From assembly GCA_016185525.1 (NCBI GenBank), contig JACPNK010000002.1, positions 11,616 through 75,615 on the forward strand: 64,000 nucleotides of DNA, in the 5' to 3' direction. The stretch comes from Candidatus Yanofskybacteria bacterium (GTDB taxonomy: Bacteria > Patescibacteriota > Minisyncoccia > 2-02-FULL-40-12 > IGHO2-12-FULL-4). The translations under genes and the position numbers were made by a program. This document shows positions 1 through 64,000 of the stretch, one piece after another (the stretch's first letter is position 1; every line of letters begins with the position of its first letter). The notes beneath the pieces were generated by a model. That model worked only from the letters and a program-made list of their open reading frames with translations, ran no database searches and was not told the origin of the DNA.

Positions 1-10
1 CGATGAAAAT

Positions 11-370
11 GTGGGGCGATTACCGCTGGAAACCCAAAAAAGGCTTATCGGAAAGACGGGGTTTGTCAAGACGAAGATGCGGTTGAACATCCAACGTCTT
101 GGAGCTTACAGCATTTTCAGATTGACCGACATTTCCGGCAACCAATTTGTTTTTGAGGTCGATGATTGCCCTGGTTATGCATTTGTGATTTTTATCCCAC
201 AAATGAGGGAAAGTTTTGAAGATGCGACTTATTTTGGGAGCTGTTATGTTGGCGATCCTTACATTGAGCTTGACGAGAACTTGTATTTTACCGGCATTAA
301 AGGAATTAACGTGGTGAGGGGTATCCAAGATATAGAAGTTTTAGAAGAGCACATCCGCTTGCTTTCTTGA
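11..370 (+). CDS. hypothetical protein (119 aa)
   Basis: Intact ORF in the track with no recognisable motifs. The window edge may truncate its context. Confidence 0.35.
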
Positions 371-384
371 AAGATTATTCTACA

Positions 385-1062
385 ATGGGTTTTATGACAA
401 AACCCATTTTTATTTTTCTAATTATCGCGGTCATTTTGTTGGCTGGTATTTTTTTGTTTAAAGGCAGGAAAAATGGCTCTGAAGGTGTGCTAGTAACTCC
501 GCCTCCTGAGGACAGTCCTCAGGAGGCGGAGTTACCGGATAGAATTCTGGCCGTAATTGAAACGGTCCGCGGCAATATAGAACTGGAGCTTTACCCAAAA
601 GTTGCTCCTAAGACGGTTCTCAATTTTATTAGCTTGGCGCAAAAAGATTTTTATGACGGCACAAAATTTCACAGAGTCGTGTCGGGATTTGTAATTCAGG
701 GGGGAGACCCGTTGTCCAAGACGGACGATCCGGCGGTTGGGACGGGCGGACCGGGCTATGCTTTTGAAGATGAAATCAATCCAAAATCTTTGAGTGTGTC
801 CGAGGCGGTGATAAAACAGCTTGAGGCGGCCGGATATAAGTATGATTATAACTTAAAATCTTTGCCCAATTCTGTGGGCGCGATCTCAATGGCCAATGCC
901 GGTCCCAACACTAATGGTAGCCAATTCTTTATCATAACAGAACAGGATCAGCCCTCGCTTAATGGCAAGCACACTGTTTTTGGTAAAGTTGTAAAAGGTA
1001 TGGATGTGGTTAGGGCGATAAAGCAGGGAGATATTATTAAAAAGATTGAAGTTAAGATTTAA
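385..1062 (+). CDS. ppiB: peptidyl-prolyl cis-trans isomerase, cyclophilin type, with N-terminal TM anchor
   Basis: Cyclophilin motifs [26 protein letters not shown] and [16 protein letters not shown]. The ATG at 385 is preferred over the TTG at 367 in the track. Confidence 0.85.
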
Positions 1063-1117
1063 GGTATTTAACAAGATAATTCTTGGAAACAAAAACCCTA
1101 CACCATACGGTGTAGGG

Positions 1118-1741
1118 TTACTTTAAGCTTCCGAATTCGTCGGCGTCGTGATGAGGCAGAAGTTCCGAAAGATTGTATTCTCCTGATAAAATATGAAAGA
1201 TTTCGTGGCGCAGAGTATTCTCTTCTTCCAGAATATCGTATTTGCCGTTCTTTTCAGTTTCAATTCTTATAAATATTTTTCTTAAAAATATTTGAGCAAA
1301 AGCTTCAGACTGAGACCCTTGGCGGATAAGGTTGAAAGTTTTATATATTTCAGGGCGGACGAAAATAATTCTTATTCGCTTTCTTTGTTTTTTGCCCGGT
1401 TTTTCCAGTTTGTGTTTTTGAGCAATAAAGTTTTCAAAGTCATCGCAAGCTTTCTTTAAGACGGAGGACAGGGAATCTTTGTTTATTATCTTAATAGGCT
1501 TGCCGTCAAAACTATCGCTGTAAAAACAAATACTGTTTCCGTTTACCGTTTTTTCCAAAATAAACTTTTTAGTCAGGTTCAAGTATAAAAAACTTGTTTC
1601 GTAGTTGAGCCGTAAGATTATTTGGGGTTCATTGACCAAAAGGTATGCATATAGACAAATAATAGATGAAAGGGTTAGTAAAATAGTAATTAAAATCAAA
1701 ACGGCCGTTCTGCGCCAACCAGGTTCGGGTAGCAACTTCAT
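1118..1741 (-). CDS. hypothetical membrane-anchored protein with HExxH-like motif (HEIFH)
   Basis: N-terminal hydrophobic helix and LRHEIFHILSGEY near the C-terminus. No family recognised. Confidence 0.35.
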   Translation of the reverse strand: MKLLPEPGWRRTAVLILITILLTLSSIICLYAYLLVNEPQIILRLNYETSFLYLNLTKKFILEKTVNGNSICFYSDSFDGKPIKIINKDSLSSVLKKACDDFENFIAQKHKLEKPGKKQRKRIRIIFVRPEIYKTFNLIRQGSQSEAFAQIFLRKIFIRIETEKNGKYDILEEENTLRHEIFHILSGEYNLSELLPHHDADEFGSLK

Positions 1742-1899
1742 TCGTTCTCTCTCTTTTTTTAAAGACCAATAAAGCTTTATTGCTTATATAATATATCAAA
1801 AAGAGTATCAATACTATTTTTTGCAGGGCACAACTTGACAGAAGTCTGCTTAAGTTTAAGGTGTCAGTAGTTTCTTTAAATTAAATTTGAAGGAAGAAC

Positions 1900-2757
1900 A
1901 TGACTCTTAGAAATGTTCTGGGCACTTTGATTTTTTTAACGCTCGTTTTGGCTTGGGGGGTTACTAAAAATTGTGGACAAAAAAACAGTCCGCAACCTGA
2001 ATCTCAAGTGCGAGCTCGGGGTGATGCCAAAAAAGTAAAAGTCGTTGCAGAACCTGTGAAAGCGGAAAAACCACTAGAAGCGGCGATGGGGGCAGAAGAG
2101 GGGTCTGTCTTACAGCGCCTTGGCTACGAAAAAAAACTCAAGGAAGTTTTGGATAAAGTCCAGTTTGTTGTTTCGGTGAAGGTTGGAAAATCTTTTGTTT
2201 GCACGGGATTTTTTATTGATGAGCGGGGATATATTTTAACCGCTAGGCATTGCATGAGTGACTTAAACTCGGGTCTCAGGCTGTCTTTTGTCTTTACGGA
2301 TGGTAAGGAGCATCCTATGCGTTTTGTAGAGGAGATTCAAACCCTAGACATGATTTTATTTGCTTCGGACAAAGCTGTGGAATTTCAAGTGGCGGAGCTT
2401 GCTAATCCGCCGGAAGCTACCGGGCTTGATAAGTCTAGAAAAGAAAAAGAAGATAATTTAGAGAAAAAAATGGTGGTCATACCTTGTCGTGTCAAAAATG
2501 ACGGCTCTGCCAGAGCAATAAGAACATACTTAGGCGAACTTTTGTCTAAAGAATCAGACAAAAGAGTTTCTTTGTTGCAACTCCAGCAGGATATGGCTGG
2601 ATGCAGTGGAGCCCCTATCATTGATGTGGAGGGGAAGGTAATTGCGATCTTACATTCACGTTCCGGAGAGTATGTTTACGGTATTCCGGTTGCCGGCCTA
2701 AGAGAAGCGGTCGCGGCGGTTATTAGCGAAGATCTGTCAAGGACTGGTAAAAAGTAG
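1900..2757 (+). CDS. trypsin-like (S1/PA clan) serine protease, secreted
   Basis: Signal peptide. LTARHC places the catalytic His in context, and GCSGAPII is a Ser-active-site-like GxSGxP motif. Confidence 0.55.
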   Translation: MTLRNVLGTLIFLTLVLAWGVTKNCGQKNSPQPESQVRARGDAKKVKVVAEPVKAEKPLEAAMGAEEGSVLQRLGYEKKLKEVLDKVQFVVSVKVGKSFVCTGFFIDERGYILTARHCMSDLNSGLRLSFVFTDGKEHPMRFVEEIQTLDMILFASDKAVEFQVAELANPPEATGLDKSRKEKEDNLEKKMVVIPCRVKNDGSARAIRTYLGELLSKESDKRVSLLQLQQDMAGCSGAPIIDVEGKVIAILHSRSGEYVYGIPVAGLREAVAAVISEDLSRTGKK

Positions 2758-2816
2758 CGAATTTTGCTACTTTTTTGTTTGCGTCAAGGAGTTGTTTGAT
2801 GTTACTATAAATAGTA

Positions 2817-4286
2817 ATGCAAAAAGAAAAAACAAAAATTACGCCACAGCATTTCTATAAATTTTTCCAGTGTCCGCATTGGATTTGGTACGATCTCTAT
2901 GAAGACCAGCAGAAGAAGAAAGCTACACCGCCTTTGATGCAGATGATTTACGAAGACGGTCTAAAACACGAGCGGGAAGTTATCAAGTCAAAAAAATTTG
3001 AGGAAGTTGATACGGCTATGTTTAAGGATTTGGATGAAGCTTTTTTGGCTACGGCGGAACTGATGAAAAAAGGAAAAAATATTTATCACGGCGTTTTGAT
3101 GGACGAACACTGGGTGGGAATTCCCGATCTTTTGGAGGTTCGGCCGTTAAGCGAATTGGGCGATAAAAAATTAAAGTCTCATTTTGGCGATTATTATTAT
3201 GTGGTTTATGACATTAAAAACAGCAAAGACATCAAAGATGAACATAAATTCCAACTGGTTTTTTACAGTCTGATGTTGGAAAGGATTCAGGGAATTAGGC
3301 CGCGCGAAGCTTATATAATTAACAGCCAAGGCGAAGAAAAGTCTTTTGTTATTGACGAGTTTTTAGACTACTTCCACCTTACTCTGGGAAACATTGAGAA
3401 GATTTTAGAGGGCGAAAAACCGCCGCCATTTTTGAAGAGCGGTTGCAAGCGGACACCTTGGTATAGTCTTTGTTTGTCGGAGACAGAAAGTTGCCGCGAC
3501 GTTTCTCTGATTTATCGTTTAAGCCAGATGGACCAGCGCCAGCTCTATGATATCGGGATTAAAACCATAGATGATTTTGCCCATGCTGATTTGGAGGTTT
3601 TGCGTAGCCAGCTGATTAGCTGGAATTTTGATAAGTTGGTGCGTTTCCATAACCAAGCCCAGTCGTTGGTTAAAAATGAGTCCCTGATCTTAAAAAAGCC
3701 GGTTTTTCCGGAAGTGGAGACGGAAATATATTTTGATATTGAAAGCGACCCCACGCAGGACATTGACTATATGCTTGGCCTTTTAATTAAGCGGAAAAAT
3801 ATTAATGGCGAGCCGGAGTTCAAGTATTTCTTGGCAAATAATAAGTCTGAAGAAGAAAAAATTTGGCGGGAGTTTACCAAGTTTATTGAAGATTTGGATA
3901 ATTTTGTGATTTATCACTATGCCTTTTATGAAAAACAAACCTTTGACCGTCTAGCTTTGAGATATGGCGTTAGCGACAAAGCTTCAGAAAAATTTAAAAA
4001 TAATTCTATTGACTTGCATCGGGTGGTGGTTGACTCCGTCGTCCTGCCTTTGTATTTTTACAGCCTGAAAGATGTGGCCAGATATGTCGGTTTTCAGTGG
4101 CAAGCTGAAGATGCCGGCGGAGCGGAGTCGGTGGTTTGGTACAACCAGTGGAAAGAGACCGGCGATAAAAAGATTCTCCAGAAAATTTTGGATTACAACA
4201 AAGACGATGTTGTGGCGACCATGGTTGTCAAAGAGTGGTTGGAAAAGCAGAAACCTAAAATGCAAAGAGAAATATTGCCGGAATAG
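2817..4286 (+). CDS. RecB-family nuclease, TM0106-type (PD-(D/E)xK N-domain plus RNase-H-like C-domain)
   Basis: GIPDLLEV...YVVYDIKNSK fits a PD-(D/E)xK arrangement. A Cys cluster (CKRTPWYSLC...C) and a C-terminal IYFDIESDP...DYMLGL block resemble an RNase-H-like exonuclease fold. The 489-aa length matches the TM0106 family. Confidence 0.6.
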   Translation: MQKEKTKITPQHFYKFFQCPHWIWYDLYEDQQKKKATPPLMQMIYEDGLKHEREVIKSKKFEEVDTAMFKDLDEAFLATAELMKKGKNIYHGVLMDEHWVGIPDLLEVRPLSELGDKKLKSHFGDYYYVVYDIKNSKDIKDEHKFQLVFYSLMLERIQGIRPREAYIINSQGEEKSFVIDEFLDYFHLTLGNIEKILEGEKPPPFLKSGCKRTPWYSLCLSETESCRDVSLIYRLSQMDQRQLYDIGIKTIDDFAHADLEVLRSQLISWNFDKLVRFHNQAQSLVKNESLILKKPVFPEVETEIYFDIESDPTQDIDYMLGLLIKRKNINGEPEFKYFLANNKSEEEKIWREFTKFIEDLDNFVIYHYAFYEKQTFDRLALRYGVSDKASEKFKNNSIDLHRVVVDSVVLPLYFYSLKDVARYVGFQWQAEDAGGAESVVWYNQWKETGDKKILQKILDYNKDDVVATMVVKEWLEKQKPKMQREILPE

Positions 4287-4352
4287 AGCTAAACGTACCA
4301 AAGAAGCGGTGTTCGCCAAGTTTAGCTGTCCACCTAAATTTTAAAAACAAAT

Positions 4353-4376
4353 TTAAAAAACCCCGAAAGGGGTTCA
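4353..4376. terminator. bidirectional intrinsic terminator
   Basis: Hairpin ccccgaaagggg flanked by A-runs and T-runs between convergent genes. Confidence 0.6.
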
Positions 4377-4382
4377 GTATAA

Positions 4383-4673
4383 CTAGTCTCTGGTAGTGTG
4401 GCGTGGTTTTCTTGCTACGACAGCAGCTAGTTCCACATTAGCAGTCTTCAACTTTTTTTCAGTTTCATTAAGTTTTTCAAGAAGTTTTTGTATAAGTTGG
4501 GCTGCTTTTGACAAGACTCCGATTGTTTCTTGTGCATATTTCTGGAGTTCAGGCTTTGTGTTGTTTGTTATAGCCGACAGACTTTTTTGAGTAAGTGCCA
4601 TAACTTCTTGGAGTGCAACCATTAATTCTTTTTCAAATTCTAATTCTGCGTCTTTTGATGTTTGTAAAGACAT
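4383..4673 (-). CDS. small alpha-helical protein (96 aa), cassette 3 of 3
   Basis: Strong SD (aaggagg) and a predicted all-helical sequence. Palindrome site 1 lies about 95 nt upstream. Confidence 0.5.
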   Translation of the reverse strand: MSLQTSKDAELEFEKELMVALQEVMALTQKSLSAITNNTKPELQKYAQETIGVLSKAAQLIQKLLEKLNETEKKLKTANVELAAVVARKPRHTTRD

Positions 4674-4765
4674 TTTCTCCTCCTTTTTTTAAAGAGCTCC
4701 AAGATAAGGGAGCTACAAGCTAATATACATAATAGGCTGGTTGTGTCAACAGGTGGGTAACCGTC

Positions 4766-4792
4766 AGTCATCAAGGTTGAACCTTGATGACT
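4766..4792. promoter_or_regulatory. 27-bp perfect palindrome agtcatcaaggttgaaccttgatgact (putative operator)
   Basis: Perfect dyad read directly from the sequence. It is related to the dyads at 5237 and 5638. Confidence 0.5.
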
Positions 4793-4803
4793 AGGTCAAT
4801 TTA

Positions 4804-4825
4804 AAAAGCCCTTTTGGGGCTTTTG
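4804..4825 (-). terminator. intrinsic terminator of the 4827..5105 gene
   Basis: aaaagccc-tttt-gggctttt hairpin with a T-run on the - strand. It is near-identical to the terminator at 5276. Confidence 0.6.
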
Positions 4826-4826
4826 T

Positions 4827-5105
4827 TTAGACAAAGGACTGATCGTGTTCGGCCAAGTTTCGTTCAGCCAGAGCCAGCCTTTCTTTGAGTTCGACAGCTT
4901 CTTTTTCCAATTTTTCTTCCCGGTTCAGACTCGCGGACAGAAGCTGGTTATAAACGTCGCAAATTTCCACAAAAGACGAGACAAGTCTTAGAGTGTTAGG
5001 AGAGACAGATGTTTTTCTTTCCATTATTTCAAGAGCACCCTTTAAAAATGCGAGGTTTTTTCGGGCTTTTGCTAATTCCTCCAACGTCTTTTCTCTTTCC
5101 GTCAT
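4827..5105 (-). CDS. small coiled-coil protein, paralog A (about 93 aa)
   Basis: The C-terminus LNREEKLEKEAVELKERLALAERNL is about 70% identical to the 5301..5582 product. The start at 5105 was chosen by homology and because the same aggaaag SD precedes both paralogs. The track ORF extends to 5174. Confidence 0.55.
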   Translation of the reverse strand: MTEREKTLEELAKARKNLAFLKGALEIMERKTSVSPNTLRLVSSFVEICDVYNQLLSASLNREEKLEKEAVELKERLALAERNLAEHDQSFV

Positions 5106-5236
5106 TTTCTTTCCTAAAAAGATTGAGATTTCAAGAACTTGTCGTAGTTTACTATTTTTTATTTTTTGTGTCAAATTCTGAACCTGGACAATTCATTTGA
5201 CTTTATTCCATTTAATACAACCATCAAGGTCCAAAC

Positions 5237-5261
5237 ACCATCAAGGTTAAACCTTGATGGT
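5237..5261. promoter_or_regulatory. 25-bp perfect palindrome accatcaaggttaaaccttgatggt plus an extra half-site at 5221-5232
   Basis: Read directly from the sequence. It lies 60-130 nt upstream of the 4827..5105 gene. Confidence 0.5.
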
Positions 5262-5275
5262 CGTTGACAGATTTT

Positions 5276-5298
5276 AAAAGCCCTTTTAGGGCTTTTGT
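5276..5298 (-). terminator. intrinsic terminator of the 5301..5582 gene
   Basis: aaaagccc-tttta-gggctttt hairpin followed by a T-run. Confidence 0.6.
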
Positions 5299-5300
5299 TT

Positions 5301-5582
5301 TTAACTCCAACTTGGAGAACGACTCAAGTCTTGCTCAGCTTGGGCCAGCTTTTCTTTGAGTTCGGCTACTTCTTTCTCTAACTTTTCTTCCCGGTCGAGG
5401 CTTTCTGACCAGTATGTTGAAAGTAAATCATTTAAGTTTAAGAAAGCGTCGGTAATCGCAAGTATCTCTGGATGATTTCCTAACAAAGCTGGAATAGATA
5501 TTCTGGCATTGAGACTATGAATCTTAGATTTGCTTAATTCTTGTTTTGACTTTTCTCTCGGTGTAAGTTCTTTTTCTTTCAC
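5301..5582 (-). CDS. small coiled-coil protein, paralog B (93 aa, GTG start)
   Basis: LDREEKLEKEVAELKEKLAQAEQDL. An SD gaggaaag lies 5 nt before the GTG. Confidence 0.55.
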   Translation of the reverse strand: MKEKELTPREKSKQELSKSKIHSLNARISIPALLGNHPEILAITDAFLNLNDLLSTYWSESLDREEKLEKEVAELKEKLAQAEQDLSRSPSWS

Positions 5583-5637
5583 TATTCTTTCCTCTTTTCA
5601 ACCAACTAGAGTCATCTTATATTAATAAGTTTGTTTT

Positions 5638-5662
5638 GTCAAGGGGATAGAACACCCTTGAT
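5638..5662. promoter_or_regulatory. dyad gtcaaggggatagaacacccttgat in the divergent promoter region between the small-protein array and secD
   Basis: Shares the TCAAGG...CCTTGA arms with the palindromes at 4766 and 5237. Confidence 0.35.
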
Positions 5663-5691
5663 TTTTTAAAGATTGCTGTTACTGTTTCTTT

Positions 5692-7056
5692 ATGTCTCAA
5701 AGTTACGGGAAGAAATCTCTTATTATATTTCTTATTTCTCTTTTTCTCTTTTTTCTGGTCTATCCGGCCAGTTTTAATTTAAGCGCCGATTTTTTAAACT
5801 CAAAACTCAAGCTTGAAAAAGCCGGTTTCAGTATTCCCCACTTTTTCAATATCCCTTTTCGTCTCGGCTTGGATCTTCTGGGCGGTACCCATTTGGTTTA
5901 CAAGGCCGATGTTTCAAACTTGGTTGCCGGCCAAAGCTCCGCTGATGCAATGGAGGGAGTCAGAGATGTTATTGAAAGAAGGGTCAATATTTTTGGCGTG
6001 GCTGAACCGTTGGTTCAGGTTGAAGGAGAGGACAGACTGGTTGTAGAGTTGGCCGGAATCAAGGACATTTCAGAGGCAATTCGTTTGATAGGCGAGACTC
6101 CATTTTTGCAGTTTAAAGAAGAGCGTCCGGAGGCGGAGACGAACGCCATTTTAGAAGCTCAAAAAAAAGGCGATAAGCTGGATCAGGATCCTTACTTTAT
6201 TGATACTTCTTTAACCGGTAAATATCTTAACGGCGCCAGAGTTGTTTTTGGCGGAGGCGCAAGCCAGCTTTCGGGAGCGGAAGTTTCTTTGGAGCTGAAT
6301 GAAGAAGGCGGAAAGATTTTTAAAGAATTGACTGAAAAGAATTTAAATAAAAGATTGGCAATCTATTTGGACGGTGTGCCAATTAGCGCTCCGACCGTGC
6401 AATCTGTGATTCCTGACGGCAAAGCCGTTATCAGCGGCAATTTTAACATCAGTGAAGCCAAAGAACTAGTGACTCGTTTAAATGCCGGCGCTTTGCCGGT
6501 GCCGGTGTCTCTAATCTCACAGCAAAGCGTGGGCGCTTCTCTGGGCCGGGAATCTTTGGTCAAGAGCTTGAAAGCCGGAATTATAGGATTAATCTTGGTA
6601 GCTGTATTCATGGTTTTGTTTTACCGTTTGCCGGGTTTGGTTTCAGTCGCCGCCTTGCTGGTTTATGCGATTTTTGTTCTGACTTTCTACAAGTTGATAC
6701 CGGTTACTTTAACTTTGGCCGGTATTGCCGGTTTTATATTGTCTTTGGGTATGGCCGTTGACGCTAACGTTTTGATCTTTGCCCGAACGAGAGAGGAGTT
6801 AAGACAAGGAAAGTCTCTGAACTCTTCTTTCAGCGAGGGCTTTAGAAGGGCATGGCTTTCAATCAGGGATAGCCACGTAACTACGCTGATTGGCGCGATT
6901 ATTTTATATTTATTTACTACGTCTATAGTCAAGGGTTTTGCTTTGACTTTGGGTATTGGCGTGGCAATGAGTCTTTTTTCCGCAATCTTTGTGACGAAAT
7001 CTTTTTTGGCTCTTTTAATCGGTCCGTGGCTGGAAGGTAAAAAGTGGTTACTGTAA
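5692..7056 (+). CDS. secD: protein translocase subunit SecD
   Basis: Domain order and a C-terminal 6-TM block typical of SecD. It sits immediately upstream of secF. Confidence 0.85.
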   Translation: MSQSYGKKSLIIFLISLFLFFLVYPASFNLSADFLNSKLKLEKAGFSIPHFFNIPFRLGLDLLGGTHLVYKADVSNLVAGQSSADAMEGVRDVIERRVNIFGVAEPLVQVEGEDRLVVELAGIKDISEAIRLIGETPFLQFKEERPEAETNAILEAQKKGDKLDQDPYFIDTSLTGKYLNGARVVFGGGASQLSGAEVSLELNEEGGKIFKELTEKNLNKRLAIYLDGVPISAPTVQSVIPDGKAVISGNFNISEAKELVTRLNAGALPVPVSLISQQSVGASLGRESLVKSLKAGIIGLILVAVFMVLFYRLPGLVSVAALLVYAIFVLTFYKLIPVTLTLAGIAGFILSLGMAVDANVLIFARTREELRQGKSLNSSFSEGFRRAWLSIRDSHVTTLIGAIILYLFTTSIVKGFALTLGIGVAMSLFSAIFVTKSFLALLIGPWLEGKKWLL

Positions 7057-7062
7057 TTTTTT

Positions 7063-7947
7063 ATGAAACCTATTTATAAAATAATGTTTTTTGTTTCTAT
7101 ATCGCTGGTCGTTTTGGCTGTGGCGGCGACGGTGATTTTCGGTTTAAACTTTAGCGCCGATTTTAAAGGCGGGACTTTAATGGAAGTCCAATTTATCGGA
7201 CCCGAGGCGCCTGGCATTTCGGAGCTCCAGGACTTTGTGAAAAAAAGCCCCGAAACCAGTGACGCGGTGATAAGTCCTTCCGGCGCAGACTCTTTCATTT
7301 TTAGGCTGAAAGAAATTGACGAGGAAGTTCACCAAAAAATTGTAGAAAATCTCAAATTAAAATTCACAAACTTGGAGGAAAAAAGATTTGACTCTGTCGG
7401 CGCGGTGGTGGGCAAGGAACTTAAAAGCAGAAGCATTACGGCGATTGTTTTGGTTTTGATTTTTATCGTTCTTTATATTGCTTTTGTTTTCAGAAAACTT
7501 TACAGCACCCTTTCTTCTTTTACTATGGGCGTGGCTGCAATTGTTGCTCTTCTGCACGATGTATTAATTCCTATGGGGGTGTTCGCTTTGCTGGGTAAGT
7601 ACTATGGTGTTGAGATCACGGCCGTGTTTGTTGCTGCCGTTTTAACCATATTAGGCTATTCGGTTTCCGATACGGTGGTAGTTTTTGACAGAATCAGGGA
7701 GAATGTCATGCGTTTTGGAGGCAAGAGTAATTTTGGCCAGCTTGTTCACGATAGTATTTTGCAGACCCTGACTCGCTCTTTAAATACCACCGTTACGACG
7801 CTTTTGTCGCTTGTGGCCATTTATTTTTTTGGCGGCGAATCAATTAAATATTTTTCCCTGGCTTTGATAATAGGCATATTTTTAGGAGCATATTCTTCAA
7901 TTTTTGTTGCTTCGCCGATAGTGGTTTGGTGGTCAAAAAAAAGCTGA
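7063..7947 (+). CDS. secF: protein translocase subunit SecF
   Basis: 6-TM SecF-like sequence adjacent to secD. Confidence 0.85.
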   Translation: MKPIYKIMFFVSISLVVLAVAATVIFGLNFSADFKGGTLMEVQFIGPEAPGISELQDFVKKSPETSDAVISPSGADSFIFRLKEIDEEVHQKIVENLKLKFTNLEEKRFDSVGAVVGKELKSRSITAIVLVLIFIVLYIAFVFRKLYSTLSSFTMGVAAIVALLHDVLIPMGVFALLGKYYGVEITAVFVAAVLTILGYSVSDTVVVFDRIRENVMRFGGKSNFGQLVHDSILQTLTRSLNTTVTTLLSLVAIYFFGGESIKYFSLALIIGIFLGAYSSIFVASPIVVWWSKKS

Positions 7948-8039
7948 TTTGACAAGTTTTTGTTTGTTTGATAAGTTCTCCCTATTATTTGGGGTTGACT
8001 TATTTTTAATATATTATATTATTGTTTTAATACAAAAAT

Positions 8040-9092
8040 ATGACAAGTTTAGATAAAAACATTAAGAAGGTTGTGGTTAGTCTGGTCAAATCATTGTCTG
8101 AAAGAAATCGGGACATTGTTTTGCGCCGTTTCGGTCTAAAAACTGGCAGTCGCGAGACTCTGGAGTCAATCGGCCAAAGTTATGGCATCACGAGAGAAAG
8201 AGTGAGACAGATTGAGGAATATGCTTTAAAGAATCTGCGCACCGAATCCAGTGGTTCAATGGTTTCAGCAGTTAAGCCATATTTTGACTTTGTTAAAGAA
8301 TTGCTTGTCAATCACGGCGGATTCCTTTCGGAAAGCGATTTGTATAAAAAATTTAGCGGTCAAAACAAGGACAACGTGGCGAACTTGTCTTTTGCTTTTT
8401 TGCTTGCTTTAAATTCTGACTTTGCCAGGAACTACGAAAACGACAACTTCAATACCTTCTGGTCTCTAAATGACAGCTCATTAGACTCGGCGGCTAAACT
8501 CGTCGGATCGGTGGAGGCCGCTCTTAAGGAAAAAAATTCTTTGCTGACTAAAGACGAATTATATTCTTTATATAAAACTAAGACTAAAAGCAAACTAATT
8601 TCTATGGACGCGTTTCTAACGGCTGCGGCAGTATCTAAAAACATAGATAAAAATATTTTTGGTCAGTACGGTTTGGTCAGCTGGTCGGAAGTAAAGCCAA
8701 GGGGAGTTAGAGACCGTGCTTTTATGGTTTTGAAAAGAGAGGCGAAGCCTAAACATTTTAGGGAAATTACCAGTCTTATCAACACTGCCCAATTCGCTGT
8801 TAAAAAAGCCAACGTTCAGACTGTTCACAACGAACTCATCAAAGACAGTCGTTTTGTTTTGGTTGGCAGGGGCATTTATGGTTTGTCTGAATGGGGTTAT
8901 AAGTCTGGGACCGTTAAAGATGTTTTGGTTGATATCTTGAAAGAGTCAAAGAAGCCTTTGGATAAAAATACTTTAGTTGCCAAAGTTCTCTCTTCCCGTT
9001 ATGTCAAAGAAAATACCGTGGTGCTTAATCTCCAGGACTCAAAGATTTTTGCCAAAAAGCAAGATGGTACATACTCGCTTAAAGAAGCTTAA
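8040..9092 (+). CDS. sigma-70 region-4-like HTH protein with a C-terminal domain of unknown function
   Basis: The N-terminus LSERNRDIVLRRFGL...ETLESIGQSYGITRERVRQIEEYALKNLR matches the sigma70 region 4 consensus. The rest is unrecognised. Confidence 0.5.
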   Translation: MTSLDKNIKKVVVSLVKSLSERNRDIVLRRFGLKTGSRETLESIGQSYGITRERVRQIEEYALKNLRTESSGSMVSAVKPYFDFVKELLVNHGGFLSESDLYKKFSGQNKDNVANLSFAFLLALNSDFARNYENDNFNTFWSLNDSSLDSAAKLVGSVEAALKEKNSLLTKDELYSLYKTKTKSKLISMDAFLTAAAVSKNIDKNIFGQYGLVSWSEVKPRGVRDRAFMVLKREAKPKHFREITSLINTAQFAVKKANVQTVHNELIKDSRFVLVGRGIYGLSEWGYKSGTVKDVLVDILKESKKPLDKNTLVAKVLSSRYVKENTVVLNLQDSKIFAKKQDGTYSLKEA

Positions 9093-9103
9093 TAAATAAA
9101 CAA

Positions 9104-9136
9104 AAACCCGTTCTTTAAAAGAACGGGTTTTTGTTT
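9104..9136 (+). terminator. intrinsic terminator
   Basis: aaacccgttcttt-aaaa-gaacgggttt hairpin plus a T-run after the 8040..9092 gene. Confidence 0.65.
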
Positions 9137-9187
9137 ATAATAAATCTGTTATAATTGACTTAACTTAACATATCAATAATCTGAACC

Positions 9188-10444
9188 ATGTTGGAAGATC
9201 TTATTTTTGGCCTAGACCTAATAATAAACTACTGGTGGGTTTATATGCCTGTTCTGCTTTTGCTTGGTTTTTATTATGCCTGGTTGGAATACATACAAAC
9301 CGAATACTTTAACTCTTTGAATTGGACACTGTTGCATATTAAACCGCCACCGGACGTTGACCGAAGTCCTAAAGCCGCCGAGCAGATTTTTGCTGGTCTC
9401 CATGGGATATTTGTCAAGCCTGTGAGTTGGAAGGAAAAACTTTTCAAAGGCAAAATACCCGATTGGTTTTCTATAGAGATAGTCGGTCAAAACGGGGTTA
9501 CTAATTTTTACATCAGAACGCTGACAGATTATAAAAACGTAGTTGAGTCCAACGTCTTTGCCCAATATCCGGATGCCGAAATTAATGAAGTTGCAGACTA
9601 TATTAAAGAATGGCCGAGGAAGCTTCCAAATGAGGAATATGATCTTTTTGGGTCGGAGTTAATTTTAAGCAAAGAAGATGCTTATCCGATACAGACATAT
9701 CCGGCTTTTGAAGAAAAAATGGCTGGCTTGGAGCAGATCAAGCGCTTGGATCCGCTGTCTTCTCTTACCGAGGTTTTCAGCACCTTTCGTCTTGGAGAAT
9801 ATTTTGTGATTCAACTGCTGATCCGGCCGGTTGGCGACGACTGGGTAAAAAAGGCCCAGGAACCGCTGGACAAATTGCTTGGCAAAGAGTCAAAAAAAGA
9901 AGAAAACTTGATAGAGTCAATGTTTAATCAGATCGACAAGGTTTTTTTGCCCGGTGTTGAGGAAAAAAAGGAAGATAAAAAAGATAAAAAACTTTCTGCT
10001 CCGGAAGAGGAAATGGCCAAAGCTATCGGCAGAAAAACTTCAAAGATAGGTTTTGAGTCTGGCATCAGGCTGGTGTATGTATCAAAAAAGGAAGTTTTTC
10101 ACCGTTACCACTTTGCGGCGGTTATGGGGGGTTTTAAGCAACTCGCTACGGCCAACTTGAACAGCTTTAAAGTCAACAAAAAAACCCTGACTTACTCAAA
10201 AGGCATTTTTGCCGGCCCGTTTCCTTCGGATAAAGGTTTTCTTGCTGAACAAAAGACATTTGAAAAGAAAGTTAATCTTTTTGGATATTTAAAAAACAGA
10301 GTGTTTACTCAAAAAGTTTTTGTTCTTAACGTTGAAGAACTGGCTACGATTTTTCACTTGCCCGGCATAGAAGTGCAGGCGCCGATGCTGCCCAGAGTGG
10401 AGGCAAAAAAGGGCCAGCCCCCGGCAGGTTTGGGTATGGAATAG
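9188..10444 (+). CDS. membrane-anchored protein (1 N-terminal TM), putative partner of the downstream VirD4-like ATPase
   Basis: The N-terminal hydrophobic helix is followed by a charged soluble domain. It is separated from the ATPase gene by only 18 nt. Confidence 0.45.
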   Translation: MLEDLIFGLDLIINYWWVYMPVLLLLGFYYAWLEYIQTEYFNSLNWTLLHIKPPPDVDRSPKAAEQIFAGLHGIFVKPVSWKEKLFKGKIPDWFSIEIVGQNGVTNFYIRTLTDYKNVVESNVFAQYPDAEINEVADYIKEWPRKLPNEEYDLFGSELILSKEDAYPIQTYPAFEEKMAGLEQIKRLDPLSSLTEVFSTFRLGEYFVIQLLIRPVGDDWVKKAQEPLDKLLGKESKKEENLIESMFNQIDKVFLPGVEEKKEDKKDKKLSAPEEEMAKAIGRKTSKIGFESGIRLVYVSKKEVFHRYHFAAVMGGFKQLATANLNSFKVNKKTLTYSKGIFAGPFPSDKGFLAEQKTFEKKVNLFGYLKNRVFTQKVFVLNVEELATIFHLPGIEVQAPMLPRVEAKKGQPPAGLGME

Positions 10445-10462
10445 TTAACGGAAATAATTTTT

Positions 10463-12070
10463 ATGGACAACGACAAAGTATTATTTGGAGAAATTAACTT
10501 CCGCAATCAGCGGTCTCGTTTTGGCATTAAGCAGGGCGATCGTGATCGTCATATGTATGTCATTGGAAAGACCGGTATGGGTAAGACGGAAATTTTGAAA
10601 AATATGGTTATTCAGGATATTCAGGCTGGCCGGGGAGTGGCTTTTATTGACCCCCACGGTGATACCGCTGATGATTTGCCTAATTTTGTGCCTAAAGAAA
10701 GGATAAAAGATGTCATCATTTTTGACCCTTCTGATCTAGACTTTCCCATCGCTTTTAACGTTATGGACCAGGTGGACGACCGTTTCCGCCACTTGGTCGC
10801 TTCCGGTTTGCTTGGTGTTTTTAAGAAAGTTTTTGGCATTGAGGTGTTTTCAGCTCGCATGGAATACATTCTCAACAATACCATCTTGGCTTTGCTGGAG
10901 TTTCCCGGAGCGACTATTTTGGGCATTAATCGCATGCTTGCCGAAAAACAATTTCGTGAAGCTGTGGTGGAAAAAATTACCGATCCCTTGGTAAAAGCTT
11001 TCTGGACGCAGGAATTTGCCAAGTACACTGATCGTTTGGCTTCGGAGGCGACGGCTTCAGTGCAAAACAAAGTTGGCCAGTTCACTTCTTCCAGTCTCAT
11101 CCGCAATATTTTAGGACAAGTTCACTCTACGCTTGATGTACGCAAGGTTATGGACGAAAAGAAAATTTTAATTATGAATCTTTCAAGAGGCAAGATTGGC
11201 GAGGATGTGAGTCGGTTGTTGGGTGCCATGATGATTACCAAAATTCAACTGGCCGCCATGTCACGGGCTGATATTCCGGAAAAAGAAAGAGCCTCATTCT
11301 ATTTATATGTTGACGAATTCCAGCATTTTGCCACCGAATCTTTTGCTAACATTTTGTCTGAAGCCAGAAAATTCGCGCTAAATTTGGTCATCGCCCACCA
11401 GTACATAGCGCAGATGGAGGAAGAGGTGCAAAAAGCGGTTTTTGGCAACGTTGGTACGATTGTTACTTTTCGCATTGGCGCTGAAGACGCGGAAATTTTG
11501 GAAAAAGAATTTGCTCCTGACTTTACGGAAAACGACCTGGTGAATTTAGCCAAATGGCAGATTTATCTGAAGTTAATGATAGATGGTGTGGCTTCCAGAG
11601 CTTTTTCCGCCAATACTCTGCCTCCTTGGCCAAGACCGGACATTAGCTATGCCGAAGAGATACTTGCTTTTTCCAGAGAAACTTATGCTCATCCGAAAGA
11701 GGAAGTTGAGAAGCAAATTGGCGAATGGTCGGCCAAGTTAATTCAGCCGGAGATTAGAAAAGAACCACCCCAAAGACCATACAGTCAGTTTCAGCAGCCA
11801 TTTCAACCGAGAGAAAAGGTTTATGGTTCCGGCGTTTATCCACGGCTTCCAACACAACAAAAACCGGCTTCTTTGCAGGAAGCCATAAGAAGCGGTCCGG
11901 TTGATTTCAGGGGCAGAAAAATTATGCCACCGGCTCCTGTTTTAGAAAAAAAACCTACCACTTCTTCAGAAAAAGCTACTGTTGATTTGCAAAGTTTGAG
12001 GCAGACCCTTGGCCAGATAGTCAATAAAAATACTGATTTAAAAGATAAAGATGAATCTCAATCAAAATGA
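10463..12070 (+). CDS. soluble VirD4/TraG/TraD-family-like ATPase (type IV secretion system DNA-binding domain-containing protein)
   Basis: Walker A VIGKTGMGKTE and Walker B LYVDEFQHF. The block ARKFALNLVIAHQYIAQM...VFGNVGTIVTFRIGAEDAEILEKEF resembles the TraG-D_C region. There are no TM helices. Confidence 0.6.
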   Translation: MDNDKVLFGEINFRNQRSRFGIKQGDRDRHMYVIGKTGMGKTEILKNMVIQDIQAGRGVAFIDPHGDTADDLPNFVPKERIKDVIIFDPSDLDFPIAFNVMDQVDDRFRHLVASGLLGVFKKVFGIEVFSARMEYILNNTILALLEFPGATILGINRMLAEKQFREAVVEKITDPLVKAFWTQEFAKYTDRLASEATASVQNKVGQFTSSSLIRNILGQVHSTLDVRKVMDEKKILIMNLSRGKIGEDVSRLLGAMMITKIQLAAMSRADIPEKERASFYLYVDEFQHFATESFANILSEARKFALNLVIAHQYIAQMEEEVQKAVFGNVGTIVTFRIGAEDAEILEKEFAPDFTENDLVNLAKWQIYLKLMIDGVASRAFSANTLPPWPRPDISYAEEILAFSRETYAHPKEEVEKQIGEWSAKLIQPEIRKEPPQRPYSQFQQPFQPREKVYGSGVYPRLPTQQKPASLQEAIRSGPVDFRGRKIMPPAPVLEKKPTTSSEKATVDLQSLRQTLGQIVNKNTDLKDKDESQSK

Positions 12071-13337
12071 CAAGTGGATTCCTTGGCCTGGAATTGGCCA
12101 AGTTAATAAAAAACCCATTGCCTCTATAGTTGATAACCACTATTTCCGACGCTTAAGCGACAAGCGTCAGCTCTCTCTTGCTTATTTAGTTTTTCCTGGC
12201 GCAACTCATGACCGTAGACAGCATTCTCTGGGCGCCTACTACAGGACGTCTCAATTTACTGCTAAAATGGTCAAGCTAGGTGTTTTGACCAGCCAAGAAG
12301 AGGTCAACTTAAATCTTTATGCTCTTTTGCATGATATTGGACATGGCCCATTGTCCCATGTTATAGAAGTTTTTACTGAACGTAACCATCATACCAACGG
12401 ACTGAAGATTTTGGACAAGATGGTTGATGACATTGAAGCCTGCGGCGGTGATCTGGAATTGATAAAAAAATATATGTCCAGACAGGATCCCAAAGGCAAA
12501 ATTGTTGATGACAAAAATTTTGGCATGGAAAAACTTGACTACCTGATCAGGGATCAGGAATCTACACAGTTTGGACCCAATATCCGCTATTGCGTAGAAA
12601 GTGTTTTCAATCACCTTGATTTTAGAGACGGCCAGTTGGCGGTTGACCTCAAAGCCCTGGATTCGGCCATGGAAATCCAAAGGGCTTATATTTATTTTTA
12701 TCGCAATGTGCATTTGGAGAAAAGCAACTATCTTATCCAGCGCTTTATGCAGAAACTCATCTATCAGCTGTTGCATACGTCTCGCAATCAAGGCGGTATA
12801 GGCGAAGACGAGCTGTGGGAGATGGTAGACGGCGACTTGATTCATGCTTTGAAAAAATGCCAGAACGAATCCGTGAGAAACGGCATAAAAATTTTTGATA
12901 GCGGTGTCAAGCATTTTCCCAAAACGGCCATATCAATACGTCTTAAGAGTTATGGTTGGCTTGAAAGACGTGCCGGCAAATCGATTGATGTTTACGAGGC
13001 TGACAAAGAATTTTTTGAAAGATTTTATGAAAAATCCAGCCCAAGAGATCTGGAAATTATTGAGTCGCAAATCGCTAAGGCGCTTGGTTTAGAAAGCTGG
13101 CAGGTGGCGGTTAGTCACATTGTTGAGCGTGATCGCTTTATCCCACAGGATATTCTGTTTTTTGACGGTCCGAAAACCTACTCTTTAAAGGAAAAAGATC
13201 CGGCCTATTTTAACTTACTTGACAGAGAAGTGGAGAAGTATCTCTGTGTTAGAATTTGTGCTGTGCCGGAACACAGGCAGAAAGTTACAACGGAGAAAGA
13301 AAGACTGCTTAATATGCTTTTGAACTATGTCAAATAA
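12051..13337 (+). CDS. HD-domain dNTP triphosphohydrolase-like protein (dGTPase/SAMHD1-like, COG1078-type)
   Basis: FRRLSDKRQLSLAYLVFPGATHDRRQHSLGAYY and LLHDIGHGPLSH, with a DYLIRD motif downstream. Confidence 0.65.
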   Translation: MNLNQNDKWIPWPGIGQVNKKPIASIVDNHYFRRLSDKRQLSLAYLVFPGATHDRRQHSLGAYYRTSQFTAKMVKLGVLTSQEEVNLNLYALLHDIGHGPLSHVIEVFTERNHHTNGLKILDKMVDDIEACGGDLELIKKYMSRQDPKGKIVDDKNFGMEKLDYLIRDQESTQFGPNIRYCVESVFNHLDFRDGQLAVDLKALDSAMEIQRAYIYFYRNVHLEKSNYLIQRFMQKLIYQLLHTSRNQGGIGEDELWEMVDGDLIHALKKCQNESVRNGIKIFDSGVKHFPKTAISIRLKSYGWLERRAGKSIDVYEADKEFFERFYEKSSPRDLEIIESQIAKALGLESWQVAVSHIVERDRFIPQDILFFDGPKTYSLKEKDPAYFNLLDREVEKYLCVRICAVPEHRQKVTTEKERLLNMLLNYVK

Positions 13338-13423
13338 ATAATACTGTGGTTAGTTGCCGGTTGTTTTGGGATTTTTTTAGTGCTAATCTGGTAGAAGGTC
13401 ATTGAAAAGTTTGGAGTGACGAG

Positions 13424-14407
13424 ATGTCAGAAGACGAATCCGGTGGCGGGGGAGATTTTCGCAACCTTTTCAGAGCCGGAGAAATTCTATCGTTTTTGGT
13501 TTTTGCCTTTCTCATTGTCGCTTTCTTTATATTTTTAAATCAATCTGAAGACCAGATACCAAACAAAGGATCGCCGGGAGATTTACCGTCTTACGCAAAA
13601 TTAGAAAAAGAAATAGACCTTTTGATTTTGGAAATTAGAAATAGCGGGACTCTGCCTCCGCTGGAAGACGATTTTGAGATGGATGAATCTGTTGACTTGG
13701 AGTCACAAGACTATAATATTGTCCTAGAACATGAAAAAACAAAGCAGTATCTTGAACTCGTTCTTGCAAATTTACAAAAAGATTTTTCAGAGGAGTGGAA
13801 AAACAGGGTTTTAAAACTTCGTCTTTACGACGACCGTTTTGTCGGCAGAACCAACAATGCTTTTGCTCTGCCGGCTGAAACTATTTATGTTGGTATTACC
13901 CAAATAATGTGGGTTAACAATGAAGCCGAACTGGCGGCCCTTTTGAGCCATGAAGCTAGCCACATTAAGCTTAGACATGTAGCCGAGTCCAGAAGAGTAG
14001 TTAAAAATCTTACCGTTTTTGCCCAAAAAGCCTTCCTTGCAAAGGATTTTGAAAAAGTCGTACTTTTGGGCCTAGCCGCGCAAAAGTTATTTGGCTATAA
14101 CGGGTTTGTGGGTATTCTGCCTCTAGAGTATGAAAGTGAGGCTGACAAAAATGGTCAGGCCATGCTTAGAAATAGCGGTTACGACGACCTTGCTTTGGTA
14201 GGTTCTCTTGAAAGAATTAAAAAGATGTACAACAACAACCTTTTTTCACAAATTATGCAAAAGAGGATTCGTGACCTAAAGGATAACAGCAAAAATAAAT
14301 CGGATTTAAACGGCAGAGGCAAGACTTTTATTGTTTCAAAAGAGGAAGATTTGAGGCTGATTCAAGCAACACTCCAACAATTTCTTAACGACCTTGCGCT
14401 TAAATAA
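13424..14407 (+). CDS. membrane-anchored HExxH zinc metallopeptidase-like protein (M48/M56-like)
   Basis: An N-terminal TM, LSHEASHIKLRH (HExxH) and an acidic EYESEAD block downstream. Confidence 0.45.
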   Translation: MSEDESGGGGDFRNLFRAGEILSFLVFAFLIVAFFIFLNQSEDQIPNKGSPGDLPSYAKLEKEIDLLILEIRNSGTLPPLEDDFEMDESVDLESQDYNIVLEHEKTKQYLELVLANLQKDFSEEWKNRVLKLRLYDDRFVGRTNNAFALPAETIYVGITQIMWVNNEAELAALLSHEASHIKLRHVAESRRVVKNLTVFAQKAFLAKDFEKVVLLGLAAQKLFGYNGFVGILPLEYESEADKNGQAMLRNSGYDDLALVGSLERIKKMYNNNLFSQIMQKRIRDLKDNSKNKSDLNGRGKTFIVSKEEDLRLIQATLQQFLNDLALK

Positions 14408-14480
14408 GCGCATTTTAATTTGCTAAAGTCGTTTTTTTGTAATAAAATAGGTTTTAATTAGGTAGACTATCAAATACTGT

Positions 14481-14718
14481 CGGTCTTCCAAATATTGCTT
14501 TTTCCGGACGCTCGTCCCGCTCCAGCGGCGGGACTCGCTCTTTGTGAGATGTGGATTCTGTCCAGCTTAAGAAAGCTGTCCAGACCACGCCATTGAACTT
14601 ACAGCTTATCCGTCCCTATCGGTCCGAATGGGCTGTAAGATTCAATGGCTAGCAACCTGCCTGTCGGCAGACAGGTCCACAACTCACAGAGCCTACAAAA
14701 GCAATATTTGGAAGACCG
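14481..14718. mobile_element. MITE-like element with perfect 22-bp terminal inverted repeats (cggtcttccaaatattgcttttt / aaaagcaatatttggaagaccg)
   Basis: The TIRs can be read directly from the sequence. The 195-nt interior is hairpin-rich and GC-rich and has no ORF. A 25-nt fragment of the same end recurs at 25455-25479. Confidence 0.45.
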
Positions 14719-14780
14719 TAAACTAACAATCCGCCCGTAGCCCTGCCTGCCGGCAGGCAGGTCAGTTGGCGAAGATTAGT

Positions 14781-15017
14781 ATGTTTTTTGTGTACGTTCT
14801 TAAAAGTGAAAAAGATGGCAATCTTTACATTGGTATGACCAACGACTTGAAACGTAGATTGAATGAGCATAATTGTGGCAGAAACTTGTCTACAAAATAC
14901 AGAAGACCATTTAGGTTAATATACAGTGAAAAATTAAACGACAGGGTCAAGGCTAGATATAGAGAAAAGTTTTTAAAGTCTGGCACTGGAAGAGAGTGGA
15001 TTAAAAATAACTTATAA
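14781..15017 (+). CDS. GIY-YIG nuclease domain protein (YhbQ-like, 78 aa)
   Basis: FVYVLKSEKDGNLYIGMTNDLKRRLNEHN is a GIY-YIG motif. The ATG at 14781 is preferred over the TTG at 14766 in the track. Confidence 0.7.
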   Translation: MFFVYVLKSEKDGNLYIGMTNDLKRRLNEHNCGRNLSTKYRRPFRLIYSEKLNDRVKARYREKFLKSGTGREWIKNNL

Positions 15018-15030
15018 CAATTATAACCAT

Positions 15031-15105
15031 CCGCCCGTAGCTCAGCTGGTAGAGCAACTCCCTTTTAAGGAGATGGTCGTTGGTTCGACTCCAACCGGGC
15101 GGACA
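15031..15105 (+). tRNA. tRNA-Lys (anticodon TTT), CCA not encoded
   Basis: Cloverleaf folded by hand. Acceptor ccgcccg/cgggcgg, D-stem gctc/gagc, anticodon loop cTTTTaa, T-arm gttgg-ttcgact-ccaac, discriminator A. Confidence 0.8.
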
Positions 15106-15168
15106 ATATTTAAAAGTGTTGATAAGCCGTTTGGACTTTTGGCCGGAAAGAAATAAAATGAGGTTACT

Positions 15169-15759
15169 ATGAAAAAAACTGTTTCAATATTAGTTTTGTC
15201 AGTTTTTGTTCTTTTGGCTTTACCGGTTTTGGCTGATGACGTCAGTCCGACTCCGACCCCAAGTCCTTCAAAGTCTCCACTGATGGATCGTGGAATGAAA
15301 AAAAATGAGAGAGTTCAAAAGGTAAAAGAAAAGGCTATGGAAGTAAAAGACAGAGTCAAAGAAGTAAAAGAGAAGGTAAAAGAAACTAAGGATGTCAGAA
15401 AAGAAGCCGCTTTAGAAAAAGCCAAAGAACTTAAAAGGAGGGCAACAGAAAGGGCTCTTGCTTTGAAAAGAGCGGAGTTGGCTTATAAAGAAGCGTTAAA
15501 AATGGCAAGGGACACCTATTACGCCGCTTCAAAAAAGGCAAAAGAGGATTTTGACCTGGCCAAGCAAAGAGCCAAAGAGATGAATTCTAAAGAAGCGGCC
15601 AAAGCCGCCAGAGACTCTTATCAAAGCTCTAAAAAAGCGGCGCAACAAACTTTTGAAATGGCTAAAAAAGCCGCCAGAGTCGCTTTTGAAGCCGCTAAGC
15701 AGGGCATAAAAGCTTACTATTCAACTTCTCCGGCCACAACCCCAATGCCTACTCCGTAG
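15169..15759 (+). CDS. secreted Lys/Ala/Glu-rich repetitive helical protein with Pro/Thr-rich termini
   Basis: Signal peptide, a PTPTPSPSKSP linker, degenerate KE(A/V)K heptad-like repeats and a C-terminal TSPATTPMPTP. Confidence 0.5.
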   Translation: MKKTVSILVLSVFVLLALPVLADDVSPTPTPSPSKSPLMDRGMKKNERVQKVKEKAMEVKDRVKEVKEKVKETKDVRKEAALEKAKELKRRATERALALKRAELAYKEALKMARDTYYAASKKAKEDFDLAKQRAKEMNSKEAAKAARDSYQSSKKAAQQTFEMAKKAARVAFEAAKQGIKAYYSTSPATTPMPTP

Positions 15760-15784
15760 TTTTGGCCTAATCGCATTCTAACAA

Positions 15785-15816
15785 AACACCTCCTAAGCAA
15801 AGAGGTGTTTTGTTTA
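15785..15816 (+). terminator. intrinsic terminator
   Basis: aacacctc-ctaagcaaa-gaggtgtt hairpin plus a T-run. Confidence 0.6.
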
Positions 15817-15881
15817 CTCTTCCCAATTGTTTTTTGTTTCTGTAAGATTATAGGACATATTTGCGTGGATCTATATAAACA

Positions 15882-16856
15882 ATGACCAAGAAGCTTAAAA
15901 TAGGTGTTTTCATGGGTGGGCCTTCGGTTGAACACGAAGTGTCTTTGGCTACAGGAGCTCAAATTATGGCTAACTTAGATCCGAGCAGGTACTCTGTCGT
16001 GGCGGTAAAAATTTCTAAATCCGGGCGCTGGATGGCCAATGGCAAATATGAAAATCATTTGAAAATTTTTAAGATGATTGATCTCGCTTTTTTGGCTTTG
16101 CATGGCGAAGTCGGAGAAGATGGCCGGATGCAAGGCCTTTTGGATTTTCATGGAGTGCTCTACACCGGTTCCGGCCGCGGGCCGTCTGCCTTAGCAATGG
16201 ACAAATTGCATAGCCGGGAAATTTTTAAGCTGGCGGGGATTAGCACGCCCAAGACCCTTCATCTTAAAAAAGGCGAAAATAACTCCGCGCTTATTAAATT
16301 CTTTACTTCCAAGGTGGTGAAGATGCCGGTAGTGATTAAGCCAAGGTTTTTGGGCTCATCTGTCGGGGTCCACTTGGTGGACAGCGAAAAAAAATTGTTT
16401 ACAGCTTTGGAGTCAGTCTTCAAATTAGACAAGGACGCTCTGATAGAAGAACATATCAAAGGTACCGAAGTTGCCTGTGGAGTATTGGAAAACTTTTCCA
16501 AACAAAAACATTTTGTTTTGCCTTTAACCCAGATACAGCCGGTCAGGGCTAAATTTTTTGATTACAAAGCCAAGTACCAAAAGGGAGCGTCCAAGGAAAT
16601 TACCCCCGCTCCGGTTGACGCGGGTCGTTACAAGAAGGCCCAATCAGTCGCTCTTTTAGCCCATCAGCTTTTGGGTTGCCGTAGTTATTCGCGAAGCGAT
16701 ATGATTTTACGAAACGGCGCTGTCTACCTGCTTGAAGTTAATACGCTTCCCGGATTGACGCCGACTTCATTGTTTCCCCAACAGGCTGTTGCCGCCGGTT
16801 TGAGTTTCCCTCAACTTATTGATAGAATTATTGAAAATGCGAACTCAAATTTCTGA
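15882..16856 (+). CDS. ddl: D-alanine--D-alanine ligase
   Basis: LHGEVGEDGRMQGLLD and ATP-grasp motifs, in a cell-wall gene context. Confidence 0.85.
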   Translation: MTKKLKIGVFMGGPSVEHEVSLATGAQIMANLDPSRYSVVAVKISKSGRWMANGKYENHLKIFKMIDLAFLALHGEVGEDGRMQGLLDFHGVLYTGSGRGPSALAMDKLHSREIFKLAGISTPKTLHLKKGENNSALIKFFTSKVVKMPVVIKPRFLGSSVGVHLVDSEKKLFTALESVFKLDKDALIEEHIKGTEVACGVLENFSKQKHFVLPLTQIQPVRAKFFDYKAKYQKGASKEITPAPVDAGRYKKAQSVALLAHQLLGCRSYSRSDMILRNGAVYLLEVNTLPGLTPTSLFPQQAVAAGLSFPQLIDRIIENANSNF

Positions 16857-18225
16857 AACAAAAAATAAGGCCGGTGAGACAGTCCAGCTTTTCGGCTGGG
16901 TGCATACTCGCCGAGACCACGGTAAAATTATTTTTATTGATTTAAGAGACCGGTCCGGTTTGGTTCAGGTTGTCTTTACTCCCGTTAACAAAGAGCTTTA
17001 CCAAAAAGCTGAAGCTTTGAGATCTGAATGGGTGGTAAAAATTGTCGGAAAAGTTGCCCAGCGCCCAGAGGCGATGACAAACAAAGAATTTGAAACGGGT
17101 GAGGTTGAAATTCAACCGGTGGAGCTGGAGATTTTAAATGAGTCAGAGACAGCGCCTTTTCCCATAGATGACAGCGGCTATGGTATAGACGAAGAAATTC
17201 GGCTTAAGTATCGTTACATTGATTTACGCAGGCCAAGGCTTCAAAAGAATATTAAAGTTCGCTCCGAATTTGTTAGTAAGGCCCGTCAATTTCTATTTTC
17301 CAAAGGTTTTGTTGAGATAGAAACTCCCATTCTTAGCGCGCCCACACCGGAAGGATCAAGAGATTTTGTTGTGCCTTCCCGCCTGAATCCGGGCAAGTTT
17401 TTTGCCCTGCCTCAAAGTCCACAGCAATACAAACAACTTTTGATGACTGCCGGTTTTGAAAAATATTTTCAAATCGCCCGCTGTTTTCGCGATGAAGACT
17501 TGAGAGCTGACAGGGGATTTGAGCATACTCAGATAGATTTAGAAATGAGTTTTGTGAACCAGGCAGATGTCATGGCTCTTGATGAAGAGATGGTAACCGT
17601 CATCGTTGAGTCAATGGGCTACAAAATTAAAGAGAAACCATTTCCAGTTTTTACGCATGAAAAAGCAATGAAAAAGTTTGGCGCTGATAAATTTGATTTG
17701 AGAACTGAAGAAGAAAAAAAGAGCGGAGTTTTGGCTTATGCTTGGGTTACAGATTTTCCTTTTTTTGAGAAAGACAAAGGCGGGGGATGGACTTTTACCC
17801 ACAACCCTTTTTCAATGGCAAAGCCGGAACATTTGAATTGGCTTTTGAAAGGAGAAAACATTGATAAAATTTTAACTACTCAATATGACTTGGTTTGCAA
17901 TGGTGTGGAAGTAGGCGGCGGCAGTATCCGTGCTCATAAAACAGAAATGCTTCATGCCGTTTTTAAAATTATGGGCTATGGCGAGTCGGAAATAGAGCAA
18001 AATTTTGGACACATGTTGACCGCCTTTAAATTTGGGACCCCGCCTCATGGCGGTATTGCTCATGGCGTAGAACGCAACCTCATGACCATGTTAGGCGAAG
18101 AATACTTGAGAGAAGTTCAGGCCTTCCCACAAACCAGTTCAGGCAAAACTTCGGTAATGAACGCGCCTTCAGACTTAAGCAAGGCGCAATTAAAAGAACT
18201 ATGTTTATCCGTTAAAAATGAGTAG
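16837..18225 (+). CDS. aspS: aspartate--tRNA ligase, short archaeal/eukaryal-type (class IIb)
   Basis: FRDEDLRADR motif 2 and an OB-fold N-terminus. The ATG at 16837 is preferred over the TTG at 16819. It overlaps ddl by 20 nt. Confidence 0.8.
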   Translation: MRTQISETKNKAGETVQLFGWVHTRRDHGKIIFIDLRDRSGLVQVVFTPVNKELYQKAEALRSEWVVKIVGKVAQRPEAMTNKEFETGEVEIQPVELEILNESETAPFPIDDSGYGIDEEIRLKYRYIDLRRPRLQKNIKVRSEFVSKARQFLFSKGFVEIETPILSAPTPEGSRDFVVPSRLNPGKFFALPQSPQQYKQLLMTAGFEKYFQIARCFRDEDLRADRGFEHTQIDLEMSFVNQADVMALDEEMVTVIVESMGYKIKEKPFPVFTHEKAMKKFGADKFDLRTEEEKKSGVLAYAWVTDFPFFEKDKGGGWTFTHNPFSMAKPEHLNWLLKGENIDKILTTQYDLVCNGVEVGGGSIRAHKTEMLHAVFKIMGYGESEIEQNFGHMLTAFKFGTPPHGGIAHGVERNLMTMLGEEYLREVQAFPQTSSGKTSVMNAPSDLSKAQLKELCLSVKNE

Positions 18226-19212
18226 ATGCGGCAAAAAGTCACCATTCTAACAATCTTGGTCGGAGGGTTAGTTTTTTTGAGTCTTTTTATTGTCTATGGC
18301 GATATTAAAAACAGATCCGAGCTTTCTAAAAGTCGGTTTCAAAATTTTGGCCCGGCCTTAATAAACGCTTCTCTGGCTAATGAAAATTTTAACTCCCAAA
18401 CAGGATATATTCTGCCGGTTTCCGAACCGACTTATTTTCCCATAAGAAAGCCTGATGTTGCTGAACCTTTGCTAAAAGCAAAATCTTTTTTGTTGTATGA
18501 TGTCAAAAACGCTAAAGTTCTTTTTTCTAAAGATTCTCAAAAAGCACTGTCTATTGCTTCTTTGACCAAACTGCTTACGGCAATTGTTTCATTGGAAAAT
18601 CTTTCCCCGGAGACAATTATAGAGATTGGACCGGAGTCTATGAATGTTGACCAAGAAGGAGCAGATTTTTATTTAAAAGAAAAGTTTTATTTTCAGGATT
18701 TATTCAAGGCTATGCTGGTAAAATCTTCCAATGATGCGGCTTCAGCCATAGCTCGGACTGTGGAAACGAAAACCGGCACAAGTTTCGTTGACTTGATGAA
18801 CAAAAAGGCTTTGCAAATCGGTATGAACAATTCCAGATTTCTTGATCCGTCCGGTCTGAATGATTCGGCATATTCAACAGCCGAAGACCTGTTAAAGTTG
18901 GCAAGGAACGCCAGAAGGTTTAAGGAAATTAGAGAATCTTTGGCGGAACAGACGGTAGACGTTTTTTCAACTGACAAGAAATTAAAACATCGTTTTGTCA
19001 GCACCAATAAGCTGTTCGGAGTTTTACCTGACATGGTTGGGGCTAAAACCGGCTATACAGACGGGGCTCTAGGCTGTATCATACTGGAAGAGGCTTTGTT
19101 ATCAAGCGAGACCTCTCTTATTGCAATTGTTCTGGGGTCAACAGAAAGATTTGAGGACGCCGAGAAATTAGTAAATTGGGGCAAGTCGGCTTTTAGGTGG
19201 GAAGTTAATTGA
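18226..19212 (+). CDS. D-alanyl-D-alanine carboxypeptidase (S11, PBP5-like)
   Basis: SLTKLLT (SxxK), SSND (SxN) and KTGYT (KTG). Confidence 0.7.
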   Translation: MRQKVTILTILVGGLVFLSLFIVYGDIKNRSELSKSRFQNFGPALINASLANENFNSQTGYILPVSEPTYFPIRKPDVAEPLLKAKSFLLYDVKNAKVLFSKDSQKALSIASLTKLLTAIVSLENLSPETIIEIGPESMNVDQEGADFYLKEKFYFQDLFKAMLVKSSNDAASAIARTVETKTGTSFVDLMNKKALQIGMNNSRFLDPSGLNDSAYSTAEDLLKLARNARRFKEIRESLAEQTVDVFSTDKKLKHRFVSTNKLFGVLPDMVGAKTGYTDGALGCIILEEALLSSETSLIAIVLGSTERFEDAEKLVNWGKSAFRWEVN

Positions 19213-19219
19213 TTATTTT

Positions 19220-20299
19220 ATGTACGAAGGCGCTTTTACGGTCTTCAATGTAGTCAAGATTTTTGCGGTATCCACAGTTTCTTTTTTTGTGGCTATTTTA
19301 ATTACTCCGATTTGGAGCAAAATATTGTTGAAGTACTTTCGCCCTGGCAAGGAAATAGAGCGTGGCAAAAATACCTTTTGGGGCGAAACGCCCATTTTTA
19401 ACTCTCTTCACAAAAAGAAAGAGGGAACGCCGACCATGGGAGGACTGATAATTTGGTTTACGGTTGCTGTTTTGACTGTCTTATTTTGGTATTTTTCAAA
19501 TGTTTTTGACGGGTTCTGGTCCAAAATAAATTTTCTCTCGCGCAGTCAGACCCTTTTGCCTTTGGGTTTTTTGATTTTGGCCGGCTTAATTGGAATTGTG
19601 GACGATATCTTTGGCGTAAAGCGTCGAAAGGGACTGACTCTTGGAAAACGCTTGATCCTTTTTACTTTGTTGGCCATTTTCGGCGCTTGGTGGTTTTATC
19701 ATAAATTAGGCTGGAACTTTATAAATGTACCTTTTTTGGGAGATTTTACGGTTGGTTTGTGGTATGTCCCTATTTTTATTTTGGTTATTGTGGCTACGGC
19801 TTTTTCCGCTGACATAACTGACGGTTTGGATGGTTTAAGCGGCGGGATATTTTTACTTTCTTTCAGCGCTTTGGGGGCTATCGCTTTTGTTCAGGGCCGT
19901 ACAGACTTGGTTGTTTTTATAGCGGCTATTGTCGGAGCTTTAGTGGCTTTTTTGTGGTTTAACATTTATCCGGCCAGATTTTTTATGGGCGATACCGGTG
20001 TTATGGCTTTGGGTTTTGTTTTGGGCGTTGTTGCTATGCTTACCAACACATTTCTTCTTCTCCCGATTATCTGCGTGGTTTTTGTTCTGGAATCCTTATC
20101 GGTGATTTTGCAGACGGCTTCTAAAAAGATTCGCAAAAAAAAGATTTTCTTATCTACTCCAATCCATCATCATTTTGAAGCTCTTGGCTGGCCGGAAACC
20201 CAAGTTACCATGCGTTTTTGGATGATCTCGGCAATCGGCGCAATATTGGGAATTATAATTTTCTTGGTTGACTCTAAAATACCGCCGTTATTCAAATGA
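19220..20299 (+). CDS. mraY: phospho-N-acetylmuramoyl-pentapeptide transferase
   Basis: Polytopic membrane protein with IGIVDDIFGV and other MraY signature blocks. Confidence 0.85.
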   Translation: MYEGAFTVFNVVKIFAVSTVSFFVAILITPIWSKILLKYFRPGKEIERGKNTFWGETPIFNSLHKKKEGTPTMGGLIIWFTVAVLTVLFWYFSNVFDGFWSKINFLSRSQTLLPLGFLILAGLIGIVDDIFGVKRRKGLTLGKRLILFTLLAIFGAWWFYHKLGWNFINVPFLGDFTVGLWYVPIFILVIVATAFSADITDGLDGLSGGIFLLSFSALGAIAFVQGRTDLVVFIAAIVGALVAFLWFNIYPARFFMGDTGVMALGFVLGVVAMLTNTFLLLPIICVVFVLESLSVILQTASKKIRKKKIFLSTPIHHHFEALGWPETQVTMRFWMISAIGAILGIIIFLVDSKIPPLFK

Positions 20300-21381
20300 C
20301 CCAATTGGGGAGGAATATTATTATTTTAACCTTGCTTCTGATTGTTTTTGGCTTGGTCACGCTTTCCTCTGCCGGTATCATTGACGGCCAAAAGAAATTT
20401 GGTTCAGAATACTATTATTTCAACCACCAAATACTAAACGGCATATTGCCCGGTCTTTTGCTTTTTTTTATATTTTCTAAAGTCAAATACAAATTTTGGA
20501 AAAAAATCTCTTTGCCGCTTTTAATTTTCAGTCTTGCGCTTTTGTTGGCTGTGTTTGTTACGCGTTTTGGTTTTTCGGCTAAAGGCGCAACTCGCTGGCT
20601 TAACTTCGGTTTGATAAGTTTTCAGCCTTCAGAAATTTTAAAGTTAAGCCTCATTATTTACTTTGCGGCTTGGTTTAGCGGCAGAAGCGAAAAAATCAAA
20701 AGCTGGTCTTACTCGATAGTGCCTTTCTTTGTGGTTTTGGGTTTTGTCGGACTTCTTCTGGCTCTACAGCCGGATGTTGGAACTTTGGGCATAGTCGCTC
20801 TGATAGCCTTATCATTATATTTTTTCGCCGGCGCCAAGACATCTCACTTTGGGGGGTTGATTCTTGTTTTAGCCGTTGCTTTTTTTGTTTTGGTTCAGCT
20901 CGCGCCTTACAGATTTGACAGGTTTCTGACATTTTTTAATCCGGCCTCTGATCCCCAAGGCATTTCCTACCATATAAATCAGTCTCTTATCGCTGTGGGA
21001 AGGGGCGGTTTGTGGGGAGTCGGTTTTGGCCAAAGCCAGCAAAAACTTGGTTTTTTGCCGGAACCGGTCGGTGATTCTATTTTTGCTGTTATGGCAGAAG
21101 AATTGGGCTTGGTAGGCGCCGCTTCTCTCATCACTCTCTTCTTTCTGCTTTCCTTACAGCTGGTTAAAATTACACAAAATAGCACAGACCGTTTTGGCGG
21201 ACTTTTTGCTTTAGGAATGACTGTTTGGGTGGCGAGCCAGTCCTTGATTAATATCGGGGCAATAACCGGTTTACTGCCCTTAACCGGAATTCCTTTACCG
21301 TTTGTCAGTTATGGCGGGACTTCTATTGCCACTCTTTTAGCCGGTCTTGGTATCGCCGTGAATATTGCTAAGACGACTTAA
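20296..21381 (+). CDS. ftsW: SEDS-family peptidoglycan polymerase (FtsW/RodA)
   Basis: 10-TM SEDS pattern with a conserved C-terminal block. It overlaps mraY by 4 nt. Confidence 0.8.
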   Translation: MTQLGRNIIILTLLLIVFGLVTLSSAGIIDGQKKFGSEYYYFNHQILNGILPGLLLFFIFSKVKYKFWKKISLPLLIFSLALLLAVFVTRFGFSAKGATRWLNFGLISFQPSEILKLSLIIYFAAWFSGRSEKIKSWSYSIVPFFVVLGFVGLLLALQPDVGTLGIVALIALSLYFFAGAKTSHFGGLILVLAVAFFVLVQLAPYRFDRFLTFFNPASDPQGISYHINQSLIAVGRGGLWGVGFGQSQQKLGFLPEPVGDSIFAVMAEELGLVGAASLITLFFLLSLQLVKITQNSTDRFGGLFALGMTVWVASQSLINIGAITGLLPLTGIPLPFVSYGGTSIATLLAGLGIAVNIAKTT

Positions 21382-21382
21382 A

Positions 21383-21420
21383 ACAAGGCTTTAAGCCTTG
21401 TTTTGTTTTTTGTTCAGAGA
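21383..21420. terminator. bidirectional intrinsic terminator between ftsW and rpsT
   Basis: caaggc-ttta-gccttg hairpin flanked by T-runs. Confidence 0.6.
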
Positions 21421-21663
21421 TTGCGCCAGTCTTGATTTGTATCGACTGGCGGTGTTTTTTTTGATAACGCCTTTTTTAGCGGCTTTGTCTACGGCTTGAT
21501 ATACCACGGGCAGGAAAGTTTTTGCTTTTTCCAGATTGCCGGCAGACACTTCTTTGCGAAAGTCTTTTACGGCAGATTTAAAACCCCTTTTAAATTTTAG
21601 GTTTTCCAGATGGCGTTTTTTAGATTGTCTCAAGGCCTTCTTGGCCGATTGAGTTATGGGCAT
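21391..21663 (-). CDS. rpsT: 30S ribosomal protein S20
   Basis: MPITQSAKKALRQSKKRHLENLKFKRGFKSAVK. Confidence 0.85.
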   Translation of the reverse strand: MPITQSAKKALRQSKKRHLENLKFKRGFKSAVKDFRKEVSAGNLEKAKTFLPVVYQAVDKAAKKGVIKKNTASRYKSRLAQSLNKKQNKA

Positions 21664-21731
21664 TGTTTTGCAATAATAACACGGCGTTTAATTTTTGCAA
21701 GTATTAAAAACCGGCTTTTGTGCCGGCGGTT

Positions 21732-22316
21732 TTAGTCATGCCAACGGGATGAGGCGACTCTGTACAGGTTATTAACTAGTTTCTCAAAAGTGGTGCCTGG
21801 AGCGTACTCAAACTCAATATTGTAGTTGCATTCCGGACAATACAGCTTTATCCAGTCAGCTTTGCCTGTGGGTCGAAACCTCATTATTTGCTTCTTGCCT
21901 TGAGAGGTTCTGCAGTGCCAAGCTCTAAAGCCTTTTGGGCCTCCGGGCTCTAGGGTTATGTGTCCGTCTCTAAAGTGAACTCCTGCTACAGAATTAGATC
22001 CCGGCTGGATATTTTCCTCAACAAGATTATCAATTTGTTCGTTAATTAGTTTCTCTATATCAACATAAAATTTATCAAAATCTTTTTGTGGCAGGTCTCT
22101 TACTTCAAGTCTAAAGCCACAGTTTTTACAGAAAAGGACGGAAATGTTTTGGTTGGGTCTTGAAAATGACATTACAGAATATGACGAAAACGGATCGGAG
22201 TTACAGAAATGACGGCCTACTAGTCTGTCACCATCAAGCACTTCTATGTCTAGCATACCCAGTGGGGTTGTTCGTAAAGTATGTGCCAAAATATTTGCTT
22301 GCTTAGGCATTGTCAT
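21732..22316 (-). CDS. hypothetical protein with two CxxC zinc-ribbon-like pairs
   Basis: FCKNCGF and YCPECNY. No family recognised. Confidence 0.4.
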   Translation of the reverse strand: MTMPKQANILAHTLRTTPLGMLDIEVLDGDRLVGRHFCNSDPFSSYSVMSFSRPNQNISVLFCKNCGFRLEVRDLPQKDFDKFYVDIEKLINEQIDNLVEENIQPGSNSVAGVHFRDGHITLEPGGPKGFRAWHCRTSQGKKQIMRFRPTGKADWIKLYCPECNYNIEFEYAPGTTFEKLVNNLYRVASSRWHD

Positions 22317-22354
22317 CCTCTAATAATTCAAAGAACTTGTTAAGTGTGAGACTA

Positions 22355-23086
22355 TCATTTTTTGCTAAGACTGTCCAATCTTACTGATTTTCTAATGTTG
22401 TATCTGCCAATTCCGGTTCTGATAAGTTTTTCCAGATATCCGCCGGTCTTTAAGACTTTGCCTAAGTCATGGGCAAGTGAGCGAATGTATGTGCCGGAGG
22501 AAACTTTAGTTTCAATCTCTAAATAGGGCCACTTATATTTTAAAATTTTGATTGAGTAAATTTTTACTTTTCTTGGTTTTAATTCGGGTGTAATTCCGCG
22601 GCGGGCAAGTTCGTAGGCTTTCCTGCCTTTAATCTTGACGGCGGAAAACAAGGGGGGAGTTTGTATAATTTCTCCTGTAAATTTTTTCAAAACTTCTCTG
22701 ACTTTAGGCAAATCAGCTATACCACCTACCTTCGACCCTCGACTTGTCGCTCGGGAATTTTCAGGTAGGTGTATAGCTGATTTGCCACCAGAAATCCCTT
22801 GAGATTCTATTTGTTTTATGTGTCCGGTTAAATCTCCGGTGTCAGATTCCGCTCCGAGTTTAATTGTTGCTTTATAAGTTTTGTCCATCTTCAAAAATTG
22901 TCCCAATTTCTTAGTGTATTCCCGTCCTACGGCCACAATCAAAACCCCCTCGGCAAAAGGATCAAGCGTGCCAGCATGGCCGACTCTTTGTTCTCCGCTT
23001 AACTTTCTAATCTGATTAACGATGTCATGCGAAGTCGGCCCAGCCGGTTTGTATATGTTGTAGATACCGCATTTTAACTTTTTCAT
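22355..23086 (-). CDS. truB: tRNA pseudouridine(55) synthase
   Basis: GHAGTLDP catalytic motif. The track's N-terminal extension MPLATFTAL... is encoded by repeat A1, so the start is placed at the MKKLKCG methionine. Confidence 0.75.
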   Translation of the reverse strand: MKKLKCGIYNIYKPAGPTSHDIVNQIRKLSGEQRVGHAGTLDPFAEGVLIVAVGREYTKKLGQFLKMDKTYKATIKLGAESDTGDLTGHIKQIESQGISGGKSAIHLPENSRATSRGSKVGGIADLPKVREVLKKFTGEIIQTPPLFSAVKIKGRKAYELARRGITPELKPRKVKIYSIKILKYKWPYLEIETKVSSGTYIRSLAHDLGKVLKTGGYLEKLIRTGIGRYNIRKSVRLDSLSKK

Positions 23087-23101
23087 TGACACAAAAAACG
23101 T

Positions 23102-23260
23102 AGTCATTATGCCTCTGAGGGCAGTAAAAGTTGCGAGGGGCACGGTTTGTCAACGACCAGGCACTTTCGCAGAAAGTGCCTGGCTCTTGACAAGACGAGC
23201 AACTTTTTCTGATGACAAAACCTCGCTGGGGTTTTGGAAGTCCCGAAGAGGTATAATGAC
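23102..23260 (+). repeat. structured repeat family A, copy 1
   Basis: Aligns with the copies at 41492-41669 and 53719-53884. It has a conserved aaagttgcgag...gtttgtcaacgacc / ctcttgacaag.cgagcaacttt core and covarying stems. Orientation is given relative to the other copies. Confidence 0.6.
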
Positions 23261-23266
23261 GAAGTT

Positions 23267-25261
23267 TTAAAACAGTTTCTTCAGCTCTTTCATCTGCTCC
23301 CTAATCACCATTGCTTTTTCAAATTCCAGATTTTTAATTGCTTTGCTAATCTCTTTTTGTAGTTCTGCCAATTTGTTTTTATTTGAAACTGAATCTGAAG
23401 ATTTTGACAAGTCGTATCCAGCATAAACCATTTTAGGTGTTGCTGAAGCGGGCAAGTCGCTTTTTGTAATGTTTTTGTAAATTGTGGTCGGGGTGATCTT
23501 GTTTTTAAAATTATATTTTTCCTGTATTTTCCGGCGGCGAAACGTCTCTTTAGTTGCGGCTTCCATGGATTTGGTTTTTTTATCAGCATACATCAAAATA
23601 TGACCGTCAACGTTTCTGGCCGCTCTCCCCATAGTTTGAATTAAGGTGGTGGCGTTGCGCAGAAATCCTTCTTTGTCTGCGTCTAAAATCGCTATCAAGG
23701 AAACTTCGGGCAAATCCAGACCCTCTCTTAGCAAATTAACACCGACAATGACGTCATAGTTGCCCAAACGCAGGTCGTGTATAATTTCTAACCGTTTTAA
23801 GGTTTTAATTTCAGAGTGTATATAGTTAACTTTAATTTTTTCGTCAGCCAAATATTCCGCTAAATCTTCCGCCATTCTTTTGGTTAAGGTGGTGACTAAG
23901 ACCCTTTGTTTTTTGGCTACCCTTTTTCTTATTTCTGAAACGAGATGCGGTATCTGGCCTTCGGTCGGGAAGACCTCAATCGTCGGATCAAGCAGACCGG
24001 TGGGTCTGACCAACTGTTCGGCCAGACCCTTCTTGCCCGATTTTTTTAGCTCAAAAGTCTTTGGGGTCGCGGAAACATAAATTACCTGATTTATTCTTTC
24101 AGAGAATTCGTCAAATCTTAGAGGCCTGTTGTCAATTGCTGAAGGCAGTCTGAAGCCGTGTTCTATAAGCGTTGATTTTCTGGAATGGTCGCCATGAAAC
24201 ATGCCTCTGACTTGAGGAATGGTAATATGCGACTCGTCAATTATGGTCAAAAAATCTTTTTTTGTTTTGAAAAAATCAAGCATCGTGTAAGGCGGGTCTC
24301 CGGGATTTCTGAAATCAAGGTGGCAAGAGTAATTTTCAATGCCGTGGCAGTAGCCGGTCTGCTTAATCATTTCCAAGTCCAGTTCCGTGCGCTCTTTGAG
24401 ACGCCAGGCTTCTTCGCTTCGGCCGTCTTTTTTCAGTTTTTTAATATGTTTATCCAATTCCGTCTTAATGTTGCTTAAAGCTATAGAGAGTTTGTTTTGG
24501 GGAGCAATCCAGTATTTTGCCGGGAAGATCTTTGTTTCAACAACTCTGTGATATTTCAGATCGCCAAAGTCCAAAGCTTCTAGGTCAATATTTTCGGCCA
24601 CGCCCATTCTTTTTATCTTATTATTCAAAATTTTTATTTTTATAACACGATCTCCGGTGGCCGGTACAATTTCAAATTCTTCACTGGTTTTTCTGAACTT
24701 TCCTCTTTTAAGTTCTATGTCCTGGGCATACTGAAGACGGATTAAATTTTTGTGCAGTTCTGCGCCGGTCATTTTTTGGCCTTCAGAAACTTCCAAACTC
24801 ATTTTTTTGTATTCTTCCGGCGAGCCCAGGTTGTAGATGCAAGAAACGGAAGCGACGACGATAACATCATCTCTGGTCAGCAAAGCTTGGGTCGCGGCGT
24901 GGCGGAGCTTGTCAATTTCTTCATTGATGCGGGAGTCTTTTTCTATATAGGTTTTGGTGTGGGGTATGTAAGCCTCCGGCTGATAATAGTCGTAGTAACT
25001 TACAAAATAGTGAACTGAATTTTGAGGAAAGAATTCTTTAAATTCTTGGTAAAGCTGGGCGGCCAAGGTTTTATTGGGAGAAATAACAAGAGTCGGTTTT
25101 TTGATTTCGGCAATGACGTTGGCAATGGTAAAAGTTTTGCCCGAGCCGGTTACGCCCAAAAGTGTCTGGTGTTTTAAACCGGATTTTAACCCAGCCACAA
25201 GCTTCTCAACTGCTTGAGGCTGGTCGCCGGTCGGTTTAAATTTTGATGTTAATTTGAACAT
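23267..25261 (-). CDS. uvrB: excinuclease ABC subunit B
   Basis: Helicase motifs, a UvrB interaction domain and a C-terminal UVR coiled coil. The start is trimmed to MFKLTSKFKPTGDQP because the 23 codons upstream are repeat-derived. Confidence 0.9.
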   Translation of the reverse strand: MFKLTSKFKPTGDQPQAVEKLVAGLKSGLKHQTLLGVTGSGKTFTIANVIAEIKKPTLVISPNKTLAAQLYQEFKEFFPQNSVHYFVSYYDYYQPEAYIPHTKTYIEKDSRINEEIDKLRHAATQALLTRDDVIVVASVSCIYNLGSPEEYKKMSLEVSEGQKMTGAELHKNLIRLQYAQDIELKRGKFRKTSEEFEIVPATGDRVIKIKILNNKIKRMGVAENIDLEALDFGDLKYHRVVETKIFPAKYWIAPQNKLSIALSNIKTELDKHIKKLKKDGRSEEAWRLKERTELDLEMIKQTGYCHGIENYSCHLDFRNPGDPPYTMLDFFKTKKDFLTIIDESHITIPQVRGMFHGDHSRKSTLIEHGFRLPSAIDNRPLRFDEFSERINQVIYVSATPKTFELKKSGKKGLAEQLVRPTGLLDPTIEVFPTEGQIPHLVSEIRKRVAKKQRVLVTTLTKRMAEDLAEYLADEKIKVNYIHSEIKTLKRLEIIHDLRLGNYDVIVGVNLLREGLDLPEVSLIAILDADKEGFLRNATTLIQTMGRAARNVDGHILMYADKKTKSMEAATKETFRRRKIQEKYNFKNKITPTTIYKNITKSDLPASATPKMVYAGYDLSKSSDSVSNKNKLAELQKEISKAIKNLEFEKAMVIREQMKELKKLF

Positions 25262-25270
25262 GGCAAAAGT

Positions 25271-25432
25271 AAGCTTCGCAGATACAGCCTTTTCGGTACT
25301 TTCGCTGATTCCAGCGATCAGCTCACTCACTGTTCGCTCGGGTTGTGGAAGGAGTCGAAGAAATATTATACTCCTTCCAACCTAGCCAACCGCGAGCTCA
25401 CAGTGACCTCAAAGGCTGTATCTGCTACGCTC
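25271..25432 (+). repeat. structured repeat family B, copy 1
   Basis: Terminal dyad cgcagatacagcctttt / aaaggctgtatctgc. Three internal hairpins covary with the copies at 55001 and 31454. Confidence 0.6.
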
Positions 25433-25454
25433 TCTAGTCACACTAACAAGAAAC

Positions 25455-25479
25455 GAGCGTCCGGAAAAAGCAATATTTG
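25455..25479 (+). repeat. solo 25-nt fragment matching the end of the MITE-like element at 14481-14718
   Basis: gagcgtccggaaaaagcaatatttg is the reverse complement of 14488-14512. Confidence 0.5.
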
Positions 25480-25529
25480 CCAGACTAACCGCATCTCTAC
25501 TTTAAAAAAGTATTATTTTATGAAACAAT

Positions 25530-26129
25530 ATGAGGGTGATCTCGTTTATCAGCGGCACAATTGAGGCTGTTTCTGACCGATCGGTTATAGTAAACACCGG
25601 CGGACTGGGCTATAGGGTCATATTGCCAGAAAGAGTTCATGGTATTTTATCAAAAGTAGGCTCACAAGTCAAGCTTTTTGTGTACACTAATTTTAACTCG
25701 CGAGAAGGGATTTTTGATTTCTACGGCTTTGAAAAGCCGGAGGAATTGGCTTTTTTTCAATTGCTCTTGACTGTTTCCGGCGTCGGGCCGAAGTCGGCGC
25801 AGGGGTTGCTTTCCTCGGTTGACTTGCAGACTTTGCAGTTGGCTATTATCAAGGGCGATGACAATTACTTGAGAAAGTTGTCGGGTGTCGGCTCTAAAAC
25901 CAGTCAGCGCATAATTTTGGAATTGAAAAATAAATTATTAGAAAAAGGTCTTGGCGTGGGCCAAGACCGTGATTTTGCTTCTGAAGGCGAGGCAATAGAC
26001 GCTTTAGTTGCTCTTGGGTACTCCGCTTATCAGGGCAGAGAAGCGCTAAAAGAGGTCTCGGCAGATGCCAAGACCTCGGAAGATAAAATCAAAGAAGCAT
26101 TAAAAATTTTAGGCAAGAGTAAAAAGTAA
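25530..26129 (+). CDS. ruvA: Holliday junction branch migration complex subunit RuvA
   Basis: OB-fold N-terminus, tandem HhH (LLTVSGVGPKSAQ / LSGVGSKTSQRI) and a C-terminal RuvB-binding domain. Confidence 0.8.
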   Translation: MRVISFISGTIEAVSDRSVIVNTGGLGYRVILPERVHGILSKVGSQVKLFVYTNFNSREGIFDFYGFEKPEELAFFQLLLTVSGVGPKSAQGLLSSVDLQTLQLAIIKGDDNYLRKLSGVGSKTSQRIILELKNKLLEKGLGVGQDRDFASEGEAIDALVALGYSAYQGREALKEVSADAKTSEDKIKEALKILGKSKK

Positions 26130-27067
26130 TGAGCTTTTTGCAATCAAAAGACTGGTTGGAATTTCAAAAATTTTTAGGGAGGTCTGTTTTTGAATATGAC
26201 AAAGAGGGAATTAAAGCGGGAATCATAAAATTGCCCGAGCCTTTTAAGAAAAGCTATCTTTATATTGCTCACGGTCCGGAGATGGATTTTAATTCAATGG
26301 CGGGGGGGTTAAAAAATCCGGTTAGTAATTTTACAGCTTGGCTTAAAGATTTGGCTGAAAAAGAAAAATCAATTTTTATTAAGGCCGAACCTCTGGCCGA
26401 CAATATCGCCCAAGTTCTTGCTGAACATAAATTCAAAAAATCTAAAAAAGAAATACAGCCACCCAAAACAGTTATTTTGGATTTGTCCAAAAGCGAAGAC
26501 GACCTGCTTAACGCGATGCATCACAAAACCAGATATAACGTTAAAGTTGCGGAAAAAAACGGGATTGTTGTCAAAGAAAGCGATGACCTTGAGTCATTCT
26601 GGAAGTTGATAAAAAAAACTTCAAAAAGAGACAAATTTTCTTCTCACTCCAAGGACTATTACGAAAAACTTCTTAAATTTTTTAACGACGGCAAGGAGAT
26701 CACATCAGGGTTGAACCTCGCTTATTATAAAGATCAGCCAGTTGCCGGACTTATTTTAATGACTCACAAAGATACTGCTTACTATTTGCACGGGGCTTCG
26801 GACTATGATTACCGTCAGTACATGGCTCCATACAAACTACACTGGGAAGTGATTAAAAAGTTACAATGGGCATCTTTGCAGAAGTCTGCAAAGATGCCCA
26901 TTGTAGGATACGATCTTTGGGGGATTGATTCCAAGAAATGGCCGGGGGTAACTCGTTTCAAATTTGGCTGGGGCGGCAAAGTTGTTGAATATCCCGGCTC
27001 TTTTGACTTGCCGATTTCTAAATTTTGGTTTTTGGCTTATAAAGTAGCGAGAAGATTAGAACCTTGA
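26129..27067 (+). CDS. FemAB-family peptidoglycan aminoacyltransferase-like protein
   Basis: The block KLHWEVIKKLQWASLQKSAKMPIVGYDLWGI resembles a FemAB/GNAT-fold C-domain. Confidence 0.45.
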   Translation: MSFLQSKDWLEFQKFLGRSVFEYDKEGIKAGIIKLPEPFKKSYLYIAHGPEMDFNSMAGGLKNPVSNFTAWLKDLAEKEKSIFIKAEPLADNIAQVLAEHKFKKSKKEIQPPKTVILDLSKSEDDLLNAMHHKTRYNVKVAEKNGIVVKESDDLESFWKLIKKTSKRDKFSSHSKDYYEKLLKFFNDGKEITSGLNLAYYKDQPVAGLILMTHKDTAYYLHGASDYDYRQYMAPYKLHWEVIKKLQWASLQKSAKMPIVGYDLWGIDSKKWPGVTRFKFGWGGKVVEYPGSFDLPISKFWFLAYKVARRLEP

Positions 27068-27132
27068 CATTTTGTTTATTTTAGATTAGGATTGTTTAAG
27101 TTGTTTTAAATTTTGTAAGTTGAGGAGAAAAT

Positions 27133-27438
27133 ATGTTACAAGATCTTCAGCAAAGAGTTACTGAACTAGAAAAACATCTTGAAGGAATGACGTCAAATTG
27201 GAATCTTTCAATGTCGAGCCATACTGTTACCCAAGGTAGGTTGCGAGCAAAGGAAGAGCAGTTTGAACTTCTTTCTAAAGAGCTGGAGAGAGTTAACTAT
27301 CATGCGGCAGAGTTAAGAGGCCAACTGAATTTAGCAAACAAAAGAGAAGAAGATTTAAAACAAGAAATCAGGGAACTTAAGAATAGATATGACGAGCTGG
27401 TTGATAAATTGTTGGACAGGGTGAATGTTGCCGGGTAA
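27133..27438 (+). CDS. small coiled-coil protein (101 aa), distantly similar to the 4827/5301 paralogs
   Basis: LANKREEDLKQEIRELKNRYDEL versus LNREEKLEKEAVELKERL. A strong terminator follows. Confidence 0.45.
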   Translation: MLQDLQQRVTELEKHLEGMTSNWNLSMSSHTVTQGRLRAKEEQFELLSKELERVNYHAAELRGQLNLANKREEDLKQEIRELKNRYDELVDKLLDRVNVAG

Positions 27439-27451
27439 GAATTGTGTTATA

Positions 27452-27484
27452 AAGTGCGCTTTGACTGGACGCACTTTTTATTTT
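27452..27484 (+). terminator. intrinsic terminator
   Basis: aagtgcg-ctttgactgga-cgcactt hairpin plus a T-run. Confidence 0.65.
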
Positions 27485-27510
27485 GCGCAAATTGTTCTAA
27501 GCTTTGACTG

Positions 27511-28791
27511 ATGTTCAGAGAAAATAAAGTGTTGGAAAAATTACTTAATTTTGGTCGAAGGATTATTCCAAAGAAATTTTTTAAAGCCGGACAGCCGGTT
27601 TATCATTGGGGACTGGCTTGGGCGGGGGCTTTAATTTACGGTTTCCCTTCGCGCTCAATGAAGGTTGTCGGAGTAACGGGGACTAAGGGCAAATCAACGA
27701 CAGTTTTTTTGATTGCTAAAATTTTTGAAGAAGCGGGATTGCCGGTGGCTATGATTGGCTCGTTGGGATACAAAATCAAAGAAAAAGAGTGGCCCAATAC
27801 TTTGAAGATGACTATGCCCGGCAGACTCAAGATTCAGCAGTTTTTATATCGGGCAAAAAATGCCGGTTGTAAATATGTGGTCTTGGAGATTACCTCCGAG
27901 GGCATAAAACAAAAAAGACATCTGGGAATTAAATTTGATTCGGCGGTCTTGACCAATATCTACAAAGAACACATTGAAAACCACGGTTCTTTTGAGAACT
28001 ATGTCAGGGCCAAGGAACGGCTTTTTAAAAAAACAAAACTCACTCACATTCTTAATGAAGATGAACCATTACTTGAAAGGTTTAAAAAGTTCAAGTCAAA
28101 CAAAAAAATTTTGTATGGCTGGCATGACTGGGAGAAGTTGGGCTTGTCCACCGAGTTGAAGGGGGATTTTAACAAATACAATATTCTGGCGGCGATAGCA
28201 GTGGCTGAAAACTATGGAATCAGTCTGGATGTTATAAAAAAAGCTTTGGCAAAAGTTCACTTAATTCCCGGAAGGATGGAGTTTGTGGATGCCGGCCAGC
28301 CTTTCAAAGTCGTGGTTGACTACGCTCATACGCCTGATAGTTTAGATATGGTTTATGATACTTTGAAAAAAGACTTGTCGCCAAACGGCAGATTGATTTG
28401 CGTGCTCGGGGCGGCGGGTGGCGGCAGGGACAAATGGAAGAGGCCGGAGTTTGGCAGAATTGCGGCAAAGTATTGCGATGAAATTGTTTTAACTAATGAA
28501 GACCCTTATGATGAAAATCCGCTTGAAATTGTAAAACAAATTGAAAGCGGATTTTCAAAAAATCCAAATGACCCGCCTACGCCGAGGCTTCAGCGGGCAG
28601 GCAAAATCCAAATGACAAAATATGAAAAAATTTTGGATCGAAAAGAGGCGATTAAAAAAGCCTTGACTTCAGCCAAAGAAGGTGATACCGTCGTGATAAC
28701 GGGCAAGGGGTCAGAAACCTCCATGGCGGTTGCCGGAGGCCAAAAGATTTCTTGGTCCGATAAGGAAGTGGTGGAAGAACTTTTAAAATAA
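27511..28791 (+). CDS. murE: Mur ligase family protein, probably UDP-MurNAc-L-Ala-D-Glu:diamino-acid ligase
   Basis: GVTGTKGKSTT P-loop, DYAHTPDSL and a Mur ligase C-domain. It is shorter than the canonical MurE. Confidence 0.7.
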   Translation: MFRENKVLEKLLNFGRRIIPKKFFKAGQPVYHWGLAWAGALIYGFPSRSMKVVGVTGTKGKSTTVFLIAKIFEEAGLPVAMIGSLGYKIKEKEWPNTLKMTMPGRLKIQQFLYRAKNAGCKYVVLEITSEGIKQKRHLGIKFDSAVLTNIYKEHIENHGSFENYVRAKERLFKKTKLTHILNEDEPLLERFKKFKSNKKILYGWHDWEKLGLSTELKGDFNKYNILAAIAVAENYGISLDVIKKALAKVHLIPGRMEFVDAGQPFKVVVDYAHTPDSLDMVYDTLKKDLSPNGRLICVLGAAGGGRDKWKRPEFGRIAAKYCDEIVLTNEDPYDENPLEIVKQIESGFSKNPNDPPTPRLQRAGKIQMTKYEKILDRKEAIKKALTSAKEGDTVVITGKGSETSMAVAGGQKISWSDKEVVEELLK

Positions 28792-28806
28792 AAAAGGAGA
28801 AAAAAG

Positions 28807-29190
28807 ATGGAAGGTTTTTTGGTGTTTCTTTTATTTTTGGGACTATTTGTGAACTTTGTGATTTTAGTGAAGGCGGCTGTCGGGGACGATGATGTTTATA
28901 ATTTAGTTTTTTCGTTTTTAGGCATTATTTTTTTAGCCATCGTTTTGGTCAAAGCTCCTTTCAGTGGAGAGCCGTCTAAGGAGATACACAACGGCGTTTA
29001 CGAGGTTTCTTTTATTCAGGAAAGAGGCCCAGACGTGGTTTTGGGTCTTGAGGGTAAGGAAAACAAAACAGAAAGAAATTTAAGAGTTTATATTTTCCCC
29101 AAAGACGCATTTTCCGGGGAGATAAAAAAAGAATCAAAACAACTGAGAGTTTCCGAGACCGGCGATTTCAGAAAACTAGTTTTGGAGTAA
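28807..29190 (+). CDS. hypothetical small membrane protein
   Basis: Two N-terminal hydrophobic helices and an SD aaaaggagaaaaaag upstream. Confidence 0.4.
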   Translation: MEGFLVFLLFLGLFVNFVILVKAAVGDDDVYNLVFSFLGIIFLAIVLVKAPFSGEPSKEIHNGVYEVSFIQERGPDVVLGLEGKENKTERNLRVYIFPKDAFSGEIKKESKQLRVSETGDFRKLVLE

Positions 29191-29217
29191 GCGGGCTAAA
29201 AACCCGCCTTTTGTTTG
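29191..29217 (+). terminator. intrinsic terminator
   Basis: gcggg-ctaaaaa-cccgc hairpin plus a T-run. Confidence 0.6.
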
Positions 29218-29283
29218 CAAAATTTTTTCAATCTGTTAACTTATTTTCATTAAGTCGGACCTTAAAAAACTAGGAGCGGCTGT

Positions 29284-29787
29284 TTGGAGACAGAGACAAT
29301 TCCGGTTTTTGTTTTTTTGGATGAGAATATTGCGAATATGGATGAAAAAATTCTGGAATTTTTTCAAGAAGAAACCGATGAAAAGTTTGATTTTTTCACC
29401 TTGTTTTTCCCGCCCTTTCCGATAAAGACAAAGCCCAGCGGTAAGAAAAAGGGCAATAAGGACTATCAGGTAATGCAACTTGCCAGACAAAGCCTCTTTT
29501 CCAACAAGCATATCTTGAAATGTTTGTTTCAGGATGCTAAACCAAGATTTGTGTTTTTAACAAGAGACCGTGATTTTTTAGAAGATGTTATGAAAGAGAA
29601 AAAAGAAGACAACCAGCAAATTGGCGGGATAATCATGCCCGCAGAAAATAAAGTTTTATTTATTGAAAAAGAATTATCCATCCCGCTTTCTATTGTTTGG
29701 GTTAAACACGGGCAAAACGTTGGAAGCAGGGCAATGTCGACGGCCGTATCGCAAACGCTAAAAAACTTTCTAGTCAAACATTCTTAA
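29284..29787 (+). CDS. hypothetical cytoplasmic protein (TTG start; alternative ATG at 29339)
   Basis: ORF with aggag 8 nt upstream of the TTG. No motifs recognised. Confidence 0.35.
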   Translation: METETIPVFVFLDENIANMDEKILEFFQEETDEKFDFFTLFFPPFPIKTKPSGKKKGNKDYQVMQLARQSLFSNKHILKCLFQDAKPRFVFLTRDRDFLEDVMKEKKEDNQQIGGIIMPAENKVLFIEKELSIPLSIVWVKHGQNVGSRAMSTAVSQTLKNFLVKHS

Positions 29788-29816
29788 TCCCGCCATTTTC
29801 GGGATTTTGTTTTTTG
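29787..29816 (+). terminator. intrinsic terminator
   Basis: atcccg-ccattttc-gggat hairpin plus a T-run. Confidence 0.6.
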
Positions 29817-29870
29817 TGTAAATTTAGTATTATTTATCAAGAGGATTACCCGCACAAATAACCGGATACC

Positions 29871-30323
29871 ATGCCATCAATAAAACAAAAGTTATTGGAC
29901 AGATCGGAAAACCTTGAACCCAAGGGGTTGTCTTGGATTTTGGTTGTTTTGCTTTTAATCTTACTGTCGGTCGCAATTACCTATTTTGGCGCCAGCAGCC
30001 CGGACTCTTTTTCATCATCAGCCAGTCCCGGAGTTTCCAGCCGGCCGCCCCGCAGTTACTCCGTGTTTTACAGCGGGGGGGTTTTTAGTCCTACCAACCT
30101 AAGGATTCACCAAGGCGATTCTGTTCAGTTTCAAAACAAAAGCTTTTTTCCGATAAAAGTGGCATCGCAGGACTCTTCCAGAAGTTCTGAAAACTTGGGT
30201 TTTCAAACGAGCAAAGAAATTCTTCCCAACCAGGAGTTTTCATATATTTTTCAGTCTGCCGGTATTTTCAATTACTACAACGAAAGAAATCCGAATGAGG
30301 CGGGTACAATCATAATTAAGTAG
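29871..30323 (+). CDS. hypothetical secreted or membrane-anchored protein, Ser-rich linker, beta-rich C-domain
   Basis: N-terminal TM and an SSSASPGVSSRPP linker. The C-domain pattern is cupredoxin-like but lacks obvious Cu ligands. Confidence 0.4.
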   Translation: MPSIKQKLLDRSENLEPKGLSWILVVLLLILLSVAITYFGASSPDSFSSSASPGVSSRPPRSYSVFYSGGVFSPTNLRIHQGDSVQFQNKSFFPIKVASQDSSRSSENLGFQTSKEILPNQEFSYIFQSAGIFNYYNERNPNEAGTIIIK

Positions 30324-30333
30324 TAAACCAACT

Positions 30334-30630
30334 ATGAAAAACCCCTTAACTCTCAAAGTGGAGTCATCGCTGGGCATAGTTCTTTTAGCTTGCCTCGCGT
30401 TGTTTTTTATCTCCTTCTTTTTTATTGTCATGAAAAATTTTAACTTGGATGTGGATGCGGAGATTTTACAGGCTAGCAACATAAAAAGAATTAAAGTAGT
30501 TTCCGGGCCGGAGAGGGAACTCATAGACGGTTGGTTGAAAGGTAACACCTCGGTGATTATTTTACCTGAAAGTGAAAGTAAATACCGGTATATTTTGCAC
30601 AAATATCCCGATAAACCTTGGGCTAAATGA
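30334..30630 (+). CDS. hypothetical small membrane protein
   Basis: One TM helix. It overlaps the next gene by 4 nt, which suggests translational coupling. Confidence 0.35.
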   Translation: MKNPLTLKVESSLGIVLLACLALFFISFFFIVMKNFNLDVDAEILQASNIKRIKVVSGPERELIDGWLKGNTSVIILPESESKYRYILHKYPDKPWAK

Positions 30631-31445
30631 TTCTAAAGGGTTTAATTTTATTTGCATCAGCGCAGATTTTGGGGCTTTTAACGGCCCAGCGTTATTTGTC
30701 TGCTTTGCAGTCTGCCAATTTGTCTCTTCCCGGTTTGAAGTTTTCTTTCTGGGATATTTTTGTTTCTTCCGCGATACTTTTGATTTTTATTTTTTTTGTT
30801 TTCAGGCAAGGCAGGCCAAGCCGGATTTTTTTTAAAATTTTTCTTTGGCTGGTTATTTTTAGCGGTTCGCAGATAGTTTTTTCTGTTTTTCTTTCACCGA
30901 CAGTTGCCTTGATTGTGTTTGTTTTGTTTTTGATCTTAGTTTTAGCGATACCTAGAGTTGCGATTCAAAATTTGGCTGTGATTTTAGGCATTACTGGCAT
31001 TAGTTCTATGCTGGGCCTTAGCCTCACACCCATGACGGCGGTTATACTTTTAGCTTTGTTTTCCGTTTATGACATTATTGCCGTGTATTTTACCGGACAT
31101 ATGATAAAAATGGCCGAGAATATGATCCAGTCAAAGGCAATTTTTGGGCTAATCATTCCAAACAAGTTTTCAGATTTTAAAGAAAAAACTGGGAAGATGA
31201 GGCTGGGAGAACAATTCATGATCTTGGGAAGCGGGGATGTGGCCCTGCCTTTAATTTTAGTTTCCTCACTTGTCAGGGTTTCTTTGTCGCAGGCTTGGCT
31301 AGTGGCGGGTTTTGCTGTTGTTGGTTTTGTCGTTACCCATCTTTTATTTGCAAATCAAAAAGAAAGAAGGCCGATGGCCGCTTTGCCGCCCATTGCGGCA
31401 ATGTCAATTTTAGGATATTTGATTACCAACTTTTTTATATGGTGA
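30627..31445 (+). CDS. presenilin/signal-peptide-peptidase-like intramembrane aspartyl protease (A22 family-like)
   Basis: Polytopic membrane protein with LFSVYDIIAVYFTGHMIKMAE (YD motif followed by HM...AE as in archaeal PSH), MILGSGDVALPL (GxGD) and AALPPIA (PAL-like) in the canonical order. Confidence 0.6.
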   Translation: MILKGLILFASAQILGLLTAQRYLSALQSANLSLPGLKFSFWDIFVSSAILLIFIFFVFRQGRPSRIFFKIFLWLVIFSGSQIVFSVFLSPTVALIVFVLFLILVLAIPRVAIQNLAVILGITGISSMLGLSLTPMTAVILLALFSVYDIIAVYFTGHMIKMAENMIQSKAIFGLIIPNKFSDFKEKTGKMRLGEQFMILGSGDVALPLILVSSLVRVSLSQAWLVAGFAVVGFVVTHLLFANQKERRPMAALPPIAAMSILGYLITNFFIW

Positions 31446-31453
31446 CTTACCAA

Positions 31454-31613
31454 AGCACAGCAGATACAGTCTTTGAGGTCGCTGTGAGCCTGCGGTTTGC
31501 TTGGTTGGCTGGAGTATAATTATTCTGTAACTCCAGCCAAAACCCAGACGAACAGCGAGTGAGTCTGCCGCTGGAGCAGACGAAGGTACCGAAAAGACTG
31601 TATCCGCGAAGCT
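31454..31613 (-). repeat. structured repeat family B, copy 3 (inverted orientation)
   Basis: Its reverse complement aligns along the whole length with the copies at 55001 and 25271. Confidence 0.6.
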
Positions 31614-31630
31614 TTGCTGGGACAGCTTTT

Positions 31631-33013
31631 ATGAAAATAACTTTTTTTGGCGGGGCAATGTCGGTGACGGGAGCAAATTATTTGCTTGATTTCGGCTCCA
31701 AAAAAATTTTAGTTGACTGCGGGCTTTTTCAAGGTTCAAAATACGCGGAAGAGTTGAACTACTCTGATTTTAAATACGATCCCAAGACGATTGACTTTGT
31801 TTTTTTGACCCACAGCCACACTGACCACATCGGCAGACTTCCCAAACTTTACAGGGAGGGTTTTAGGGGCAAGGTTTTTACCACCAAACCGACAAAAGAT
31901 TTGATGGCAAGGGCTTTTCCTGATAATTGGAGGCTGGTGGCCGAAGAAGCTAAAAAAGACAACCATGAACCTCTTTACGAAATTGAAGATATTGAGGCGG
32001 TAATGGAACTGGTCGAGGGCGTTGATTATTACCAGAGGATTAAGATATCAGAAGATGTTGCCGTTACTTTTTTAAACGCCGGCCACATTCTTGGTTCGGC
32101 AATAATTTGTTTTGATTATAAAGAAAGCGGCGAAACCGAGAAGATTTATTTTAGCGGTGACTTGGGCAATTCGCCTTCACTTCTTTTGCCGGATAAAGAT
32201 TTTGTCAAAGATGCCGGCTATGTAGTGACCGAGTCGGCTTACGGAAGCAGAGTCCACGAAGATGTTGACCAAAGAAGTAAAGTTTTCAGAGAGGTTGTTG
32301 AGCATGTTATTCATAGCGGCGGCACTCTGATGATTCCGTCATTTGCCATTGAAAGGACGCAGGAGATGCTTTTTGAAATAAACAAACTTTTGAATACCGG
32401 TGTTATTCCCCAACTGCCGGTTTTTATTGACAGTCCTTTGGCGGCTAAAATGACCGAAGTTTACGCTCAATACCCGGATTATTTAAAAAAAGAAGCGCAC
32501 CAGTTCGGAAAAAATATTTTTAACTTTCCGAGTCTGCGCTACACCGAAACTACAGCGGATTCAAAAAACATAAACGACGTGCCGTCGCCAAAAATTATCA
32601 TTGCCGGTTCGGGGATGTCAAACGGCGGCCGAATTTTGCATCATGAACGAAGATATCTTTCCGACCCGAACAGCGCTATTGTTTTTGTCGGCTACCAAGT
32701 TGAAGGCAGTTTGGGCCGGAAAATTTTGGACAGTTCGACGGGCTCACTACGAGTCGGCCAGACGGAAGTCAAAATTTTCGGAGAAAATATCCCGGTCCGC
32801 TGTTTGGTCAAGGGTATTGGCGGTTACTCCGCTCATGCCGACCAATTGGCGCTGACCGAATGGGTTCGCAGGGCCAATCAGGCAAAGAAACTCAAGAAAG
32901 TTTTTGTAGTTCAAGGCGAAGAAAGCTCGGCTAAAGCGCTGACAGAAATTATCAAAAGCCGAGTTCATGTTGACACGATTGTGCCTATACCCGAAGAAGA
33001 GTTTGAATTATAA
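31631..33013 (+). CDS. MBL-fold beta-CASP ribonuclease (RNase J/CPSF-like)
   Basis: HSHTDHIGRLP (HxHxDH) followed by beta-CASP and C-terminal motifs. The start is moved to MKITFFGG because the track's N-terminal 24 codons are repeat-derived. Confidence 0.7.
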   Translation: MKITFFGGAMSVTGANYLLDFGSKKILVDCGLFQGSKYAEELNYSDFKYDPKTIDFVFLTHSHTDHIGRLPKLYREGFRGKVFTTKPTKDLMARAFPDNWRLVAEEAKKDNHEPLYEIEDIEAVMELVEGVDYYQRIKISEDVAVTFLNAGHILGSAIICFDYKESGETEKIYFSGDLGNSPSLLLPDKDFVKDAGYVVTESAYGSRVHEDVDQRSKVFREVVEHVIHSGGTLMIPSFAIERTQEMLFEINKLLNTGVIPQLPVFIDSPLAAKMTEVYAQYPDYLKKEAHQFGKNIFNFPSLRYTETTADSKNINDVPSPKIIIAGSGMSNGGRILHHERRYLSDPNSAIVFVGYQVEGSLGRKILDSSTGSLRVGQTEVKIFGENIPVRCLVKGIGGYSAHADQLALTEWVRRANQAKKLKKVFVVQGEESSAKALTEIIKSRVHVDTIVPIPEEEFEL

Positions 33014-33069
33014 ACTAAACTGTGTTATTGTTCTAATCGCATACTCGTTAAGTTAAAAAGGGGAAACTT

Positions 33070-33402
33070 TTGAATAAGTTTAGAGAAGTTTTTTTTAGTG
33101 GTTTGTTTGTGGCCGTTGTGTTGGTGACCATCTGGTTTCTTGGGCCAGGAAGCACGAGAATTAACTTTCGTTACGGGTATTATATAAGAGGGCTTAAAGA
33201 AAAAACTGTGGTTGTTCTTGCTTATAACCCGGAATTAGTCAGCTCATTTAGTTTTCATTATTCGACGACTGACGACATGGTATCTCCTGAAATCTTGTTT
33301 ATTTTCAAAGATAAAGAAACTTTTACTCAAGCCGGGCTTATGTTACAAACAGCAGTTAATGACATAGAAAAAGTAACCTCGTCTTCTCGGTCTTCTCGTT
33401 AA
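33070..33402 (+). CDS. hypothetical protein with N-terminal TM (TTG start)
   Basis: ORF with an SD aaaagggga. No family recognised. Confidence 0.35.
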   Translation: MNKFREVFFSGLFVAVVLVTIWFLGPGSTRINFRYGYYIRGLKEKTVVVLAYNPELVSSFSFHYSTTDDMVSPEILFIFKDKETFTQAGLMLQTAVNDIEKVTSSSRSSR

Positions 33403-33426
33403 TTCCCCTGTGGGGAATTTTTATTG
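33403..33426 (+). terminator. intrinsic terminator
   Basis: ttcccc-tgt-ggggaa hairpin plus a T-run. Confidence 0.6.
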
Positions 33427-33457
33427 TTTGATTTTTAAAAAGTTGTTATTATTGTCT

Positions 33458-33485
33458 TAATACTTAATACTTAATACTTAATACT
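33458..33485. repeat. heptanucleotide microsatellite (TTAATAC)x4 in the promoter region of the LOG-family gene
   Basis: Read directly from the sequence. It ends 6 nt before the ATG at 33492. Confidence 0.7.
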
Positions 33486-33491
33486 TAACAT

Positions 33492-34106
33492 ATGCTTTAT
33501 AAATTCGTAGTGTCAGGTTCGGCGGATATCGGGGAATGCGCGGTCGGAGGAAAAGACTGTGGTATTTGCTCGCCGGACGTCCAAATAAAAAGTGAGGAAA
33601 TAGGCCGTGAGATAGTCCGGCAGGGCGGTATTTTGATTACCGGCGCCACTACCGGCGCGCCATATGCGGCGGCAAAAGGCGCCAAAGAAGAAGGCGGCGT
33701 CAGTGTCGGCATTTCACCGGCGGCGACTTATGCCGAACATGTCAAATCATACCGTCTGCCGACCGACTATTTTGATTTTATAATTTATACCGGTTTCAAT
33801 TACTCCGGGCGCAACTTGATTCTTACCAAATCAGCCGATGCGGTCATCATATCCTGCGGCGGATTCGGCACGCTTAATGAATTTACCATTGCTTTGGAGG
33901 ATAACAAACCAATCGGCATTTTAGTTGGCAGCGGCGGCGCTACCGATGAAATCGCCCGTCTCTTGGAAAATATCAAAGACCCGCACAAACATGGCAAGGG
34001 CAGGGTTGTTTTCAGCGAAAGCCCGAAAGAACTTGTTTCAAAACTCGTAGAGTTGATAGAAAAAGAGTACAAAATTTCAAAAGCGCCAAAACATACAGGA
34101 GAGTGA
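33492..34106 (+). CDS. LOG/TIGR00725-family Rossmann-fold protein (putative nucleotide-binding SLOG)
   Basis: ILITGATTGAPYAAAKGAKEEGGVSVGISP and SCGGFGTLNEF motifs. Confidence 0.55.
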   Translation: MLYKFVVSGSADIGECAVGGKDCGICSPDVQIKSEEIGREIVRQGGILITGATTGAPYAAAKGAKEEGGVSVGISPAATYAEHVKSYRLPTDYFDFIIYTGFNYSGRNLILTKSADAVIISCGGFGTLNEFTIALEDNKPIGILVGSGGATDEIARLLENIKDPHKHGKGRVVFSESPKELVSKLVELIEKEYKISKAPKHTGE

Positions 34107-34279
34107 CCGTCCTGAGGACAGTCCTCCGGATTACTTCTTCTAATTACGTTTCCGATTATCAGGCTTCGTTGACTGCCCAACCTCGGTTTTCAATTTCGGC
34201 AGCCAAGAGACCCATGGATTTCTACGAGTTACGTTAGCACTCTTGACACGAGAGTGCTAATTGTTAAAATAGAACCATT

Positions 34280-36604
34280 ATGATTTCAAACAATAACTTT
34301 TCCAACAGCGAACTGCCTTTGATGGCTTTAAAAAATGTGGCTCTGTTTCCTCGCATTGCCATGCCTCTTGTGGTGCAAAGGTCTAAATCGGTTGCCGCTT
34401 TGGAGCAGGCTTTGTCTGCTAATAACGGCCAGGTTATTTTTGTTGCCCAAAGAAATCTGCAAGATAACGCCGGTCCCAAAGACTTGTTTAAAATCGGCAC
34501 GATTGGCCGCATTATTTCAGCTAACCGTTTATCTGACGGTTCCTTTAAAATTGAAGCGGAGGGCATAAGAAGAGTCAAAATTTTGCAGTTTATACAGGAA
34601 GAGCCCTTTTTTAAAGCTAAGACAGAGCCAGTTGAGTTGAAGTATCAAGAAAGTGTTGAAAGCGAAGCTTTGATTAGGACAATTATTGAGCAGTTTAGAA
34701 AAGTTACTGAAGCCAAAATATTTTCTTCGGTTTTGCCGTCTTTCCTGTTTACTCTTGGACAGATAAAAGAACCGGAGCAACTAGTCAACCTCATAGCCGT
34801 TAATTTGAATTTGGACTTGGTAGATCAGCAGTACATTTTAGAAACGCCGGATCTAAACGAGGCTCTGAAAAGAATAAGTTTTTTTCTGACCAGAGAATTG
34901 GAGATTTTAGAAGCGGAAAAAAAGGTTGCCAAAGAGACCAAGAAGCAGCTTGGCAAAATGCAAAAAGAAATCTTTTTGCGCGAACAACTGAAAAGCATAG
35001 AAAAAGAATTGGGTATGGAAGGAGAAAAAGGCGAATATGAACAGCTTAGAGCCAAGATAAAGAAGTCGGGAATGCCCAAAGAAGTTGAAAAGAAGGCCAA
35101 CAAAGAATTGAATCGTCTGGAAAAAATGCCCATGTTTAGTCCGGAGATTTCTTATCTGCGCACTTATCTTGATTGGCTGGTTGAGTTGCCCTGGTCGGTG
35201 AGCACCAGGAAGTCACTGGTTCTAAAGCAGGCTGAAAAAGTTTTGAATAGAGACCATTACGGATTGGATAAAGTCAAGGAAAGAATTTTAGAGTATCTGG
35301 CTGTGCAAAAACAGGTCGGTAAAGTTAAGGGTCCGATTCTTTGTTTTATCGGTCCGCCCGGAACGGGAAAAACTTCAATCGGGCGTTCCATTGCCAACGC
35401 TTTGGGTCGGAAGTTTGTCAGAGTGTCTTTGGGCGGACTTCATGACGAAGCTGAATTAAGAGGCCACCGCAGGACTTATGTCGGTGCTTTGCCGGGCAGA
35501 ATCATACAAGGCATACATACGGCGGGAGCCAAAGACCCCGTTTTTATGCTGGATGAAATAGATAAGATAGGCCAGGATTTCAGGGGCGATCCGGCGGCGG
35601 CTCTGCTTGAGGCTCTTGATCCGGAACAAAATTTTTCCTTTTCAGATAACTATTTGGAGGTGCTTTTTGACTTGTCTGATGTTATTTTCATAACTACAGC
35701 CAACAGACTGGACACAATTCCGCCGGCTCTTAGAGATCGACTGGAGATAATTGAATTTCCCGGTTACACCGAAGATGAAAAACTTTACATAGCCAAAAAG
35801 TTTCTTATTCCAAAGCTTTTCGGTCAGCATGGTCTTAAAACAACCACCTTTTCCATGAGTGATGAGATTATTTTGGACATTGTAAGAAAGCATACCAGTG
35901 AGGCTGGTGTCAGGGAACTGGAAAGGAAACTGGCTACTGTTTTCAGAAAAGTCACAAGACGGGTTGTGGAGAGTGGTCCAAAAGACAGACTTGTTGTAAA
36001 TGACAAAACTCTGCATCAGTTTCTGGGGCCCGCCAGATACACTCACCAACAGGGAGAAAAAAAGGATGAGATTGGTGTGGCAACCGGACTCGCTTGGACG
36101 CCTGTTGGCGGGGAGGTTTTGTCGGTTGAAGCGACAAAAATGCCCGGCAAGGGCAGATTGATATTGACCGGACATTTGGGAGAGGTTATGAAAGAGTCGG
36201 TCAGCGCCGCTTTGAGTTATGTGCGGTCCAGCGCTGAAAAGTTGAAAATTAAAAACGACTTTTACAAAGAAGATATACATATCCATATTCCTTCAGGGGC
36301 CATTCCCAAAGACGGGCCGTCGGCTGGCGTAGCTATGATTACAGCTATTGTTTCTATGCTTACCAAAAAACCGGTTCGCAAGGATGTCGGAATGACGGGG
36401 GAAATAACTTTGCGTGGCAAGGTTTTGGAAATAGGGGGAATAAAAGAAAAAGTCTTGGCGGCGCACAGAGCCGGCCTAAAAATTATTATTGTTCCGGAAG
36501 AAAACAAAAAGGACTTGGAAGATATCCCAGCCAAGATAAGAAAAGCTCTTAAATTTGTTTTTGCCCAAAGCGTTGATGACGTCTTGAAAGAAGCTTTAAA
36601 GTGA
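34280..36604 (+). CDS. lon: ATP-dependent Lon protease
   Basis: LON N-domain, AAA+ GPPGTGKTS and a protease domain PKDGPSAG. Confidence 0.9.
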   Translation: MISNNNFSNSELPLMALKNVALFPRIAMPLVVQRSKSVAALEQALSANNGQVIFVAQRNLQDNAGPKDLFKIGTIGRIISANRLSDGSFKIEAEGIRRVKILQFIQEEPFFKAKTEPVELKYQESVESEALIRTIIEQFRKVTEAKIFSSVLPSFLFTLGQIKEPEQLVNLIAVNLNLDLVDQQYILETPDLNEALKRISFFLTRELEILEAEKKVAKETKKQLGKMQKEIFLREQLKSIEKELGMEGEKGEYEQLRAKIKKSGMPKEVEKKANKELNRLEKMPMFSPEISYLRTYLDWLVELPWSVSTRKSLVLKQAEKVLNRDHYGLDKVKERILEYLAVQKQVGKVKGPILCFIGPPGTGKTSIGRSIANALGRKFVRVSLGGLHDEAELRGHRRTYVGALPGRIIQGIHTAGAKDPVFMLDEIDKIGQDFRGDPAAALLEALDPEQNFSFSDNYLEVLFDLSDVIFITTANRLDTIPPALRDRLEIIEFPGYTEDEKLYIAKKFLIPKLFGQHGLKTTTFSMSDEIILDIVRKHTSEAGVRELERKLATVFRKVTRRVVESGPKDRLVVNDKTLHQFLGPARYTHQQGEKKDEIGVATGLAWTPVGGEVLSVEATKMPGKGRLILTGHLGEVMKESVSAALSYVRSSAEKLKIKNDFYKEDIHIHIPSGAIPKDGPSAGVAMITAIVSMLTKKPVRKDVGMTGEITLRGKVLEIGGIKEKVLAAHRAGLKIIIVPEENKKDLEDIPAKIRKALKFVFAQSVDDVLKEALK

Positions 36605-36641
36605 GAGATAATAGTAATGTCCAAATAACTTAAGCATTACT

Positions 36642-37103
36642 ATGCTGGAATTTCCGGAAACATTTTTTAGAATATTACTGGCAACAGCTTTTGGGGCGGC
36701 TATTGGTTTTGAAAGAGAAAGATCCCACAAATCTGCCGGTTTGAGAACCAACGCCTTGGTTGCAATGGGCGCTTCTTTAATTACCGTGATTTCTCTTTCT
36801 GCTTTTTCCGATAATCCGCTTATTGATCCGACCCGTATTATTTCAAACATCATAGTCGGCATAGGTTTTATCGGCGGCGGAGCGATTATTCAACAAGGCC
36901 AGAAGATCAGGGGAATCACCACGGCTGCTACTTTGTGGGTGGTGGCGGCAATCGGTATAACTATAGGGATGGGTTTTTATCGGGAGGCCGTTTTTTCCGT
37001 ATTGGTAGTTTACTTTATTTTGACTTTTTTGTGGCTCGTTGAGAAGAAAACCGGAAACAAAATTCTTTACCAAGGCCTGAAAGAAGACGAATTTGAAAAG
37101 TAA
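36642..37103 (+). CDS. MgtC/SapB family membrane protein
   Basis: 4-TM protein with the characteristic Gly-rich helices (GIGFIGGGAII). Confidence 0.6.
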   Translation: MLEFPETFFRILLATAFGAAIGFERERSHKSAGLRTNALVAMGASLITVISLSAFSDNPLIDPTRIISNIIVGIGFIGGGAIIQQGQKIRGITTAATLWVVAAIGITIGMGFYREAVFSVLVVYFILTFLWLVEKKTGNKILYQGLKEDEFEK

Positions 37104-37121
37104 CTTAAGATATTTTGCAAA

Positions 37122-38252
37122 ATGCCCGATAAAAAATTTTATTCGGCGGTGTCTGTTTTGGTGGGTGGCATAGTGGGAGTGGGAATTTTCGGGGTGCCGT
37201 TTGTTTTTGCCAAAGCCGGTTTTTTAACCGGCTTTCTGTTTTTGGCGGGCTTGAGCGCGGTAACTCTGGTTTTTAATCTGGCTTATGGCGAAATAATTTT
37301 GCGCACCGACAAAGCCCACCAACTTGTAGGTTATGCCGGCACTTATTTGGGCGGTTTTTTTAAAAAACTGACTTTTTTTACTTTTGTTCTTGGAATTTAT
37401 TCCGCGCTTTTGGCTTATATTATTGTCGGCGGAGAGTTTTTGGCCAACATTTTGTCTTTTAATTTTTTTGTTTCAGCCGATTCTTTAAGCATTTTCTTCT
37501 TCTTTTTTGTGGCATTTGTTTTGTTGGGCGGCCTTAAAACTGTTTCGGCTGTCGATCTTTTCATGGCGGTTTTATATTTGGCGTCAGTATTTTTAATTGT
37601 TTTTTGGGGAGCGGGCCGTGTTGATTTTCAGAATTTTACTCTTTGGAATAAAGACTTCTGGTTTTTGCCTTATGGCGTTATACTTTTTGCTTTGAGTGGT
37701 ATGTCTTCAGTTGTTTTGCAGAGAGAGGTTTTGGATGGTCAGGAGTTTAAACTTAAAAAAGCTATTATTTGGGGTAGCTTGCTTCCGCCGATTATTTATT
37801 TGATTTTTGCTTTTTTGGTGGCGGGTGTGTCAGGAGAGGTAACTTCTCCCGAAGCATTTGCCGGTTTGTCTTCCTTTCTTGGCTCAAAAGTTGTTTTGGC
37901 CGGCTCTATCTTTGGTGTTCTGGCAATCTTTACTTCTTTTTTGAATTTAGGCCGGGTATTGCAGGAGTCTTTTCAGTTTGATTTTCGTTTAAATAAATTC
38001 ACAGCTTGGTTTTTGGCTCTTTGGCCTCCGTTTTTCTTATTTATTTTCGGCATCAGAAACTTTATTAATGTGATAGGACTTGCCGGTTCCGTGGCTATCG
38101 GGTTGCAGTCTATAGTTTTTGTTCTTATTTACGGCAAAGTGAAAAGAATGGGCCATCGCATTCCGGAATACTCTCTGAATATGCCGAAGTGGTTTTGGTA
38201 TCTGGCTATTGCCATTTTTATTTCGGGCGTTTTACTTGCTTTTATAACCTAA
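37122..38252 (+). CDS. polytopic membrane transporter, amino-acid permease-like
   Basis: About 11 TM helices. The N-terminal VGGIVGVGIFGVPFVFAKAG resembles aromatic or other amino-acid permease families. Confidence 0.4.
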   Translation: MPDKKFYSAVSVLVGGIVGVGIFGVPFVFAKAGFLTGFLFLAGLSAVTLVFNLAYGEIILRTDKAHQLVGYAGTYLGGFFKKLTFFTFVLGIYSALLAYIIVGGEFLANILSFNFFVSADSLSIFFFFFVAFVLLGGLKTVSAVDLFMAVLYLASVFLIVFWGAGRVDFQNFTLWNKDFWFLPYGVILFALSGMSSVVLQREVLDGQEFKLKKAIIWGSLLPPIIYLIFAFLVAGVSGEVTSPEAFAGLSSFLGSKVVLAGSIFGVLAIFTSFLNLGRVLQESFQFDFRLNKFTAWFLALWPPFFLFIFGIRNFINVIGLAGSVAIGLQSIVFVLIYGKVKRMGHRIPEYSLNMPKWFWYLAIAIFISGVLLAFIT

Positions 38253-39562
38253 TGCGCAAAATTGAAAAAATAGTTTTTTATCTTTTCATTTTCTGCATAC
38301 CTTTCCAAACCAGAGTTATTTTGTGGAAGCTTTCGCCTAAGGGTGATTTTAACGAATGGACCTCGGTTTTTATTTATGGCACAGATTTACTTATATTACT
38401 ATTATTTTTGTTCTGGTCTTTAAAAAAATTTCCTTCTTTGGTAAAACCTGATTTTGCAGATTTTTCTTTGATTTTTTTTGTTGCAATTTCCGGATTTTCT
38501 GTTTTGGCTGCCGGTAATAAGAGCTTAAGCTTATATAACTTTTTAAAGATTTTGGAATTTTTGTTTCTTTTTTATTATTTTCGTTTTGCTTTAAAAAGTT
38601 TATTAAAACCGGCTCATGTTTTAATTTTAGTCATAGCTTCCGGACTTTTTCAGTCTGTTTTGGCCATTGCCCAATCTTTTTTTCAGCACAGCCTTGGCTT
38701 AAAAATGTTAGGCGAATCTATTTTAAAGACTAATTTTAACGGTGTGGCTGTGGTGCTTTTTGGGGACGAGAAGTTTTTAAGGGCTTACGGCACACTGCCC
38801 CACCCCAATATTCTTGCGGCTTGGCTGTTTGTGGCTATTTTTGCTTTTTATTTTTGGTATTTATACGAAAAAAAAGACCGTCCGTTATGGACAGTGTTTT
38901 TAATCTATGTCTCCACTCTTTTGGCCTTTCTTTTGACTTTTTCCAGAGTAATTATCGGCTTATGGGTTGTCGGCTTGGCCATAAAGCTGGCCTTCGTTTC
39001 TTTAAAAAGAAAAAGTTATCCCATCAGTTCTATTTTTAAAAAGCGCGTGTTTTTTTTAGCCGCGGTTTCCTGTCTGGTTGTTCTGGTGTTTTCTTTTTTG
39101 CTTTGGCCTCAAGTGAGTTCAAGAATAAGTTTATCGGAGAAAGATCTGGCGGTATCGGAAAGGATTTTCTATAATAAGCTGGCTGGCGCTGAAGCTGTCT
39201 CAAAACCGATTTTGGGCTTGGGGACAGGCCAGTTTGTCCGGCATATGCTGGCTAGCTTTAACTTTGACAAGAACTATCTTTACCAGCCGGTGCACAACAT
39301 ATATCTTTTAATTGCCGCTGAAACAGGATTTTTTGGCCTTGCCGCTTTTTTGGCTTTTGTTTTCTTTTTGATACGGCACTATACCAAGAAGACTAAACTT
39401 AAAATGCTCTATCAGCTTTCTTTTCTAATTTTTTTTTCCTCAATTCTGGTTATAGGGTTGTTTGACCATTTTCTTTGGACAATTCAGCAAGGCCAGATCA
39501 TGCTTTGGCTGGCTCTGGGTCTAATGGCAGAAACGGGAAAAGATTGGCATAAAACAAGCTGA
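38252..39562 (+). CDS. O-antigen ligase/Wzy-like polytopic membrane protein
   Basis: Multi-TM protein with a large loop and a Wzy_C-like block. The start is set at the ATG overlapping the upstream stop codon, because the track's GTG start overlaps the preceding gene. Confidence 0.45.
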   Translation: MRKIEKIVFYLFIFCIPFQTRVILWKLSPKGDFNEWTSVFIYGTDLLILLLFLFWSLKKFPSLVKPDFADFSLIFFVAISGFSVLAAGNKSLSLYNFLKILEFLFLFYYFRFALKSLLKPAHVLILVIASGLFQSVLAIAQSFFQHSLGLKMLGESILKTNFNGVAVVLFGDEKFLRAYGTLPHPNILAAWLFVAIFAFYFWYLYEKKDRPLWTVFLIYVSTLLAFLLTFSRVIIGLWVVGLAIKLAFVSLKRKSYPISSIFKKRVFFLAAVSCLVVLVFSFLLWPQVSSRISLSEKDLAVSERIFYNKLAGAEAVSKPILGLGTGQFVRHMLASFNFDKNYLYQPVHNIYLLIAAETGFFGLAAFLAFVFFLIRHYTKKTKLKMLYQLSFLIFFSSILVIGLFDHFLWTIQQGQIMLWLALGLMAETGKDWHKTS

Positions 39563-39570
39563 TCAAAATT

Positions 39571-40251
39571 ATGGAAAGTTTTCTAATTTTTATACAAGAC
39601 AACGCCCCTTATCTGATTTCTTATAAATATCTCTTTTTGTTTTTGGGCGGGCTTATTGAAGGGATGAATGTTCTTGTCTTGGCTGGTTTTATCGCTTCAA
39701 GCGGACAGGTCAATCTCTGGGTTATTTTGCCTATTTTAATTTTTGCCCATTTTTTAAACGGCTGCGGCTGGTATCTTGTCGGGTATTTTGGCGGAGCGAA
39801 AGCTTTGGACAAGTGGGGCCACAAAAATAAATTAGGCCATCAGATTATTAACAGGATCGAAGAGTACTTTGAAAAATATAGCGGTCGTGCGATTATGTTT
39901 GCTAAGTTTACTTTCAGTTTGGAAATTGCGACTATGATTTTATCCGGTTCATTAAAATACAACTTAAAAAAGTTTTTTAAATATAACCTTTACGGTTCGG
40001 TGGGATGGGTGTTTGTTACCGTTTTTATTGGTTATTTTTTTGCTGAAAGTTTCAAGATTTTCTTTTCTTTTGTTAAAGACTTTACCCTTTTCCTTATTTT
40101 TCTTGCTCTGGCAATCGTCTTAATTTATGTAATAAAAATTTTGCTTAAAAGATACTTTGTCCGCTATCTTATTGTTCAGCAAAAAATTAGGGAATGGACT
40201 GAAAAGTTACGCGACGGCCTGAACGGCATTTTGACGGAAGAAGATGAGTAG
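39571..40251 (+). CDS. hypothetical membrane protein (DedA/VTT-like?)
   Basis: 4-5 TM helices with only a weak resemblance to DedA. Confidence 0.3.
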   Translation: MESFLIFIQDNAPYLISYKYLFLFLGGLIEGMNVLVLAGFIASSGQVNLWVILPILIFAHFLNGCGWYLVGYFGGAKALDKWGHKNKLGHQIINRIEEYFEKYSGRAIMFAKFTFSLEIATMILSGSLKYNLKKFFKYNLYGSVGWVFVTVFIGYFFAESFKIFFSFVKDFTLFLIFLALAIVLIYVIKILLKRYFVRYLIVQQKIREWTEKLRDGLNGILTEEDE

Positions 40252-40320
40252 GCAAGGGCTTTCTGATTGTGGATAACTACTAGAATTTTTGGTGAGTTCT
40301 GGTATAATAAACTTAAAGTT

Positions 40321-41478
40321 ATGAAAAGTCTCAAAAGCCTTTGTTTTTATGGTTTTTTGGCACTAGCTCTATTAGCGCCTTCTTCTGTTGGCGCGGTAGA
40401 GGGTGGCCGCTACTTGGTAAAGTCTAACAGCCAGTTTTGGAAAAATGCCTTTAATGCAAGGCATGAATTTAAAGACGGTTTTACGGCTGATTTGAATGAC
40501 TGGCAAATTCGTTTTGGCAAGCTTTTGGGGGTGTCGGTTGAGCCTGTGCCGGTTTTGCAAATTTTACCCGAGGAGGTCACTCGTATTGTCCCCAGTGATC
40601 AGACTCCATGGGGTGTGGAGTATGTCTACAAAGACCCTCTCATATTGAAAACCTCCGGAGGGGAAGGTGTCAAGGTTGCCGTTTTAGATACTGGCGTTAC
40701 AGTCGGACACCCTGATCTTAAAAATAGAATTGTTGGATGTAAGGATTTTACGAATATGCGTTTTCCGGTAGTTGACGGCAAGTGTGAAGATAAGAACGGC
40801 CATGGCACTCACGTGGCGGGAATTGTTGCGGCTGACGGAGGAGTTGATGGTTTGGGTATCTTTGGTGTGGCTCCACAGTCGTCTCTTTATGTGTTTAAAG
40901 TTTGCGGTTTGAACGGTTCTTGCTATGCCGATGATATTGCTTCGGCTATTAACACCGCGGCTGATAGTGGAGCCAACATAATCAACTTGAGTCTAGGTTC
41001 GGATAAAGAGTCCTCGCTTATAAGTGAGTCTATAAATTACGCAACCTCAAAAGGTGTTTTAACCGTCGCTGCTGGCGGCAATGACGGACCCTATTTTGCA
41101 AGTATTGATTATCCGGCGGCTAAGAAAGAAATTCTAGGAGTTGGGGCTTTTGGTGTGAATTTGGCGATTCCGGATTGGAGTTCAAGGGGTATTAACTCCC
41201 AGACCCTGTCTTATGTGGTTGAAGAAAAAGATATGGAATTTGCCGCGCCAGGCGTCAACATTGAATCCACTTGGAAGAATGGCGGCTATGCCATTCTTTC
41301 CGGTACATCTATGGCCTCGCCTTTTGTTGCCGGTTTAGCGGCAAAATACTGGCCGCTCTTTGCTTTAGAAACTAGTCCGGCAGATTCTCTGCGTAATTTT
41401 TTGCATCTTAACTCGCTTGACTTAGACGGACTTGGAGACGACGACTCTACCGGTTTTGGTTTTCCAAGAGTGCAATAG
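40321..41478 (+). CDS. subtilisin-like serine protease (S8), secreted
   Basis: VAVLDTGV (Asp), HGTHVAGIVAA (His) and GTSMASPFVAG (Ser). The start is at the MKSLKS signal peptide, with a tataat 8 nt upstream. Confidence 0.8.
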   Translation: MKSLKSLCFYGFLALALLAPSSVGAVEGGRYLVKSNSQFWKNAFNARHEFKDGFTADLNDWQIRFGKLLGVSVEPVPVLQILPEEVTRIVPSDQTPWGVEYVYKDPLILKTSGGEGVKVAVLDTGVTVGHPDLKNRIVGCKDFTNMRFPVVDGKCEDKNGHGTHVAGIVAADGGVDGLGIFGVAPQSSLYVFKVCGLNGSCYADDIASAINTAADSGANIINLSLGSDKESSLISESINYATSKGVLTVAAGGNDGPYFASIDYPAAKKEILGVGAFGVNLAIPDWSSRGINSQTLSYVVEEKDMEFAAPGVNIESTWKNGGYAILSGTSMASPFVAGLAAKYWPLFALETSPADSLRNFLHLNSLDLDGLGDDDSTGFGFPRVQ

Positions 41479-41491
41479 TCAACAATAATAA

Positions 41492-41669
41492 AATTAGAGG
41501 TAGTGTCTCTGAGGGCAGTAAAAGTTGCGAGGGGCATGGTTTGTCAACGACCCCTCCCCAGTTTTTCAAAGTAAAACTGGGGAGGGGCTCTTGACAAGAC
41601 GAGCAACTTTTTCTGATGAAGAATCCTCGCTGGGGATTCTGAAGTCCCGAAGAGATGCTACCTCTAATT
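41492..41669 (+). repeat. structured repeat family A, copy 2
   Basis: Perfect 12-bp outer dyad aattagaggtag / ctacctctaatt. Same core as copies 1 and 3. Confidence 0.6.
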
Positions 41670-41689
41670 TTATTAAAGTGATTCGGAAT

Positions 41690-42349
41690 ATGGTAAACAG
41701 AGTTATCAAAAAATTAGTTTTATCTGATTTTTTATTGAACTCCGCCTTTGGCCTTTTAGCGCCGATTTTTGCTATTTTTATTTTGAGAAATATAGAAGGC
41801 AGTACTTTGAGAGTAGTCGGTCTGGCCACGACTTTTTACTGGATTGCCAGAACCTTAACGACTGTTCCATTGTCAAGGTTTATGGACAGAACCGATGGCG
41901 AGCGCGATGAATTTTATTTTATTGTTGTCGGCTCGTTTATGATGTCCTCTATCCCGCTGTTCTTTTTACTGGCAAAAGTTCCTTGGCATATTTATCTCAT
42001 ACAATTTATCTCCGGGTTGTCGGCCTCAATGGCTGTGCCTTCCTGGCGTATTTTATTTACGGACCATCTGGACAAAGGGTCTACCGGCTACGAATGGTCT
42101 CTGGAAGATATAGCCATCGGAGTTTCGGTGGGCATCAGCGCTTATCTGGGGTCTTTGCTGGCGGATAAGTTCGGCTTTCATACAGTTTTTATATTTGTTT
42201 CTATGTTGGGTTATTTAGGCACGATGATTTTAATTCCCATCTCTCGTGATGCTAAAAATCTGGCTCAAATAAAAAAAGAACATCGTCTGGGGGCCATAAG
42301 GCTTAAACGAAAAAAAATATTGCCCCGCAAAGTTGATGGCATAAAATAA
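41690..42349 (+). CDS. 6-TM MFS-like membrane protein
   Basis: LSRFMDRTDGERDEF resembles MFS motif A. The start is set downstream of the repeat-derived N-terminal extension. Confidence 0.4.
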   Translation: MVNRVIKKLVLSDFLLNSAFGLLAPIFAIFILRNIEGSTLRVVGLATTFYWIARTLTTVPLSRFMDRTDGERDEFYFIVVGSFMMSSIPLFFLLAKVPWHIYLIQFISGLSASMAVPSWRILFTDHLDKGSTGYEWSLEDIAIGVSVGISAYLGSLLADKFGFHTVFIFVSMLGYLGTMILIPISRDAKNLAQIKKEHRLGAIRLKRKKILPRKVDGIK

Positions 42350-42362
42350 ACTGTAGGACAAT

Positions 42363-44408
42363 ATGCGAAGTAAGATTATAATCGCACTGCTTCTTGTTGG
42401 GGTTTCTTTTTTGGTAATGTTAAACTTGCCGGAAATATTAGAACAAATAAGCTTTAATTTTAATCTAGGTAAAGCGGAAGATTTAGAAATTGTTGGTACT
42501 GTGCAAGACTTAGGAAAATGGGTTGATGCAAGGCAGCAGGGATCTTATTACGCTAACTATAACTCTTTAATTAGAGACGATTCTGGAAGGATGCACTTAA
42601 CTTATTGTTCTTCAGGAGAGCTATTTAATCCTTTATATGCACCTGATTGGAGACCGACAACGACGTATGCAACAGACAAAGTGCGATATCAATATTCTGA
42701 CGATAACGGCAAAACATGGTCGGGTGCGCAGATAATCATTCAACCGTTCAGGGAAAATAATAAAGATAACCTGTATCAGGGGGCGTGCACTAGCAGTTTA
42801 ATTTATTATAAAGGATTTTATTATTTATATTTTGAATCTTCCAGTCCTCCTTCTGGGATTCTTGCTGTTCATGTAGCGCGCTCTTCAAATCCTGCCGGTC
42901 CTTACGAAGTCCTAACTTATGATGGTTGGAAACAGATTCCAACTAATTCAATTTGGAAACCTGTGCTTAACCCGGCAATACGAAGTGTACCCGGGGCAGA
43001 GGAATGGCTAAGAACCCACGAGAACAATGGCGTTTGGAGCAACTATTGGGGTGCTGGGATTCCAAGGGTAACACAGAAAGATGGAAAACTATATCTTTTT
43101 TTTGTGGATACAACCAATTGGATTATCTGGGCAGATTCCAGTGGAATACATGAATACGGCAGAGCTCCAAAGGACATGATTCCTTATACTCTGGTTGCAG
43201 TCAGCGAGGACCCAACTCGTTTTGAAAATATTTATGATAATAGATTAGTCAATGCAAGCGGAAATGAAATCTGGAACACGATAAATCCAAAATATTTCCC
43301 TGATGAAAATAAGTTTTATAATTTCTATTTGAAAAATGTAGATGGGCAGAATAAAATTGCATACAGAACTTCTGTCAATGGAATTGTTTGGAGCGCTGAA
43401 ATTGCCAAAACAGACGCAATTTCCGGGAACCTTAACCCAAATGAAGGAGATCCATCGCAAGCAGATAATATAATCCAATTATTCCACCACTTGGTTTTGC
43501 TTTCAGACAAAGAAGGAAAAGGAAAACTTTCAGACTTATATATGACATACCAAAAAGACCATCTTTTTGATAATGGTCCTGTTGGTTGGCAGGATACCCC
43601 TGACTATAAATGGTACTATGGGGGTGTGGATATTTATGGACTTAAAATGAATTTACAAGTTAGCTCAACTTCAATTTTAATTGTTACGACCACTTTGTCT
43701 CCTCCGACTACCACAACAATCACTACAACTGTTGCGCCAACAACTATCACCACGGCCGTTCCTACAACTGCAACAATTCTGTCTACGACCACAACTACGA
43801 CTATTGTTCCAACCACTACTACAACTTTGATTTCTACAACCATCACAACACAAACGCCGTCAACTACCATAACGACCAAGTCTCCGACCACAACTATCAC
43901 GACAATCTTACCGGTATCTCCCACTCTTATTCGCGCCTCTGGCGACACAAAAGTCTATAAAATTATTTCCAACAAAAAACTCTGGATACCAACGGCCGAG
44001 TCTTTTGTTTCTCAAGGATTAAAATGGCAGGATATTCAAAATTCAAGCAAAATGTTAGTTACAAGCTATGTTCGACTTAAACTCGCCAGAGCAGTGGGAG
44101 ACGTTAAGAGATATTATTTGACGGAATCTGGATTGAAACGTTATATTCCCAATGATGAAGTGTTTTTGTCTTATGGTAATAGGAATGAGGATATTGTTGA
44201 AATAACACAGCAAGAGCTTAACTCGTATCCAAACAACGACTTAATAAAAACAGAAGGAGATGAAAAAGTCTACAAACTGGAAAATGGACAAAAAAGATGG
44301 ATAAAAACAGCCGGAGCTTTTAATAGACTTGGATTTGACTGGTCTAAAATTGCCCCGGTTAACCAAACAGAAATTAACAGTTACCTAACCGGAAGTGTTA
44401 TAGAATGA
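42363..44408 (+). CDS. large secreted BNR/Asp-box beta-propeller-like protein with Thr-rich linker and three C-terminal ~45-aa repeats
   Basis: Signal peptide, YQYSDDNGKTWSG (SxDxGxTW) and a ~70-aa T/I/P-rich linker. C-terminal repeats are SGDTKVYKI...LWIPT, VGDVKRYYL...RYIPN and EGDEKVYKL...RWIKT. Confidence 0.5.
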   Translation: MRSKIIIALLLVGVSFLVMLNLPEILEQISFNFNLGKAEDLEIVGTVQDLGKWVDARQQGSYYANYNSLIRDDSGRMHLTYCSSGELFNPLYAPDWRPTTTYATDKVRYQYSDDNGKTWSGAQIIIQPFRENNKDNLYQGACTSSLIYYKGFYYLYFESSSPPSGILAVHVARSSNPAGPYEVLTYDGWKQIPTNSIWKPVLNPAIRSVPGAEEWLRTHENNGVWSNYWGAGIPRVTQKDGKLYLFFVDTTNWIIWADSSGIHEYGRAPKDMIPYTLVAVSEDPTRFENIYDNRLVNASGNEIWNTINPKYFPDENKFYNFYLKNVDGQNKIAYRTSVNGIVWSAEIAKTDAISGNLNPNEGDPSQADNIIQLFHHLVLLSDKEGKGKLSDLYMTYQKDHLFDNGPVGWQDTPDYKWYYGGVDIYGLKMNLQVSSTSILIVTTTLSPPTTTTITTTVAPTTITTAVPTTATILSTTTTTTIVPTTTTTLISTTITTQTPSTTITTKSPTTTITTILPVSPTLIRASGDTKVYKIISNKKLWIPTAESFVSQGLKWQDIQNSSKMLVTSYVRLKLARAVGDVKRYYLTESGLKRYIPNDEVFLSYGNRNEDIVEITQQELNSYPNNDLIKTEGDEKVYKLENGQKRWIKTAGAFNRLGFDWSKIAPVNQTEINSYLTGSVIE

Positions 44409-44420
44409 TTTTTTTACACC

Positions 44421-46148
44421 ATGAACTCTGATCTCTCTAAAATTTTAAATGAGCTGGCGGTTCTGCTGGATATTAAGGGTGTGGAATTTAAACCTCGGGC
44501 TTACGAGAAAGTCGCCTATATTATTGAGTCTTTAGCCGAAGAAGTTGACGAGATTTACAAAAAAGGCGGACTTAAGGCTCTGGAGGAAATTCCCGGAGTA
44601 GGCAGGGGTATTGCCGAAAAAATTGAGGAGTTTATAAAAACAGGAAAAATTCACGAACTGGAAAAACTAAAAACCGAGTTTCCTGTTGACATAAACGGCC
44701 TTAAAAAAGTGGAAGGGCTTGGCCCTAAGACAATCAAAAGACTTTACAACGAACTGGGCATTAAAGATTTAGGCTCCTTAAAAAAGGCGGCCGAAGCCGG
44801 CAAGCTTAAAAAATTGGAAGGCTTGGGCGAAAAGTCAGAGCAAAAAATTTTGAAAAGCATCAGTTTTTTGGAGCAATTCCGTGGCCGTTTTTCAATTGCC
44901 GCTGCCTTACCGCTTTCCCGAAGAATCGTGGAAAGATTGCGTTCTTTGCCGGAAGTTAAAAAAGCCGAGTTCGCCGGCTCAATTGCAAGAATGCAGGAAA
45001 CTGTCGGCGACTTGGATATTTTAGTGATTTCAGACAAGCCATCAAAAGTGATGGATTTTTTTGTGAAAATGCCGGAAGTGCAAGAGGTAACCGCTAAAGG
45101 CGACACCAAAACTTCAGTGCGTTTGAAAGTTGGCATGGATGCTGATTTGCGGGTTGTGGCGCCGGAATCTTTCGGCGCCGCTCTGCAGTATTTTATCGGC
45201 GATAAATACCACAATATAGCTGTCCGTGAGATTGCCGTTAAGAAAGGCTACAAACTTAACGAGTATGGCTTATTTGAAGAATCAGGAATTAAGAATCATG
45301 AATTAAGGGTGGCGGGCGAGACAGAAGAAGAAATCTACAAAACCCTCGGAATGCAATGGATGCCGTCGGAGATGAGAACTGACCACGGCGAAATTGAGGC
45401 GGCCCTTCAAAATAAATTGCCAGACTTGGTCGGTTATGAAGATTTGAAAGGCGACCTTCAAGTTCAGACCGACTGGACTGACGGCGACAACTCAATAAGA
45501 GAGATGGCAGAAGCGGCAAAAAAGCAGGGACTGGAATATATCTGTATTACGGACCATACCGCCGCTTTGGCTATGACCGGTGGCAATGATGAAAAGAGAC
45601 TCTTAAAACAAATGGCCGAGATTGATAAAGTTCAAAAAGAAGTTTCCGGAATTAAGATATTGAAAGGAGCTGAAGTTGATATTCACAAAGACGGCACTTT
45701 AGATATTGACGATGAAACTTTGGCAAAACTGGATGTGGTCGGCATTTCTGTCCACTCAAGATTTAAAATGACCGAAAAAGAGATGACCAAAAGAATTGTC
45801 AGAGCCATGGAAAATCCCAATGCAGATATCTTGTTTCATCCGACTGGCCGTCTGGTGCAAAAAAGAGAAGCTTATAAAATTGATATGGCGGAAATTATTA
45901 AAACCGCCAAAAAAACCGGAACCATACTTGAGGCCAATGCCTATCCGGAACGTCTGGACTTGAAAGACGAGTATATTAGGCAGGCGTTAGAATCAGGTGT
46001 TAAAATTTCTATTGACTCCGATGCTCACTCAACAAGCCATTTTCAATTTTTAGAGTACGGCATCGGCCAAGCCCGCCGCGGCTGGGCAGAGAAGAAAGAT
46101 GTGATAAATACAAGAAACTGGGAAGAGATGCTGGGGTTATTGAAATAA
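44421..46148 (+). CDS. polX: DNA polymerase X family protein with C-terminal PHP domain
   Basis: HhH motifs (GVGRGIAEKI, GLGPKTIKRL), a Pol beta-like nucleotidyltransferase core and a PHP His/Asp-rich C-domain. Confidence 0.8.
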   Translation: MNSDLSKILNELAVLLDIKGVEFKPRAYEKVAYIIESLAEEVDEIYKKGGLKALEEIPGVGRGIAEKIEEFIKTGKIHELEKLKTEFPVDINGLKKVEGLGPKTIKRLYNELGIKDLGSLKKAAEAGKLKKLEGLGEKSEQKILKSISFLEQFRGRFSIAAALPLSRRIVERLRSLPEVKKAEFAGSIARMQETVGDLDILVISDKPSKVMDFFVKMPEVQEVTAKGDTKTSVRLKVGMDADLRVVAPESFGAALQYFIGDKYHNIAVREIAVKKGYKLNEYGLFEESGIKNHELRVAGETEEEIYKTLGMQWMPSEMRTDHGEIEAALQNKLPDLVGYEDLKGDLQVQTDWTDGDNSIREMAEAAKKQGLEYICITDHTAALAMTGGNDEKRLLKQMAEIDKVQKEVSGIKILKGAEVDIHKDGTLDIDDETLAKLDVVGISVHSRFKMTEKEMTKRIVRAMENPNADILFHPTGRLVQKREAYKIDMAEIIKTAKKTGTILEANAYPERLDLKDEYIRQALESGVKISIDSDAHSTSHFQFLEYGIGQARRGWAEKKDVINTRNWEEMLGLLK

Positions 46149-46149
46149 A

Positions 46150-46186
46150 AAAGCCGTAAGCGGTGACTGCTTACGGACGGGAAAAA
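46150..46186. terminator. bidirectional intrinsic terminator
   Basis: ccgtaagc-ggtgact-gcttacgg hairpin flanked by A/T runs. Confidence 0.6.
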
Positions 46187-46192
46187 ACTGTC

Positions 46193-46399
46193 TTATTTAC
46201 CCAGTTCTTCAAAATTTACCCAGTAGCCAGAGATTACTGAACTGGGATATTGTTTGGCTATTGTTATTGCGGTTACTTTCAAGAAAGGATGTTCTTTCTT
46301 AAATTTTGCGAGAACTTTTCCGAAGTAATGTTCATCAACAATTTCAACAGTGAAGAAATACACGTTTGAACCAAAATTTGTCGGTTCAACGTATTCCAC
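46193..46399 (-). CDS. hypothetical small protein (68 aa)
   Basis: ORF only. Confidence 0.3.
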   Translation of the reverse strand: MEYVEPTNFGSNVYFFTVEIVDEHYFGKVLAKFKKEHPFLKVTAITIAKQYPSSVISGYWVNFEELGK

Positions 46400-46578
46400 C
46401 GTTTTTTTGACTGATTACGGTACTGGTACTGGCGACCAGGCTAACCAGATCAACGAGAAGAGCGAAATACTTACGGCCAGACACAGCAGGAACTCTAAAA
46501 GACCTATTCCTTTTTCTTTCATTTAACTCTCTTTTTATTTCAATTTACTAAAAACCATTATAATTCATTAAAAATCTT

Positions 46579-46839
46579 TTGTCAACAAGGACCAAATTTC
46601 AGGAGAAAATATATAAAGTCGTTTCTAAAATTCCAAAAGGGGAGACCTTAACATACAAACAAGTTGCGGAATTAGCCGGACACCCAAAAGCTTATCGAGC
46701 AGTCGGTAACATTTTAAATAAAAACCCGGATTTAGAAAAAATCCCTTGCCATAGAGTTGTTCGTTCTGACGGCAAAACGGGTGGCTATATACTAGGAGAA
46801 AAGAAAAAGTTAGAATTATTAAGAGGAGAATTGTTATAG
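46579..46839 (+). CDS. standalone MGMT/Ogt C-terminal domain protein (86 aa) with PCHRV active-site motif
   Basis: IPCHRVV and a helix-turn-helix-like VSKIPKGETLTYKQVAELAG. TTG start. No N-terminal Ogt domain. Confidence 0.5.
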   Translation: MSTRTKFQEKIYKVVSKIPKGETLTYKQVAELAGHPKAYRAVGNILNKNPDLEKIPCHRVVRSDGKTGGYILGEKKKLELLRGELL

Positions 46840-46911
46840 GTTGTAAGTTATAAGTTTTAAGCAAGAAATTACAAAAGAAAGTTATTACTTATAACCTGTA
46901 ACTTATAACTT

Positions 46912-48003
46912 ATGACAAAGATTTTGCTTGTCGGCGGAGGTTCTGGCGGTCATGTATATCCTTTGATTGCTGTTGCCGAAGCTCTGCAAAAAAAAATTAA
47001 AGATAGTGATACGGAGATAATATTGCTTGGTGAAGGCAAGTTTTTTGACGAAGCAGTCAAAGACAGCGATTTTAAATATAAAAAAATAATTGCCGGCAAA
47101 CTGCGGAGATATTTAAGTTTAGAAAGTTTTTTGGATCTGTTCAAAATGATAGCCGGTTTTTTCCAATCCTTTTGGTATATTTTCTGGCTTATGCCCGATG
47201 TGGTTTTTGCCAAAGGCGGCTATGCTTCTTTTTTTCCAGCCTTGTGGGCCAAGTTTTTTTTAATCCCTATCTATGTTCACGATTCTGACTCGGTTCCGGG
47301 AATGACTAACCGCCTTATCGGCAAGCTAGCCAAAAAAGTTTTTGTTTCTTTTGAGTCGGCTAAAAATTACTTTTCTCCGGGGAAGGTTGAGTTAGTCGGC
47401 AACCCTATTCGTTCAGGACTTCTGAACGGCAATAAAGAAGAGGCGTTTACTTTTTTTAATCTTTCATCTTTGTTGCCGACCGTTGTAATTTTGGGCGGCA
47501 GTCAGGGCGCTAAAAAAATAAATGAGGCTGTTTTGGCGGCAATTTTCCAACTTACCCGGGATTTTCAAGTTGTCCATCAGTGCGGGGATATTAATTTTAA
47601 AGAAGTTAGCGGTTTGGTTGGAGAGATTAATTCAGAGCAGGTAAAAAACAGATACAGGCTTTATCCATTTTTTAAGGACAAAGAACTTGCTTTGGCCTAT
47701 GCTCTGGGTGATGTCTTTGTCTCTCGCGCCAGCGCCGGCGGTATTTTTGAAATTTCGGCTTTGGGTAAGCCGGCGATTTTTGTGCCGATCAAAAACTCTG
47801 CCCAAAATCACCAGCATTTGAATGCTCTTGAGATTGTTAAACACGGCGGAATTCTGATAGAGGAAGAAAACTTAATTCCCAGCGTCTTTATAAACGAAAT
47901 TAAAGAGGCTTACCAGAAAAGAGAAGAACTGGGGGTAAAAATAAAATCTTTTGCCAGACTTGATGCGGCAGAAAAAATCGCGGAGGGAATACTGTTATTT
48001 TAA
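46912..48003 (+). CDS. murG: undecaprenyldiphospho-muramoylpentapeptide beta-N-acetylglucosaminyltransferase
   Basis: GGSGGHVYPLIAVAEAL and a GT-B C-domain. Confidence 0.85.
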   Translation: MTKILLVGGGSGGHVYPLIAVAEALQKKIKDSDTEIILLGEGKFFDEAVKDSDFKYKKIIAGKLRRYLSLESFLDLFKMIAGFFQSFWYIFWLMPDVVFAKGGYASFFPALWAKFFLIPIYVHDSDSVPGMTNRLIGKLAKKVFVSFESAKNYFSPGKVELVGNPIRSGLLNGNKEEAFTFFNLSSLLPTVVILGGSQGAKKINEAVLAAIFQLTRDFQVVHQCGDINFKEVSGLVGEINSEQVKNRYRLYPFFKDKELALAYALGDVFVSRASAGGIFEISALGKPAIFVPIKNSAQNHQHLNALEIVKHGGILIEEENLIPSVFINEIKEAYQKREELGVKIKSFARLDAAEKIAEGILLF

Positions 48004-48032
48004 CAGGAGAACCGAGATGTAGTTGAAGCTTT

Positions 48033-49649
48033 TTAACTATAAAATAGTAAAGTTATTTCTTCTCTAACCCCAATATTTCTAAGAAAATTTCTATCATGAG
48101 AAATAACTATCAGAGCTCCTTGAAAGTTTAATAAAGCGCTCTCTATTTGTTCAATACTATCTAGATCTAAATTATTTGTCGGTTCATCCAAGATAAGTAA
48201 TTGCGGGGGTTTATCTCCAGCCAAAATACAGGCAAGTGCGGCGCGCATTCTTTCACCGCCACTTAACACTTCTACTTTTTTAAAAACGTCCTCATTTCTA
48301 AATAAAAACCTTGCTAACCATTTTCTCGCAATATTATCATCAAGATTTGAAATATGTTTTAAGTTATCAATTAAGGTTTTATCTTTTTGCAAGACAGCAA
48401 CGTCCTGGTCAAGATAGGCAAATTTATCTACTCCCAAGGAAACCTCGCCGTTTAATGGCTCAAGTTCTTTTAGAAAAAGTTTAATAAGTGTTGTTTTGCC
48501 AGAACCATTTGGTCCATTAAGAGCAAGGCGAATTGGGCCGTGAAGTGAAATTGTAAAATTCTGAAATAATGGCTTGTTGTCTTCATAAGAAAAATTTAAA
48601 TCCTTAGTTTCTACTATCAGTTTTCCAGTCGGAACTTTGGTGCCGGAAAGATCAACATTAATTTGGTTTTCCGGCGAAATTTTTGCTTTTGCTTCGTCTA
48701 AATTACTTACTGCGCCTTCAATTCTTTTTTCATGCAACTTCTGAAGTCTTGATGAAGTGGTCTCGCTCGTTTCTTTCATTTTGCCCAGGATAATTTTGGG
48801 CATACCAATTTTATCTCTCAACTTTTTACCCTGGCTTGATCTTTTTTGTTGCTTTTCCTTTGTTCTTTGTGCTTGTTTTTTTATTTTCTTTAGCTCTTGT
48901 TCTGCGCCCACCAACTGTCTTTTGACAGCTTGTTCTTCAAGTCCTTTTTGCTCTTTATAGTTATCATAATTGCCGCCATAGATTTTTAGTTTTCCATTGG
49001 AAAGTTCTAGAATTTGGTCTAATAAATTTAGCAAATTTCTATCGTGGCTAACTACCAATAAACCATGTTGCCAATTTTTTATAAGTTCGTAAATAATTTC
49101 ACGCGATTCTCGGTCTAGATTATTTGTCGGCTCGTCAAGAATTATAAACTCCGGCTTGGAAATCAATAACTTGGCAATGACGACTTTTGTTCTTTCGCCG
49201 CCGCTAAGACTACTCAATACGCGGTTTAGATTTAGCCCCTCAATTTTCAATCGCTTAAATATTTCTGATATTCTACTTTGGATATCCCAATCTTTTCCAA
49301 CTACTTCAAGTAGCTCTGAACTTTTGTTCCCGCTTTCAACCTTGTTCAGTGCTTCCAATTTTTCTTTCACGCCAAGTGTCTCGGATACGGTTTGTTGAAG
49401 ATTTAACTGGTAATCCTGCGGCAAATAAACTATATGTCCCGCTCTTTGAATTTTTCCACTTGTAGGTTCTAATTCCCCAAAAAGCAAACGCAGGAGGGTT
49501 GTTTTCCCGCTTCCATTTTTGCCAACTAATCCGGTTTTTTCACCATTGAAACTAACTGATAAATTTCTAAAAATCGAAACTCCGCTCCTTACTTCAAAGG
49601 AAATATCATTGGTAACAATTATTGAATCGTGATGTTTTTGCCGATTCAT
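48033..49649 (-). CDS. ABC-F family ATPase (tandem ABC cassettes, no TM domain)
   Basis: Two Walker A sites (GKNGSGKTT, GPNGSGKTT), two LSGGE signatures and an inter-domain linker with a basic coiled coil. Confidence 0.8.
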   Translation of the reverse strand: MNRQKHHDSIIVTNDISFEVRSGVSIFRNLSVSFNGEKTGLVGKNGSGKTTLLRLLFGELEPTSGKIQRAGHIVYLPQDYQLNLQQTVSETLGVKEKLEALNKVESGNKSSELLEVVGKDWDIQSRISEIFKRLKIEGLNLNRVLSSLSGGERTKVVIAKLLISKPEFIILDEPTNNLDRESREIIYELIKNWQHGLLVVSHDRNLLNLLDQILELSNGKLKIYGGNYDNYKEQKGLEEQAVKRQLVGAEQELKKIKKQAQRTKEKQQKRSSQGKKLRDKIGMPKIILGKMKETSETTSSRLQKLHEKRIEGAVSNLDEAKAKISPENQINVDLSGTKVPTGKLIVETKDLNFSYEDNKPLFQNFTISLHGPIRLALNGPNGSGKTTLIKLFLKELEPLNGEVSLGVDKFAYLDQDVAVLQKDKTLIDNLKHISNLDDNIARKWLARFLFRNEDVFKKVEVLSGGERMRAALACILAGDKPPQLLILDEPTNNLDLDSIEQIESALLNFQGALIVISHDRNFLRNIGVREEITLLFYS

Positions 49650-49703
49650 GAAGTGAATTTATAAGCGAATTCTAACAAAGATTTTACAATTTAAAAACCC
49701 AGC

Positions 49704-51542
49704 CTAGTAGCTGGGTTCATCGCTTGCTTCTTCTTTAAGCTTCTTAATCTCGGAAAGATATTCAGTTTCTGTTTTCAAAAATTGGTTGAACAGGCCATTG
49801 CTTTGTACAAGCTCTTGATGCGAGCCTGATTCAACTATTTTCCCGTTATCCAGAACGATTATCTGGTCTGCTTGCCTTATCGTGCTTAAACGGTGGGCAA
49901 TAATGAAAATGGTTGCCAATCTTTTTTGCATCAAGTTATCAATTGTTTTTTGAACTTCTGCTTGGGATTCGGCGTCAAGCGAACTGGTTGCCTCGTCTAA
50001 AATCAAAATCTTTGGATTCCTAACGAGCGCTCGTGCGATTGCCAATCTTTGCCGTTGTCCGCCAGAAAGTTGAACTCCGTCCTCACCGATTAAGGTTTCC
50101 AGGCCTTTTGTCGTTTTTTCAACAAACTCCCAAGCATCTGCTTTTTTAAGAGCATCTACAACTTCGTCTGTGGTTGCTGAAGGCTTGGCTTTGCGGACAT
50201 TTTCTGCAATCGTGCCGTCAAAAAGATCAATTTTTTGGGAAACAATTGCTATCTCTTTGCGGTAACGATTATAATCCAACTCTTTCAAATCAATACCGTC
50301 AATTAAAATTTTTCCTTCGGTGGGGTCGTATTCTCTGATAAGCAAGGAGGCAAGAGTTGTTTTGCCGCTACCGGTTCGTCCGACAAAAGCCACACAGTGA
50401 AACGGCCGGACAGAGCAGTTGATTTTTTTAAGTATCGGGGTTTCAACACCGGGATATTTCATATTTACATTTCTCAATTCTACTTTTCCACGCATTCCTG
50501 ATTCCGGCCACTTGGGTTCTTTCGGCTGTATCACTGAAGGAATAATATCCAGCATGGCGCAGATTTCTCTGCCGGCTTCTTTGCCTTCATTCAGATGGCG
50601 TTCTAAGTTGTAGAAGCGGTAAAGATTGGAAAATATTCTTTCCATCCAGGCGGTTGCAAGAATGATTGAACCCCATTGGGCCGGGTCTGAAAATTTGAAT
50701 ATAGCGCCATACATTATCGCTCTGAATAAAGAAATGATGTCTTCTTTGCGATTGTAGTTTTTTCTAAAAATTTCAAACCTCGGCCTTTCTTTTTCGCAAA
50801 AATCCATCAAGAGTTTATCGTTTTCTCGGTAAGATTCTTCTTCAATTCCGAGCTGTTTTAGAATTCGCCAGTTTTTAACCAGCTCTGCGCCGTGCCTTTC
50901 TATTTTTTTCATTTGCTCGCGGAATTGTTTGCGCAAGGGCTCCATAATTTTTTCAGTTTTAATCAGAGAAATTGTAAAAGCAGCGATTGTTACCAGAGCA
51001 ATTGCGCCAAAATGCAGTCCTAACCACCAGATTCCCATGGCGGTAAAAATTATCCTCAAAGTGATTGGCGCGGTATTAAAGAGAAATTCGTCAGCTAAAT
51101 TTTCAACTTTTGTTACATTTTTAGCGACAATAGACTCTTTCTCTCCGGTGGAATGCTGAATATGCCAATCAGTCCCCAGTTTTTGCTGGCGGTATTGGCA
51201 GTAGTTCCATAAAGTCGCCCAGGTCAGCCAAAAGAAATGATTTCTGGGTTTATCCATTTTGTAGTGGATACGTGTGCCAAAGAGATAAACAACAAAGATA
51301 AGAATGCAGATACTTGCCATTGTTGTTATGGGCCACTTTTGGTTAAAGCCGTCAAAGAACCACTTGACCGGATAAGGCTCTAATACCATTACAAGTTCAG
51401 CAACAAGGGTCCATAAAACGAATTTTTTACCGAGGGTTTTTAATTCGGAAATTTTGCTTTCCAATACCGGGTCTCGAATAGTCTTTTTTAGGACCCGGAA
51501 CATTTGTTTATATGTCATTCCTTGGCCTATTTTTTCTTCCAC
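49704..51542 (-). CDS. ABC transporter permease/ATP-binding fusion protein (type I exporter)
   Basis: 6-TM N-domain, GRTGSGKTT, LSGGQRQR and ILDEATS. Confidence 0.8.
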   Translation of the reverse strand: MEEKIGQGMTYKQMFRVLKKTIRDPVLESKISELKTLGKKFVLWTLVAELVMVLEPYPVKWFFDGFNQKWPITTMASICILIFVVYLFGTRIHYKMDKPRNHFFWLTWATLWNYCQYRQQKLGTDWHIQHSTGEKESIVAKNVTKVENLADEFLFNTAPITLRIIFTAMGIWWLGLHFGAIALVTIAAFTISLIKTEKIMEPLRKQFREQMKKIERHGAELVKNWRILKQLGIEEESYRENDKLLMDFCEKERPRFEIFRKNYNRKEDIISLFRAIMYGAIFKFSDPAQWGSIILATAWMERIFSNLYRFYNLERHLNEGKEAGREICAMLDIIPSVIQPKEPKWPESGMRGKVELRNVNMKYPGVETPILKKINCSVRPFHCVAFVGRTGSGKTTLASLLIREYDPTEGKILIDGIDLKELDYNRYRKEIAIVSQKIDLFDGTIAENVRKAKPSATTDEVVDALKKADAWEFVEKTTKGLETLIGEDGVQLSGGQRQRLAIARALVRNPKILILDEATSSLDAESQAEVQKTIDNLMQKRLATIFIIAHRLSTIRQADQIIVLDNGKIVESGSHQELVQSNGLFNQFLKTETEYLSEIKKLKEEASDEPSY

Positions 51543-51856
51543 AGTTATCCCCGCTAGTGTAAAAGTGCGATATAATACTATATAGTATACTTATATTTAT
51601 GTCAAGTTTTTAGGATATTTCAATCTGTTGAAGTTAAACTTCAACAGATTACGGGGTGTGGATAAGTTTTGTTAGCAATTTGAGAGTTATTGTGGATATA
51701 ATTAAAACTAGGGTCGTAACTTCTTAAAAAGTTTATCAAGTAAAAATTAGTTCTAAGTTTGTAAAGTTCGTCAAGTTATAAAGTTTAAAGAATAAGAAGA
51801 TTATTCAATCAACTTTATGAACTTTATGAACCTGATGAACTTCTTAACTTAATATT

Positions 51857-52009
51857 ATGTGGACCTGGATTTTAGTTGTAGTAGTCGTTGTTGCCGTTTT
51901 GGTATGGTGGATGAAAAAGAAAGGAAAGAAATCGGACGGCGGGATGTCGGGAATGTCCGGTGGCAATATGCCTATGGGCGGAGGCCAAATGGGCGGCGGC
52001 AATATGTAG
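51857..52009 (+). CDS. putative 50-aa single-TM peptide with Gly/Met-rich tail
   Basis: ATG...TAG ORF MWTWILVVVVVAVLVWWMKKKGKKSDGGMSGMSGGNMPMGGGQMGGGNM. It is below the track's length cutoff and sits downstream of an AT-rich region with repeats. Confidence 0.3.
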   Translation: MWTWILVVVVVVAVLVWWMKKKGKKSDGGMSGMSGGNMPMGGGQMGGGNM

Positions 52010-52078
52010 TTTTGCGAAGTTTTTACTTTACTCAAAACTCCGTTTGAAAACGGGGTTTTGTTTTGCTATCATTGAGTT

Positions 52079-52933
52079 ATGTCTTGGCAAACCTTGGGTT
52101 TTCAGAAAAACAAGGAATTTTTTGAAAAAATTGTCCGAAATGGTGAGCTTGGCCACGCTTATTTATTTACAGGTCAAGAGATGATAGGCAAGAAAAGATT
52201 TGCTCTGGATCTGGCGGGTCTGGTCAATAGTTCTGGAATTGACTTTGAGAATGACCCAAATCTTTTGATTCTGGGTGGTGAAAATGGAATCTCCATTGAC
52301 CAAGTTAGAGATCTTAAAAAGTTTTTAAGTTTTAAGCCTTATAGCGGTAGTTACAAAATTGCTGTCATAAACGATTGCCATCTTATGTCCCAAGAGGCGG
52401 CTAATGCCCTTTTGAAGGTTTTGGAAGAGCCGGCTTCTCATTCTTTAATTATTCTAGTTACTTCAAATCCAAATTCTTTACTGCCGACAATTTATTCCCG
52501 TTGCGAAGAGATAAAGTTTGAGCCCCATATCCGCAGTCAACTACTTGGTCATTTAAAAGACATGGGACTAAGCCAGACTCAAGCTGAATTTTTGGCCGAT
52601 TTTTCCAATGGCCGTCCGGGACTAGCTTTCAGGTTAAAAGAAAAAAACAGCTTTAAAGAAATAAAAACAAAACTGGAGCAGTTTAATAAACTTTTAAAAT
52701 CAGATATAAATGAACGCTTTAATTTTGCGGAGAAAGCCTTACAGGAAAAAGAAGACCAAAACTTAAGCACGCTACTTTTGTACTGGATGTTTTATTTAAG
52801 GTCAGATTTGTCTAAGAGCTTGAAAATAAACCGAGGTAAAGTTTTAAAAAGCCTGCTGGAAGTGAATTATATTTTGTCCAAACCGCAATATAACCATAGG
52901 TTGGCTTTTGAAAATTTTTTATTGAGCTTGTAG
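52079..52933 (+). CDS. holB: DNA polymerase III delta' subunit-like AAA+ clamp-loader protein
   Basis: GHAYLFTGQEMIGKK P-loop-like block and SRC-type motifs (TSNPNSLLPTIYSRC). Confidence 0.65.
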   Translation: MSWQTLGFQKNKEFFEKIVRNGELGHAYLFTGQEMIGKKRFALDLAGLVNSSGIDFENDPNLLILGGENGISIDQVRDLKKFLSFKPYSGSYKIAVINDCHLMSQEAANALLKVLEEPASHSLIILVTSNPNSLLPTIYSRCEEIKFEPHIRSQLLGHLKDMGLSQTQAEFLADFSNGRPGLAFRLKEKNSFKEIKTKLEQFNKLLKSDINERFNFAEKALQEKEDQNLSTLLLYWMFYLRSDLSKSLKINRGKVLKSLLEVNYILSKPQYNHRLAFENFLLSL

Positions 52934-53164
52934 TTGGCATATTGATTCTTCAGTATGCTCACTCCGCCAGCGTCTCCGTTCGCTCGCGACGTCGGCAAAT
53001 TTGAAATGAAGTTAGGAAAAATTATACTTCATTTCAACCATGCAATTTGCCTCCTCAGCGACTTCAGAACCAATATGCCAACTACAAGCTAAGTCTGGTG
53101 ACAGCGAGTTTTCGCTAGAAGAAAACGAGTATCCGTAAAAAACAACAATTACAAAGCAAAAACC

Positions 53165-53710
53165 ATGGACTTAAATCAGCACAAAAAAGAGTTTGAAAAA
53201 ATTTTGGAACACTTTAGGGTGGAGGCGGCTTCGATTCGCACCGGACGAGCGGCCTCTTCTTTGGTTGACGAAATTATCGTGGAAAATTATGGCGCCAGAT
53301 ATAAGTTGAAAGAATTGGCGACTATTACTATTCCGGAACCAAAGACGATTTTAATACAACCGTGGGACAAAAGCGCCATCAGCGCCATTGAGAAGGCTAT
53401 CAAATCAAGCAATCTCGGTCTTAATCCAGTTTCCGACGCTCAAGGTATAAGGCTAATTCTGCCGTCTCTGACAGAAGAAAGAAGAAAAGAGTTTATTAAG
53501 CTATTGGGGCAAAAAACTGAAGAAGCCAGACAGAAAATACGGCATGTTAGGGGCAAAATTTGGGAAGATGTCCAAGAAAAAGAAAAAGCCCGTCAGATAG
53601 GTGAAAACGAAAAATTTAGAACAAAAGAAGACCTGCAAAAACTAGTTGACGAGTACAATCAAAAAATTGAAAAAGTTGAAAAAAAGAAGGAAGAGGAGTT
53701 GATGAGTTAG
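53165..53710 (+). CDS. frr: ribosome recycling factor
   Basis: Full-length RRF pattern (LE..R...G.A....VD.I.V..YG...L). Confidence 0.85.
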   Translation: MDLNQHKKEFEKILEHFRVEAASIRTGRAASSLVDEIIVENYGARYKLKELATITIPEPKTILIQPWDKSAISAIEKAIKSSNLGLNPVSDAQGIRLILPSLTEERRKEFIKLLGQKTEEARQKIRHVRGKIWEDVQEKEKARQIGENEKFRTKEDLQKLVDEYNQKIEKVEKKKEEELMS

Positions 53711-53718
53711 ATTGTTGA

Positions 53719-53884
53719 GGGGTAGCACTTCTGAGGACGCTCAAAGTTGCGAGCAGCACGGTTTGTCAACGACCAGGCACTTTCTTAAAATCTTAGAAAG
53801 CGCCTGGCTCTTGACAAGGCGAGCAACTTTGCGCGATGAGAAAAACTCGCTGGGTTTTTCGAAGGTCCGAAGAGGTGCTACCCC
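53719..53884 (+). repeat. structured repeat family A, copy 3
   Basis: Outer dyad ggggtagcac / gtgctacccc. Same conserved core as the other copies. Confidence 0.6.
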
Positions 53885-53900
53885 GATACAACCAGAAGAA

Positions 53901-54983
53901 ATGTTTACGGTAATTATTTTCATAATTGTTCTCGGTATTTTGGTGCTGGTCCACGAGTTGGGCCATTTTGTGATGGCTAAAAGAGCGGGGATGAAGGTGG
54001 AGGAATTTGGCTTTGGCTTTCCGCCCAGAATTTTTGGTTTCAAAAAAGGGGAGACTGTTTATTCCCTGAATCTAATTCCTTTTGGTGGCTTTGTGAAAAT
54101 TTTTGGCGAAGATGGATCAGAAGAAGCATTGAGAAGTTCAAGAAGTTTTTCTTCCAAAAAGGCGGGCGTTAAGGCCGGAGTAATTGTTGCCGGTGTTACC
54201 ATGAATTTAATTCTGGCTTTTGTTTTGTTGTCCTTTGGTAATTTCTTGGGTTTAAGAGTTGGTTTGGCGGAAGGGAATACCAAGGCGTCAGATTTGAAAA
54301 TTCAAATCGTCCAAGTTGTTGCCAATAGTCCGGCTAAAGAAGCGGGATTGGAAATGCTGGATGAAATTGTTGGCTTGAGATTTGGCCAGAATATTTTAGA
54401 AATAAAAAATATTGACGAGGTTCAGAACTTTATAAACCAGAATAAGGGCAATAAAGTTTTCATTAAAATTAAGAGAGGCGGCGAGGTTTTAGAAAAAGAA
54501 GTTACTCCGCGCCTTGAGCCGCCACCCGAAGAAGGTGCTTTGGGAATCTCTATGGCTTTGACGGGAGTTATTAAATATCCTTGGTACGAGGCTGTCTACA
54601 GGGGCGGACAGCAGACTGGAATTTTGCTTATTAACACTGTTTACGGCTATGCCGGCATAATTAAAAATGTTTTTATAACCGGTTCACCGGGGGCTGAATT
54701 GTCCGGGCCCATAGGCATTGCTAAATTTACCGGCCAAGCGGCAAGAATCGGTTTTGCCTATCTGATCCAACTTACGGCAATCTTGTCAATCAACCTAGCG
54801 ATCTTAAATATTATCCCATTCCCGGCTTTAGATGGCGGAAGGTTGCTTTTTATAATCATAGAAAAACTAAAAGGCTCGCCTATTTCCAGAAAAGTGGAAA
54901 CCTTGGTCAATTCTGTCGGCTTTGCCCTTTTGATATTACTCATGATTTATGTTACAACAAAGGATGTAATAAGGTTTTTCTAA
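53901..54983 (+). CDS. rseP: RIP metalloprotease RseP (site-2 protease, M50)
   Basis: LVHELGHF HExxH in TM1, a PDZ domain and a C-terminal TM. The start is set at MFTVIIF because the track's N-terminal 63 codons are repeat-derived. Confidence 0.8.
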   Translation: MFTVIIFIIVLGILVLVHELGHFVMAKRAGMKVEEFGFGFPPRIFGFKKGETVYSLNLIPFGGFVKIFGEDGSEEALRSSRSFSSKKAGVKAGVIVAGVTMNLILAFVLLSFGNFLGLRVGLAEGNTKASDLKIQIVQVVANSPAKEAGLEMLDEIVGLRFGQNILEIKNIDEVQNFINQNKGNKVFIKIKRGGEVLEKEVTPRLEPPPEEGALGISMALTGVIKYPWYEAVYRGGQQTGILLINTVYGYAGIIKNVFITGSPGAELSGPIGIAKFTGQAARIGFAYLIQLTAILSINLAILNIIPFPALDGGRLLFIIIEKLKGSPISRKVETLVNSVGFALLILLMIYVTTKDVIRFF

Positions 54984-55000
54984 GTACTCGTTAAGTTCAA

Positions 55001-55162
55001 AAGCTTCGCAGATACAGCCTTTTCGGTACTTTCGCTGACTCCAGCGATCAGCTCACTCGCTGTTCGCCTGGGTTTTGTCTGGAGTTACAGAATAATTATA
55101 CTCCAGCCAACCAAGCAAACCGCAGGCTCACAGCGACCTCAAAGGCTGTATCTGCTGCGCTT
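55001..55162 (+). repeat. structured repeat family B, copy 2
   Basis: About 90% identical to the reverse complement of 31454-31613 and about 75% identical to 25271-25432. Confidence 0.6.
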
Positions 55163-55171
55163 TTTATATAA

Positions 55172-56413
55172 ATGCGTTTATCACAATTATTCACCCGCAC
55201 CGAAAAAGAGGCGCCAAAAGATGAGGCAAGCGTAAATGCTCAACTTTTGGAAAGAGCCGGTTTTGTTTACAAAAATAATTCTGGAATTTACACCTATCTG
55301 CCTTTGGGTTGGCGGGTGATAAATAAAATCACGGCGATTATAAGAGAAGAAATGAACGCGATCGGCGGACAGGAGATGTTTATGCCGGCTTTAGTAGACA
55401 AAAGGTATATGGACTCCACTGGCCGCTGGGATGTGGAGGTGGCTTTTGAAGCCAAGGGCAAAAAAGAAAACGAAGCAAGGTTTACTCTCGGCTGGACTCA
55501 CGAGGAGGTTATCACAGAAATTGCCTCTAAGTATATCAGCTCATACAAAGACTTGCCGTTCTCTTCTTATCAGATACAAACTAAATTCCGCAACGAGCCC
55601 CGAGCGAAATCCGGCCTTTTACGGGGCAGAGAATTTTTAATGAAAGACTTGTATAGTTTTCATGCCTCGGAAGAAGATTTTTTGAGATATTACGAAAAAG
55701 TCCGCGGCGCTTATCACAAAATTTTTGAAAGATGCGGCTTGAAATCTTTCTACACTTTAGCGGCAGGCGGAGACTTTACGGCAAGCAATACTCATGAGTT
55801 TCAGGTTTTGGCGCCGGTGGGTGAGGATACTATTTTTATCTGCTCTAAATGCGAGTATGCCGAAAATAAAGAGATTTCTTCTCTAGCTAACGGTGGTTTG
55901 TGCTTAAAATGCGGCGGCAAAGTCAGGGAAGAAAAGTCCGTTGAAGTCGGCAACATTTTTCCTTTAGGCACTAAATACACCGAAGCTTTAAATTTACAAT
56001 TTACGGATGAACGGGGGAATAAAGAATTTGTGGTCATGGGTTCATATGGCATTGGTCTGGGCAGACTGATGGGAACTGTTGCCGAAATTTATCATGACAA
56101 AAACGGATTAATCTGGCCGGAGTCAATTGCGCCTTATAAATTTATTTTAATAACTCTAGACCACACCAAAGAAGAAGGGGATAAGTTATATCAAAAACTT
56201 TTGGAACAAGGGGCTGAAGTTTTATACGACGACAGAGAAGACAAAACCGCTGGCGAGAAATTTGCCGATGCCGATTTGCTGGGCATACCGATCAGGCTTG
56301 TAATTAGCCCCAAAACGTTAAAAGAAAAAAGCGTAGAGATGAAGATGAGAGGAAAAAAGGTGACAGAATTAACCAAACTCAAAGAAGTTGAAGAAAAACT
56401 GGACTTAAGCTAG
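55172..56413 (+). CDS. proS: proline--tRNA ligase (short archaeal-type)
   Basis: Class II motifs, a Zn-binding C-terminal CSKCEYAEN...CLKCGG cluster and an anticodon-binding domain. Confidence 0.8.
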   Translation: MRLSQLFTRTEKEAPKDEASVNAQLLERAGFVYKNNSGIYTYLPLGWRVINKITAIIREEMNAIGGQEMFMPALVDKRYMDSTGRWDVEVAFEAKGKKENEARFTLGWTHEEVITEIASKYISSYKDLPFSSYQIQTKFRNEPRAKSGLLRGREFLMKDLYSFHASEEDFLRYYEKVRGAYHKIFERCGLKSFYTLAAGGDFTASNTHEFQVLAPVGEDTIFICSKCEYAENKEISSLANGGLCLKCGGKVREEKSVEVGNIFPLGTKYTEALNLQFTDERGNKEFVVMGSYGIGLGRLMGTVAEIYHDKNGLIWPESIAPYKFILITLDHTKEEGDKLYQKLLEQGAEVLYDDREDKTAGEKFADADLLGIPIRLVISPKTLKEKSVEMKMRGKKVTELTKLKEVEEKLDLS

Positions 56414-57642
56414 TTACCAATTGGGCTATTGACACCATGGCATCAAGTTTGCTATACTGATAAAGCTCACCCAAAGAAGGGTGAGGGGCCAAAGGAGGGG
56501 CCCTGAAAACAAAAAACCCTCTCAACATAACCAACCACTCTTGTTGAAAAACAACGGAGGTGAGATTATGACTTGAAACCAAGCGCTTAGGCGCACGGTC
56601 TAAAAACCGCGGAACTTATAGTACCCAGGCGGGGAGCTGGTAAAATAAGGCTAAAAACCAGCTCCCACCCATTAAATAGTCCCGCTCTTTTGTTCTTTAT
56701 ATATTTTATTTAAAGAGCGGGGCTGCTTAATGGGTAATCCAAGGTTTACCCTTGGAAACATATCCTTGGAAACGCTTGACAGGGGTAGGGCGGTTGTGAT
56801 ATACTTAGAGTATAAGGTTGAAAACTAGTAAAAAGCCTTGCAAAATACTACTTTCTTTATGTAGAAATATGTAAAGGAAGTCGGATTTTGCGAGACTGAA
56901 GAATGTGGGAGAGCCACAAGGCAAGGGCCAACCAGCCTAATAAATCTCCCAAAAAAACTTAAGTCTCGCTCGATTTTCTGTCTCCAGCACAGTACTAGGG
57001 AGACAGAAACTGTGATGCGGCACAGTACCAAGACGGAGAGTAGCCGCTTCTACTCTCCACAGTTATAGCGAGGACCTGCTGAAGCTCGAAGTAGAACTTC
57101 CCTTGTGGGTGGTTCCGGGCGGGTTGAAGTTTCAAAACCCCAGCAGGTTCCTCGTTACTTTTAAAAAATAACGGCTCTGAAAAATAGCTTAAAAGATCTC
57201 ACTTATTAAAATTTTCTAGACAATCTGTCTAAGACTGAATTACTGATTTTTGAGGCTATTTTGCGGAGCTGGCGTCCCGCTCCCGATGTTGCGCGCCTTC
57301 TTGGCAAGCAGTACCAGACGCAGTACCAGACCAGAAGGACATGAATAGAAGTACAACATCGGGGGTAACGAAGAAGCACCAAACCCCAGGGATGCCCGCT
57401 CCGCTCGCTCTTTATATTTATTTTTTATTGCTACTAGCTATAGCTATTTTCTATTGCTAGTCCCTACACCGAATGGTGTAGGGCTTCGCAAGATATTTCT
57501 ATCGGAAATCAGAAATGGTGGAAGATGGAAGTATCTTGCGGAGGAGCAACAACCATCAGCAAGGGGTGCGGGGGAGCCATTAAGGAGGCGACCCCTCATA
57601 CCCTTGCCTCTTCCGCAGTTTAGTAAAGCTGTTTGTTTCACC

Positions 57643-57706
57643 GAGTGGGCTGGCTTGTAAGTTGTATTGCAAGCAAAGATGCTGTGCCAGCCCACTCACC
57701 TTTTTT
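57643..57706 (+). terminator. strong intrinsic terminator (12-bp GC-rich stem gagtgggctggc/gccagcccactc plus TTTTTT)
   Basis: Read directly from the sequence. Confidence 0.65.
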
Positions 57707-57982
57707 AAAATAAAGTCTTTCAGAAATAGTTCACAAAAATTTGCGAGTTATTTCTGTGAGACTGGTAATCGTCTAAAGGATAGGGCACCTCTTTCTGACT
57801 GAGCGGTCTTTGGGGGAAAAACCTGTTCGATTCAGGTAGCCAGTCTCACACTTCGCAAAATGTTTCTAAGTTATTGGAAATATTTTGCGGAGTGGGACGG
57901 CGACGTACTACAGGCGAAGGCGCATCACCCAAGGCCCTGTCGTAAGCAAACGCCTCCCCGCTCCGCAGTTAGTATTATTACG

Positions 57983-58018
57983 GCCCTATTGGAAACCCCG
58001 ATAGGGCTTTTTTCTTTT
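57983..58018 (+). terminator. intrinsic terminator (gccctat-tggaaaccccg-atagggc plus TTTTTT)
   Basis: Read directly from the sequence. Confidence 0.65.
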
Positions 58019-58060
58019 GCATAATTTCGGGATTTTGTTTAGAGTAACAAAAAAGCCCAA

Positions 58061-58447
58061 ATGACAAATGAACAAATGACAAATCAAATCCAAAGCTCAA
58101 ATGTCAAAAAATACGATTTGGAAGAAAGAACAGCAGTTTTGGGGCAAAACATAATCGATTTTGTAAGAACTTTATCTAAAAACTCAATTACTAATCCGCT
58201 TATTAGTCAAGTAGTTAGAGCTGGAACAAGCATCGGAGCAAACTACATGGAAGCAGACGCATCCGAATCAAAAAAAGATTTTCTACACAAAATTGGTATC
58301 TGCAAAAAAGAAAGCAAAGAAACGATGCACTGGCTAAGGATGATAGCGCATGCTATGCCTGAAAAACAAAACCAATGCAGGCAACTGTGGAAAGAAGCGC
58401 ATGAACTTTTATTGATATTTTCCAGTATTGCTAAAAGAAAGTATTAG
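58061..58447 (+). CDS. four-helix-bundle protein (23S rRNA intervening-sequence-type, TIGR02436-like)
   Basis: VVRAGTSIGANYMEADASESKKDFLHKIGICKKESKETMHWLRM matches the family signature. The gene is bracketed by imperfect inverted repeats rich in aatgacaaatga (58043-58075 and 58449-58496). Confidence 0.7.
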   Translation: MTNEQMTNQIQSSNVKKYDLEERTAVLGQNIIDFVRTLSKNSITNPLISQVVRAGTSIGANYMEADASESKKDFLHKIGICKKESKETMHWLRMIAHAMPEKQNQCRQLWKEAHELLLIFSSIAKRKY

Positions 58448-58503
58448 TTTGGATTTTGACATTGATTTGTCATTTGGATTTTGTCATTTGTCATTAAAAT
58501 TTT

Positions 58504-59553
58504 ATGTTAAACAAACTCTTCGGATTTTTCTCAAAAGACATTGGCATAGACTTGGGTACGGCTAATACCTTAGTTTATGTGCGGGGCAAGGGCATAGTTA
58601 TTAATGAGCCGTCAATTGTAGCCATAAACAACAAAACCGGGACAATTTTAGAAATTGGCCAGGAGGCCAGAAAAATGGTTGGCCGGACACCGGGTTACAT
58701 TGTGGTTGCCAGGCCTTTGGTTGCCGGTGTGGTTTCCGATTTTGAAGTAACCGAGCAGATGCTCAAATATTTTATTGACAAAGTTCATCAGGAAAGTTTC
58801 TCTCTTTTGCCACGGCCCAGAGTGGTGATCGGCGTGCCCTCCGGAGTGACTGAAGTTGAAAAAAGGGCGGTGGAAGACGCGGCTTACAATGCCGGCGCCA
58901 GAGAAGTTTATTTAATTGAAGAACCGATGGCGGCGGCAATCGGCGCCAGACTGCCGGTGCAGGAAGCGGCGGCCAATGTGATTATTGACATCGGCGGCGG
59001 CTCTACGGAAGTTGCCGTTATTTCTATGGGGGGCGTGGTTGCTTCCCGTTCTTTACGCATCGCCGGCAATAAATTTAACGAGGATATAATCCGCTATCTG
59101 CGCGAGGAGAGAAACATGCTGATAGGCGAGGCGACTGCCGAAAATATAAAAATTCGTTTAGGTTCGGCCTACCCTTTGGACGAGGAGTTGAGCGGAGAAA
59201 TCAGAGGCCGGGATTTGGTCAGCGGTTTGCCTCGTGAGATTGTCATTACTTCCGAAGAAATACGCAAAGCAATTTCACGGTCTGTCAAAAGCATTTTAAC
59301 TGACATCAAGGCTACCATAGAAGAAACTCCGCCGGAATTAATCGCTGACTTGTTGAGTCGAAATGTTTACCTTTCGGGCGGAGGCAGTCTTTTGCGGGGC
59401 ATGGATGAGATAGTTTCTCACGAAATTAAACTGCCGGTCAAAGTTGTTGATGACCCGCTGACTTCTGTCGCCAGAGGCTGTGGTTTTGTTTTGGAGAACA
59501 TAGATAAACTCAAAGAAGTTTTAGTGGAAACCTCTAAAGAGGCTTATCTATAA
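58504..59553 (+). CDS. mreB: rod shape-determining protein MreB
   Basis: Actin-fold motifs (IGIDLGTANT, DIGGGSTEVAV). Confidence 0.9.
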   Translation: MLNKLFGFFSKDIGIDLGTANTLVYVRGKGIVINEPSIVAINNKTGTILEIGQEARKMVGRTPGYIVVARPLVAGVVSDFEVTEQMLKYFIDKVHQESFSLLPRPRVVIGVPSGVTEVEKRAVEDAAYNAGAREVYLIEEPMAAAIGARLPVQEAAANVIIDIGGGSTEVAVISMGGVVASRSLRIAGNKFNEDIIRYLREERNMLIGEATAENIKIRLGSAYPLDEELSGEIRGRDLVSGLPREIVITSEEIRKAISRSVKSILTDIKATIEETPPELIADLLSRNVYLSGGGSLLRGMDEIVSHEIKLPVKVVDDPLTSVARGCGFVLENIDKLKEVLVETSKEAYL

Positions 59554-59556
59554 AAA

Positions 59557-60345
59557 ATGCAAAAGAGTTTTTTGAAAAAAATTTTGCTGGCACTGGCAAT
59601 CTTAGTCTTGCTGGTTTTTTTAAATAACTACGCAACTAACCAATTTTTCAAAAGTTTTTTGGTTCAAGCTCTCAAGCCTTTTTTAATCAAGACATATGCG
59701 AGCCTGAACAGTTTTCAATTCAGGCTGGTTTCTTGGTTTAGAATAGACAATATAATTTTAGAAAATCAGTTTTTAAGCCAGCAAAACCGCCAGTTATTTT
59801 CCAAGACTTTAAAAATGGAAGAACTGGAAAAAGAAAACGAGTTTCTTAGGAAAGAACTTGGCGTGTCTCAAAGAAGAAAGTGGCAGATTGAGATTGCCAG
59901 TATTTTCCAGCTTAACACTAGCGGAGCATTTCGTACGGCTTTTGTGGACAAAGGAAGCAACCAAGGGATTAAATCAGGCATGGCTGTCGTTTTTGGGGGT
60001 GAAATACTGGTTGGCGTTATCAAAGAAGTTTTTCCGGACAGTTCCATGATATTGCTGGTTACCGACCCCAGGCTTACCGTCAGCGTCAAATCAAAAGAAG
60101 CTGAAGTTTCAGCGAGAGCAGTCGGAAGTTTAGACCAAGGTTTGTTTCTGGAACTGGTTGCTAATCAAGAAAACGTTAAAACAGGCGACCTTTTTTTAAC
60201 CAGCGGTTTGGACAGTTTGTCAAGCGCTTTAGTCGTCGGCCGGGTGGCCAGTATAAAATCCGACGACAGAGGGTTGTTCAAAACCGTACGGCTTGAACCG
60301 GAATTTCAGAATATCTTGCCGGAAAGCGTATTTATCATAAAATGA
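59557..60345 (+). CDS. mreC: rod shape-determining protein MreC
   Basis: N-terminal TM plus coiled coil, a beta-rich C-domain and its position after mreB. Confidence 0.7.
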   Translation: MQKSFLKKILLALAILVLLVFLNNYATNQFFKSFLVQALKPFLIKTYASLNSFQFRLVSWFRIDNIILENQFLSQQNRQLFSKTLKMEELEKENEFLRKELGVSQRRKWQIEIASIFQLNTSGAFRTAFVDKGSNQGIKSGMAVVFGGEILVGVIKEVFPDSSMILLVTDPRLTVSVKSKEAEVSARAVGSLDQGLFLELVANQENVKTGDLFLTSGLDSLSSALVVGRVASIKSDDRGLFKTVRLEPEFQNILPESVFIIK

Positions 60346-60869
60346 ACAGCAAAAACTTTTTGATTATTGCTTTAGCTATTTTTCTGGTGAAAGTTGTGTT
60401 TTTACCTGCCGGCAAGGTTTGGCTTAACGCGGATCTTTTTGCTTGCCTAGTTTTGACCGCCGTCATAATTGACAAAAATTTTTCAGAAAAAGTTTTTTTA
60501 ATTTTAGTTTTTTCTTTGATTTTTGACGCTTTTTCCGGCAACACTTTCGGTTCGGCTTCTTTAGCGCTTTTCTTTTCAACACTGGTTATTTTTTGGTCCA
60601 AAAAATTCATACTCCTGTCTGACAAAAGTTTTTTTGTCAACTTTTTATGGCTTTTATTTTTTTATTTCTTGTATCTTTTTTTTCTTTCAGGCGCAGAAAG
60701 TTTATTCTACTTTTATCTCTATGATCAAGCAGTCTTGGCTTTTAGCAATATTTTTAAAGTAAATTTTACTTCATCAAATCTTGTTCAAACTTTTTTACTA
60801 TTTACGGTTTTTATATTTTTAATCAACCGCTATGTGGGGGAAAAAAAGATATCAAATTTCAAATTTTGA
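60342..60869 (+). CDS. mreD: rod shape-determining protein MreD-like membrane protein
   Basis: 5-TM small protein at the canonical position between mreC and mrdA. Confidence 0.5.
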   Translation: MNSKNFLIIALAIFLVKVVFLPAGKVWLNADLFACLVLTAVIIDKNFSEKVFLILVFSLIFDAFSGNTFGSASLALFFSTLVIFWSKKFILLSDKSFFVNFLWLLFFYFLYLFFLSGAESLFYFYLYDQAVLAFSNIFKVNFTSSNLVQTFLLFTVFIFLINRYVGEKKISNFKF

Positions 60870-62727
60870 GGAAGATACGGTTTCACCGGAAGAAACTTTG
60901 ATTGACTCTTTGAACAGCCGATCAAAAATTGAGCTGCCGATTTCGCAATCCATTATTCAAGTTTTTTATTTTCTGGTTGGCCTAGTGCTGTTTCTTTACC
61001 TTTTTTTCAGTTTCAAGCTTGGGGTTCTGGAGGGGAAAGACTTCCGAAGCTTGGCTTTAAGCAACCGCTCTACGGTTTACGATATTCCGTCTATGCGCGG
61101 GGCTATATTAGACAGTGACGGTGAGGTTTTGGCTGGCAACACTCCGGTTTTTGACCTGATAGCCATATCAGCCGACCTGCCCAAAAAAGAAGAAGAACTA
61201 AGATTTTGGTCTGAAAATCTGGCCGGAATTTTAAATGACAAGCCCGAAAACATATTTTCTATTCTGCAGGAAAAAGAGCGCCAAGCGGTATTTTTTGTAA
61301 AAAAAGATGTGGCAAAAGAAAAAGTCATACAGATACAAAACCGCTACCAAAAAGGGGTTTTTGTCGTTAGCGGAGCTCAACGGTCTTATTCGGAAAGTGT
61401 TAAATTTTCCAGTATTTTGGGCTACACGGGAAAGGTAAATCAGGATGATCTAAAGGATGAGTATTACATTATCAATGACCGTAAGGGCCGGTCTGGTTTG
61501 GAAGAAAAATTTGAAGACGTTTTGAGAGGCAAGCATGGGCAGATTTTTTTTGACAGAGCAAATAAAAGATATGTGGTTAAGCCGGCCAGTCCCGGCGGCG
61601 GTTTGGTTTTAAATATTGATTCCGATGTTCAGAAAGCGCTTTATGATTCCGTAGAAACTGTTTTGCGTTCTGTCGGCTTGAAAGCCGGTTCGGCAGTTGC
61701 CCAAAATCCGAAAACAGGTGAAATTTTGGGCATGGTCAGTTTCCCTTCTTTTGATAATAGTCTTTTTTCTTCCGAATTGAGCGAAGAGCTGTTTAAAAAA
61801 TATTTTGAAAACAAAAACAGGCCGATATTTAACCGGGCAGTGAGCGGGAAATATAACCCGGGTTCCACAATCAAGCCCTTGTTAGCGTTGGCCGGTCTGA
61901 AAGAAAATGTCATTTCTCCGGAAACTACGATTGTTGATCTTAATGGCTATATTACCGTAAAAAGCATCTACGATCCCAGTGTTGTTTACAAATTTAGAGA
62001 CTGGAAAGTGCAGGGCACTTTGAATTTAAAAAAGGCCATTGCTCAATCGTCCGATATTTACTTTTATTCTGTCGGCGGCGGTTACGGCATCATAAAAGGA
62101 CTTGGTTTTGAAAAGTTGGAAAAATATTTCAGGACTTTTTTGATAGATCAAGTTTTGGGCATAGATATTTCCGGCGAAGCGGCTGGCTTTGTGCCTAACG
62201 AAGAGTGGAAGCTGGAAAAGACCGGCCAACCTTGGTTTACGGGCGATACTTACAATGTTTCTATTGGACAAGGCGACCTTCTGGCTACTCCTTTGTGGCT
62301 TAGCTCTTATGTTTCGGCCATAGCCAATGGCGGCACTTTTTACAAACCGTTTCTGGTGAAAAAAATTATTGATGGAGAACAAAAAGCGGTGCAGATTTTC
62401 AAAAGCGAGGAGTTGGCCAAACTGCCTTTTGATGTCCGGACTTTGGATATAGTCAGAGAAGCTATGAAAGAAGTGGTTGTTTCCGGTACGGCCAAAATGT
62501 TGAACTCCTTGCCTGTCAAAATTGCCGCCAAAACCGGTACGGCCGAAGTGGGTGTCAAAGGTTCGGGCCTTAACTCGGTTTTCATCGCTTATGCTCCTTT
62601 TGATGATCCGGAGATTGCTGTTTCTATAGTTATTGAAAACATAGGACAGAAACAGGGTTTGGCTGTCTTGGCCGCAAAGCAATTTTTTGAAAAATATTTT
62701 GAGGACTTGATTCCTTCTTCAAATTAA
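60832..62727 (+). CDS. mrdA: penicillin-binding protein 2 (class B transpeptidase)
   Basis: N-terminal TM, STIKP (SxxK), SIGQGD region and KTGTA. Confidence 0.85.
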   Translation: MWGKKRYQISNFEEDTVSPEETLIDSLNSRSKIELPISQSIIQVFYFLVGLVLFLYLFFSFKLGVLEGKDFRSLALSNRSTVYDIPSMRGAILDSDGEVLAGNTPVFDLIAISADLPKKEEELRFWSENLAGILNDKPENIFSILQEKERQAVFFVKKDVAKEKVIQIQNRYQKGVFVVSGAQRSYSESVKFSSILGYTGKVNQDDLKDEYYIINDRKGRSGLEEKFEDVLRGKHGQIFFDRANKRYVVKPASPGGGLVLNIDSDVQKALYDSVETVLRSVGLKAGSAVAQNPKTGEILGMVSFPSFDNSLFSSELSEELFKKYFENKNRPIFNRAVSGKYNPGSTIKPLLALAGLKENVISPETTIVDLNGYITVKSIYDPSVVYKFRDWKVQGTLNLKKAIAQSSDIYFYSVGGGYGIIKGLGFEKLEKYFRTFLIDQVLGIDISGEAAGFVPNEEWKLEKTGQPWFTGDTYNVSIGQGDLLATPLWLSSYVSAIANGGTFYKPFLVKKIIDGEQKAVQIFKSEELAKLPFDVRTLDIVREAMKEVVVSGTAKMLNSLPVKIAAKTGTAEVGVKGSGLNSVFIAYAPFDDPEIAVSIVIENIGQKQGLAVLAAKQFFEKYFEDLIPSSN

Positions 62728-62786
62728 GTTAAAATTCTTTTCTATATTTTACGTTAAAAGTTAGAGCATATTTTTAAACAACATTT

Positions 62787-63251
62787 ATGATAAACAAAGG
62801 ACAATATTTCAGTCCGGAAGGGTTGGAAAAAATGAAGAAAGAACTTGAAGAACGCAAGTATGTTTTGCGCAAAGAAATTGCCGCTAAAATTCTTGAAGCC
62901 AAAGACTTGGGCGACTTGGCCGAGAACGCCGAATTTACCGAGGCCAAAGAAATGCAGGCCTTTAACGAGGGACGGATTGAAGAGCTTGAAAGCATTGTCA
63001 AAAACGCGATGCTGATTTCAAGCGGTAAACAAAACGGAATCATTTCCGTCGGCTCTTCCGTTAAGGTTAAATCTTCCGTGGGCGAGTACACTTTTACCAT
63101 TGTCGGCGCTTCGGAATCAAATCCGACTCAAGGCTTTATCTCTAATGAATCTCCTTTGGGCAAGGCTTTTTTGGGACAAAAAAAGGGGACTGAAGTAGAA
63201 GTTCAGACCCCCAAAGGAGTCGCTAAGTATAAAATTTTAGAGGTTCTCTAA
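62787..63251 (+). CDS. greA: transcription elongation factor GreA
   Basis: Coiled-coil N-domain with GDLAENAEFTEAKE and an FKBP-like C-domain. Confidence 0.8.
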   Translation: MINKGQYFSPEGLEKMKKELEERKYVLRKEIAAKILEAKDLGDLAENAEFTEAKEMQAFNEGRIEELESIVKNAMLISSGKQNGIISVGSSVKVKSSVGEYTFTIVGASESNPTQGFISNESPLGKAFLGQKKGTEVEVQTPKGVAKYKILEVL

Positions 63252-63821
63252 TTGAACCATTTCTTTGTGAAGTTCTGCTATGTTGGGCGGGAAAATCCAG
63301 GGATAGTTTTTTACAAAGTCCGGTAACTTGTCGTAACAAAAACTTTGTGCCCCACTGTCCCACAACTCTTCTTGCAGGCGGTAGAAAGTCAACAGTTTTT
63401 TTGACTCCGGATTTTGCTCTATAAAAACTTGCCAATGAGAAGATTTTCCTAGCAGTTTGTCATTATGCCATAACCTACGTTCACCATTACTATCTCTGAC
63501 ATAACTACATTTTGCCCAAAGGTATTCTTTTAGATAGTAGTCATCAGTCCAAGAATTACATGCTTGGTTTCTGGCCTTGTTATTTTTTTGATAAATAACG
63601 TCAACAATAAATCCATTTACGGTTCTTACATCGTCTGCCGTGATTCGGCGAGAGTTGGACTCCAACATGCACATAATGTAAGAATAAGCAATCATTATTT
63701 TTTCCAGAATTTTAATGTGACGATCCCTGATTTCGTTATCGGCTTTAATTCTGGCCACTAATTTTTCAAACGAAGTGCTTTTGACTAAGGCTAGTTCGGC
63801 TTGTTGATTCATTTGACTCAT
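63237..63821 (-). CDS. hypothetical protein (194 aa)
   Basis: Intact ORF with an SD aaggagg. Its start overlaps the stop of the upstream partial gene (ATGA). No family recognised. Confidence 0.4.
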   Translation of the reverse strand: MSQMNQQAELALVKSTSFEKLVARIKADNEIRDRHIKILEKIMIAYSYIMCMLESNSRRITADDVRTVNGFIVDVIYQKNNKARNQACNSWTDDYYLKEYLWAKCSYVRDSNGERRLWHNDKLLGKSSHWQVFIEQNPESKKLLTFYRLQEELWDSGAQSFCYDKLPDFVKNYPWIFPPNIAELHKEMVQLENL

Positions 63822-64000
63822 TCCGACACCTCCTTTTCCGCATTATCCAAGGGGACCCCTTGGATAGATAAATTTTCCAAAAGAGTTTGCCAGGCGTTTA
63901 TGTCTATCTGGTCCGAGTGTTTTTCTTCTTCAACCTTAAATTCGTAAGAGTTGTGAAGAACATGACCGTACTCACCTTGAAGCTGAATTGAAATCCTTGA
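63818..64000 (-). CDS. partial CDS (C-terminal about 60 aa, continues beyond the window)
   Basis: Open frame ...EYGHVLHNSYEFKVEEEKHSDQIDINAWQTLLENLSIQGVPLDNAEKEVSE-stop, translationally coupled to the 63237..63821 gene. Confidence 0.35.
   Translation of the reverse strand, partial: SRISIQLQGEYGHVLHNSYEFKVEEEKHSDQIDINAWQTLLENLSIQGVPLDNAEKEVSE

Follow-up and report, generated by a model that had tools for sequence, protein, structure and literature searches.

The two perfect palindromes in the gaps between three small minus-strand genes of Candidatus Yanofskybacteria are probably copies of a REP-like element, not operators, and the genes (g1, g2, and g3) are likely to be three independently transcribed units, of which g2 and g3 are paralogs and g1 is an ORFan. 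The palindrome is a repeat that is dispersed in other genomes, is associated there with genes for Y1 transposases, and is absent from the orthologous loci of close relatives. The window referred to below is the whole 64,000-nucleotide stretch of DNA that was analyzed.

The small genes sit between two others, in the order secD, g3, g2, g1, and a gene for a TM0106-type RecB-like nuclease. All three ORFs called in an earlier, sequence-only reading of this DNA were recovered on the minus strand (Table 1). Each is monocistronic and has its own sigma-70-like promoter and intrinsic terminator; promoter-like sites of the pattern TTGACA-16/17-TAxxxT are present upstream of all three. The modular organization seen in that reading holds in the form of promoter-gene-terminator units. 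Its near-identical terminators were found for g2 and g3 (93% over 30 nt) but not for g1, whose terminator is 67% identical to the reference copy. Three independent assemblies from other sequencing runs carry the identical array, and an assembly artefact was therefore rejected.

Paralogy of g2 and g3 was confirmed at the protein level (38% identity, E 8e-15). The two units can be aligned over their 3' 180 nt, comprising the C-terminal coding sequence, terminator, and palindrome, but not over their 5' parts; they are an old duplication. The family is very small and lineage restricted, with eight representatives, all unannotated, among 1.8 billion clusters in a deep profile search, and consists of two-helix-hairpin proteins. 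AlphaFold structure prediction for g3 gave helices at residues 8–34 and 38–87 (pLDDT 90), and a Foldseek search of this model against the PDB returned nothing at E ≤0.001, its generic two-helix hairpin producing uninformative matches. Comparison of g2 with its ortholog P0003 from a relative gave a dN/dS of 0.26. Two other genes do not belong to the family: g1 showed no relationship to g2 or g3 (BLASTP E 1.5–11; hhalign probability 0.3%) and matched only itself in the database (hypothetical protein HYX21_00335, Candidatus Yanofskybacteria), and for the gene at 27133–27438, put forward as a distant relative, a 19-residue coiled-coil stretch alone could be aligned (13.8% probability). The suggestion that the proteins are phasin-, antitoxin-, or regulator-like was not upheld because no such family matched any of the three; comparisons with Pfam, NCBIfam, PADLOC, and PHROGs gave zero matches above cut-off.

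Table 1. Positions in the window of the three small genes, their expression signals, and the associated palindromes
Feature	Position	Strand	Description
g1	4383..4673	-	96-aa helical ORFan; strong Shine-Dalgarno sequence, aaggagg
g1 promoter-like site	4722..4749	-	TTGACA, 16 nt, TATATT; 11/12 matches
g1 intrinsic terminator	4358..4375	-	gaacccc-tttc-ggggttt, then T run; unlike the other two
g2	4827..5105	-	92-aa protein, paralog of g3
g2 promoter-like site	5146..5174	-	TTGACA, 17 nt, TAAACT; kept at the orthologous locus L001
g2 intrinsic terminator	4804..4824	-	aaaagcccc-aaaa-gggctttt
g3	5301..5582	-	93-aa protein, GTG start; family motif SESLDREEKLEKEVAELKEKLA
g3 promoter-like site	5614..5642	-	TTGACA, 17 nt, TAAGAT
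g3 intrinsic terminator	5276..5296	-	aaaagccct-aaa-agggctttt
Palindrome 1, REP-like	4766..4792		agtcATCAAGGTTgAACCTTGATgact, perfect 27-mer
Palindrome 2, REP-like	5237..5261		accATCAAGGTTaAACCTTGATggt, perfect 25-mer
Extra left-arm copy	5220..5230		ACCATCAAGGT; the word also occurs within palindrome 2, 17 nt away
Third "dyad"	5639..5661		TCAAGGG, 9 nt, CCCTTGA; right arm is the g3 -35 box plus 3 nt

The perfect 27-mer, the perfect 25-mer, and the extra half-site reported from the gaps between g1 and g3 are all present, and arm duplicates like the one beside palindrome 2 are seen again with further copies of the element. The sequence-only reading had placed a dyad before each gene. The two palindromes do lie upstream of g1 and g2, but the arrangement is better described as a terminator plus a palindrome after each paralog: palindrome 1 is 11 nt past the g2 terminator and 16 nt ahead of the g1 -35 box, and palindrome 2 is 14 nt past the g3 terminator, with 46–63 nt between it and the g2 -35 box. 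The dyad assigned to g3 proved to be something else, with a different spacing, no AAGGT-NNN-ACCTT core, and an overlap with the g3 -35 sequence TTGACA. Its folding is weak (-5.6 kcal/mol, equalled by 7 of 200 shuffles), and one of its two arms is mutated in the closest relative. Folded as single-stranded DNA together with their own terminators, both palindrome segments gave approximately -20 kcal/mol with z-scores of -6.2 to -7.6, the lowest z belonging to the 76-nt segment of palindrome 1 and the g2 terminator (-20.1 kcal/mol, z -7.6). The pattern TCAAGG-N(1–12)-CCTTGA occurs three times in the window, always in the g1–g3 region, against 0.09 expected, and RAGGTNNNACCTY has three matches against 0.3 expected. 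No conserved GTAG or CGTC tag was found beside the window palindromes, and an Rfam scan of positions 4200–5800 at a permissive E-value returned only noise, with no family matched.

Among close relatives, the number of small genes at this spot is one, two, or three, and the repeats coincide with the break points. One relative (L002) is 94% identical over the stretch from secD to g3 and has one small gene and neither palindrome; its homology to the window ends at position 5271 and restarts at 4286. Another (L001) has orthologs of g2 and g3 and a conserved g2 promoter, and the palindromes are absent. Here, homology ends at window position 4803, adjoining palindrome 1, and the exact 19-mer is present elsewhere in the same assembly (L099 and L114). 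The palindromes are located directly past the g3 and g2 terminators, which is where synteny with the relatives breaks.

The exact 19-nt core of the palindrome, ATCAAGGTTNAACCTTGAT, was matched in at least 117 stretches from other species-representative genomes, approximately 100 of them Patescibacteria, compared with our own estimate of about nine by chance; it is identical throughout many candidate phyla. Among the matches listed, one Taylorbacteria assembly carries 10 exact copies, and 12 of the 15 sites outside Patescibacteria fall inside ORFs, as chance predicts. The 58 intergenic sites among these matches are distributed over tandem, convergent, and divergent gaps at about 2:1:1 (32, 14, and 12, respectively), a ratio that indicates the absence of promoter bias, and a further 20 overlap ORF ends. 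In 25 of the 32 tandem gaps, the site is closer to the upstream stop codon than to the downstream start codon. The ORF calls behind these context counts are crude (greedy choice of the longest ORFs, with a minimum of 60 aa). Neighboring genes are unrelated and include the housekeeping genes for GAPDH, EF-G, ClpB, and IleRS as well as genes for a helicase and a glycosyltransferase; only the Y1 gene recurs strongly as a neighbor. The ATCAAGGTTNAACCTTGAT palindrome is a dispersed extragenic repeat of Patescibacteria without promoter association, essentially the outcome that the sequence-only reading had named as counting against its dyads.

As a hairpin, the element has a conserved apex, AAGGT-YNR-ACCTT, on a lower stem that varies through complementary changes, even inside one genome. 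Pairing continues for at least 3 nt past the 19-mer in 45 sites (2.4 expected), with a maximum of 22 nt. The outer pairs of 62 variant copies show covariation, with 138 cells changed on both sides compared with 72.5 in shuffles and none of 500 shuffles reaching as high a value. The flanks of 123 sites show just a Y...R preference at -1/+1 and A/T-rich complementary extensions, with no GTAG/CGTC tag. Covariation of the arms would also be expected if a dimeric DNA-binding protein had co-evolved with its site.

The Y1 gene product is approximately 225 aa long, with NHFH as its HUH motif and an invariant Tyr. It matches Pfam Y1_Tnp (IS200-like, HUH) at 24.8 bits (cut-off 23) and falls below the NCBIfam RAYT equivalog NF047646 (32.7 bits, cut-off 80), placing it outside the RAYT clade as defined by that model. 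The palindrome is present on both flanks of the Y1 gene in five related loci (L006, L030, L032, L105, and L119); in L030, hairpins at 2909 and 3614 tightly bracket the gene at 2916–3602. Five homologs picked by protein similarity alone, one of them from a Yanofskybacteria genome, all have an AAGGT/GAGGT-NNN-ACCTT/ACCTC hairpin on both sides with genome-specific lower stems, and these loci (about 21 kb in total) contain 20 matches to RAGGTNNNACCTY. The family is large, with 6406 clusters at E ≤1e-10. Eighty of its metagenome loci were taken, and a word of at least 12 nt was common to the 5' and 3' flanks in 49 of the 58 with both flanks present, compared with 2 of 44 distant controls. Inverted repeats make up at least 32 of the words shared in the metagenome loci. 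Once any shared word was counted, the rule was thus one palindrome common to the two sides of the gene. The strict AAGGT-NNN-ACCTY hairpin was found in only about 9 of 74 metagenome loci, and the exact core is therefore specific to one sub-lineage. Hairpins occur at both ends of the Y1 gene and often inside it: the 5' copy lies over a -35-like TTGAYA, a copy is often found in-frame at around codons 55–61, and the 3' copy lies over the stop codon. No Y1_Tnp gene was detected in the window by tblastn, so the window palindromes are linked to an enzyme by homology to other genomes.

The sequence-only reading took the palindromes for operators of one dimeric transcription factor co-regulating all three small genes and perhaps a larger regulon, which we consider highly improbable. 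In its favor, both palindromes are perfect and are located upstream of promoters, those of g1 and g2, and they are unique within the window to this region; the 5' copy that overlaps TTGAYA in the Y1 loci indicates that the sequence is able to sit in promoters. These points are outweighed by the dispersal of the repeat without promoter association, including its convergent sites (14 of 58) and its tandem-gap bias toward the upstream stop codon among the matches listed, and by its absence from L002 and from the conserved g2 promoter of L001. The distance to the -35 box is also inconsistent (16 nt for g1 and 46–63 nt for g2), whereas that to the upstream terminator is steady at 11–14 nt; the lower stem differs within one genome and yet remains complementary; the g3 dyad is a different sequence overlapping a -35 box; the neighboring housekeeping genes form no coherent regulon; and in related genomes the palindrome flanks Y1 genes. 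A role in RNA, with the palindromes kept as back-up terminators or 3' stabilizing hairpins of the g3 and g2 transcripts, also appears improbable. An RNA-level 3' role has been shown for some E. coli REPs and would be compatible with a REP origin, and the hairpins here are very stable (-20 kcal/mol per segment with the terminator), covary in their stems, and are placed close to 3' ends across genomes. However, each palindrome follows a canonical terminator that already has a T run, and the palindromes themselves lack one; no Rfam family was matched, and this reading does not account for the association with the Y1 gene. Conservation of the apex across distant lineages points instead to recognition by a protein.

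Alternatively, the Y1 gene and its hairpins might form an ordinary active IS200-like insertion sequence, with the window copies as solo ends or miniature derivatives, instead of a domesticated single-copy RAYT-like system; this is unlikely, but less readily dismissed. The match to Pfam Y1_Tnp instead of the RAYT equivalog, the tight bracketing of the gene in L030, and the sheer size of the family are all in keeping with an insertion sequence, but the same palindrome occurs on both flanks, unlike the left and right ends of IS200/IS605 elements, which differ from each other. For one Yanofskybacteria member, the gene neighborhood is the same in each of the four places listed, which come from four different metagenome samples (11 more places are similar to it), and solo hairpins far outnumber genes, at about 108 sites to 9 Y1 genes in 117 motif-selected loci.

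A REP-like element is the reading that we favor. REP/RAYT-type systems are known mainly from Proteobacteria, and classical REPs exceed 100 copies per genome. The element shares with them a short, extragenic, dispersed palindrome that forms a stable hairpin independently of gene orientation, the presence of the same palindrome on both sides of a Y1 HUH gene in related genomes, co-variation of hairpin sequence with enzyme lineage, duplicate or doublet arms, and a tendency toward the 3' ends of genes. It differs in its low copy number (2 copies in 64 kb here and 10 in one other assembly, counting exact copies), the lack of a GTAG/CGTC tag, a protein below the RAYT equivalog cut-off, its Patescibacteria host, a 19-nt core unchanged across many candidate phyla, and a frequent third, in-frame copy inside the Y1 gene, with the 3' copy over the stop codon. 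REP/REPIN sequences and their REP-associated tyrosine transposases (RAYTs) have been described in gamma-proteobacteria (Nunvar 2010, PMC2817692; Bertels & Rainey 2011, PMC3116915; Bertels 2017, PMC5581495), with 12–14 occurrences for RAYT groups 1 and 4 and 57–140 for groups 2 and 3 (Bertels 2017, PMC5581495). No description of such a system in the candidate phyla radiation was found in the searchable literature.

The IS200/IS605 family encodes a Y1 transposase, TnpA, of approximately 150 aa and has subterminal hairpins. Common to both are Pfam Y1_Tnp with HUH and a conserved Tyr, hairpins by the gene ends, and an inferred single-stranded DNA mechanism, but the Patescibacteria protein is longer (approximately 225 aa), the palindrome is the same on both flanks, gene-less solo hairpins are many, and the genomic context of one member is stable across the four samples listed. 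The window palindromes resemble the CIRCE/HrcA and HAIR/HspR operators in being perfect, intergenic inverted repeats of similar length that sometimes lie over a -35 box; unlike those operators, they have no fixed promoter geometry or coherent regulon, are found between convergent genes, vary in the lower stem while remaining complementary, and are missing from orthologous promoters. Integron attC sites, CRISPR repeats, MITEs with terminal inverted repeats, DNA-uptake sequences, and parS-like sites were set aside as unlikely, on the grounds of no integrase or cas genes nearby, low copy number, no target duplications, or a different consensus.

By analogy with RAYT/REP and IS200/IS605, the Y1 enzyme would recognize the hairpin on single-stranded DNA and would cut and rejoin beside it, so that copies spread or are rearranged; a Y1 enzyme of this genome presumably acts on the window copies. 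The window copies probably affect the regulation of g1 and g2 little or not at all, but because both lie upstream of promoters, they may have a side effect on the expression of either gene. More tentatively, and with appreciable doubt, the Y1/hairpin system of Patescibacteria could be widespread, domesticated, and vertically inherited, and could perform a function for the host in these minimal genomes rather than being plainly selfish. Such a function might be, for example, 3'-end formation, genome structuring, or local variation in gene content, and solo copies would build up just past terminators at places where gene order changes.

As for the locus itself, one false lead can be discarded: a dyad-controlled regulon is unsupported, and the genes are ordinary monocistronic units. 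More broadly, a hairpin/Y1 pair found across Patescibacteria, with a hairpin inside the coding sequence of the enzyme itself, would mark intergenic mobile DNA in reduced genomes and would offer a tractable case for how such pairs persist.

The three short ORFs (g1, g2 and g3) and two perfect palindromes described in the sequence-only reading of this Candidatus Yanofskybacteria MAG are genuine, and the 4350-5670 region is identical across three independent assemblies from other sequencing runs. Each ORF has one sigma-70-like promoter match (TTGACA-16/17-TATATT, TAAACT or TAAGAT), a Shine-Dalgarno sequence, and a GC-rich hairpin followed by a T run. All three matches to TCAAGG-N(1-12)-CCTTGA in the 64 kb (0.09 expected) lie in the g1-g3 region. 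Of the three dyads described, two are palindromes 1 and 2; the third (5639-5661) lacks their core, folds weakly, overlaps the g3 -35 box (its right arm is TTGACA plus three bases), and has one arm mutated in the closest relative.

Coordinates of features in the window and of hairpin copies at Y1 transposase genes (L numbers, stretches of other genomes or metagenomes)
Feature	Coordinates	Strand	Description
g1	4383-4673	-	short ORF, 96 aa
g2	4827-5105	-	short ORF, 92 aa
g3	5301-5582	-	short ORF, 93 aa, GTG start
RecB-like nuclease gene, TM0106-type	2817-4286		489 aa; 343 bits; one neighbour of the g1-g3 array
secD/secF	5692-7947		other neighbour of the array
Palindrome 1	4766-4792		perfect 27-mer, intergenic among g1-g3
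Palindrome 2	5237-5261		perfect 25-mer, intergenic; additional left-arm copy at 5220-5230
Internal hairpins in Y1 genes	L127:1651-1689, L129:1657-1695, L130:1645-1683, L105:2880-2918, L119:691-729, L071:7121-7139		in-frame copies
5' hairpin/-35 overlaps	L042:7801-7882, L127:1437-1500, L105:2664-2716, L123:2951-3000		upstream of Y1 genes

Within the window, the 19-mer ATCAAGGTTNAACCTTGAT was found only in palindromes 1 and 2; a three-mismatch version, ATCAGGGTTGAACCTCGCT (26704-26722, inside the ORF listed at 26129-27067), and a core-only match, AAGGTAACACCTC (30539-30551), are probably due to chance. From the preceding terminators the palindromes are separated by 11 and 14 nt, but from the following -35 boxes by 16 and 46-63 nt. 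The g2 and g3 units can be aligned only over their 3' 180 nt (C-terminal coding sequence, terminator and palindrome), with 93-95% identity in the terminator and palindrome and 78% in the coding part; the palindrome therefore goes with the upstream gene's 3' end. The near-identical terminators reported for all three genes are a property of g2 and g3, and that of g1 differs.

Array length varies among relatives with an orthologous locus: one small gene in L002, two in L001 and three in the window. A TM0106-family nuclease gene, whose product in the window has Cas4-like and RNase_H_2 domains, is syntenic with the array in all relatives seen. L002 is 94% identical to the window over secD-g3; its one small gene is orthologous to g3, and it lacks the palindromes. 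Homology ends at window position 5271 and restarts at 4286, so the window holds 985 extra bases, starting at palindrome 2. In the more distant L001, an rve-type IS lies between the g2-like and g3-like genes, and the palindromes are again absent. Its g2 block, including the promoter, is 82.6% identical, and homology stops at 4803, next to palindrome 1; the exact 19-mer occurs elsewhere in the same assembly (L099 and L114). Palindromes 1 and 2 are therefore sites of variable insertion or of rearrangement rather than conserved elements of these promoters. In L001 (4827-5900), a 45-nt duplicate of the nuclease gene 3' end follows the first paralog's terminator, showing that a gene and its flank were duplicated at this spot. 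The ENA metagenome contig L002 begins with Illumina adapter sequence (cctacacgacgctcttccgatct, positions 1-23), so this contig end is an untrimmed artefact.

One genome per bacterial or archaeal species (596 Gb) was scanned for the exact 19-mer, which was present in at least 117 stretches; for 18 specified bases and a database of this size, we estimate approximately 9 chance matches. Approximately 100 of the stretches are from Patescibacteria, judged by record titles; those among the matches listed include Yanofsky-, Taylor-, Nomura-, Vogel-, Adler-, Kaiser-, Campbell-, Jorgensen-, Zambryski-, Yonath- and Moraniibacteria and many unclassified MAGs. One Taylorbacteria assembly carries 10 exact copies. 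The 15 listed matches outside Patescibacteria are mostly within ORFs, in agreement with chance. By simple, crude ORF calls, the 58 intergenic sites among the matches listed divide approximately 2:1:1 into tandem (32), convergent (14) and divergent (12) gaps, which shows that promoter-bearing gaps are not preferred; in 25 of the 32 tandem gaps, the upstream stop is closer than the downstream start. Complementarity continues for at least 3 nt past the 19-mer in 45 listed sites (2.4 expected; maximum 22 nt), and these stem extensions vary from copy to copy inside one genome. Across 62 variant copies, the AAGGT/ACCTT apex is invariant and the outer pairs covary (observed score reached in 0 of 500 shuffles). 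The palindrome matched no Rfam family. Longer perfect palindromes are centred on the element at L062:3525-3587 (63 nt, the longest), L004:1920-1972 and L021:3275-3320; either the hairpin is greatly extensible or local inverted duplications arise there.

When the products of genes up to 2.5 kb from the sites were clustered, the commonest recurring neighbour among the matches listed was a protein of approximately 225 aa that matches Pfam Y1_Tnp (IS200-like; 24.8 bits, cut-off 23), scores below the cut-off of the NCBIfam REP-associated tyrosine transposase (RAYT) model (32.7, cut-off 80), and has an NHFH (HUH) motif and an invariant Tyr. The family comprises 6406 clusters at E ≤1e-10; of the best 120, 119 have a precomputed PF01797 match, and source names read "transposase" and Patescibacteria. 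The palindrome lies on both flanks of the Y1 gene in five stretches (L006, L030, L032, L105 and L119). Five homologs, one from Yanofskybacteria, were then picked by protein similarity alone, and all five have hairpins on both flanks with the apex AAGGT (or GAGGT)-NNN-ACCTT (or ACCTC) and a genome-specific lower stem. The strict core is present in only about one-eighth of 80 further metagenome Y1 loci; of the 58 with both flanks present, 49 repeat one word of 12 nt or more exactly on the 5' and 3' sides, compared with 2 of 44 distant controls, and the repeated words are palindromes alike in overall design. The same palindrome on both sides is the arrangement that defines repetitive extragenic palindrome (REP)/RAYT systems (PMC2817692, PMC3116915, PMC5581495), and in the Y1 loci, too, hairpin sequence co-varies with enzyme lineage. 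A distant Y1 homolog (L115:2320-3015, 37% identity), flanked by a different palindrome, gaattgaagggtttcgtaaacccttcatg, illustrates this co-variation; its 8-kb locus also carries one exact ATCAAGGTT-type copy.

Many Y1_Tnp genes of this family contain a third, in-frame hairpin centred approximately 165-185 nt past the start (codons ~55-61, encoding (Q/R)G(S/R)TL), with the lower stem of the flank copies in the same genome. The 3' hairpin overlaps the gene end (L006:6072-6110, L032:4950-4988, L030:2909-2927), where AAG GTT AAA CCT TGA encodes a C-terminal KVKP and the stop codon, so the repeat is partly under coding constraint. The 5' hairpin overlaps a -35-like TTGAYA or TTGCGT with TATAAT ~17 nt downstream, so the enzyme could control its own expression through contact with this hairpin.

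Palindromes 1 and 2 are best read as REP-like hairpins that belong to a Y1-transposase/hairpin system of Patescibacteria. RAYT and IS200/IS605 enzymes offer an analogy for the mechanism, in which the hairpins would be recognised and cut as single-stranded DNA. Because no Y1 gene lies within the 64-kb window, we can only infer that this genome's Y1 enzyme acts on them. The proposal of an operator-controlled cassette array is disfavoured by the geometry relative to promoters, the distribution of the repeat, its lack of conservation at the orthologous locus, and its association with the Y1 gene. Arm-to-arm covariation would fit a co-evolving dimer site as well as a hairpin, but lower-stem variation within genomes and the single-strand-acting enzyme family favour the latter. 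The palindromes may have a secondary RNA-level effect, backing up termination or stabilising transcripts, but this leaves the enzyme association unexplained. The system may be either a domesticated RAYT-like pair or an active IS200-like element, and the first is slightly favoured by one member, which keeps the same neighbourhood across many samples.

The g2 and g3 proteins are paralogs (38% identity, E 8e-15), as previously recognised. The g1 protein, for which no paralogy was claimed, is unrelated to them (hhalign probability 0.3%) and matched only itself among 5.8 billion proteins. The gene at 27133-27438, thought to be a distant relative, has only a 19-residue coiled-coil stretch in common with the g2/g3 family. 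This family is very small (3 matches among the 5.8 billion proteins; 8 representatives among 1.8 billion clusters), with TPREK close to the N terminus and the motif SESL(D/G)REEKLEKE, and the pair is lineage-restricted. Purifying selection acts on g2 (dN/dS 0.26 against its ortholog); g3 and its close ortholog (L002:401-682) differ at 8 nucleotides, 7 nonsynonymous and 1 synonymous, a count too small to test that hints at relaxed or diversifying selection. AlphaFold predicted a confident two-helix hairpin for g3 (pLDDT 90), for which structure search returned no informative neighbour. The suggested phasin-, antitoxin- or regulator-like character found no match for any of the three proteins in Pfam, NCBIfam, PADLOC or PHROGs; given the consensus promoters and separate terminators, our guess is that they are small structural or adaptor proteins, each expressed separately and in abundance. 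We found no description in the literature of REP-like repeats with a Y1 transposase family in Patescibacteria. The locus is one at which REP-like repeats of such a family adjoin a lineage-restricted pair of small paralogs.

Follow-up and report, generated by a model that had tools for sequence, protein, structure and literature searches.

What does a VirD4-like ATPase do among housekeeping genes, with no secretion genes around it? The question is raised by positions 8040 to 13337 of the window (the whole 64-kb stretch of DNA analyzed), where four open reading frames (ORFs) lie on the + strand. The original prediction had seen there a soluble ATPase resembling type IV coupling proteins (T4CPs) and paired with a single-TM protein. 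The positions of the four ORFs, the 18 nt separating the 418-aa gene from the ATPase gene and the 20-nt overlap between the ATPase and HD genes were all reproduced from the sequence. The features are as follows.

5692-7947, + strand: secD (5692-7056) and secF (7063-7947), frequent upstream neighbors of the module
8040-9092, + strand: sigma-r4/HARE-HTH protein, 350 aa (Pfam and conserved synteny)
9188-10444, + strand: membrane subunit, 418 aa (AF2 model, Foldseek and hhalign)
9227-9307, + strand: predicted single TM helix of the membrane subunit, residues ~14-40, 'NYWWVYMPVLLLLGFYYAWLEY' (hydropathy and model)
10319-10441, + strand: conserved C-terminal linker/tail of the membrane subunit, 'EELATIFHLPG...PRVEAKKGQPPAGL' (invariant columns)
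10463-12070, + strand: VirD4/TrwB-type soluble ATPase, 535 aa (Pfam, hhalign and Foldseek)
10565-10588, + strand: Walker A of the ATPase, GKTGMGKT, residues 35-42 (read from sequence)
10778-11155, + strand: all-alpha insertion of the ATPase, residues ~106-231 (model and TrwB alignment)
11300-11317, + strand: Walker B of the ATPase, YLYVDE, residues 280-285 (read from sequence)
11744-12067, + strand: low-complexity, Pro/Gln-rich, disordered C-terminal tail of the ATPase (pLDDT <50)
12051-13337, + strand: HD phosphohydrolase, 428 aa, SAMHD1/EF1143-like (PDB sequence matches)

Pfam scans of 40 further ORFs in the window recovered housekeeping genes only (SecDF, Ddl, MraY, FtsW, MurG, MreBC, PBP2, a Mur ligase, UvrB, RuvA, Lon, tRNA synthetases and others). 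As predicted for the 64 kb, they revealed no VirB4, relaxase, pilin or other T4SS gene.

The ATPase and its membrane partner

By both sequence and fold, the ATPase is of the VirD4/TrwB type and not of the VirB4 type. Pfam models TrwB_AAD_bind (33.1 bits; cut-off, 20.5) and DUF87 (26.3; cut-off, 23.2) matched it, TraG-D_C fell slightly below its cut-off (20.9 against 22), and the NCBIfam TraD and CD1115 VirD4-like models matched at sub-threshold scores. There was no Pfam match to P-loop_TraG, AAA_10 or CagE_TrbE_VirB, models that do match TrwK, TrsE and gp155. With hhalign, residues 25 to 320 aligned to residues 120 to 393 of TrwB (95.8%), covering the nucleotide-binding and all-alpha domains, while the P-loop alone aligned to TrwK/VirB4. 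The best Foldseek matches were DotL (1.1e-8), Cagbeta (1.8e-7) and TrwB (~1e-6), against 1.7e-3 for the VirB4 C-terminal domain (CTD), and structure and profile matches alike favored T4CPs over HerA; nothing placed the ATPase in a non-VirD4 clade. Both predicted Walker motifs are present, with G35, T37, G38, M39, G40 and K41 of Walker A and D284 and E285 of Walker B invariant in 20 orthologues. The all-alpha insertion, made of eight modeled helices bounded by strands 84-87 and 235-239 (pLDDT, 80 to 95) and traversed by the TrwB alignment, corresponds to the all-alpha domain of T4CPs. The model is poor at residues 314 to 386. Within the C-terminal tail, 'SLQEAIRSGPVDFRGRKI' and 'VDLQSLRQTL' are conserved as two short motifs; in a comparison of 80 orthologues, many had a zinc ribbon in the tail instead.

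The ATPase shares with VirD4/TrwB (R388), DotL and Cagbeta, its best sequence-profile and fold matches, the Walker A/B motifs and a nucleotide-binding domain into which an all-alpha domain is inserted. Unlike these canonical T4CPs (identity, ~16%), it has no linked relaxase or T4SS here, and its polypeptide lacks the N-terminal TM domain; no hydrophobic segment was found in it, in keeping with the prediction. Membrane attachment would come from the separate 418-aa subunit, whose VirB4-NTD-like domain is missing from canonical T4CPs. The single N-terminal TM helix expected in this subunit was borne out by hydropathy (best 19-residue Kyte-Doolittle window of 1.57, family median of 1.69; Wimley-White octanol value of -16.9 kcal/mol for residues 15 to 33) and by a long helix at residues 16 to 43 of the AF2 model (pLDDT, 82.6; pTM, 0.78). 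In the model, a cytoplasmic alpha/beta domain of ~370 aa follows. All 13 Foldseek matches of the subunit in the PDB at an E value of ≤1e-3 were TrwK/VirB4 of R388 (best, 2.5e-6); neither other P-loop ATPases nor the VirB4 crystal structure limited to the CTD appeared in this list. TM-scores to the VirB4 N-terminal domain were 0.32 to 0.38, and at the sequence level hhalign linked the subunit to none of TrwK, TrsD and VirB3. The predicted fold of the cytoplasmic domain matches only the VirB4 N-terminal domain, and this likeness is purely structural.

The likeness to VirB4 (TrwK, phage G gp155 and TcpF) extends to the two-domain layout, the total size (~800 to 950 aa) and the length ahead of Walker A, which in the hhalign P-loop register is 418 + 35 = 453 residues here versus ~455 in TrwK. 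The pair differs from VirB4 in its T4CP-type ATPase and in an N-terminal domain devoid of sequence-level similarity to TrwK or TrsD; by hhalign, pSK41 TrsD showed no similarity to this family.

Relatives were also found as single polypeptides. Bacillus phage G gp156 (825 aa; PHROG 5156) aligned colinearly to both halves, the membrane subunit falling at positions 30 to 361 and the ATPase at positions 414 to 819 of the PHROG profile. The membrane subunit aligned by hhalign to residues 32 to 315 of gp156 (97.8%), and in BFVD it matched gp156 (7.9e-20) and the VirB4-type gp155 (9.4e-8). An 885-aa Bacillus licheniformis plasmid protein aligned to the membrane subunit (97.5%; its residues 47 to 302) and to the ATPase (99.8%). 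This protein is the first gene product of a conjugation operon, where it adjoins a relaxase-like gene and a TcpF/VirB4 ATPase; the genes of the operon include those for a replication-relaxation protein, conjugal-transfer proteins, a VirB6-like protein, a lytic transglycosylase and the TcpF-type VirB4 (E value, 2.7e-251). Equivalent layouts occur on a 64.7-kb B. subtilis plasmid and an Embleya plasmid, and a fused "DUF87 domain-containing protein" of 885 to 913 aa heads the conjugation operon of small Bacillus plasmids such as NZ_CP035190 and NZ_OX419568. From operon position, we infer a T4CP role for the fused plasmid proteins. Since homologous halves occur colinearly in gp156 and the Bacillus plasmid proteins, the pair can be read as a split long-form coupling protein.

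Fused and split forms also have in common the linker motif ahead of the ATPase. In the membrane subunit, E384, A386, T387, H390, P392, P399, R403, K407, K408, G409, P412 and L415 are invariant or nearly so among 46 sequences, and residues 395 to 418 form a disordered tail (pLDDT <50). The whole conserved segment aligns to residues 347 to 392 of the Embleya T4CP, just ahead of the ATPase domain; it corresponds to the linker into the ATPase of fused homologues, and it would be a docking peptide for the separate ATPase. The pair differs from the fused forms (identity, only ~22 to 28%) in being two genes, in the clear TM helix that the N-terminal half has acquired or retained, in its chromosomal, vertically inherited and near-universal occurrence in the lineage, and in lacking an adjoining relaxase-like gene, VirB4/TcpF or other transfer gene here. 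Therefore, the proposal of a split-off membrane anchor holds as far as the partnership goes, given adjacency in most loci (see below) and fusion in phage G and Bacillus plasmids, but the subunit is not merely an anchor, as it has a large predicted VirB4-NTD-like cytoplasmic domain.

A similar division of labor has been proposed for pIP501, whose soluble T4CP TraJ, without a TM domain of its own, would be tethered by the separately encoded membrane protein TraI (PMC12857230). However, TraI is small, with two predicted TM domains and no large cytoplasmic domain, it is not reported as a split-off T4CP part, and the pIP501 genes lie inside the tra operon (PMC12857230).

Conservation of the module and its neighbors

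The ATPase has more than 8,000 homologues, the best 120 all at least 54% identical, and orthologues at 54 to 88% identity occur in more than 596 species genomes; the membrane-subunit family comprises 3,282 clusters at 50% identity. In a sample of 80 Patescibacteria species genomes, with one ATPase locus each, the gene for the membrane subunit immediately preceded the ATPase gene in 56 loci (median gap, 13.5 bp), so that the pair is co-conserved. The remaining 24 genomes, in which the ATPase had no adjacent partner, fall into three nested clades of the ATPase tree; there, the ATPase may work without the partner, or the partner may be encoded elsewhere. The tree tracks taxonomy amid housekeeping neighborhoods, and synteny is kept across several candidate phyla. 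The pair, which is very widespread among Patescibacteria, has been inherited vertically.

The sigma-r4/HARE-HTH protein also belongs to the conserved module, as its third member. Its gene immediately preceded that of the membrane subunit in 48 of the 80 loci, or 48 of the 56 with the pair, at a median gap of 40 bp to the next gene. The predicted Sigma70_r4 HTH was confirmed (domain at about residues 8 to 74; Pfam match at 17 to 67, E value of 6e-14), although the prediction, which took the protein for a flanking gene, missed this membership and a HARE-HTH winged helix at residues 225 to 285 (Pfam E value, 2e-10). No family matched the central region; in the PDB, sigma region 4 was the sole match to a profile built from 24 orthologues (E value, 1e-18). 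SecD-SecF preceded the module in 33 of the 80 loci.

By contrast, neither the HD hydrolase nor the M48 peptidase belongs to the conserved module; both are incidental neighbors. The HD protein is indeed of the SAMHD1/EF1143 kind (2q14, E value of 3e-21; 2o6i, 8.5e-11; SAMHD1, about 1e-10), and together with its gene overlap this would fit an antiphage module, in which a HerA/VirD4-like ATPase, a membrane protein and an HD dNTPase would act by nucleotide depletion or by sensing invading DNA. PADLOC returned mad8 (7e-13), HerA models (2e-9 to 1e-2) and, for the HD protein, dGTPase (4.6e-4), but these were weak matches confined to the generic P-loop core. An HD gene followed the ATPase in only 3 of the 80 loci (L003, L005 and L082) and an M48 peptidase in none; other downstream genes were housekeeping (Pgk, RecJ-like, RNase H, MnmA and AlaRS). 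Moreover, defense islands are patchy, whereas this ATPase family is near-universal and single-copy-like, and GC content was even across the window. We therefore consider a defense role very unlikely.

Even less credible is that the pair is left over from an integrated conjugative element or prophage that has decayed and no longer serves any function. The nearest relatives outside Patescibacteria are plasmid- and phage-borne and the other transfer genes are absent, as such a remnant would have it. However, neither ORF is broken and the catalytic motifs are invariant; the locus showed no integrase, repeats or change in composition, and the identity and synteny described above effectively refute this origin.

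A proposed coupling protein, with or without a secretion system

Orphan T4CP homologues are already known in Patescibacteria from the 2025 report of Quinonero-Coronel et al. (PMC12102498). It counts 5,713 VirD4-type homologues in 2,918 of 3,035 genomes (96%), only 148 of them near virB4, with VirB4 in 2,417 genomes (80%), and considers the homologues possibly exapted, a remark that the original suggestion of a nonconjugative role echoes. With their wide occurrence, almost never near virB4, these are very probably the same genes. The sections of that report consulted hold no description of the membrane/VirB4-NTD-like partner, the split-versus-fused relation, the HTH partner or the SecDF synteny, and in the sources as available we found no earlier description of the split architecture, VirB4-like partner or HTH partner.

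We infer that the module functions either with a distant T4SS or independently of one. In the latter case, which is possible but clearly the less probable, the split T4CP-derived machine would work by itself as a translocase of nucleic acids tethered to the membrane, with the HTH protein selecting DNA, for example, for uptake or export at the host interface; alternatively, it may handle chromosomes at division by an FtsK/SpoIIIE- or TraB-like logic. The homologues outnumber VirB4 in the genome counts above, which also speaks against a T4SS link, as does the lack of any T4SS or relaxase gene in the window and, in all 80 loci, within a distance of 7 kb. The module is always chromosomal and vertically inherited, beside SecDF and cell-envelope genes, and its tight association with a two-HTH DNA-binding protein and the zinc ribbon of many orthologues fit a nucleic-acid translocase. 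In “Ca. Southlakia,” Tn-seq found the T4CP homologue, which may not be an orthologue of the 535-aa ATPase, dispensable and the T4SS essential, according to PMC12102498, again counting against a link; in favor of a link, no coupling protein was recognized in the one T4SS cluster examined by structure-based annotation, that of “Ca. Southlakia epibionticum” (PMC10633639). Of 366 homologue-bearing plasmids, 290 were typed as nonmobilizable, but this typing is unreliable there, because the operons hold relaxase-like genes not known to MOB-suite. Against a stand-alone translocase, the informative contexts of the fused relatives are all T4SS/conjugation operons or adjoin a VirB4-type ATPase, no channel protein is evident in the module, with one TM helix per subunit, and both HTH domains are RNA-polymerase-associated elsewhere, so that the HTH protein may be a plain transcription factor.

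On balance, we favor with moderate confidence the T4SS-linked reading, in which the genes at 9188-10444 and 10463-12070 each specify one half of a long-form T4CP widespread in Patescibacteria. The invariant tail of the membrane subunit would dock the ATPase, and the complex would be a membrane-tethered hexameric NTPase that, as in T4CPs, recruits and pushes a macromolecular substrate. Its most likely partner would be the chromosomal MPF-FATA-type T4SS present elsewhere in ~80% of Patescibacteria genomes, and the HTH protein may be a DNA-recognition adaptor, like the relaxosome accessory proteins of plasmid T4CPs, or an operon regulator. Patescibacteria would thus carry as two genes the same protein that conjugative plasmids of monoderm (Gram-positive) bacteria and some Bacillus phages encode as one polypeptide of 800 to 900 aa.

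Gene layout of the window and family of the ATPase

The four ORFs read from the sequence lay where the original prediction had placed them, with 18 nt between the 418-aa gene and the ATPase gene and a 20-nt overlap between the latter and the gene for an HD phosphohydrolase:

8040-9092, plus strand: sigma-r4/HARE-HTH gene, 350 aa
9188-10444, plus strand: membrane subunit gene, 418 aa
10463-12070, plus strand: ATPase gene, 535 aa
12051-13337, plus strand: HD gene, 428 aa

The first three are referred to here as the module. Pfam scans of 40 other ORFs of the window returned ordinary chromosomal content (SecDF, Ddl, MraY, FtsW, UvrB, RuvA, Mur ligase, and Lon, as well as MurG, MreBC, PBP2, tRNA synthetases, and others of this kind). 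The whole window was even in GC content, and there was one tRNA, with Rfam otherwise giving no match. The same Pfam scans detected no relaxase, VirB4, pilin, or other type IV secretion system (T4SS) gene in the 64 kb, so that the absence claimed beforehand holds.

Several other stretches of the window were recorded. A 489-aa fusion of a Cas4-like nuclease domain (DUF83) and an RNase_H_2 (DnaQ-like exonuclease) domain (2817-4286) is followed by a 1.4-kb gap before secD (4286-5692), with no larger gene inside and three tandem minus-strand ORFs of 93 to 115 aa (4383-4673, 4827-5174, and 5301-5582). At least the latter two share a similar '...SL(N/D)REEKLE' motif, on which basis the three may be paralogues. 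At 14766-15104, an 83-aa ORF, GIY-YIG-like by eye only, ends 13 nt before tRNA-Lys(ttt) (15031-15104). A 681-aa ORF (42363-44408) with no Pfam match at an E value of ≤1e-4 is flanked by an MFS transporter fragment and a PolX-type polymerase. Finally, 1.65 kb at 56413-58061, directly upstream of a 23S-rRNA-intervening-sequence-protein gene (58061-58447), contains no ORF of >83 aa and has a GC content of 0.45, above that of its surroundings. A permissive Rfam scan gave only subthreshold hairpin-type matches there, including a palindromic hairpin at ca. 56661-56739 matching both strands.

The expectation of a soluble VirD4/TraG-like ATPase was borne out by profile and structure comparisons, which agree. 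The Pfam model TrwB_AAD_bind scored above its cutoff (33.1 bits; cutoff, 20.5), DUF87 marginally so (26.3; cutoff, 23.2), and TraG-D_C slightly below (20.9; cutoff, 22), while NCBIfam gave only subthreshold TraD and CD1115 VirD4-like matches. With a profile of 20 orthologues, hhalign aligned the ATPase with TrwB, the VirD4-type coupling protein of R388, at 95.8% probability (E value, 7e-9), over residues 25 to 320 of the ATPase and 120 to 393 of TrwB, that is, past both TrwB transmembrane (TM) helices and through the all-alpha domain. The top PDB matches (Foldseek) of the AF2 model (mean pLDDT, 67; good at 40-310, poor at 314-386 and in the tail) were DotL (1.1e-8) and Cagbeta (1.8e-7), followed by HerA 4d2i (4.4e-7) and TrwB (ca. 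1e-6); the VirB4 C-terminal domain (CTD) came at 1.7e-3. Walker A (residues 35 to 42) and Walker B (280 to 285) are invariant among the orthologues. Between the core strands of the model, eight confident helices (106-231) form an all-alpha insertion, assigned from these helices and the continuous alignment to TrwB 120-393. A hydrophobicity scan found no hydrophobic segment in the 535 aa, as predicted, and two in TrwB (7-32 and 49-75).

Other ATPase families fitted less well. The VirB4 models of Pfam (P-loop_TraG, AAA_10, and CagE_TrbE_VirB) matched neither the ATPase nor the 418-aa protein at an E value of ≤0.1. These models do match TrwK (the VirB4 of R388), pSK41 TrsE, and gp155 of Bacillus phage G, and hhalign aligned the ATPase with TrwK over only 20 residues at the P-loop; a VirB4-type ATPase domain was thus rejected. 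The same applies to a HerA or FtsK identity, given the marginal DUF87 score, HerA_C under its cutoff, and HerA structures ranking below the type IV coupling proteins (T4CPs) with the exception of 4d2i; Pfam found no match to FtsK_SpoIIIE. By sequence and predicted structure, then, the ATPase is of the VirD4 type.

The C-terminal tails of the orthologues vary. A zinc ribbon (CxxCG...FxPDGxRPVYCxxC) lies in the tail of the ATPase at loci L004, L006, L012-L015, L023, L028, L030, L035, L037, L038, L043, L049, L051, L053, L055, and L071, and many orthologues, partly other ones, end in 'G(I/V)LKPGE.(I/V)KF'; the ATPase of the window has neither. These tails look like exchangeable modules, perhaps for binding to nucleic acid or to partners. 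The idea that the C-terminal motif tracks the presence of the HTH gene was dropped, as no pattern emerged among tails so modular and variable.

The membrane subunit and its fused relatives

The 418-aa protein has a single hydrophobic helix, at its N terminus, and the TM helix missing from the ATPase is supplied by this separate protein encoded upstream. Neither NCBIfam nor the Pfam copy scanned, which was without the PF26449 and PF27845 models, gave anything useful; its homologues carry the precomputed accession PF26449, and a search for literature on DUF8128/PF26449 found none. The AF2 model was confident (pLDDT, 82.6; pTM, 0.78), and all 13 of its PDB matches at an E value of ≤1e-3 (Foldseek) were TrwK/VirB4 chains from R388 cryo-EM structures. 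The best had an E value of 2.5e-6 and a probability of 1.0, but TM-scores were 0.32 to 0.38, in an output without aligned residue ranges. Neither the crystal structures of the VirB4 CTD alone nor any other P-loop ATPase was in the list, and the next matches were unrelated oxidases. Since only TrwK chains matched and the CTD-only structures did not, the match was assigned to the VirB4 N-terminal domain (NTD), and we infer that the cytoplasmic domain is VirB4-NTD-like, a structural likeness of moderate strength. Sequence profiles gave no signal to PDB sequences, nor did hhalign find similarity to TrwK, TrwM/VirB3, or pSK41 TrsD and TrsE. Within the viral structure library BFVD, the model matched phage G gp156 (7.9e-20) and gp155 (9.4e-8), the latter a VirB4-type ATPase by Pfam, and two other Bacillus phage proteins, which is independent support for this fold. 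The last ca. 40 residues are disordered in the model and nearly invariant in sequence. The upstream protein had been proposed as a split-off membrane anchor; it is indeed a partner with one N-terminal TM helix, but more than an anchor, given its apparently VirB4-NTD-like domain.

Both proteins map side by side onto longer ones. In the 824-position profile of PHROG 5156, the 418-aa protein aligned at 30-361 (E value, 4e-20) and the ATPase at 414-819 (E value, 4e-56). Phage G gp156 (825 aa), whose upstream neighbor is the VirB4-type gp155, is colinear with both halves (hhalign, 97.8% for the 418-aa protein and 99.9% for the ATPase). When phage G was added to the profile search, the top matches were only Patescibacteria, which brought no gain in mapping the distant fused forms. 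A plasmid collection contained ATPase homologues in 366 records. One of them, a 27.6-kb Bacillus licheniformis plasmid, encodes an 885-aa protein, of which residues 47 to 302 matched the 418-aa profile (97.5%) and residues 319 to 731 that of the ATPase (99.8%). Its gene heads a Gram-positive conjugation operon. Downstream of it, the operon encodes a protein of the replication-relaxation family, conjugal-transfer proteins, a TcpF-type VirB4 ATPase (NCBIfam E value, 2.7e-251), a large membrane protein for conjugal transfer, a lytic transglycosylase/C40 peptidase, and SSB. The layout recurs on a 64.7-kb B. subtilis plasmid. An Embleya plasmid has the order PrgI/VirB3, ATPase, 812-aa T4CP-like protein, replication-relaxation protein, and NlpC/P60, with only the linker motif of the 812-aa N-terminal region aligning to the 418-aa profile. 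From these alignments, the two genes of the window are the halves of one protein encoded whole elsewhere: the same colinear domains form one polypeptide in phage G and the Bacillus plasmids, whereas the window encodes two. By these operon contexts, the fused form occupies the place of the coupling protein in conjugative elements of monoderms, a position from which it would have a coupling role.

Some further records deserve separate mention. A Priestia megaterium 1.08-Mb "plasmid" unannotated in PLSDB (L086; NZ_CP045273, 684240-704615) carries a fused homologue with a 534-aa ORF at locus positions 7744-9348, its ATPase half continuing in three tblastn pieces spread across 2.4 kb, a pattern suggestive of an insertion or of frameshifts. 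The 22-kb record of Microcystis phage Mwe-JY31 (L002) encodes at 7533-9395 a 620-aa ATPase homologue (hhalign, 99.7%) with a ca. 150-aa N-terminal region unlike the 418-aa family, close to a ParA-like gene. MOB-suite typed 290 of the 366 plasmids with ATPase homologues as nonmobilizable. The three of these that were inspected, L088, L090, and L091 (Bacillus and Embleya), nevertheless each have what looks like a full conjugation operon, including a "replication-relaxation family" gene; such plasmids may be systematically mistyped.

Conservation and neighborhood in Patescibacteria

A 100%-identical database protein carries the label Candidatus Yanofskybacteria, which places the organism in Patescibacteria. 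The ATPase had >8000 database homologues (the best 120 all at least 54% identical), and clustering at 50% identity gave 3282 clusters for the 418-aa family, with split length throughout the best 150. At least 596 species-representative genomes have an ATPase orthologue, the best 80 loci of which were analyzed with our own ORF calling, phmmer/jackhmmer, and BLAST clustering. Among these 80, the pairing of membrane protein and ATPase was widely found, the 418-aa gene lying directly upstream of the ATPase gene in 56 (median gap, 13.5 bp). Directly upstream of the 418-aa gene was the sigma-r4/HARE-HTH gene in 48 loci (median gap, 40 bp), and SecD-SecF was upstream of the module in 33. The genes downstream of the ATPase vary and are of the housekeeping kind (Pgk, RecJ-like, RNase H, MurJ, MnmA, AlaRS, and glycosyltransferases), an M48 peptidase was nearby in none, and no T4SS or relaxase gene occurred within 7 kb in any of the 80.

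The HD gene, which had been linked to anti-phage defense as a dNTPase, followed the ATPase in only 3 of the 80 loci, and PADLOC gave no significant system-specific match, only weak generic ones (mad8, 7e-13; HerA, no better than 2e-9; dGTPase, 4.6e-4). The defense link was therefore abandoned; a defense role and a decayed element are both disfavored.

The 24 of the 80 ATPase loci without an adjacent partner form three clades nested among partner-bearing ones in a tree that agrees with candidate-phylum labels, from which we infer vertical inheritance with unlinking a few times. The N-terminal segment of the unlinked ATPases is as conserved as that of the others. These two observations led us to reject the partnerless ATPases as an old paralogue or as N-terminally relaxed forms. 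In the largest of these clades, a membrane protein of ca. 390 to 465 aa, by eye resembling a DUF4015-type glycoside hydrolase, replaces the 418-aa gene directly upstream (L032, L033, L045, L047, L050, L068, and L081), one small ORF away (L040, L069, and L077), or further off (L061).

The 350-aa protein encoded by the third gene combines an N-terminal sigma-70 region 4 with a HARE-HTH domain (ca. 225-285), and in the PDB a profile of 24 orthologues matched nothing but sigma region 4. Identity as a cryptic relaxase or an accessory factor was discarded, as hhalign found no similarity to two replication-relaxation proteins, TrwA, or the phage G neighbors. Elsewhere, both domains are RNA-polymerase-associated or DNA-binding modules; the protein could thus serve the ATPase as an adaptor for DNA recognition, or it could just be a transcription factor. 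Its gene is tightly colocated with that of the membrane subunit, and any role in the module would follow from this association.

A probable two-subunit coupling protein and its possible roles

The existence of orphan T4CP homologues in Patescibacteria is already known. One study counted 5,713 VirD4-type homologues in 2,918 of 3,035 genomes, only 148 of them near virB4, with VirB4 in 2,417 genomes (ca. 80%) and almost no relaxases; its authors noted that in "Candidatus Southlakia" the T4CP homologue is nonessential and the T4SS essential, and they consider exaptation possible (Quinonero-Coronel et al. 2025, PMC12102498). No coupling or relaxase protein is recognizable in the T4SS cluster of Southlakia (Wang et al. 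2023, PMC10633639). For TraJ, the T4CP of pIP501, anchoring by a separate small membrane protein, TraI, has been proposed (2025 review, PMC12857230). In the literature consulted on these homologues, neither the split architecture and the fused relatives nor the VirB4-NTD-like and HTH partners are described.

The two genes are the colinear equivalent of a long-form (fused, 800- to 900-aa) coupling protein, tightly linked and vertically inherited, with the membrane helix and a predicted VirB4-NTD-like domain on one subunit and an intact TrwB-type motor on the other. The finding is real, and the core of the original prediction, that a soluble VirD4-like ATPase is paired with a membrane protein, was right; it missed the nature of that partner, the fusions, and the third conserved gene. 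Most T4CPs have their N-terminal TM domain in the same polypeptide, while here the helix is on a separate protein; T4CPs also share a locus or a function with a T4SS (VirB4 and others) and, usually, with a relaxase, whereas for the module none was found in the 64 kb or within 7 kb in the 80 loci.

In the mechanism that we propose, the invariant tail of the membrane subunit would dock the ATPase, and the predicted complex, a membrane-tethered hexamer, would recruit and drive a macromolecular substrate, most likely in cooperation with the MPF-FATA-type T4SS that the lineage encodes elsewhere. This cooperation is favored because the fused relatives, wherever their context was informative, lie in T4SS operons and because no coupling protein was recognized in the Southlakia cluster, the one T4SS cluster of Patescibacteria with a structure-based annotation. 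Its main rival is a translocase independent of any T4SS, which is favored by a distribution wider than that of VirB4, the reported dispensability of the T4CP homologue, the lack of a relaxase, and the presence of an HTH protein as a dedicated partner. Papers on TM7x reportedly mention FtsK, and replacement of FtsK was for this reason placed within the same alternative. In its fullest form, a Patescibacteria-wide, T4SS-independent membrane pump formed by the whole module for DNA or nucleoprotein, derived from a conjugative coupling protein, guided by sequence or modification, serving nucleic-acid exchange with the host or chromosome handling, and representing an evolutionary intermediate with a VirB4 NTD on a VirD4-type motor, we regard it as rather unlikely.

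Patescibacteria are a large share of bacterial diversity and host dependent. In the single species for which this was tested, the T4SS proved essential, and yet the cluster of that species has no recognizable coupling protein. The near-universal orphan VirD4-type gene, noted in the literature and unexplained, very probably encodes half of a long-form coupling protein made of two subunits, with a putatively VirB4-NTD-like membrane subunit and, usually, a dedicated two-HTH DNA-binding protein as partners. A published puzzle is in this way refined and made testable, with a function for the module that is a proposal from sequence and models: three defined proteins now allow tests of whether the T4SS transports DNA, whether the module is autonomous, and which substrate it recognizes. 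Beyond this phylum, a widespread unannotated type of putative T4CP is flagged on plasmids of Bacillus and actinomycetes classed as nonmobilizable by mobility-typing tools, and the apparent occurrence of a VirB4-like N-terminal domain and a VirD4-like motor in one family bears on the kinship of VirD4 and VirB4.

Follow-up and report, generated by a model that had tools for sequence, protein, structure and literature searches.

In the 64-kb stretch of DNA analysed here (the window), the leader of the tRNA-Lys gene is, by sequence comparison, interrupted by foreign DNA at positions 14460-15028. This insertion consists of two unrelated parts, a copy of a structured intergenic element (E1) and a cassette of ~ 300 bp, in which the gene of a minimal GIY-YIG nuclease accompanies a partial duplication of the tRNA. 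A conserved palindrome, overlooked in the initial annotation, splits the duplicated tRNA fragment and is also inserted in the structured element. The best explanation likely includes a selfish cassette that keeps the tRNA intact by means of the partial duplication.

An insertion in the tRNA-Lys leader

The inserted block (14460..15028, + strand, 569 bp) lies between a promoter-like site and the tRNA-Lys gene, and comprises the structured element, the tRNA fragment with its palindrome, the GIY-YIG ORF and a spacer. We call it an insertion because four syntenic relatives, the closest ones available (L131, L132, L133 and L134), lack the whole block. Direct comparison finds an empty orthologous tRNA-Lys site in 4/4 of them, with the same gene order as in the window and the promoter running directly into the tRNA. 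The HD protein of these relatives is 95% (L131), 90% (L132 and L133) and 81% (L134) identical to that of the window. According to the initial annotation, a GIY-YIG gene had inserted just 5' of tRNA-Lys and part of the target had been duplicated, a proposal to be checked at the orthologous locus in related genomes; the empty sites found there, with the junction ggttttaatt|taatccgccc, support it. The Logan contigs L002 and L005 stop at 14459, the last base in common with the empty alleles, and in the window's own samples contigs carrying the downstream gene begin only at 14769 or 15059.

Upstream of the block, the M48 peptidase gene (13424-14407) has its stop codon within a terminator-like hairpin (14395..14412, + strand; consensus scan), which is kept in L131 and L132. 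A promoter-like site, TTGCTA-17-TAAAAT, follows at 14420..14448 (+ strand; consensus scan), and L131, L132 and L133 display the same promoter-like sequence ~ 15 nt 5' of tRNA-Lys. We take this site to be the ancestral tRNA-Lys promoter, its function being predicted from the sequence. This site precedes the block, in which the consensus scan finds no terminator. At the other end, the ORF stop is separated from the tRNA by the spacer caattataaccat (15018..15030, + strand), which takes the place of the ancestral leader aatttaa of L131 and L132, while a further filled locus, L007, reads caattataatt at the spacer position. The tRNA-Lys(UUU) gene itself (15031..15104, + strand; ARAGORN) is intact and scores 68.9 bits with the Rfam tRNA model. 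The whole block may have arrived in one piece via ordinary homologous recombination.

A partial tRNA copy split by a palindrome

A 13-nt duplication of the tRNA-Lys 5' end had been noted previously. Both copies of this string, atccgcccgtagc, are present (14729-14741 and 15029-15041), but the full repeat is longer, with 23 nt at 87% identity (TAACAATCCGCCCGTAGCCCTGC vs TAACCATCCGCCCGTAGCTCAGC) and a spacing of 300 nt. The left part of the partial tRNA copy (14724..14741, + strand) displays the leader-like TAACAAT followed by tRNA positions 1-11, and forms a direct repeat with 15024-15041. Directly 3' of it stands PAL, the perfect 20-bp palindrome CCTGCCTGCCGGCAGGCAGG (14742..14761). After PAL the tRNA homology picks up again (TCAGTTGGCGAAG vs TCAGCTGGTAGAG) in a right part covering tRNA positions 12-24 (14762..14774, + strand). 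The duplicated fragment corresponds to tRNA-Lys positions 1-24, interrupted by PAL after position 11. The 287-bp segment between the 13-nt copies was initially described as containing nothing but the GIY-YIG gene, which does not hold, as PAL and the resumed tRNA homology lie inside it as well. The GIY-YIG gene is the sole ORF between the repeats, where no tyrosine or serine recombinase was found.

The two parts of the fragment can be compared with the local tRNA. Left-of-PAL parts show 5 mismatches in 436 nt, and the right part in the window shows 4 mismatches in 12 nt. The right part carries T16 in the window and in the filled loci L007 and L008, compared to C16 in the local tRNA, and L007 and L008 have TCAGTTGGTAGAG at the place of the right tRNA part. 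The position of PAL and the end of the fragment are identical in all three. Fragment position 7 agrees with the local tRNA in the window and in L008; the L007 contig is without an intact tRNA, and its two fragment copies agree with each other at this position.

A palindrome-type insertion of 20 nt, CCTGCCTGTCGGCAGACAGG, is also located within E1 (14656..14675), between GCAA and TCCACAAC, and is missing at exactly that point in the E1 homologues L090, L092, L095 and L091. The palindromes at 14656 and 14742 differ by 2 mismatches and are the sole two such sites in the 64-kb window. The same PAL 20-mer interrupts tRNA fragments beside GIY-YIG ORFs in many phyla, and behaves as a clean insertion in a copy of the adjacent tRNA (gap 0, offset 0). 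Its position and the end of the fragment vary among sublineages (p = 7-32, q = 19-46), hence there is no single insertion site. The 20-mer was additionally found in 35 viral contigs, where 1/42 exact copies is near a GIY-YIG gene and 1/42 near a tRNA. As nearly all viral copies are away from both, PAL can exist independently. An assembly artefact was considered and dropped, since PAL occurs in RefSeq records of named strains and its positions are consistent within protein subclades. No sequencing adapter is known to us with that sequence, and this origin was dropped as well.

A catalytic domain without a DNA-binding module

The ORF (14781..15017, + strand) encodes a UPF0213-like protein of 78 aa that consists of the catalytic domain only. 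Residues 1-71 match Pfam PF01541 (E = 1e-16, 61 bits vs a cutoff of 22.6), and Y5, Y16, R26, H30 and E62 are invariant over 27 homologues, so that the domain and the Tyr, Tyr, Arg, His and Glu residues that define the GIY-YIG nuclease superfamily are all in place. The nearest solved structures, 1ywl (E = 2.8e-6) and 1zg2 (E = 7e-6), establish the similarity to UPF0213 / YhbQ. Compared to L007, the ORF displays 11 synonymous and 5 non-synonymous codon differences, and at the sequence level it is under purifying selection. With the TIGR01453 model of group I intron endonucleases the protein reaches 21.9 bits, below the cutoff of 56, and it has no separate DNA-binding domain of the kind that characterizes homing endonucleases of the Seg / I-TevI type. 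Two observations speak against a homing view. The protein is without a DNA-binding domain, unlike characterised GIY-YIG homing endonucleases, and the intact tRNA of the same genome would stay cleavable if it is the target, with no immunity mechanism evident.

Recurrence of the cassette across phyla

The module of nuclease, tRNA fragment and palindrome was found in CPR, Bacteroidota, Ignavibacteriota, Omnitrophota and Planctomycetota, and the insertion architecture recognised at the outset recurs at many tRNA genes. We assembled a census of 80 loci, seeded on protein similarity alone, within which 97 ORF matches occur. A same-strand tRNA gene adjoins 71/97 of these ORFs: 52 are followed by it at ≤ 60 nt, another 7 belong to tandem arrays as upstream units and 12 have a tRNA just upstream, against a background of just 18 tRNAs elsewhere in 444 kb. 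By strict criteria 23/97 ORFs are without an adjacent tRNA, several of them falling in a clade whose flanking repeat is different. PAL-like sites are similarly concentrated, with 58/63 located ≤ 150 nt from a GIY-YIG ORF. Tandem arrays were detected in L033 (four units preceding tRNA-Arg(TCG) in Zunongwangia atlantica 22II14-10F7), L018, L017, L076, L070 and L007. Mirror-image 3'-type loci, one host of which is an Algoriphagus species, display exact repeats of 29-58 nt.

The tRNA partners of the ORFs are many and different. Across phyla, the clades of the protein correspond to the class of the tRNA and to the type of palindrome. As judged from these sequences, each nuclease lineage keeps to one tRNA class and one palindrome type. 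The filled tRNA-Lys sites of L007 and L008 and the empty ones of L131-L134 amount to a presence/absence polymorphism, as known for homing endonucleases. Neither the cassette nor the palindrome string turned up in full-text searches of the literature, and the cassette belongs to a cross-phylum class that is apparently undescribed.

These distributions also bear on an alternative, that GIY-YIG is an ordinary host gene tied to tRNA genes through tRNA or DNA repair or RNA processing, with the fragments as decayed local duplications. It would agree with the strictly shared orientation of ORF and tRNA gene and their likely co-transcription, and with the suggestion, drawn from a TrmH fusion, that bacterial Slx1-like GIY-YIG proteins may act in RNA metabolism (PMC1564403). 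The gene is, however, missing from relatives whose HD proteins are 81-95% identical, and is distributed patchily over phyla with 50-59% protein identity between them. Tandem arrays of identical units, the many contigs that break at the nuclease module and the variety of tRNA partners are equally hard to accommodate. The evidence already disfavours the host-gene explanation, which we consider very improbable.

How the cassette might move

The cassette runs from tRNA positions 1-11 through PAL, positions 12-24, ~ 6 nt, the ORF and ~ 13 nt to the intact tRNA. The insertion does no harm, since one complete copy of the tRNA is retained. Transcription of the ORF probably starts at the tRNA promoter, and RNase P would then separate the ORF from the tRNA. 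In a homing-like manner, the nuclease would promote entry into the cognate tRNA gene by recombination or gene conversion. The indirect signs of such cleavage and conversion of the empty allele are the association of protein clades with tRNA classes and the replaced leader sequence. PAL, probably the site of nuclease action, would separate DNA derived from the recipient (the duplicated 5' part) from DNA brought by the element (the ORF and the remainder of the fragment). Tandem arrays would come from repeated conversion or from unequal exchange between the direct repeats. The homing-like reading is plausible.

A passive, Campbell-type route would dispense with the nuclease altogether. Here, a small circle of tRNA fragment and ORF integrates and excises by host homologous recombination within the tRNA homology, while the nuclease is uninvolved in mobility and might be addiction or defence cargo. 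The structure is indeed that of a single crossover, with direct repeats of partial tRNA around the insert that resemble the incomplete and complete tRNA copies found after integration of known elements (PMC9897764), and tandem arrays as well as both 5' and 3' types are expected. A homology of just 10-45 bp is, however, poor for RecA-dependent integration, no recombinase gene is present, and neither the universal PAL nor the association of nuclease clades with tRNA classes finds an explanation. This makes the passive route improbable.

Alternatively, PAL and the GIY-YIG gene might relate to each other as REP does to RAYT, with the nuclease mobilising the palindrome by nicking and inserting it into structured DNA close by, here the tRNA fragments and E1. 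The gene would then sit beside tRNAs as in a safe, well-transcribed harbour, and the duplications would result secondarily from breakage and repair induced by the palindrome. Several features point in this direction. Both PAL sites in the window lie ≤ 130 nt from the ORF, one of them in a structured element that is not a tRNA, and the clustering of PAL-like sites beside ORFs in the census fits as well. PALs are nested or arranged in tandem in L014, L015, L082, L019 and L034, protein clades co-vary with palindrome type, the insertion of PAL is clean and without target duplication, and in L081 and L120 full-length tRNAs are split by PAL alone. On its own, however, such a mechanism leaves the tRNA-class specificity of the protein clades unexplained, as well as the constant place of the ORF at the duplication junction, and PAL in viral contigs is without a nearby GIY-YIG gene. 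In addition, we know of no prokaryotic GIY-YIG transposase. We regard mobilisation of the palindrome by the nuclease as unlikely, though less so than passive integration.

Returning to the selfish cassette, a wider generalisation can be offered tentatively, with slightly less than even confidence. The loci would represent an undescribed cross-phylum class of autonomous mobile elements of ~ 300 bp, which combine a bare GIY-YIG nuclease with a cognate 20-bp palindrome as one terminus, insert into tRNA genes, preserve the tRNA by a duplication of ~ 10-45 bp, are specialised by tRNA class and contain a palindrome able to jump alone into other structured RNA genes. Such elements, if real, would be smaller than any insertion sequence known to us.

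If the cassette moves as proposed, it would be a minimal selfish element that hits an essential gene and spares its function by carrying a duplicate of the target end. A bare GIY-YIG domain could then have target specificity, since the protein clades track tRNA class, and such a compact, possibly structure- or palindrome-guided nuclease would be of biotechnological interest. The cassette furthermore accounts for many genes annotated as "GIY-YIG nuclease family protein", and for the pseudo-tRNA fragments and contig breaks seen beside tRNA genes in CPR, Bacteroidota, Ignavibacteriota and other phyla, both in genomes and in metagenome-assembled genomes.

A multi-copy structured element

The other part of the block, E1 (14481..14718, + strand), is recognised by its inverted repeat, fold, homologues and covariation as a long-form member of a multi-copy family of structured intergenic elements. 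Its 22-bp inverted repeats are as perfect as initially annotated, with a small correction of extent: the left arm covers 14481-14502 (not 14481-14503) and pairs with 14697-14718, leaving 194 rather than 195 nt between arms of 22 nt that are 100% complementary. An equal match was obtained in 0 of 100 shuffles, and the family core spans 14491-14708. The interior, rightly described as hairpin-rich and ORF-free, contains no ORF of note and folds with z = -12.9 (+ strand) and -12.4 (- strand) relative to shuffles. The strong fold has no counterpart in Rfam, where a match, group I and group II introns included, had been suggested as a check. Rfam 15 applied to the whole window at the gathering threshold gave no match for E1, and searches at E ≤ 10 with E1, L095 and a short-form copy gave no relevant one; these negatives cover group I/II introns, RNase P, SRP, 6S, tmRNA and HEARO. 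Viral scans with two conserved E-family motifs found nothing.

Homologues of E1 were found in L090, L091, L092, L095, L131 and L134. The covariance model R1 gives E1 215 bits on the + strand vs 33 bits on the - strand, and matches five E-family copies in the 64-kb window, counting E1. The family falls into two size classes, long-form and short-form, and the short-form copies in the window lie at 25281..25422 in the uvrB/ruvA intergenic region (+ strand, 64 bits, E = 2e-15, fold z = -7.9), 31463..31604 (- strand, 66.9 bits), 52938..53077 (+ strand, 45 bits) and 55011..55152 (+ strand, 56 bits). Family copies are gained or lost at orthologous sites in L131 and L134. The element is multi-copy, as had been anticipated, and its presence varies between related genomes. 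A further fragment of the terminus, previously given as 25 nt standing alone, is present, but measures 27 nt (25453-25479, - strand) and adjoins a different, short-form copy (25281-25422). It is an exact reverse complement of 14489-14515 and represents the reversed 5' fragment of an E1-type copy, with ~ 38 nt at 89% identity to L090. The sequence near uvrB does not represent a minus-strand copy that ends at the uvrB start codon, as the covariance model puts the copy on the + strand with only the reversed fragment next to it, and an 80-nt match of L095 to window positions 22708-22785 turned out to be conserved TruB coding sequence.

Eleven E-family sequences can be folded into a single structure, with 93.4% of cells paired vs 75.7% in shuffles. 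Compensatory changes affect 47/73 base pairs in this set, compared to 26±3 in shuffles and ≤ 12 in slid controls. G·U pairs are invariant on one strand only, and the loops UCCAGCG and AGCAA are conserved. On this evidence, E1 belongs to a strand-specific and highly structured family of intergenic elements that is present in multiple copies in Yanofskybacteria-type CPR genomes, with a structure that would suit RNA and single-stranded DNA without distinction between the two levels.

The strong covariation, conserved loops and strand-specific G·U pairs could also be expected if E1 were not a mobile repeat but one of a set of paralogous genes for trans-acting small RNAs. The lack of a target-site duplication and of conserved transposase-type ends beyond 12 bp would agree with this. 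Nevertheless, there are at least 5 copies in 64 kb in two size classes, near-identical cores stand in unrelated contexts in L090 and L092, and presence varies at orthologous sites. Helices of 19-22 perfect bp are moreover unusual in functional small RNAs, and E copies lie 1-20 nt after stop codons, not behind promoters of their own. A small-RNA gene is in our view an unlikely identity for E1.

E1 had been read as a MITE, and part of this reading stands: it is short, non-coding and multi-copy, with insertion polymorphism. Its supposed terminal inverted repeat is, however, a covarying closing helix, and the conserved terminal repeats shared with an autonomous IS that mark a MITE are lacking. No target-site duplication was found in the flanks of E1, L090, L092, L095 and L131, which display inverted repeats instead, and no parent IS, mobilising enzyme or transposase with E1-like ends was found in the loci examined. 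For these reasons we reject a classical TIR-type MITE. Only the inner ~ 12 bp of the helix (AATATTGCTTTT / AAAAGCAATATT) are common to the family copies. The outer ~ 10 bp in E1 are copy-specific, and the outer arms differ in every copy. In the copy at 52938, the outer arms (52926-52937 / 53078-53089) pair perfectly over 12 bp. An upstream ORF ends at 52933, with its stop codon overlapped by the left arm, and the right outer arm repeats in inverted orientation the 3' coding end of this gene together with its stop codon. The outer ~ 10 bp of the E1 helix presumably originated locally, through template switching that extends palindromes. Insertion into pre-existing palindromes or terminators was rejected, as empty sites are without a palindrome and one left arm is coding. 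A retron was dropped as well, because there is no nearby RT gene and the closing helix belongs to a multi-copy family. E is a family of its own, ERIC- or Correia-like in behaviour, and represents a new non-coding element in CPR genomes, with strong covariation and no Rfam entry.

Comparison with known systems

ERIC/IRU, Correia, RUP and BOX are structured MITE-like intergenic repeats. E1 resembles them in being non-coding, 140-240 nt long and present in many copies in intergenic regions or 3' UTRs, in its long closing helix, which would be an RNase III-type substrate if transcribed, and in its insertion polymorphism between strains. It differs from them in showing no sequence or Rfam relationship and no target-site duplication, in the copy-specific outer half of its terminal repeat, and in a multi-branched core, whose loops are conserved and whose covariation is far stronger.

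For the cassette, a close parallel is offered by the Seg proteins, free-standing GIY-YIG homing endonucleases of T4-type phages, above all by SegB, which is encoded in the T4 tRNA gene cluster (PMC2330249). Cassette and Seg proteins share an intron-free GIY-YIG nuclease gene among tRNA genes, preferential inheritance with flanking DNA, presumed for the cassette, and a presence/absence polymorphism between related genomes. In contrast, Seg and I-TevI carry DNA-binding modules, whereas the predicted cassette protein is a catalytic domain of ~ 78 aa only. The hosts of the cassette are cellular and belong to many bacterial phyla, and its gene is set in a partial tRNA duplication, always with the conserved 20-bp palindrome. 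By sequence, the closest solved proteins are UPF0213 / YhbQ (1ywl, 1zg2), of equal single-domain size. Such stand-alone GIY-YIG proteins form the 'Slx1 cluster' of PMC1564403 and, unlike the cassette, are not described in the literature consulted as tRNA-linked, palindrome-linked or mobile.

Genomic islands and prophages of the integrase type, lodged in tRNA genes, have their attL/attR in the form of one partial and one complete tRNA copy (review: PMC9897764). The cassette is likewise flanked by partial and complete tRNA direct repeats, and the tRNA likewise remains functional. However, its insert spans ~ 250-300 bp instead of 9-100 kb and contains no tyrosine or serine recombinase. The duplication usually involves the 5' part, with a repeat length that varies by lineage, and the partial tRNA copy is split by a palindrome.

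REP/REPIN elements have RAYT transposases of the HUH/Y1 fold. Both systems combine a short, GC-rich, multi-copy palindrome with a small dedicated nuclease gene, which the palindrome flanks and with which it co-varies, and both display clean insertions and nested or tandem palindromes. The cassette stands apart from REP/RAYT in that its nuclease is of the GIY-YIG and not the HUH/Y1 type and its palindrome is present on one side only, and in its strong linkage to tRNA genes and the use of one identical palindrome across phyla.

Empty sites in relatives

Orthologous loci were fetched through homologues of the HD-domain protein encoded at 12051-13337, which share 95% (L131), 90% (L132 and L133) and 81% (L134) identity with it. 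All four relatives keep the gene order HD, M48, tRNA-Lys, ~190-aa protein, Ddl and AspRS. The window can be aligned to them until 14459 and then again from 15029, so that the 569 bp at 14460-15028 have been inserted between the tRNA and its promoter. The initial annotation had suspected such an event upstream of tRNA-Lys, and the empty site in L131, L132, L133 and L134 bears this out, in L134 despite a diverged leader. In L131, L132 and L133, a terminator-like hairpin of M48 is followed by a promoter-like TTGCTA-17-TAAAAT, ~15 nt and then tRNA-Lys. This promoter-like site lies upstream of the 569-bp block, within which a consensus scan found no terminator.

Logan contigs from two same-study samples terminate exactly at 14459, which would fit a branch between filled and empty alleles in the assembly graph; no empty allele was readable among the contigs of these samples. 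Short-read Logan contigs of the window's own strain (L001-L006, L135 and L136) break at 14459, 14520, 14563, 14654, 14769 and 15059, corresponding to the insertion junction, the interior of the structured element E1 and the palindrome PAL, both described below, and the repeats visibly fragment assemblies. L131 has its own insertion at the tRNA-Lys 3' end (10010-10850, about 1.4 kb directly after the tRNA), where gggcggaca, the end of the tRNA, recurs ~0.8 kb downstream with several small ORFs between the two; this resembles a small element integrated at the opposite end of the same tRNA gene. In L134, a Cas4-like/RNase H-like gene and an rve-family integrase (1-2673) lie some kilobases upstream of the syntenic block.

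A split tRNA fragment and a GIY-YIG gene

The tRNA-Lys(UUU) gene occupies 15031-15104 and is preceded by an ORF (14781-15017) whose 78-aa product is confirmed as a GIY-YIG domain by Pfam (E = 1e-16). The direct repeat of the 13-mer atccgcccgtagc, at 14729-14741 and 15029-15041, is likewise present as first reported, and extends to 23 nt at 87% identity in a repeat search of the window. What the initial annotation overlooked is a perfect 20-bp palindrome (PAL, CCTGCCTGCCGGCAGGCAGG) at 14742-14761, directly after the upstream tRNA copy, and the tRNA homology that restarts downstream of it (TCAGTTGGCGAAG versus TCAGCTGGTAGAG in tRNA-Lys). The tRNA-Lys fragment therefore comprises positions 1-24, split after position 11. 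This partial duplication leaves tRNA-Lys itself intact.

The same cassette of split fragment, PAL and ORF recurs at other tRNA-Lys genes. In L008, from a distant Yanofskybacterium, a tRNA-Lys fragment with the same PAL at the same position precedes the ORF and tRNA-Lys, with an extra fragment upstream; in L007, whose protein is 94% identical, the module is in tandem with a 300-bp period. Relative to L007, the ORF has 11 synonymous versus 5 non-synonymous codon differences, and it is under purifying selection.

Upstream of the tandem modules in L007 (~803-980), a stretch is closed by the inverted repeat GAGGTCATCTCAAAACCCT ... AGAGGTTTTGAGAGGACCTC, to which the E-family model gives no match; hairpin-rich elements apparently gather on the upstream side of such cassettes. 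Ahead of the L008 module, a third copy of the tRNA-Lys 5' end (5903-5950, atccgcccttagcc) has no ORF and is followed by a different hairpin; it may be a remnant of an earlier cassette.

Cassettes across phyla

The module is recurrent, array-forming and clade-specific. Scanning one genome per GTDB species with the protein as seed yielded 80 loci in CPR lineages, Bacteroidota, Ignavibacteriota, Omnitrophota, Planctomycetota, Margulisiibacteriota and MAGs labelled Gammaproteobacteria. A same-strand tRNA starts <=60 nt downstream of 52 of the 97 ORF hits, a further 7/97 are upstream units of tRNA-terminated arrays, and a tRNA ends <=160 nt upstream in 12/97, against a background of just 18 tRNAs elsewhere in 444 kb of surveyed loci. 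Partner tRNAs include Leu, Arg, Asn, Phe, Lys, Thr, His, Ser, Ala, Ile and Met, and the largest array holds four identical units (L033). The 5' side of the ORF carries a copy of the 5' part of the same tRNA, beginning at about position +1. PAL is a clean insertion in this fragment after tRNA position p = 7-32, mostly in the D-loop; homology restarts at p+1 and stops at q = 19-46, and the ATG follows the end of PAL by ~24 nt (range 10-100). Mirror loci (L026, L045, L049, L050, L081, L023 and L062) consist of an intact tRNA, the ORF and then a PAL-containing tRNA 3' part, with exact repeats of 29-58 nt.

Protein clustering follows both the palindrome type (CCTGCC..., CCCTCCGAATCGGAGGG, CCCGCC...GGCGGG, or the different repeat TTTACGTGGC / CACGTGGCGCCGCCA) and the tRNA class. 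In CPR, Ignavibacteriota, Bacteroidota and Omnitrophota, a clade with the motif RNYIYVG is found at tRNA-Leu genes; in Flavobacteriia, another clade occupies tRNA-Arg(TCG), and the cassettes of the window, L007 and L008 are at tRNA-Lys. The position of PAL is constant inside subclades. L020, L030, L031, L065 and L074 form a separate GIY-YIG clade with the N-terminus MY(Y/H)VY..., in which TTTACGTGGC / CACGTGGCGCCGCCA replaces PAL ~200 nt upstream of the ORFs, often in several copies, and there is usually no directly adjacent tRNA.

The fragment left of PAL differs from the local tRNA at only 5 of 436 nt, and in the window and L008 it agrees with the local tRNA at position 7, the pairing partner of position 66. 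Right of PAL, the window shows 4 mismatches in 12 nt, with T16 as in L007 and L008 where the local tRNA has C16. Judged from these sequences, a small sample in which the end of the right segment is ill-defined, the close match on one side and the divergence on the other suggest that PAL marks where duplicated recipient DNA gives way to element-borne DNA.

The structured repeat E1

The arms of E1 (14481-14502 and 14697-14718) are 22 nt long, 100% complementary and 194 nt apart, and no inverted repeat as good arose in 100 shuffles. The DNA they enclose has no credible ORF in an ORF scan and folds strongly (z = -12.9 on the + strand, -12.4 on the - strand), in line with the hairpin-rich, ORF-free interior noted earlier. 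Rfam contains no family matching E1.

Metagenomes scanned with a 20-mer of the common 5' part yielded four true homologues (L090, L091, L092 and L095), whose gene contexts are unrelated. Common blocks are TATTGCTTTTTCCGGACGCTCG, a 7-bp hairpin with the invariant loop UCCAGCG, GAATGGGCTGTAAG and AGCAATCCACA..CAGAGCCTTCAAAAGCAATA; the consensus from five sequences has 83 pairs, 28 of them compensatory. The suspicion that E1 is a multi-copy element proved right: a covariance model of the family (R1) detects four further copies in the window, at 25281-25422 (+), 31463-31604 (-), 52938-53077 (+) and 55011-55152 (+), and also copies in L131 and L134. Across 11 sequences, 93.4% of cells pair versus 75.7% in shuffles (0/500 as high), and compensatory changes occur in 47/73 pairs versus 26±3 when shuffled and <=12 with slid partners. 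Several G·U pairs are invariant on one strand only, and R1 scores E1 at 215 bits versus 33 bits for the opposite strand. A long form of ~200 nt (E1, L090, L092 and L095) is distinguished from a short form of ~140 nt without a 63-nt hairpin.

Copies usually lie 1-20 nt 3' of the stop codon of a co-directional gene. E1 is missing from all of L131-L134; in L131 a copy not shared by the window lies between HD and M48, and in L134 a copy separates two upstream genes. Between HD and M48 (window 13338-13423, L132 5836-5870), genomes without a copy show GGTTAGTT or GCTTAGTTTG, which resemble the left outer arm of the L131 copy; the L132 motif overlaps the HD stop codon. Such a motif may be a deletion remnant or the native target.

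The reading of the arms as a perfect 22-bp TIR stands as to complementarity, but what was taken for a terminus combines the family helix with a local extension. Long-form copies share only the inner ~12 bp (AATATTGCTTTT / AAAAGCAATATT), and short-form copies have diverged closing-helix sequences with pairing retained. The outer arms differ in every copy and are complementary throughout. In the copy at 52938-53077, the upstream ORF reaches into the left outer arm GCTTGTAGTTGG with its final codons and TAG stop, and the right arm repeats this left arm perfectly in inverted orientation. No palindrome is present at the empty sites, and the outer arms were thus created at or after insertion; no direct target duplication was found at the copies. 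Quasipalindrome template switching is an established mechanism by which hairpin arms may have been extended into the flank during replication.

The terminus fragment reported at 25455-25479 is present, but is 27 nt exact rather than 25: 14489-14515 is the reverse complement of 25453-25479. A second E1 near 25453 was rejected; R1 places a short-form + strand copy there, and next to this 25281-25422 copy lie 27-38 nt from the 5' part of an E1-type copy, in reverse orientation.

Other copies of the palindrome

Compared with L090, L092, L095 and L091, E1 has exactly 20 extra nt, CCTGCCTGTCGGCAGACAGG (14656-14675), between GCAA and TCCACAAC; this insert is PAL with two substitutions. The 64-kb window holds only two PAL-like sites, in E1 and in the tRNA fragment, each ~130 nt or less from the GIY-YIG ORF, and 58/63 such sites in the surveyed cassette loci lie <=150 nt from an ORF. 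In L081, PAL is the sole interruption of a full-length tRNA-Leu.

The exact 20-nt PAL also occurs at 42 sites in 35 IMG/VR contigs (L096-L130), mostly of high GC. These sites are intergenic, often in low-complexity DNA, some nested in larger palindromes or beside short direct repeats, and 41/42 have no GIY-YIG gene or tRNA nearby. In a viral contig (L120 2239-2330; L097 ~8616), a full-length tRNA-Met carries PAL in the variable-loop region, and ARAGORN calls a 92-nt tRNA. PAL in a variable loop might mimic a long extra arm and so be tolerated.

Possible mechanism and relation to known systems

The ORF may be expressed from the tRNA promoter, and RNase P, cutting at the tRNA, would set its transcript free. 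The nuclease would then promote gene conversion or insertion into the cognate tRNA gene, with PAL as its putative site or terminus, and arrays could grow via repeated conversion or unequal exchange.

The nearest solved proteins to the ORF product are the UPF0213 proteins 1ywl and 1zg2. The parts consulted of a 2006 survey of the GIY-YIG superfamily (PMC1564403) mention no link to tRNA genes. A full-text literature search returned no published description of the cassette or the palindrome string, which, covering one collection, is no proof of novelty. We classify the cassette with free-standing homing-type nuclease genes, as a variant not described before; the chance that it represents a distinct class of minimal mobile elements is substantial. 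E1 is classified as a new family of structured intergenic repeat, closest to ERIC- or Correia-type repeats. For the cassette, the closest systems include REP/RAYT pairs. Also among them are integrase-type elements leaving partial tRNA copies (PMC9897764) and free-standing GIY-YIG homing endonucleases such as T4 SegB (PMC2330249).
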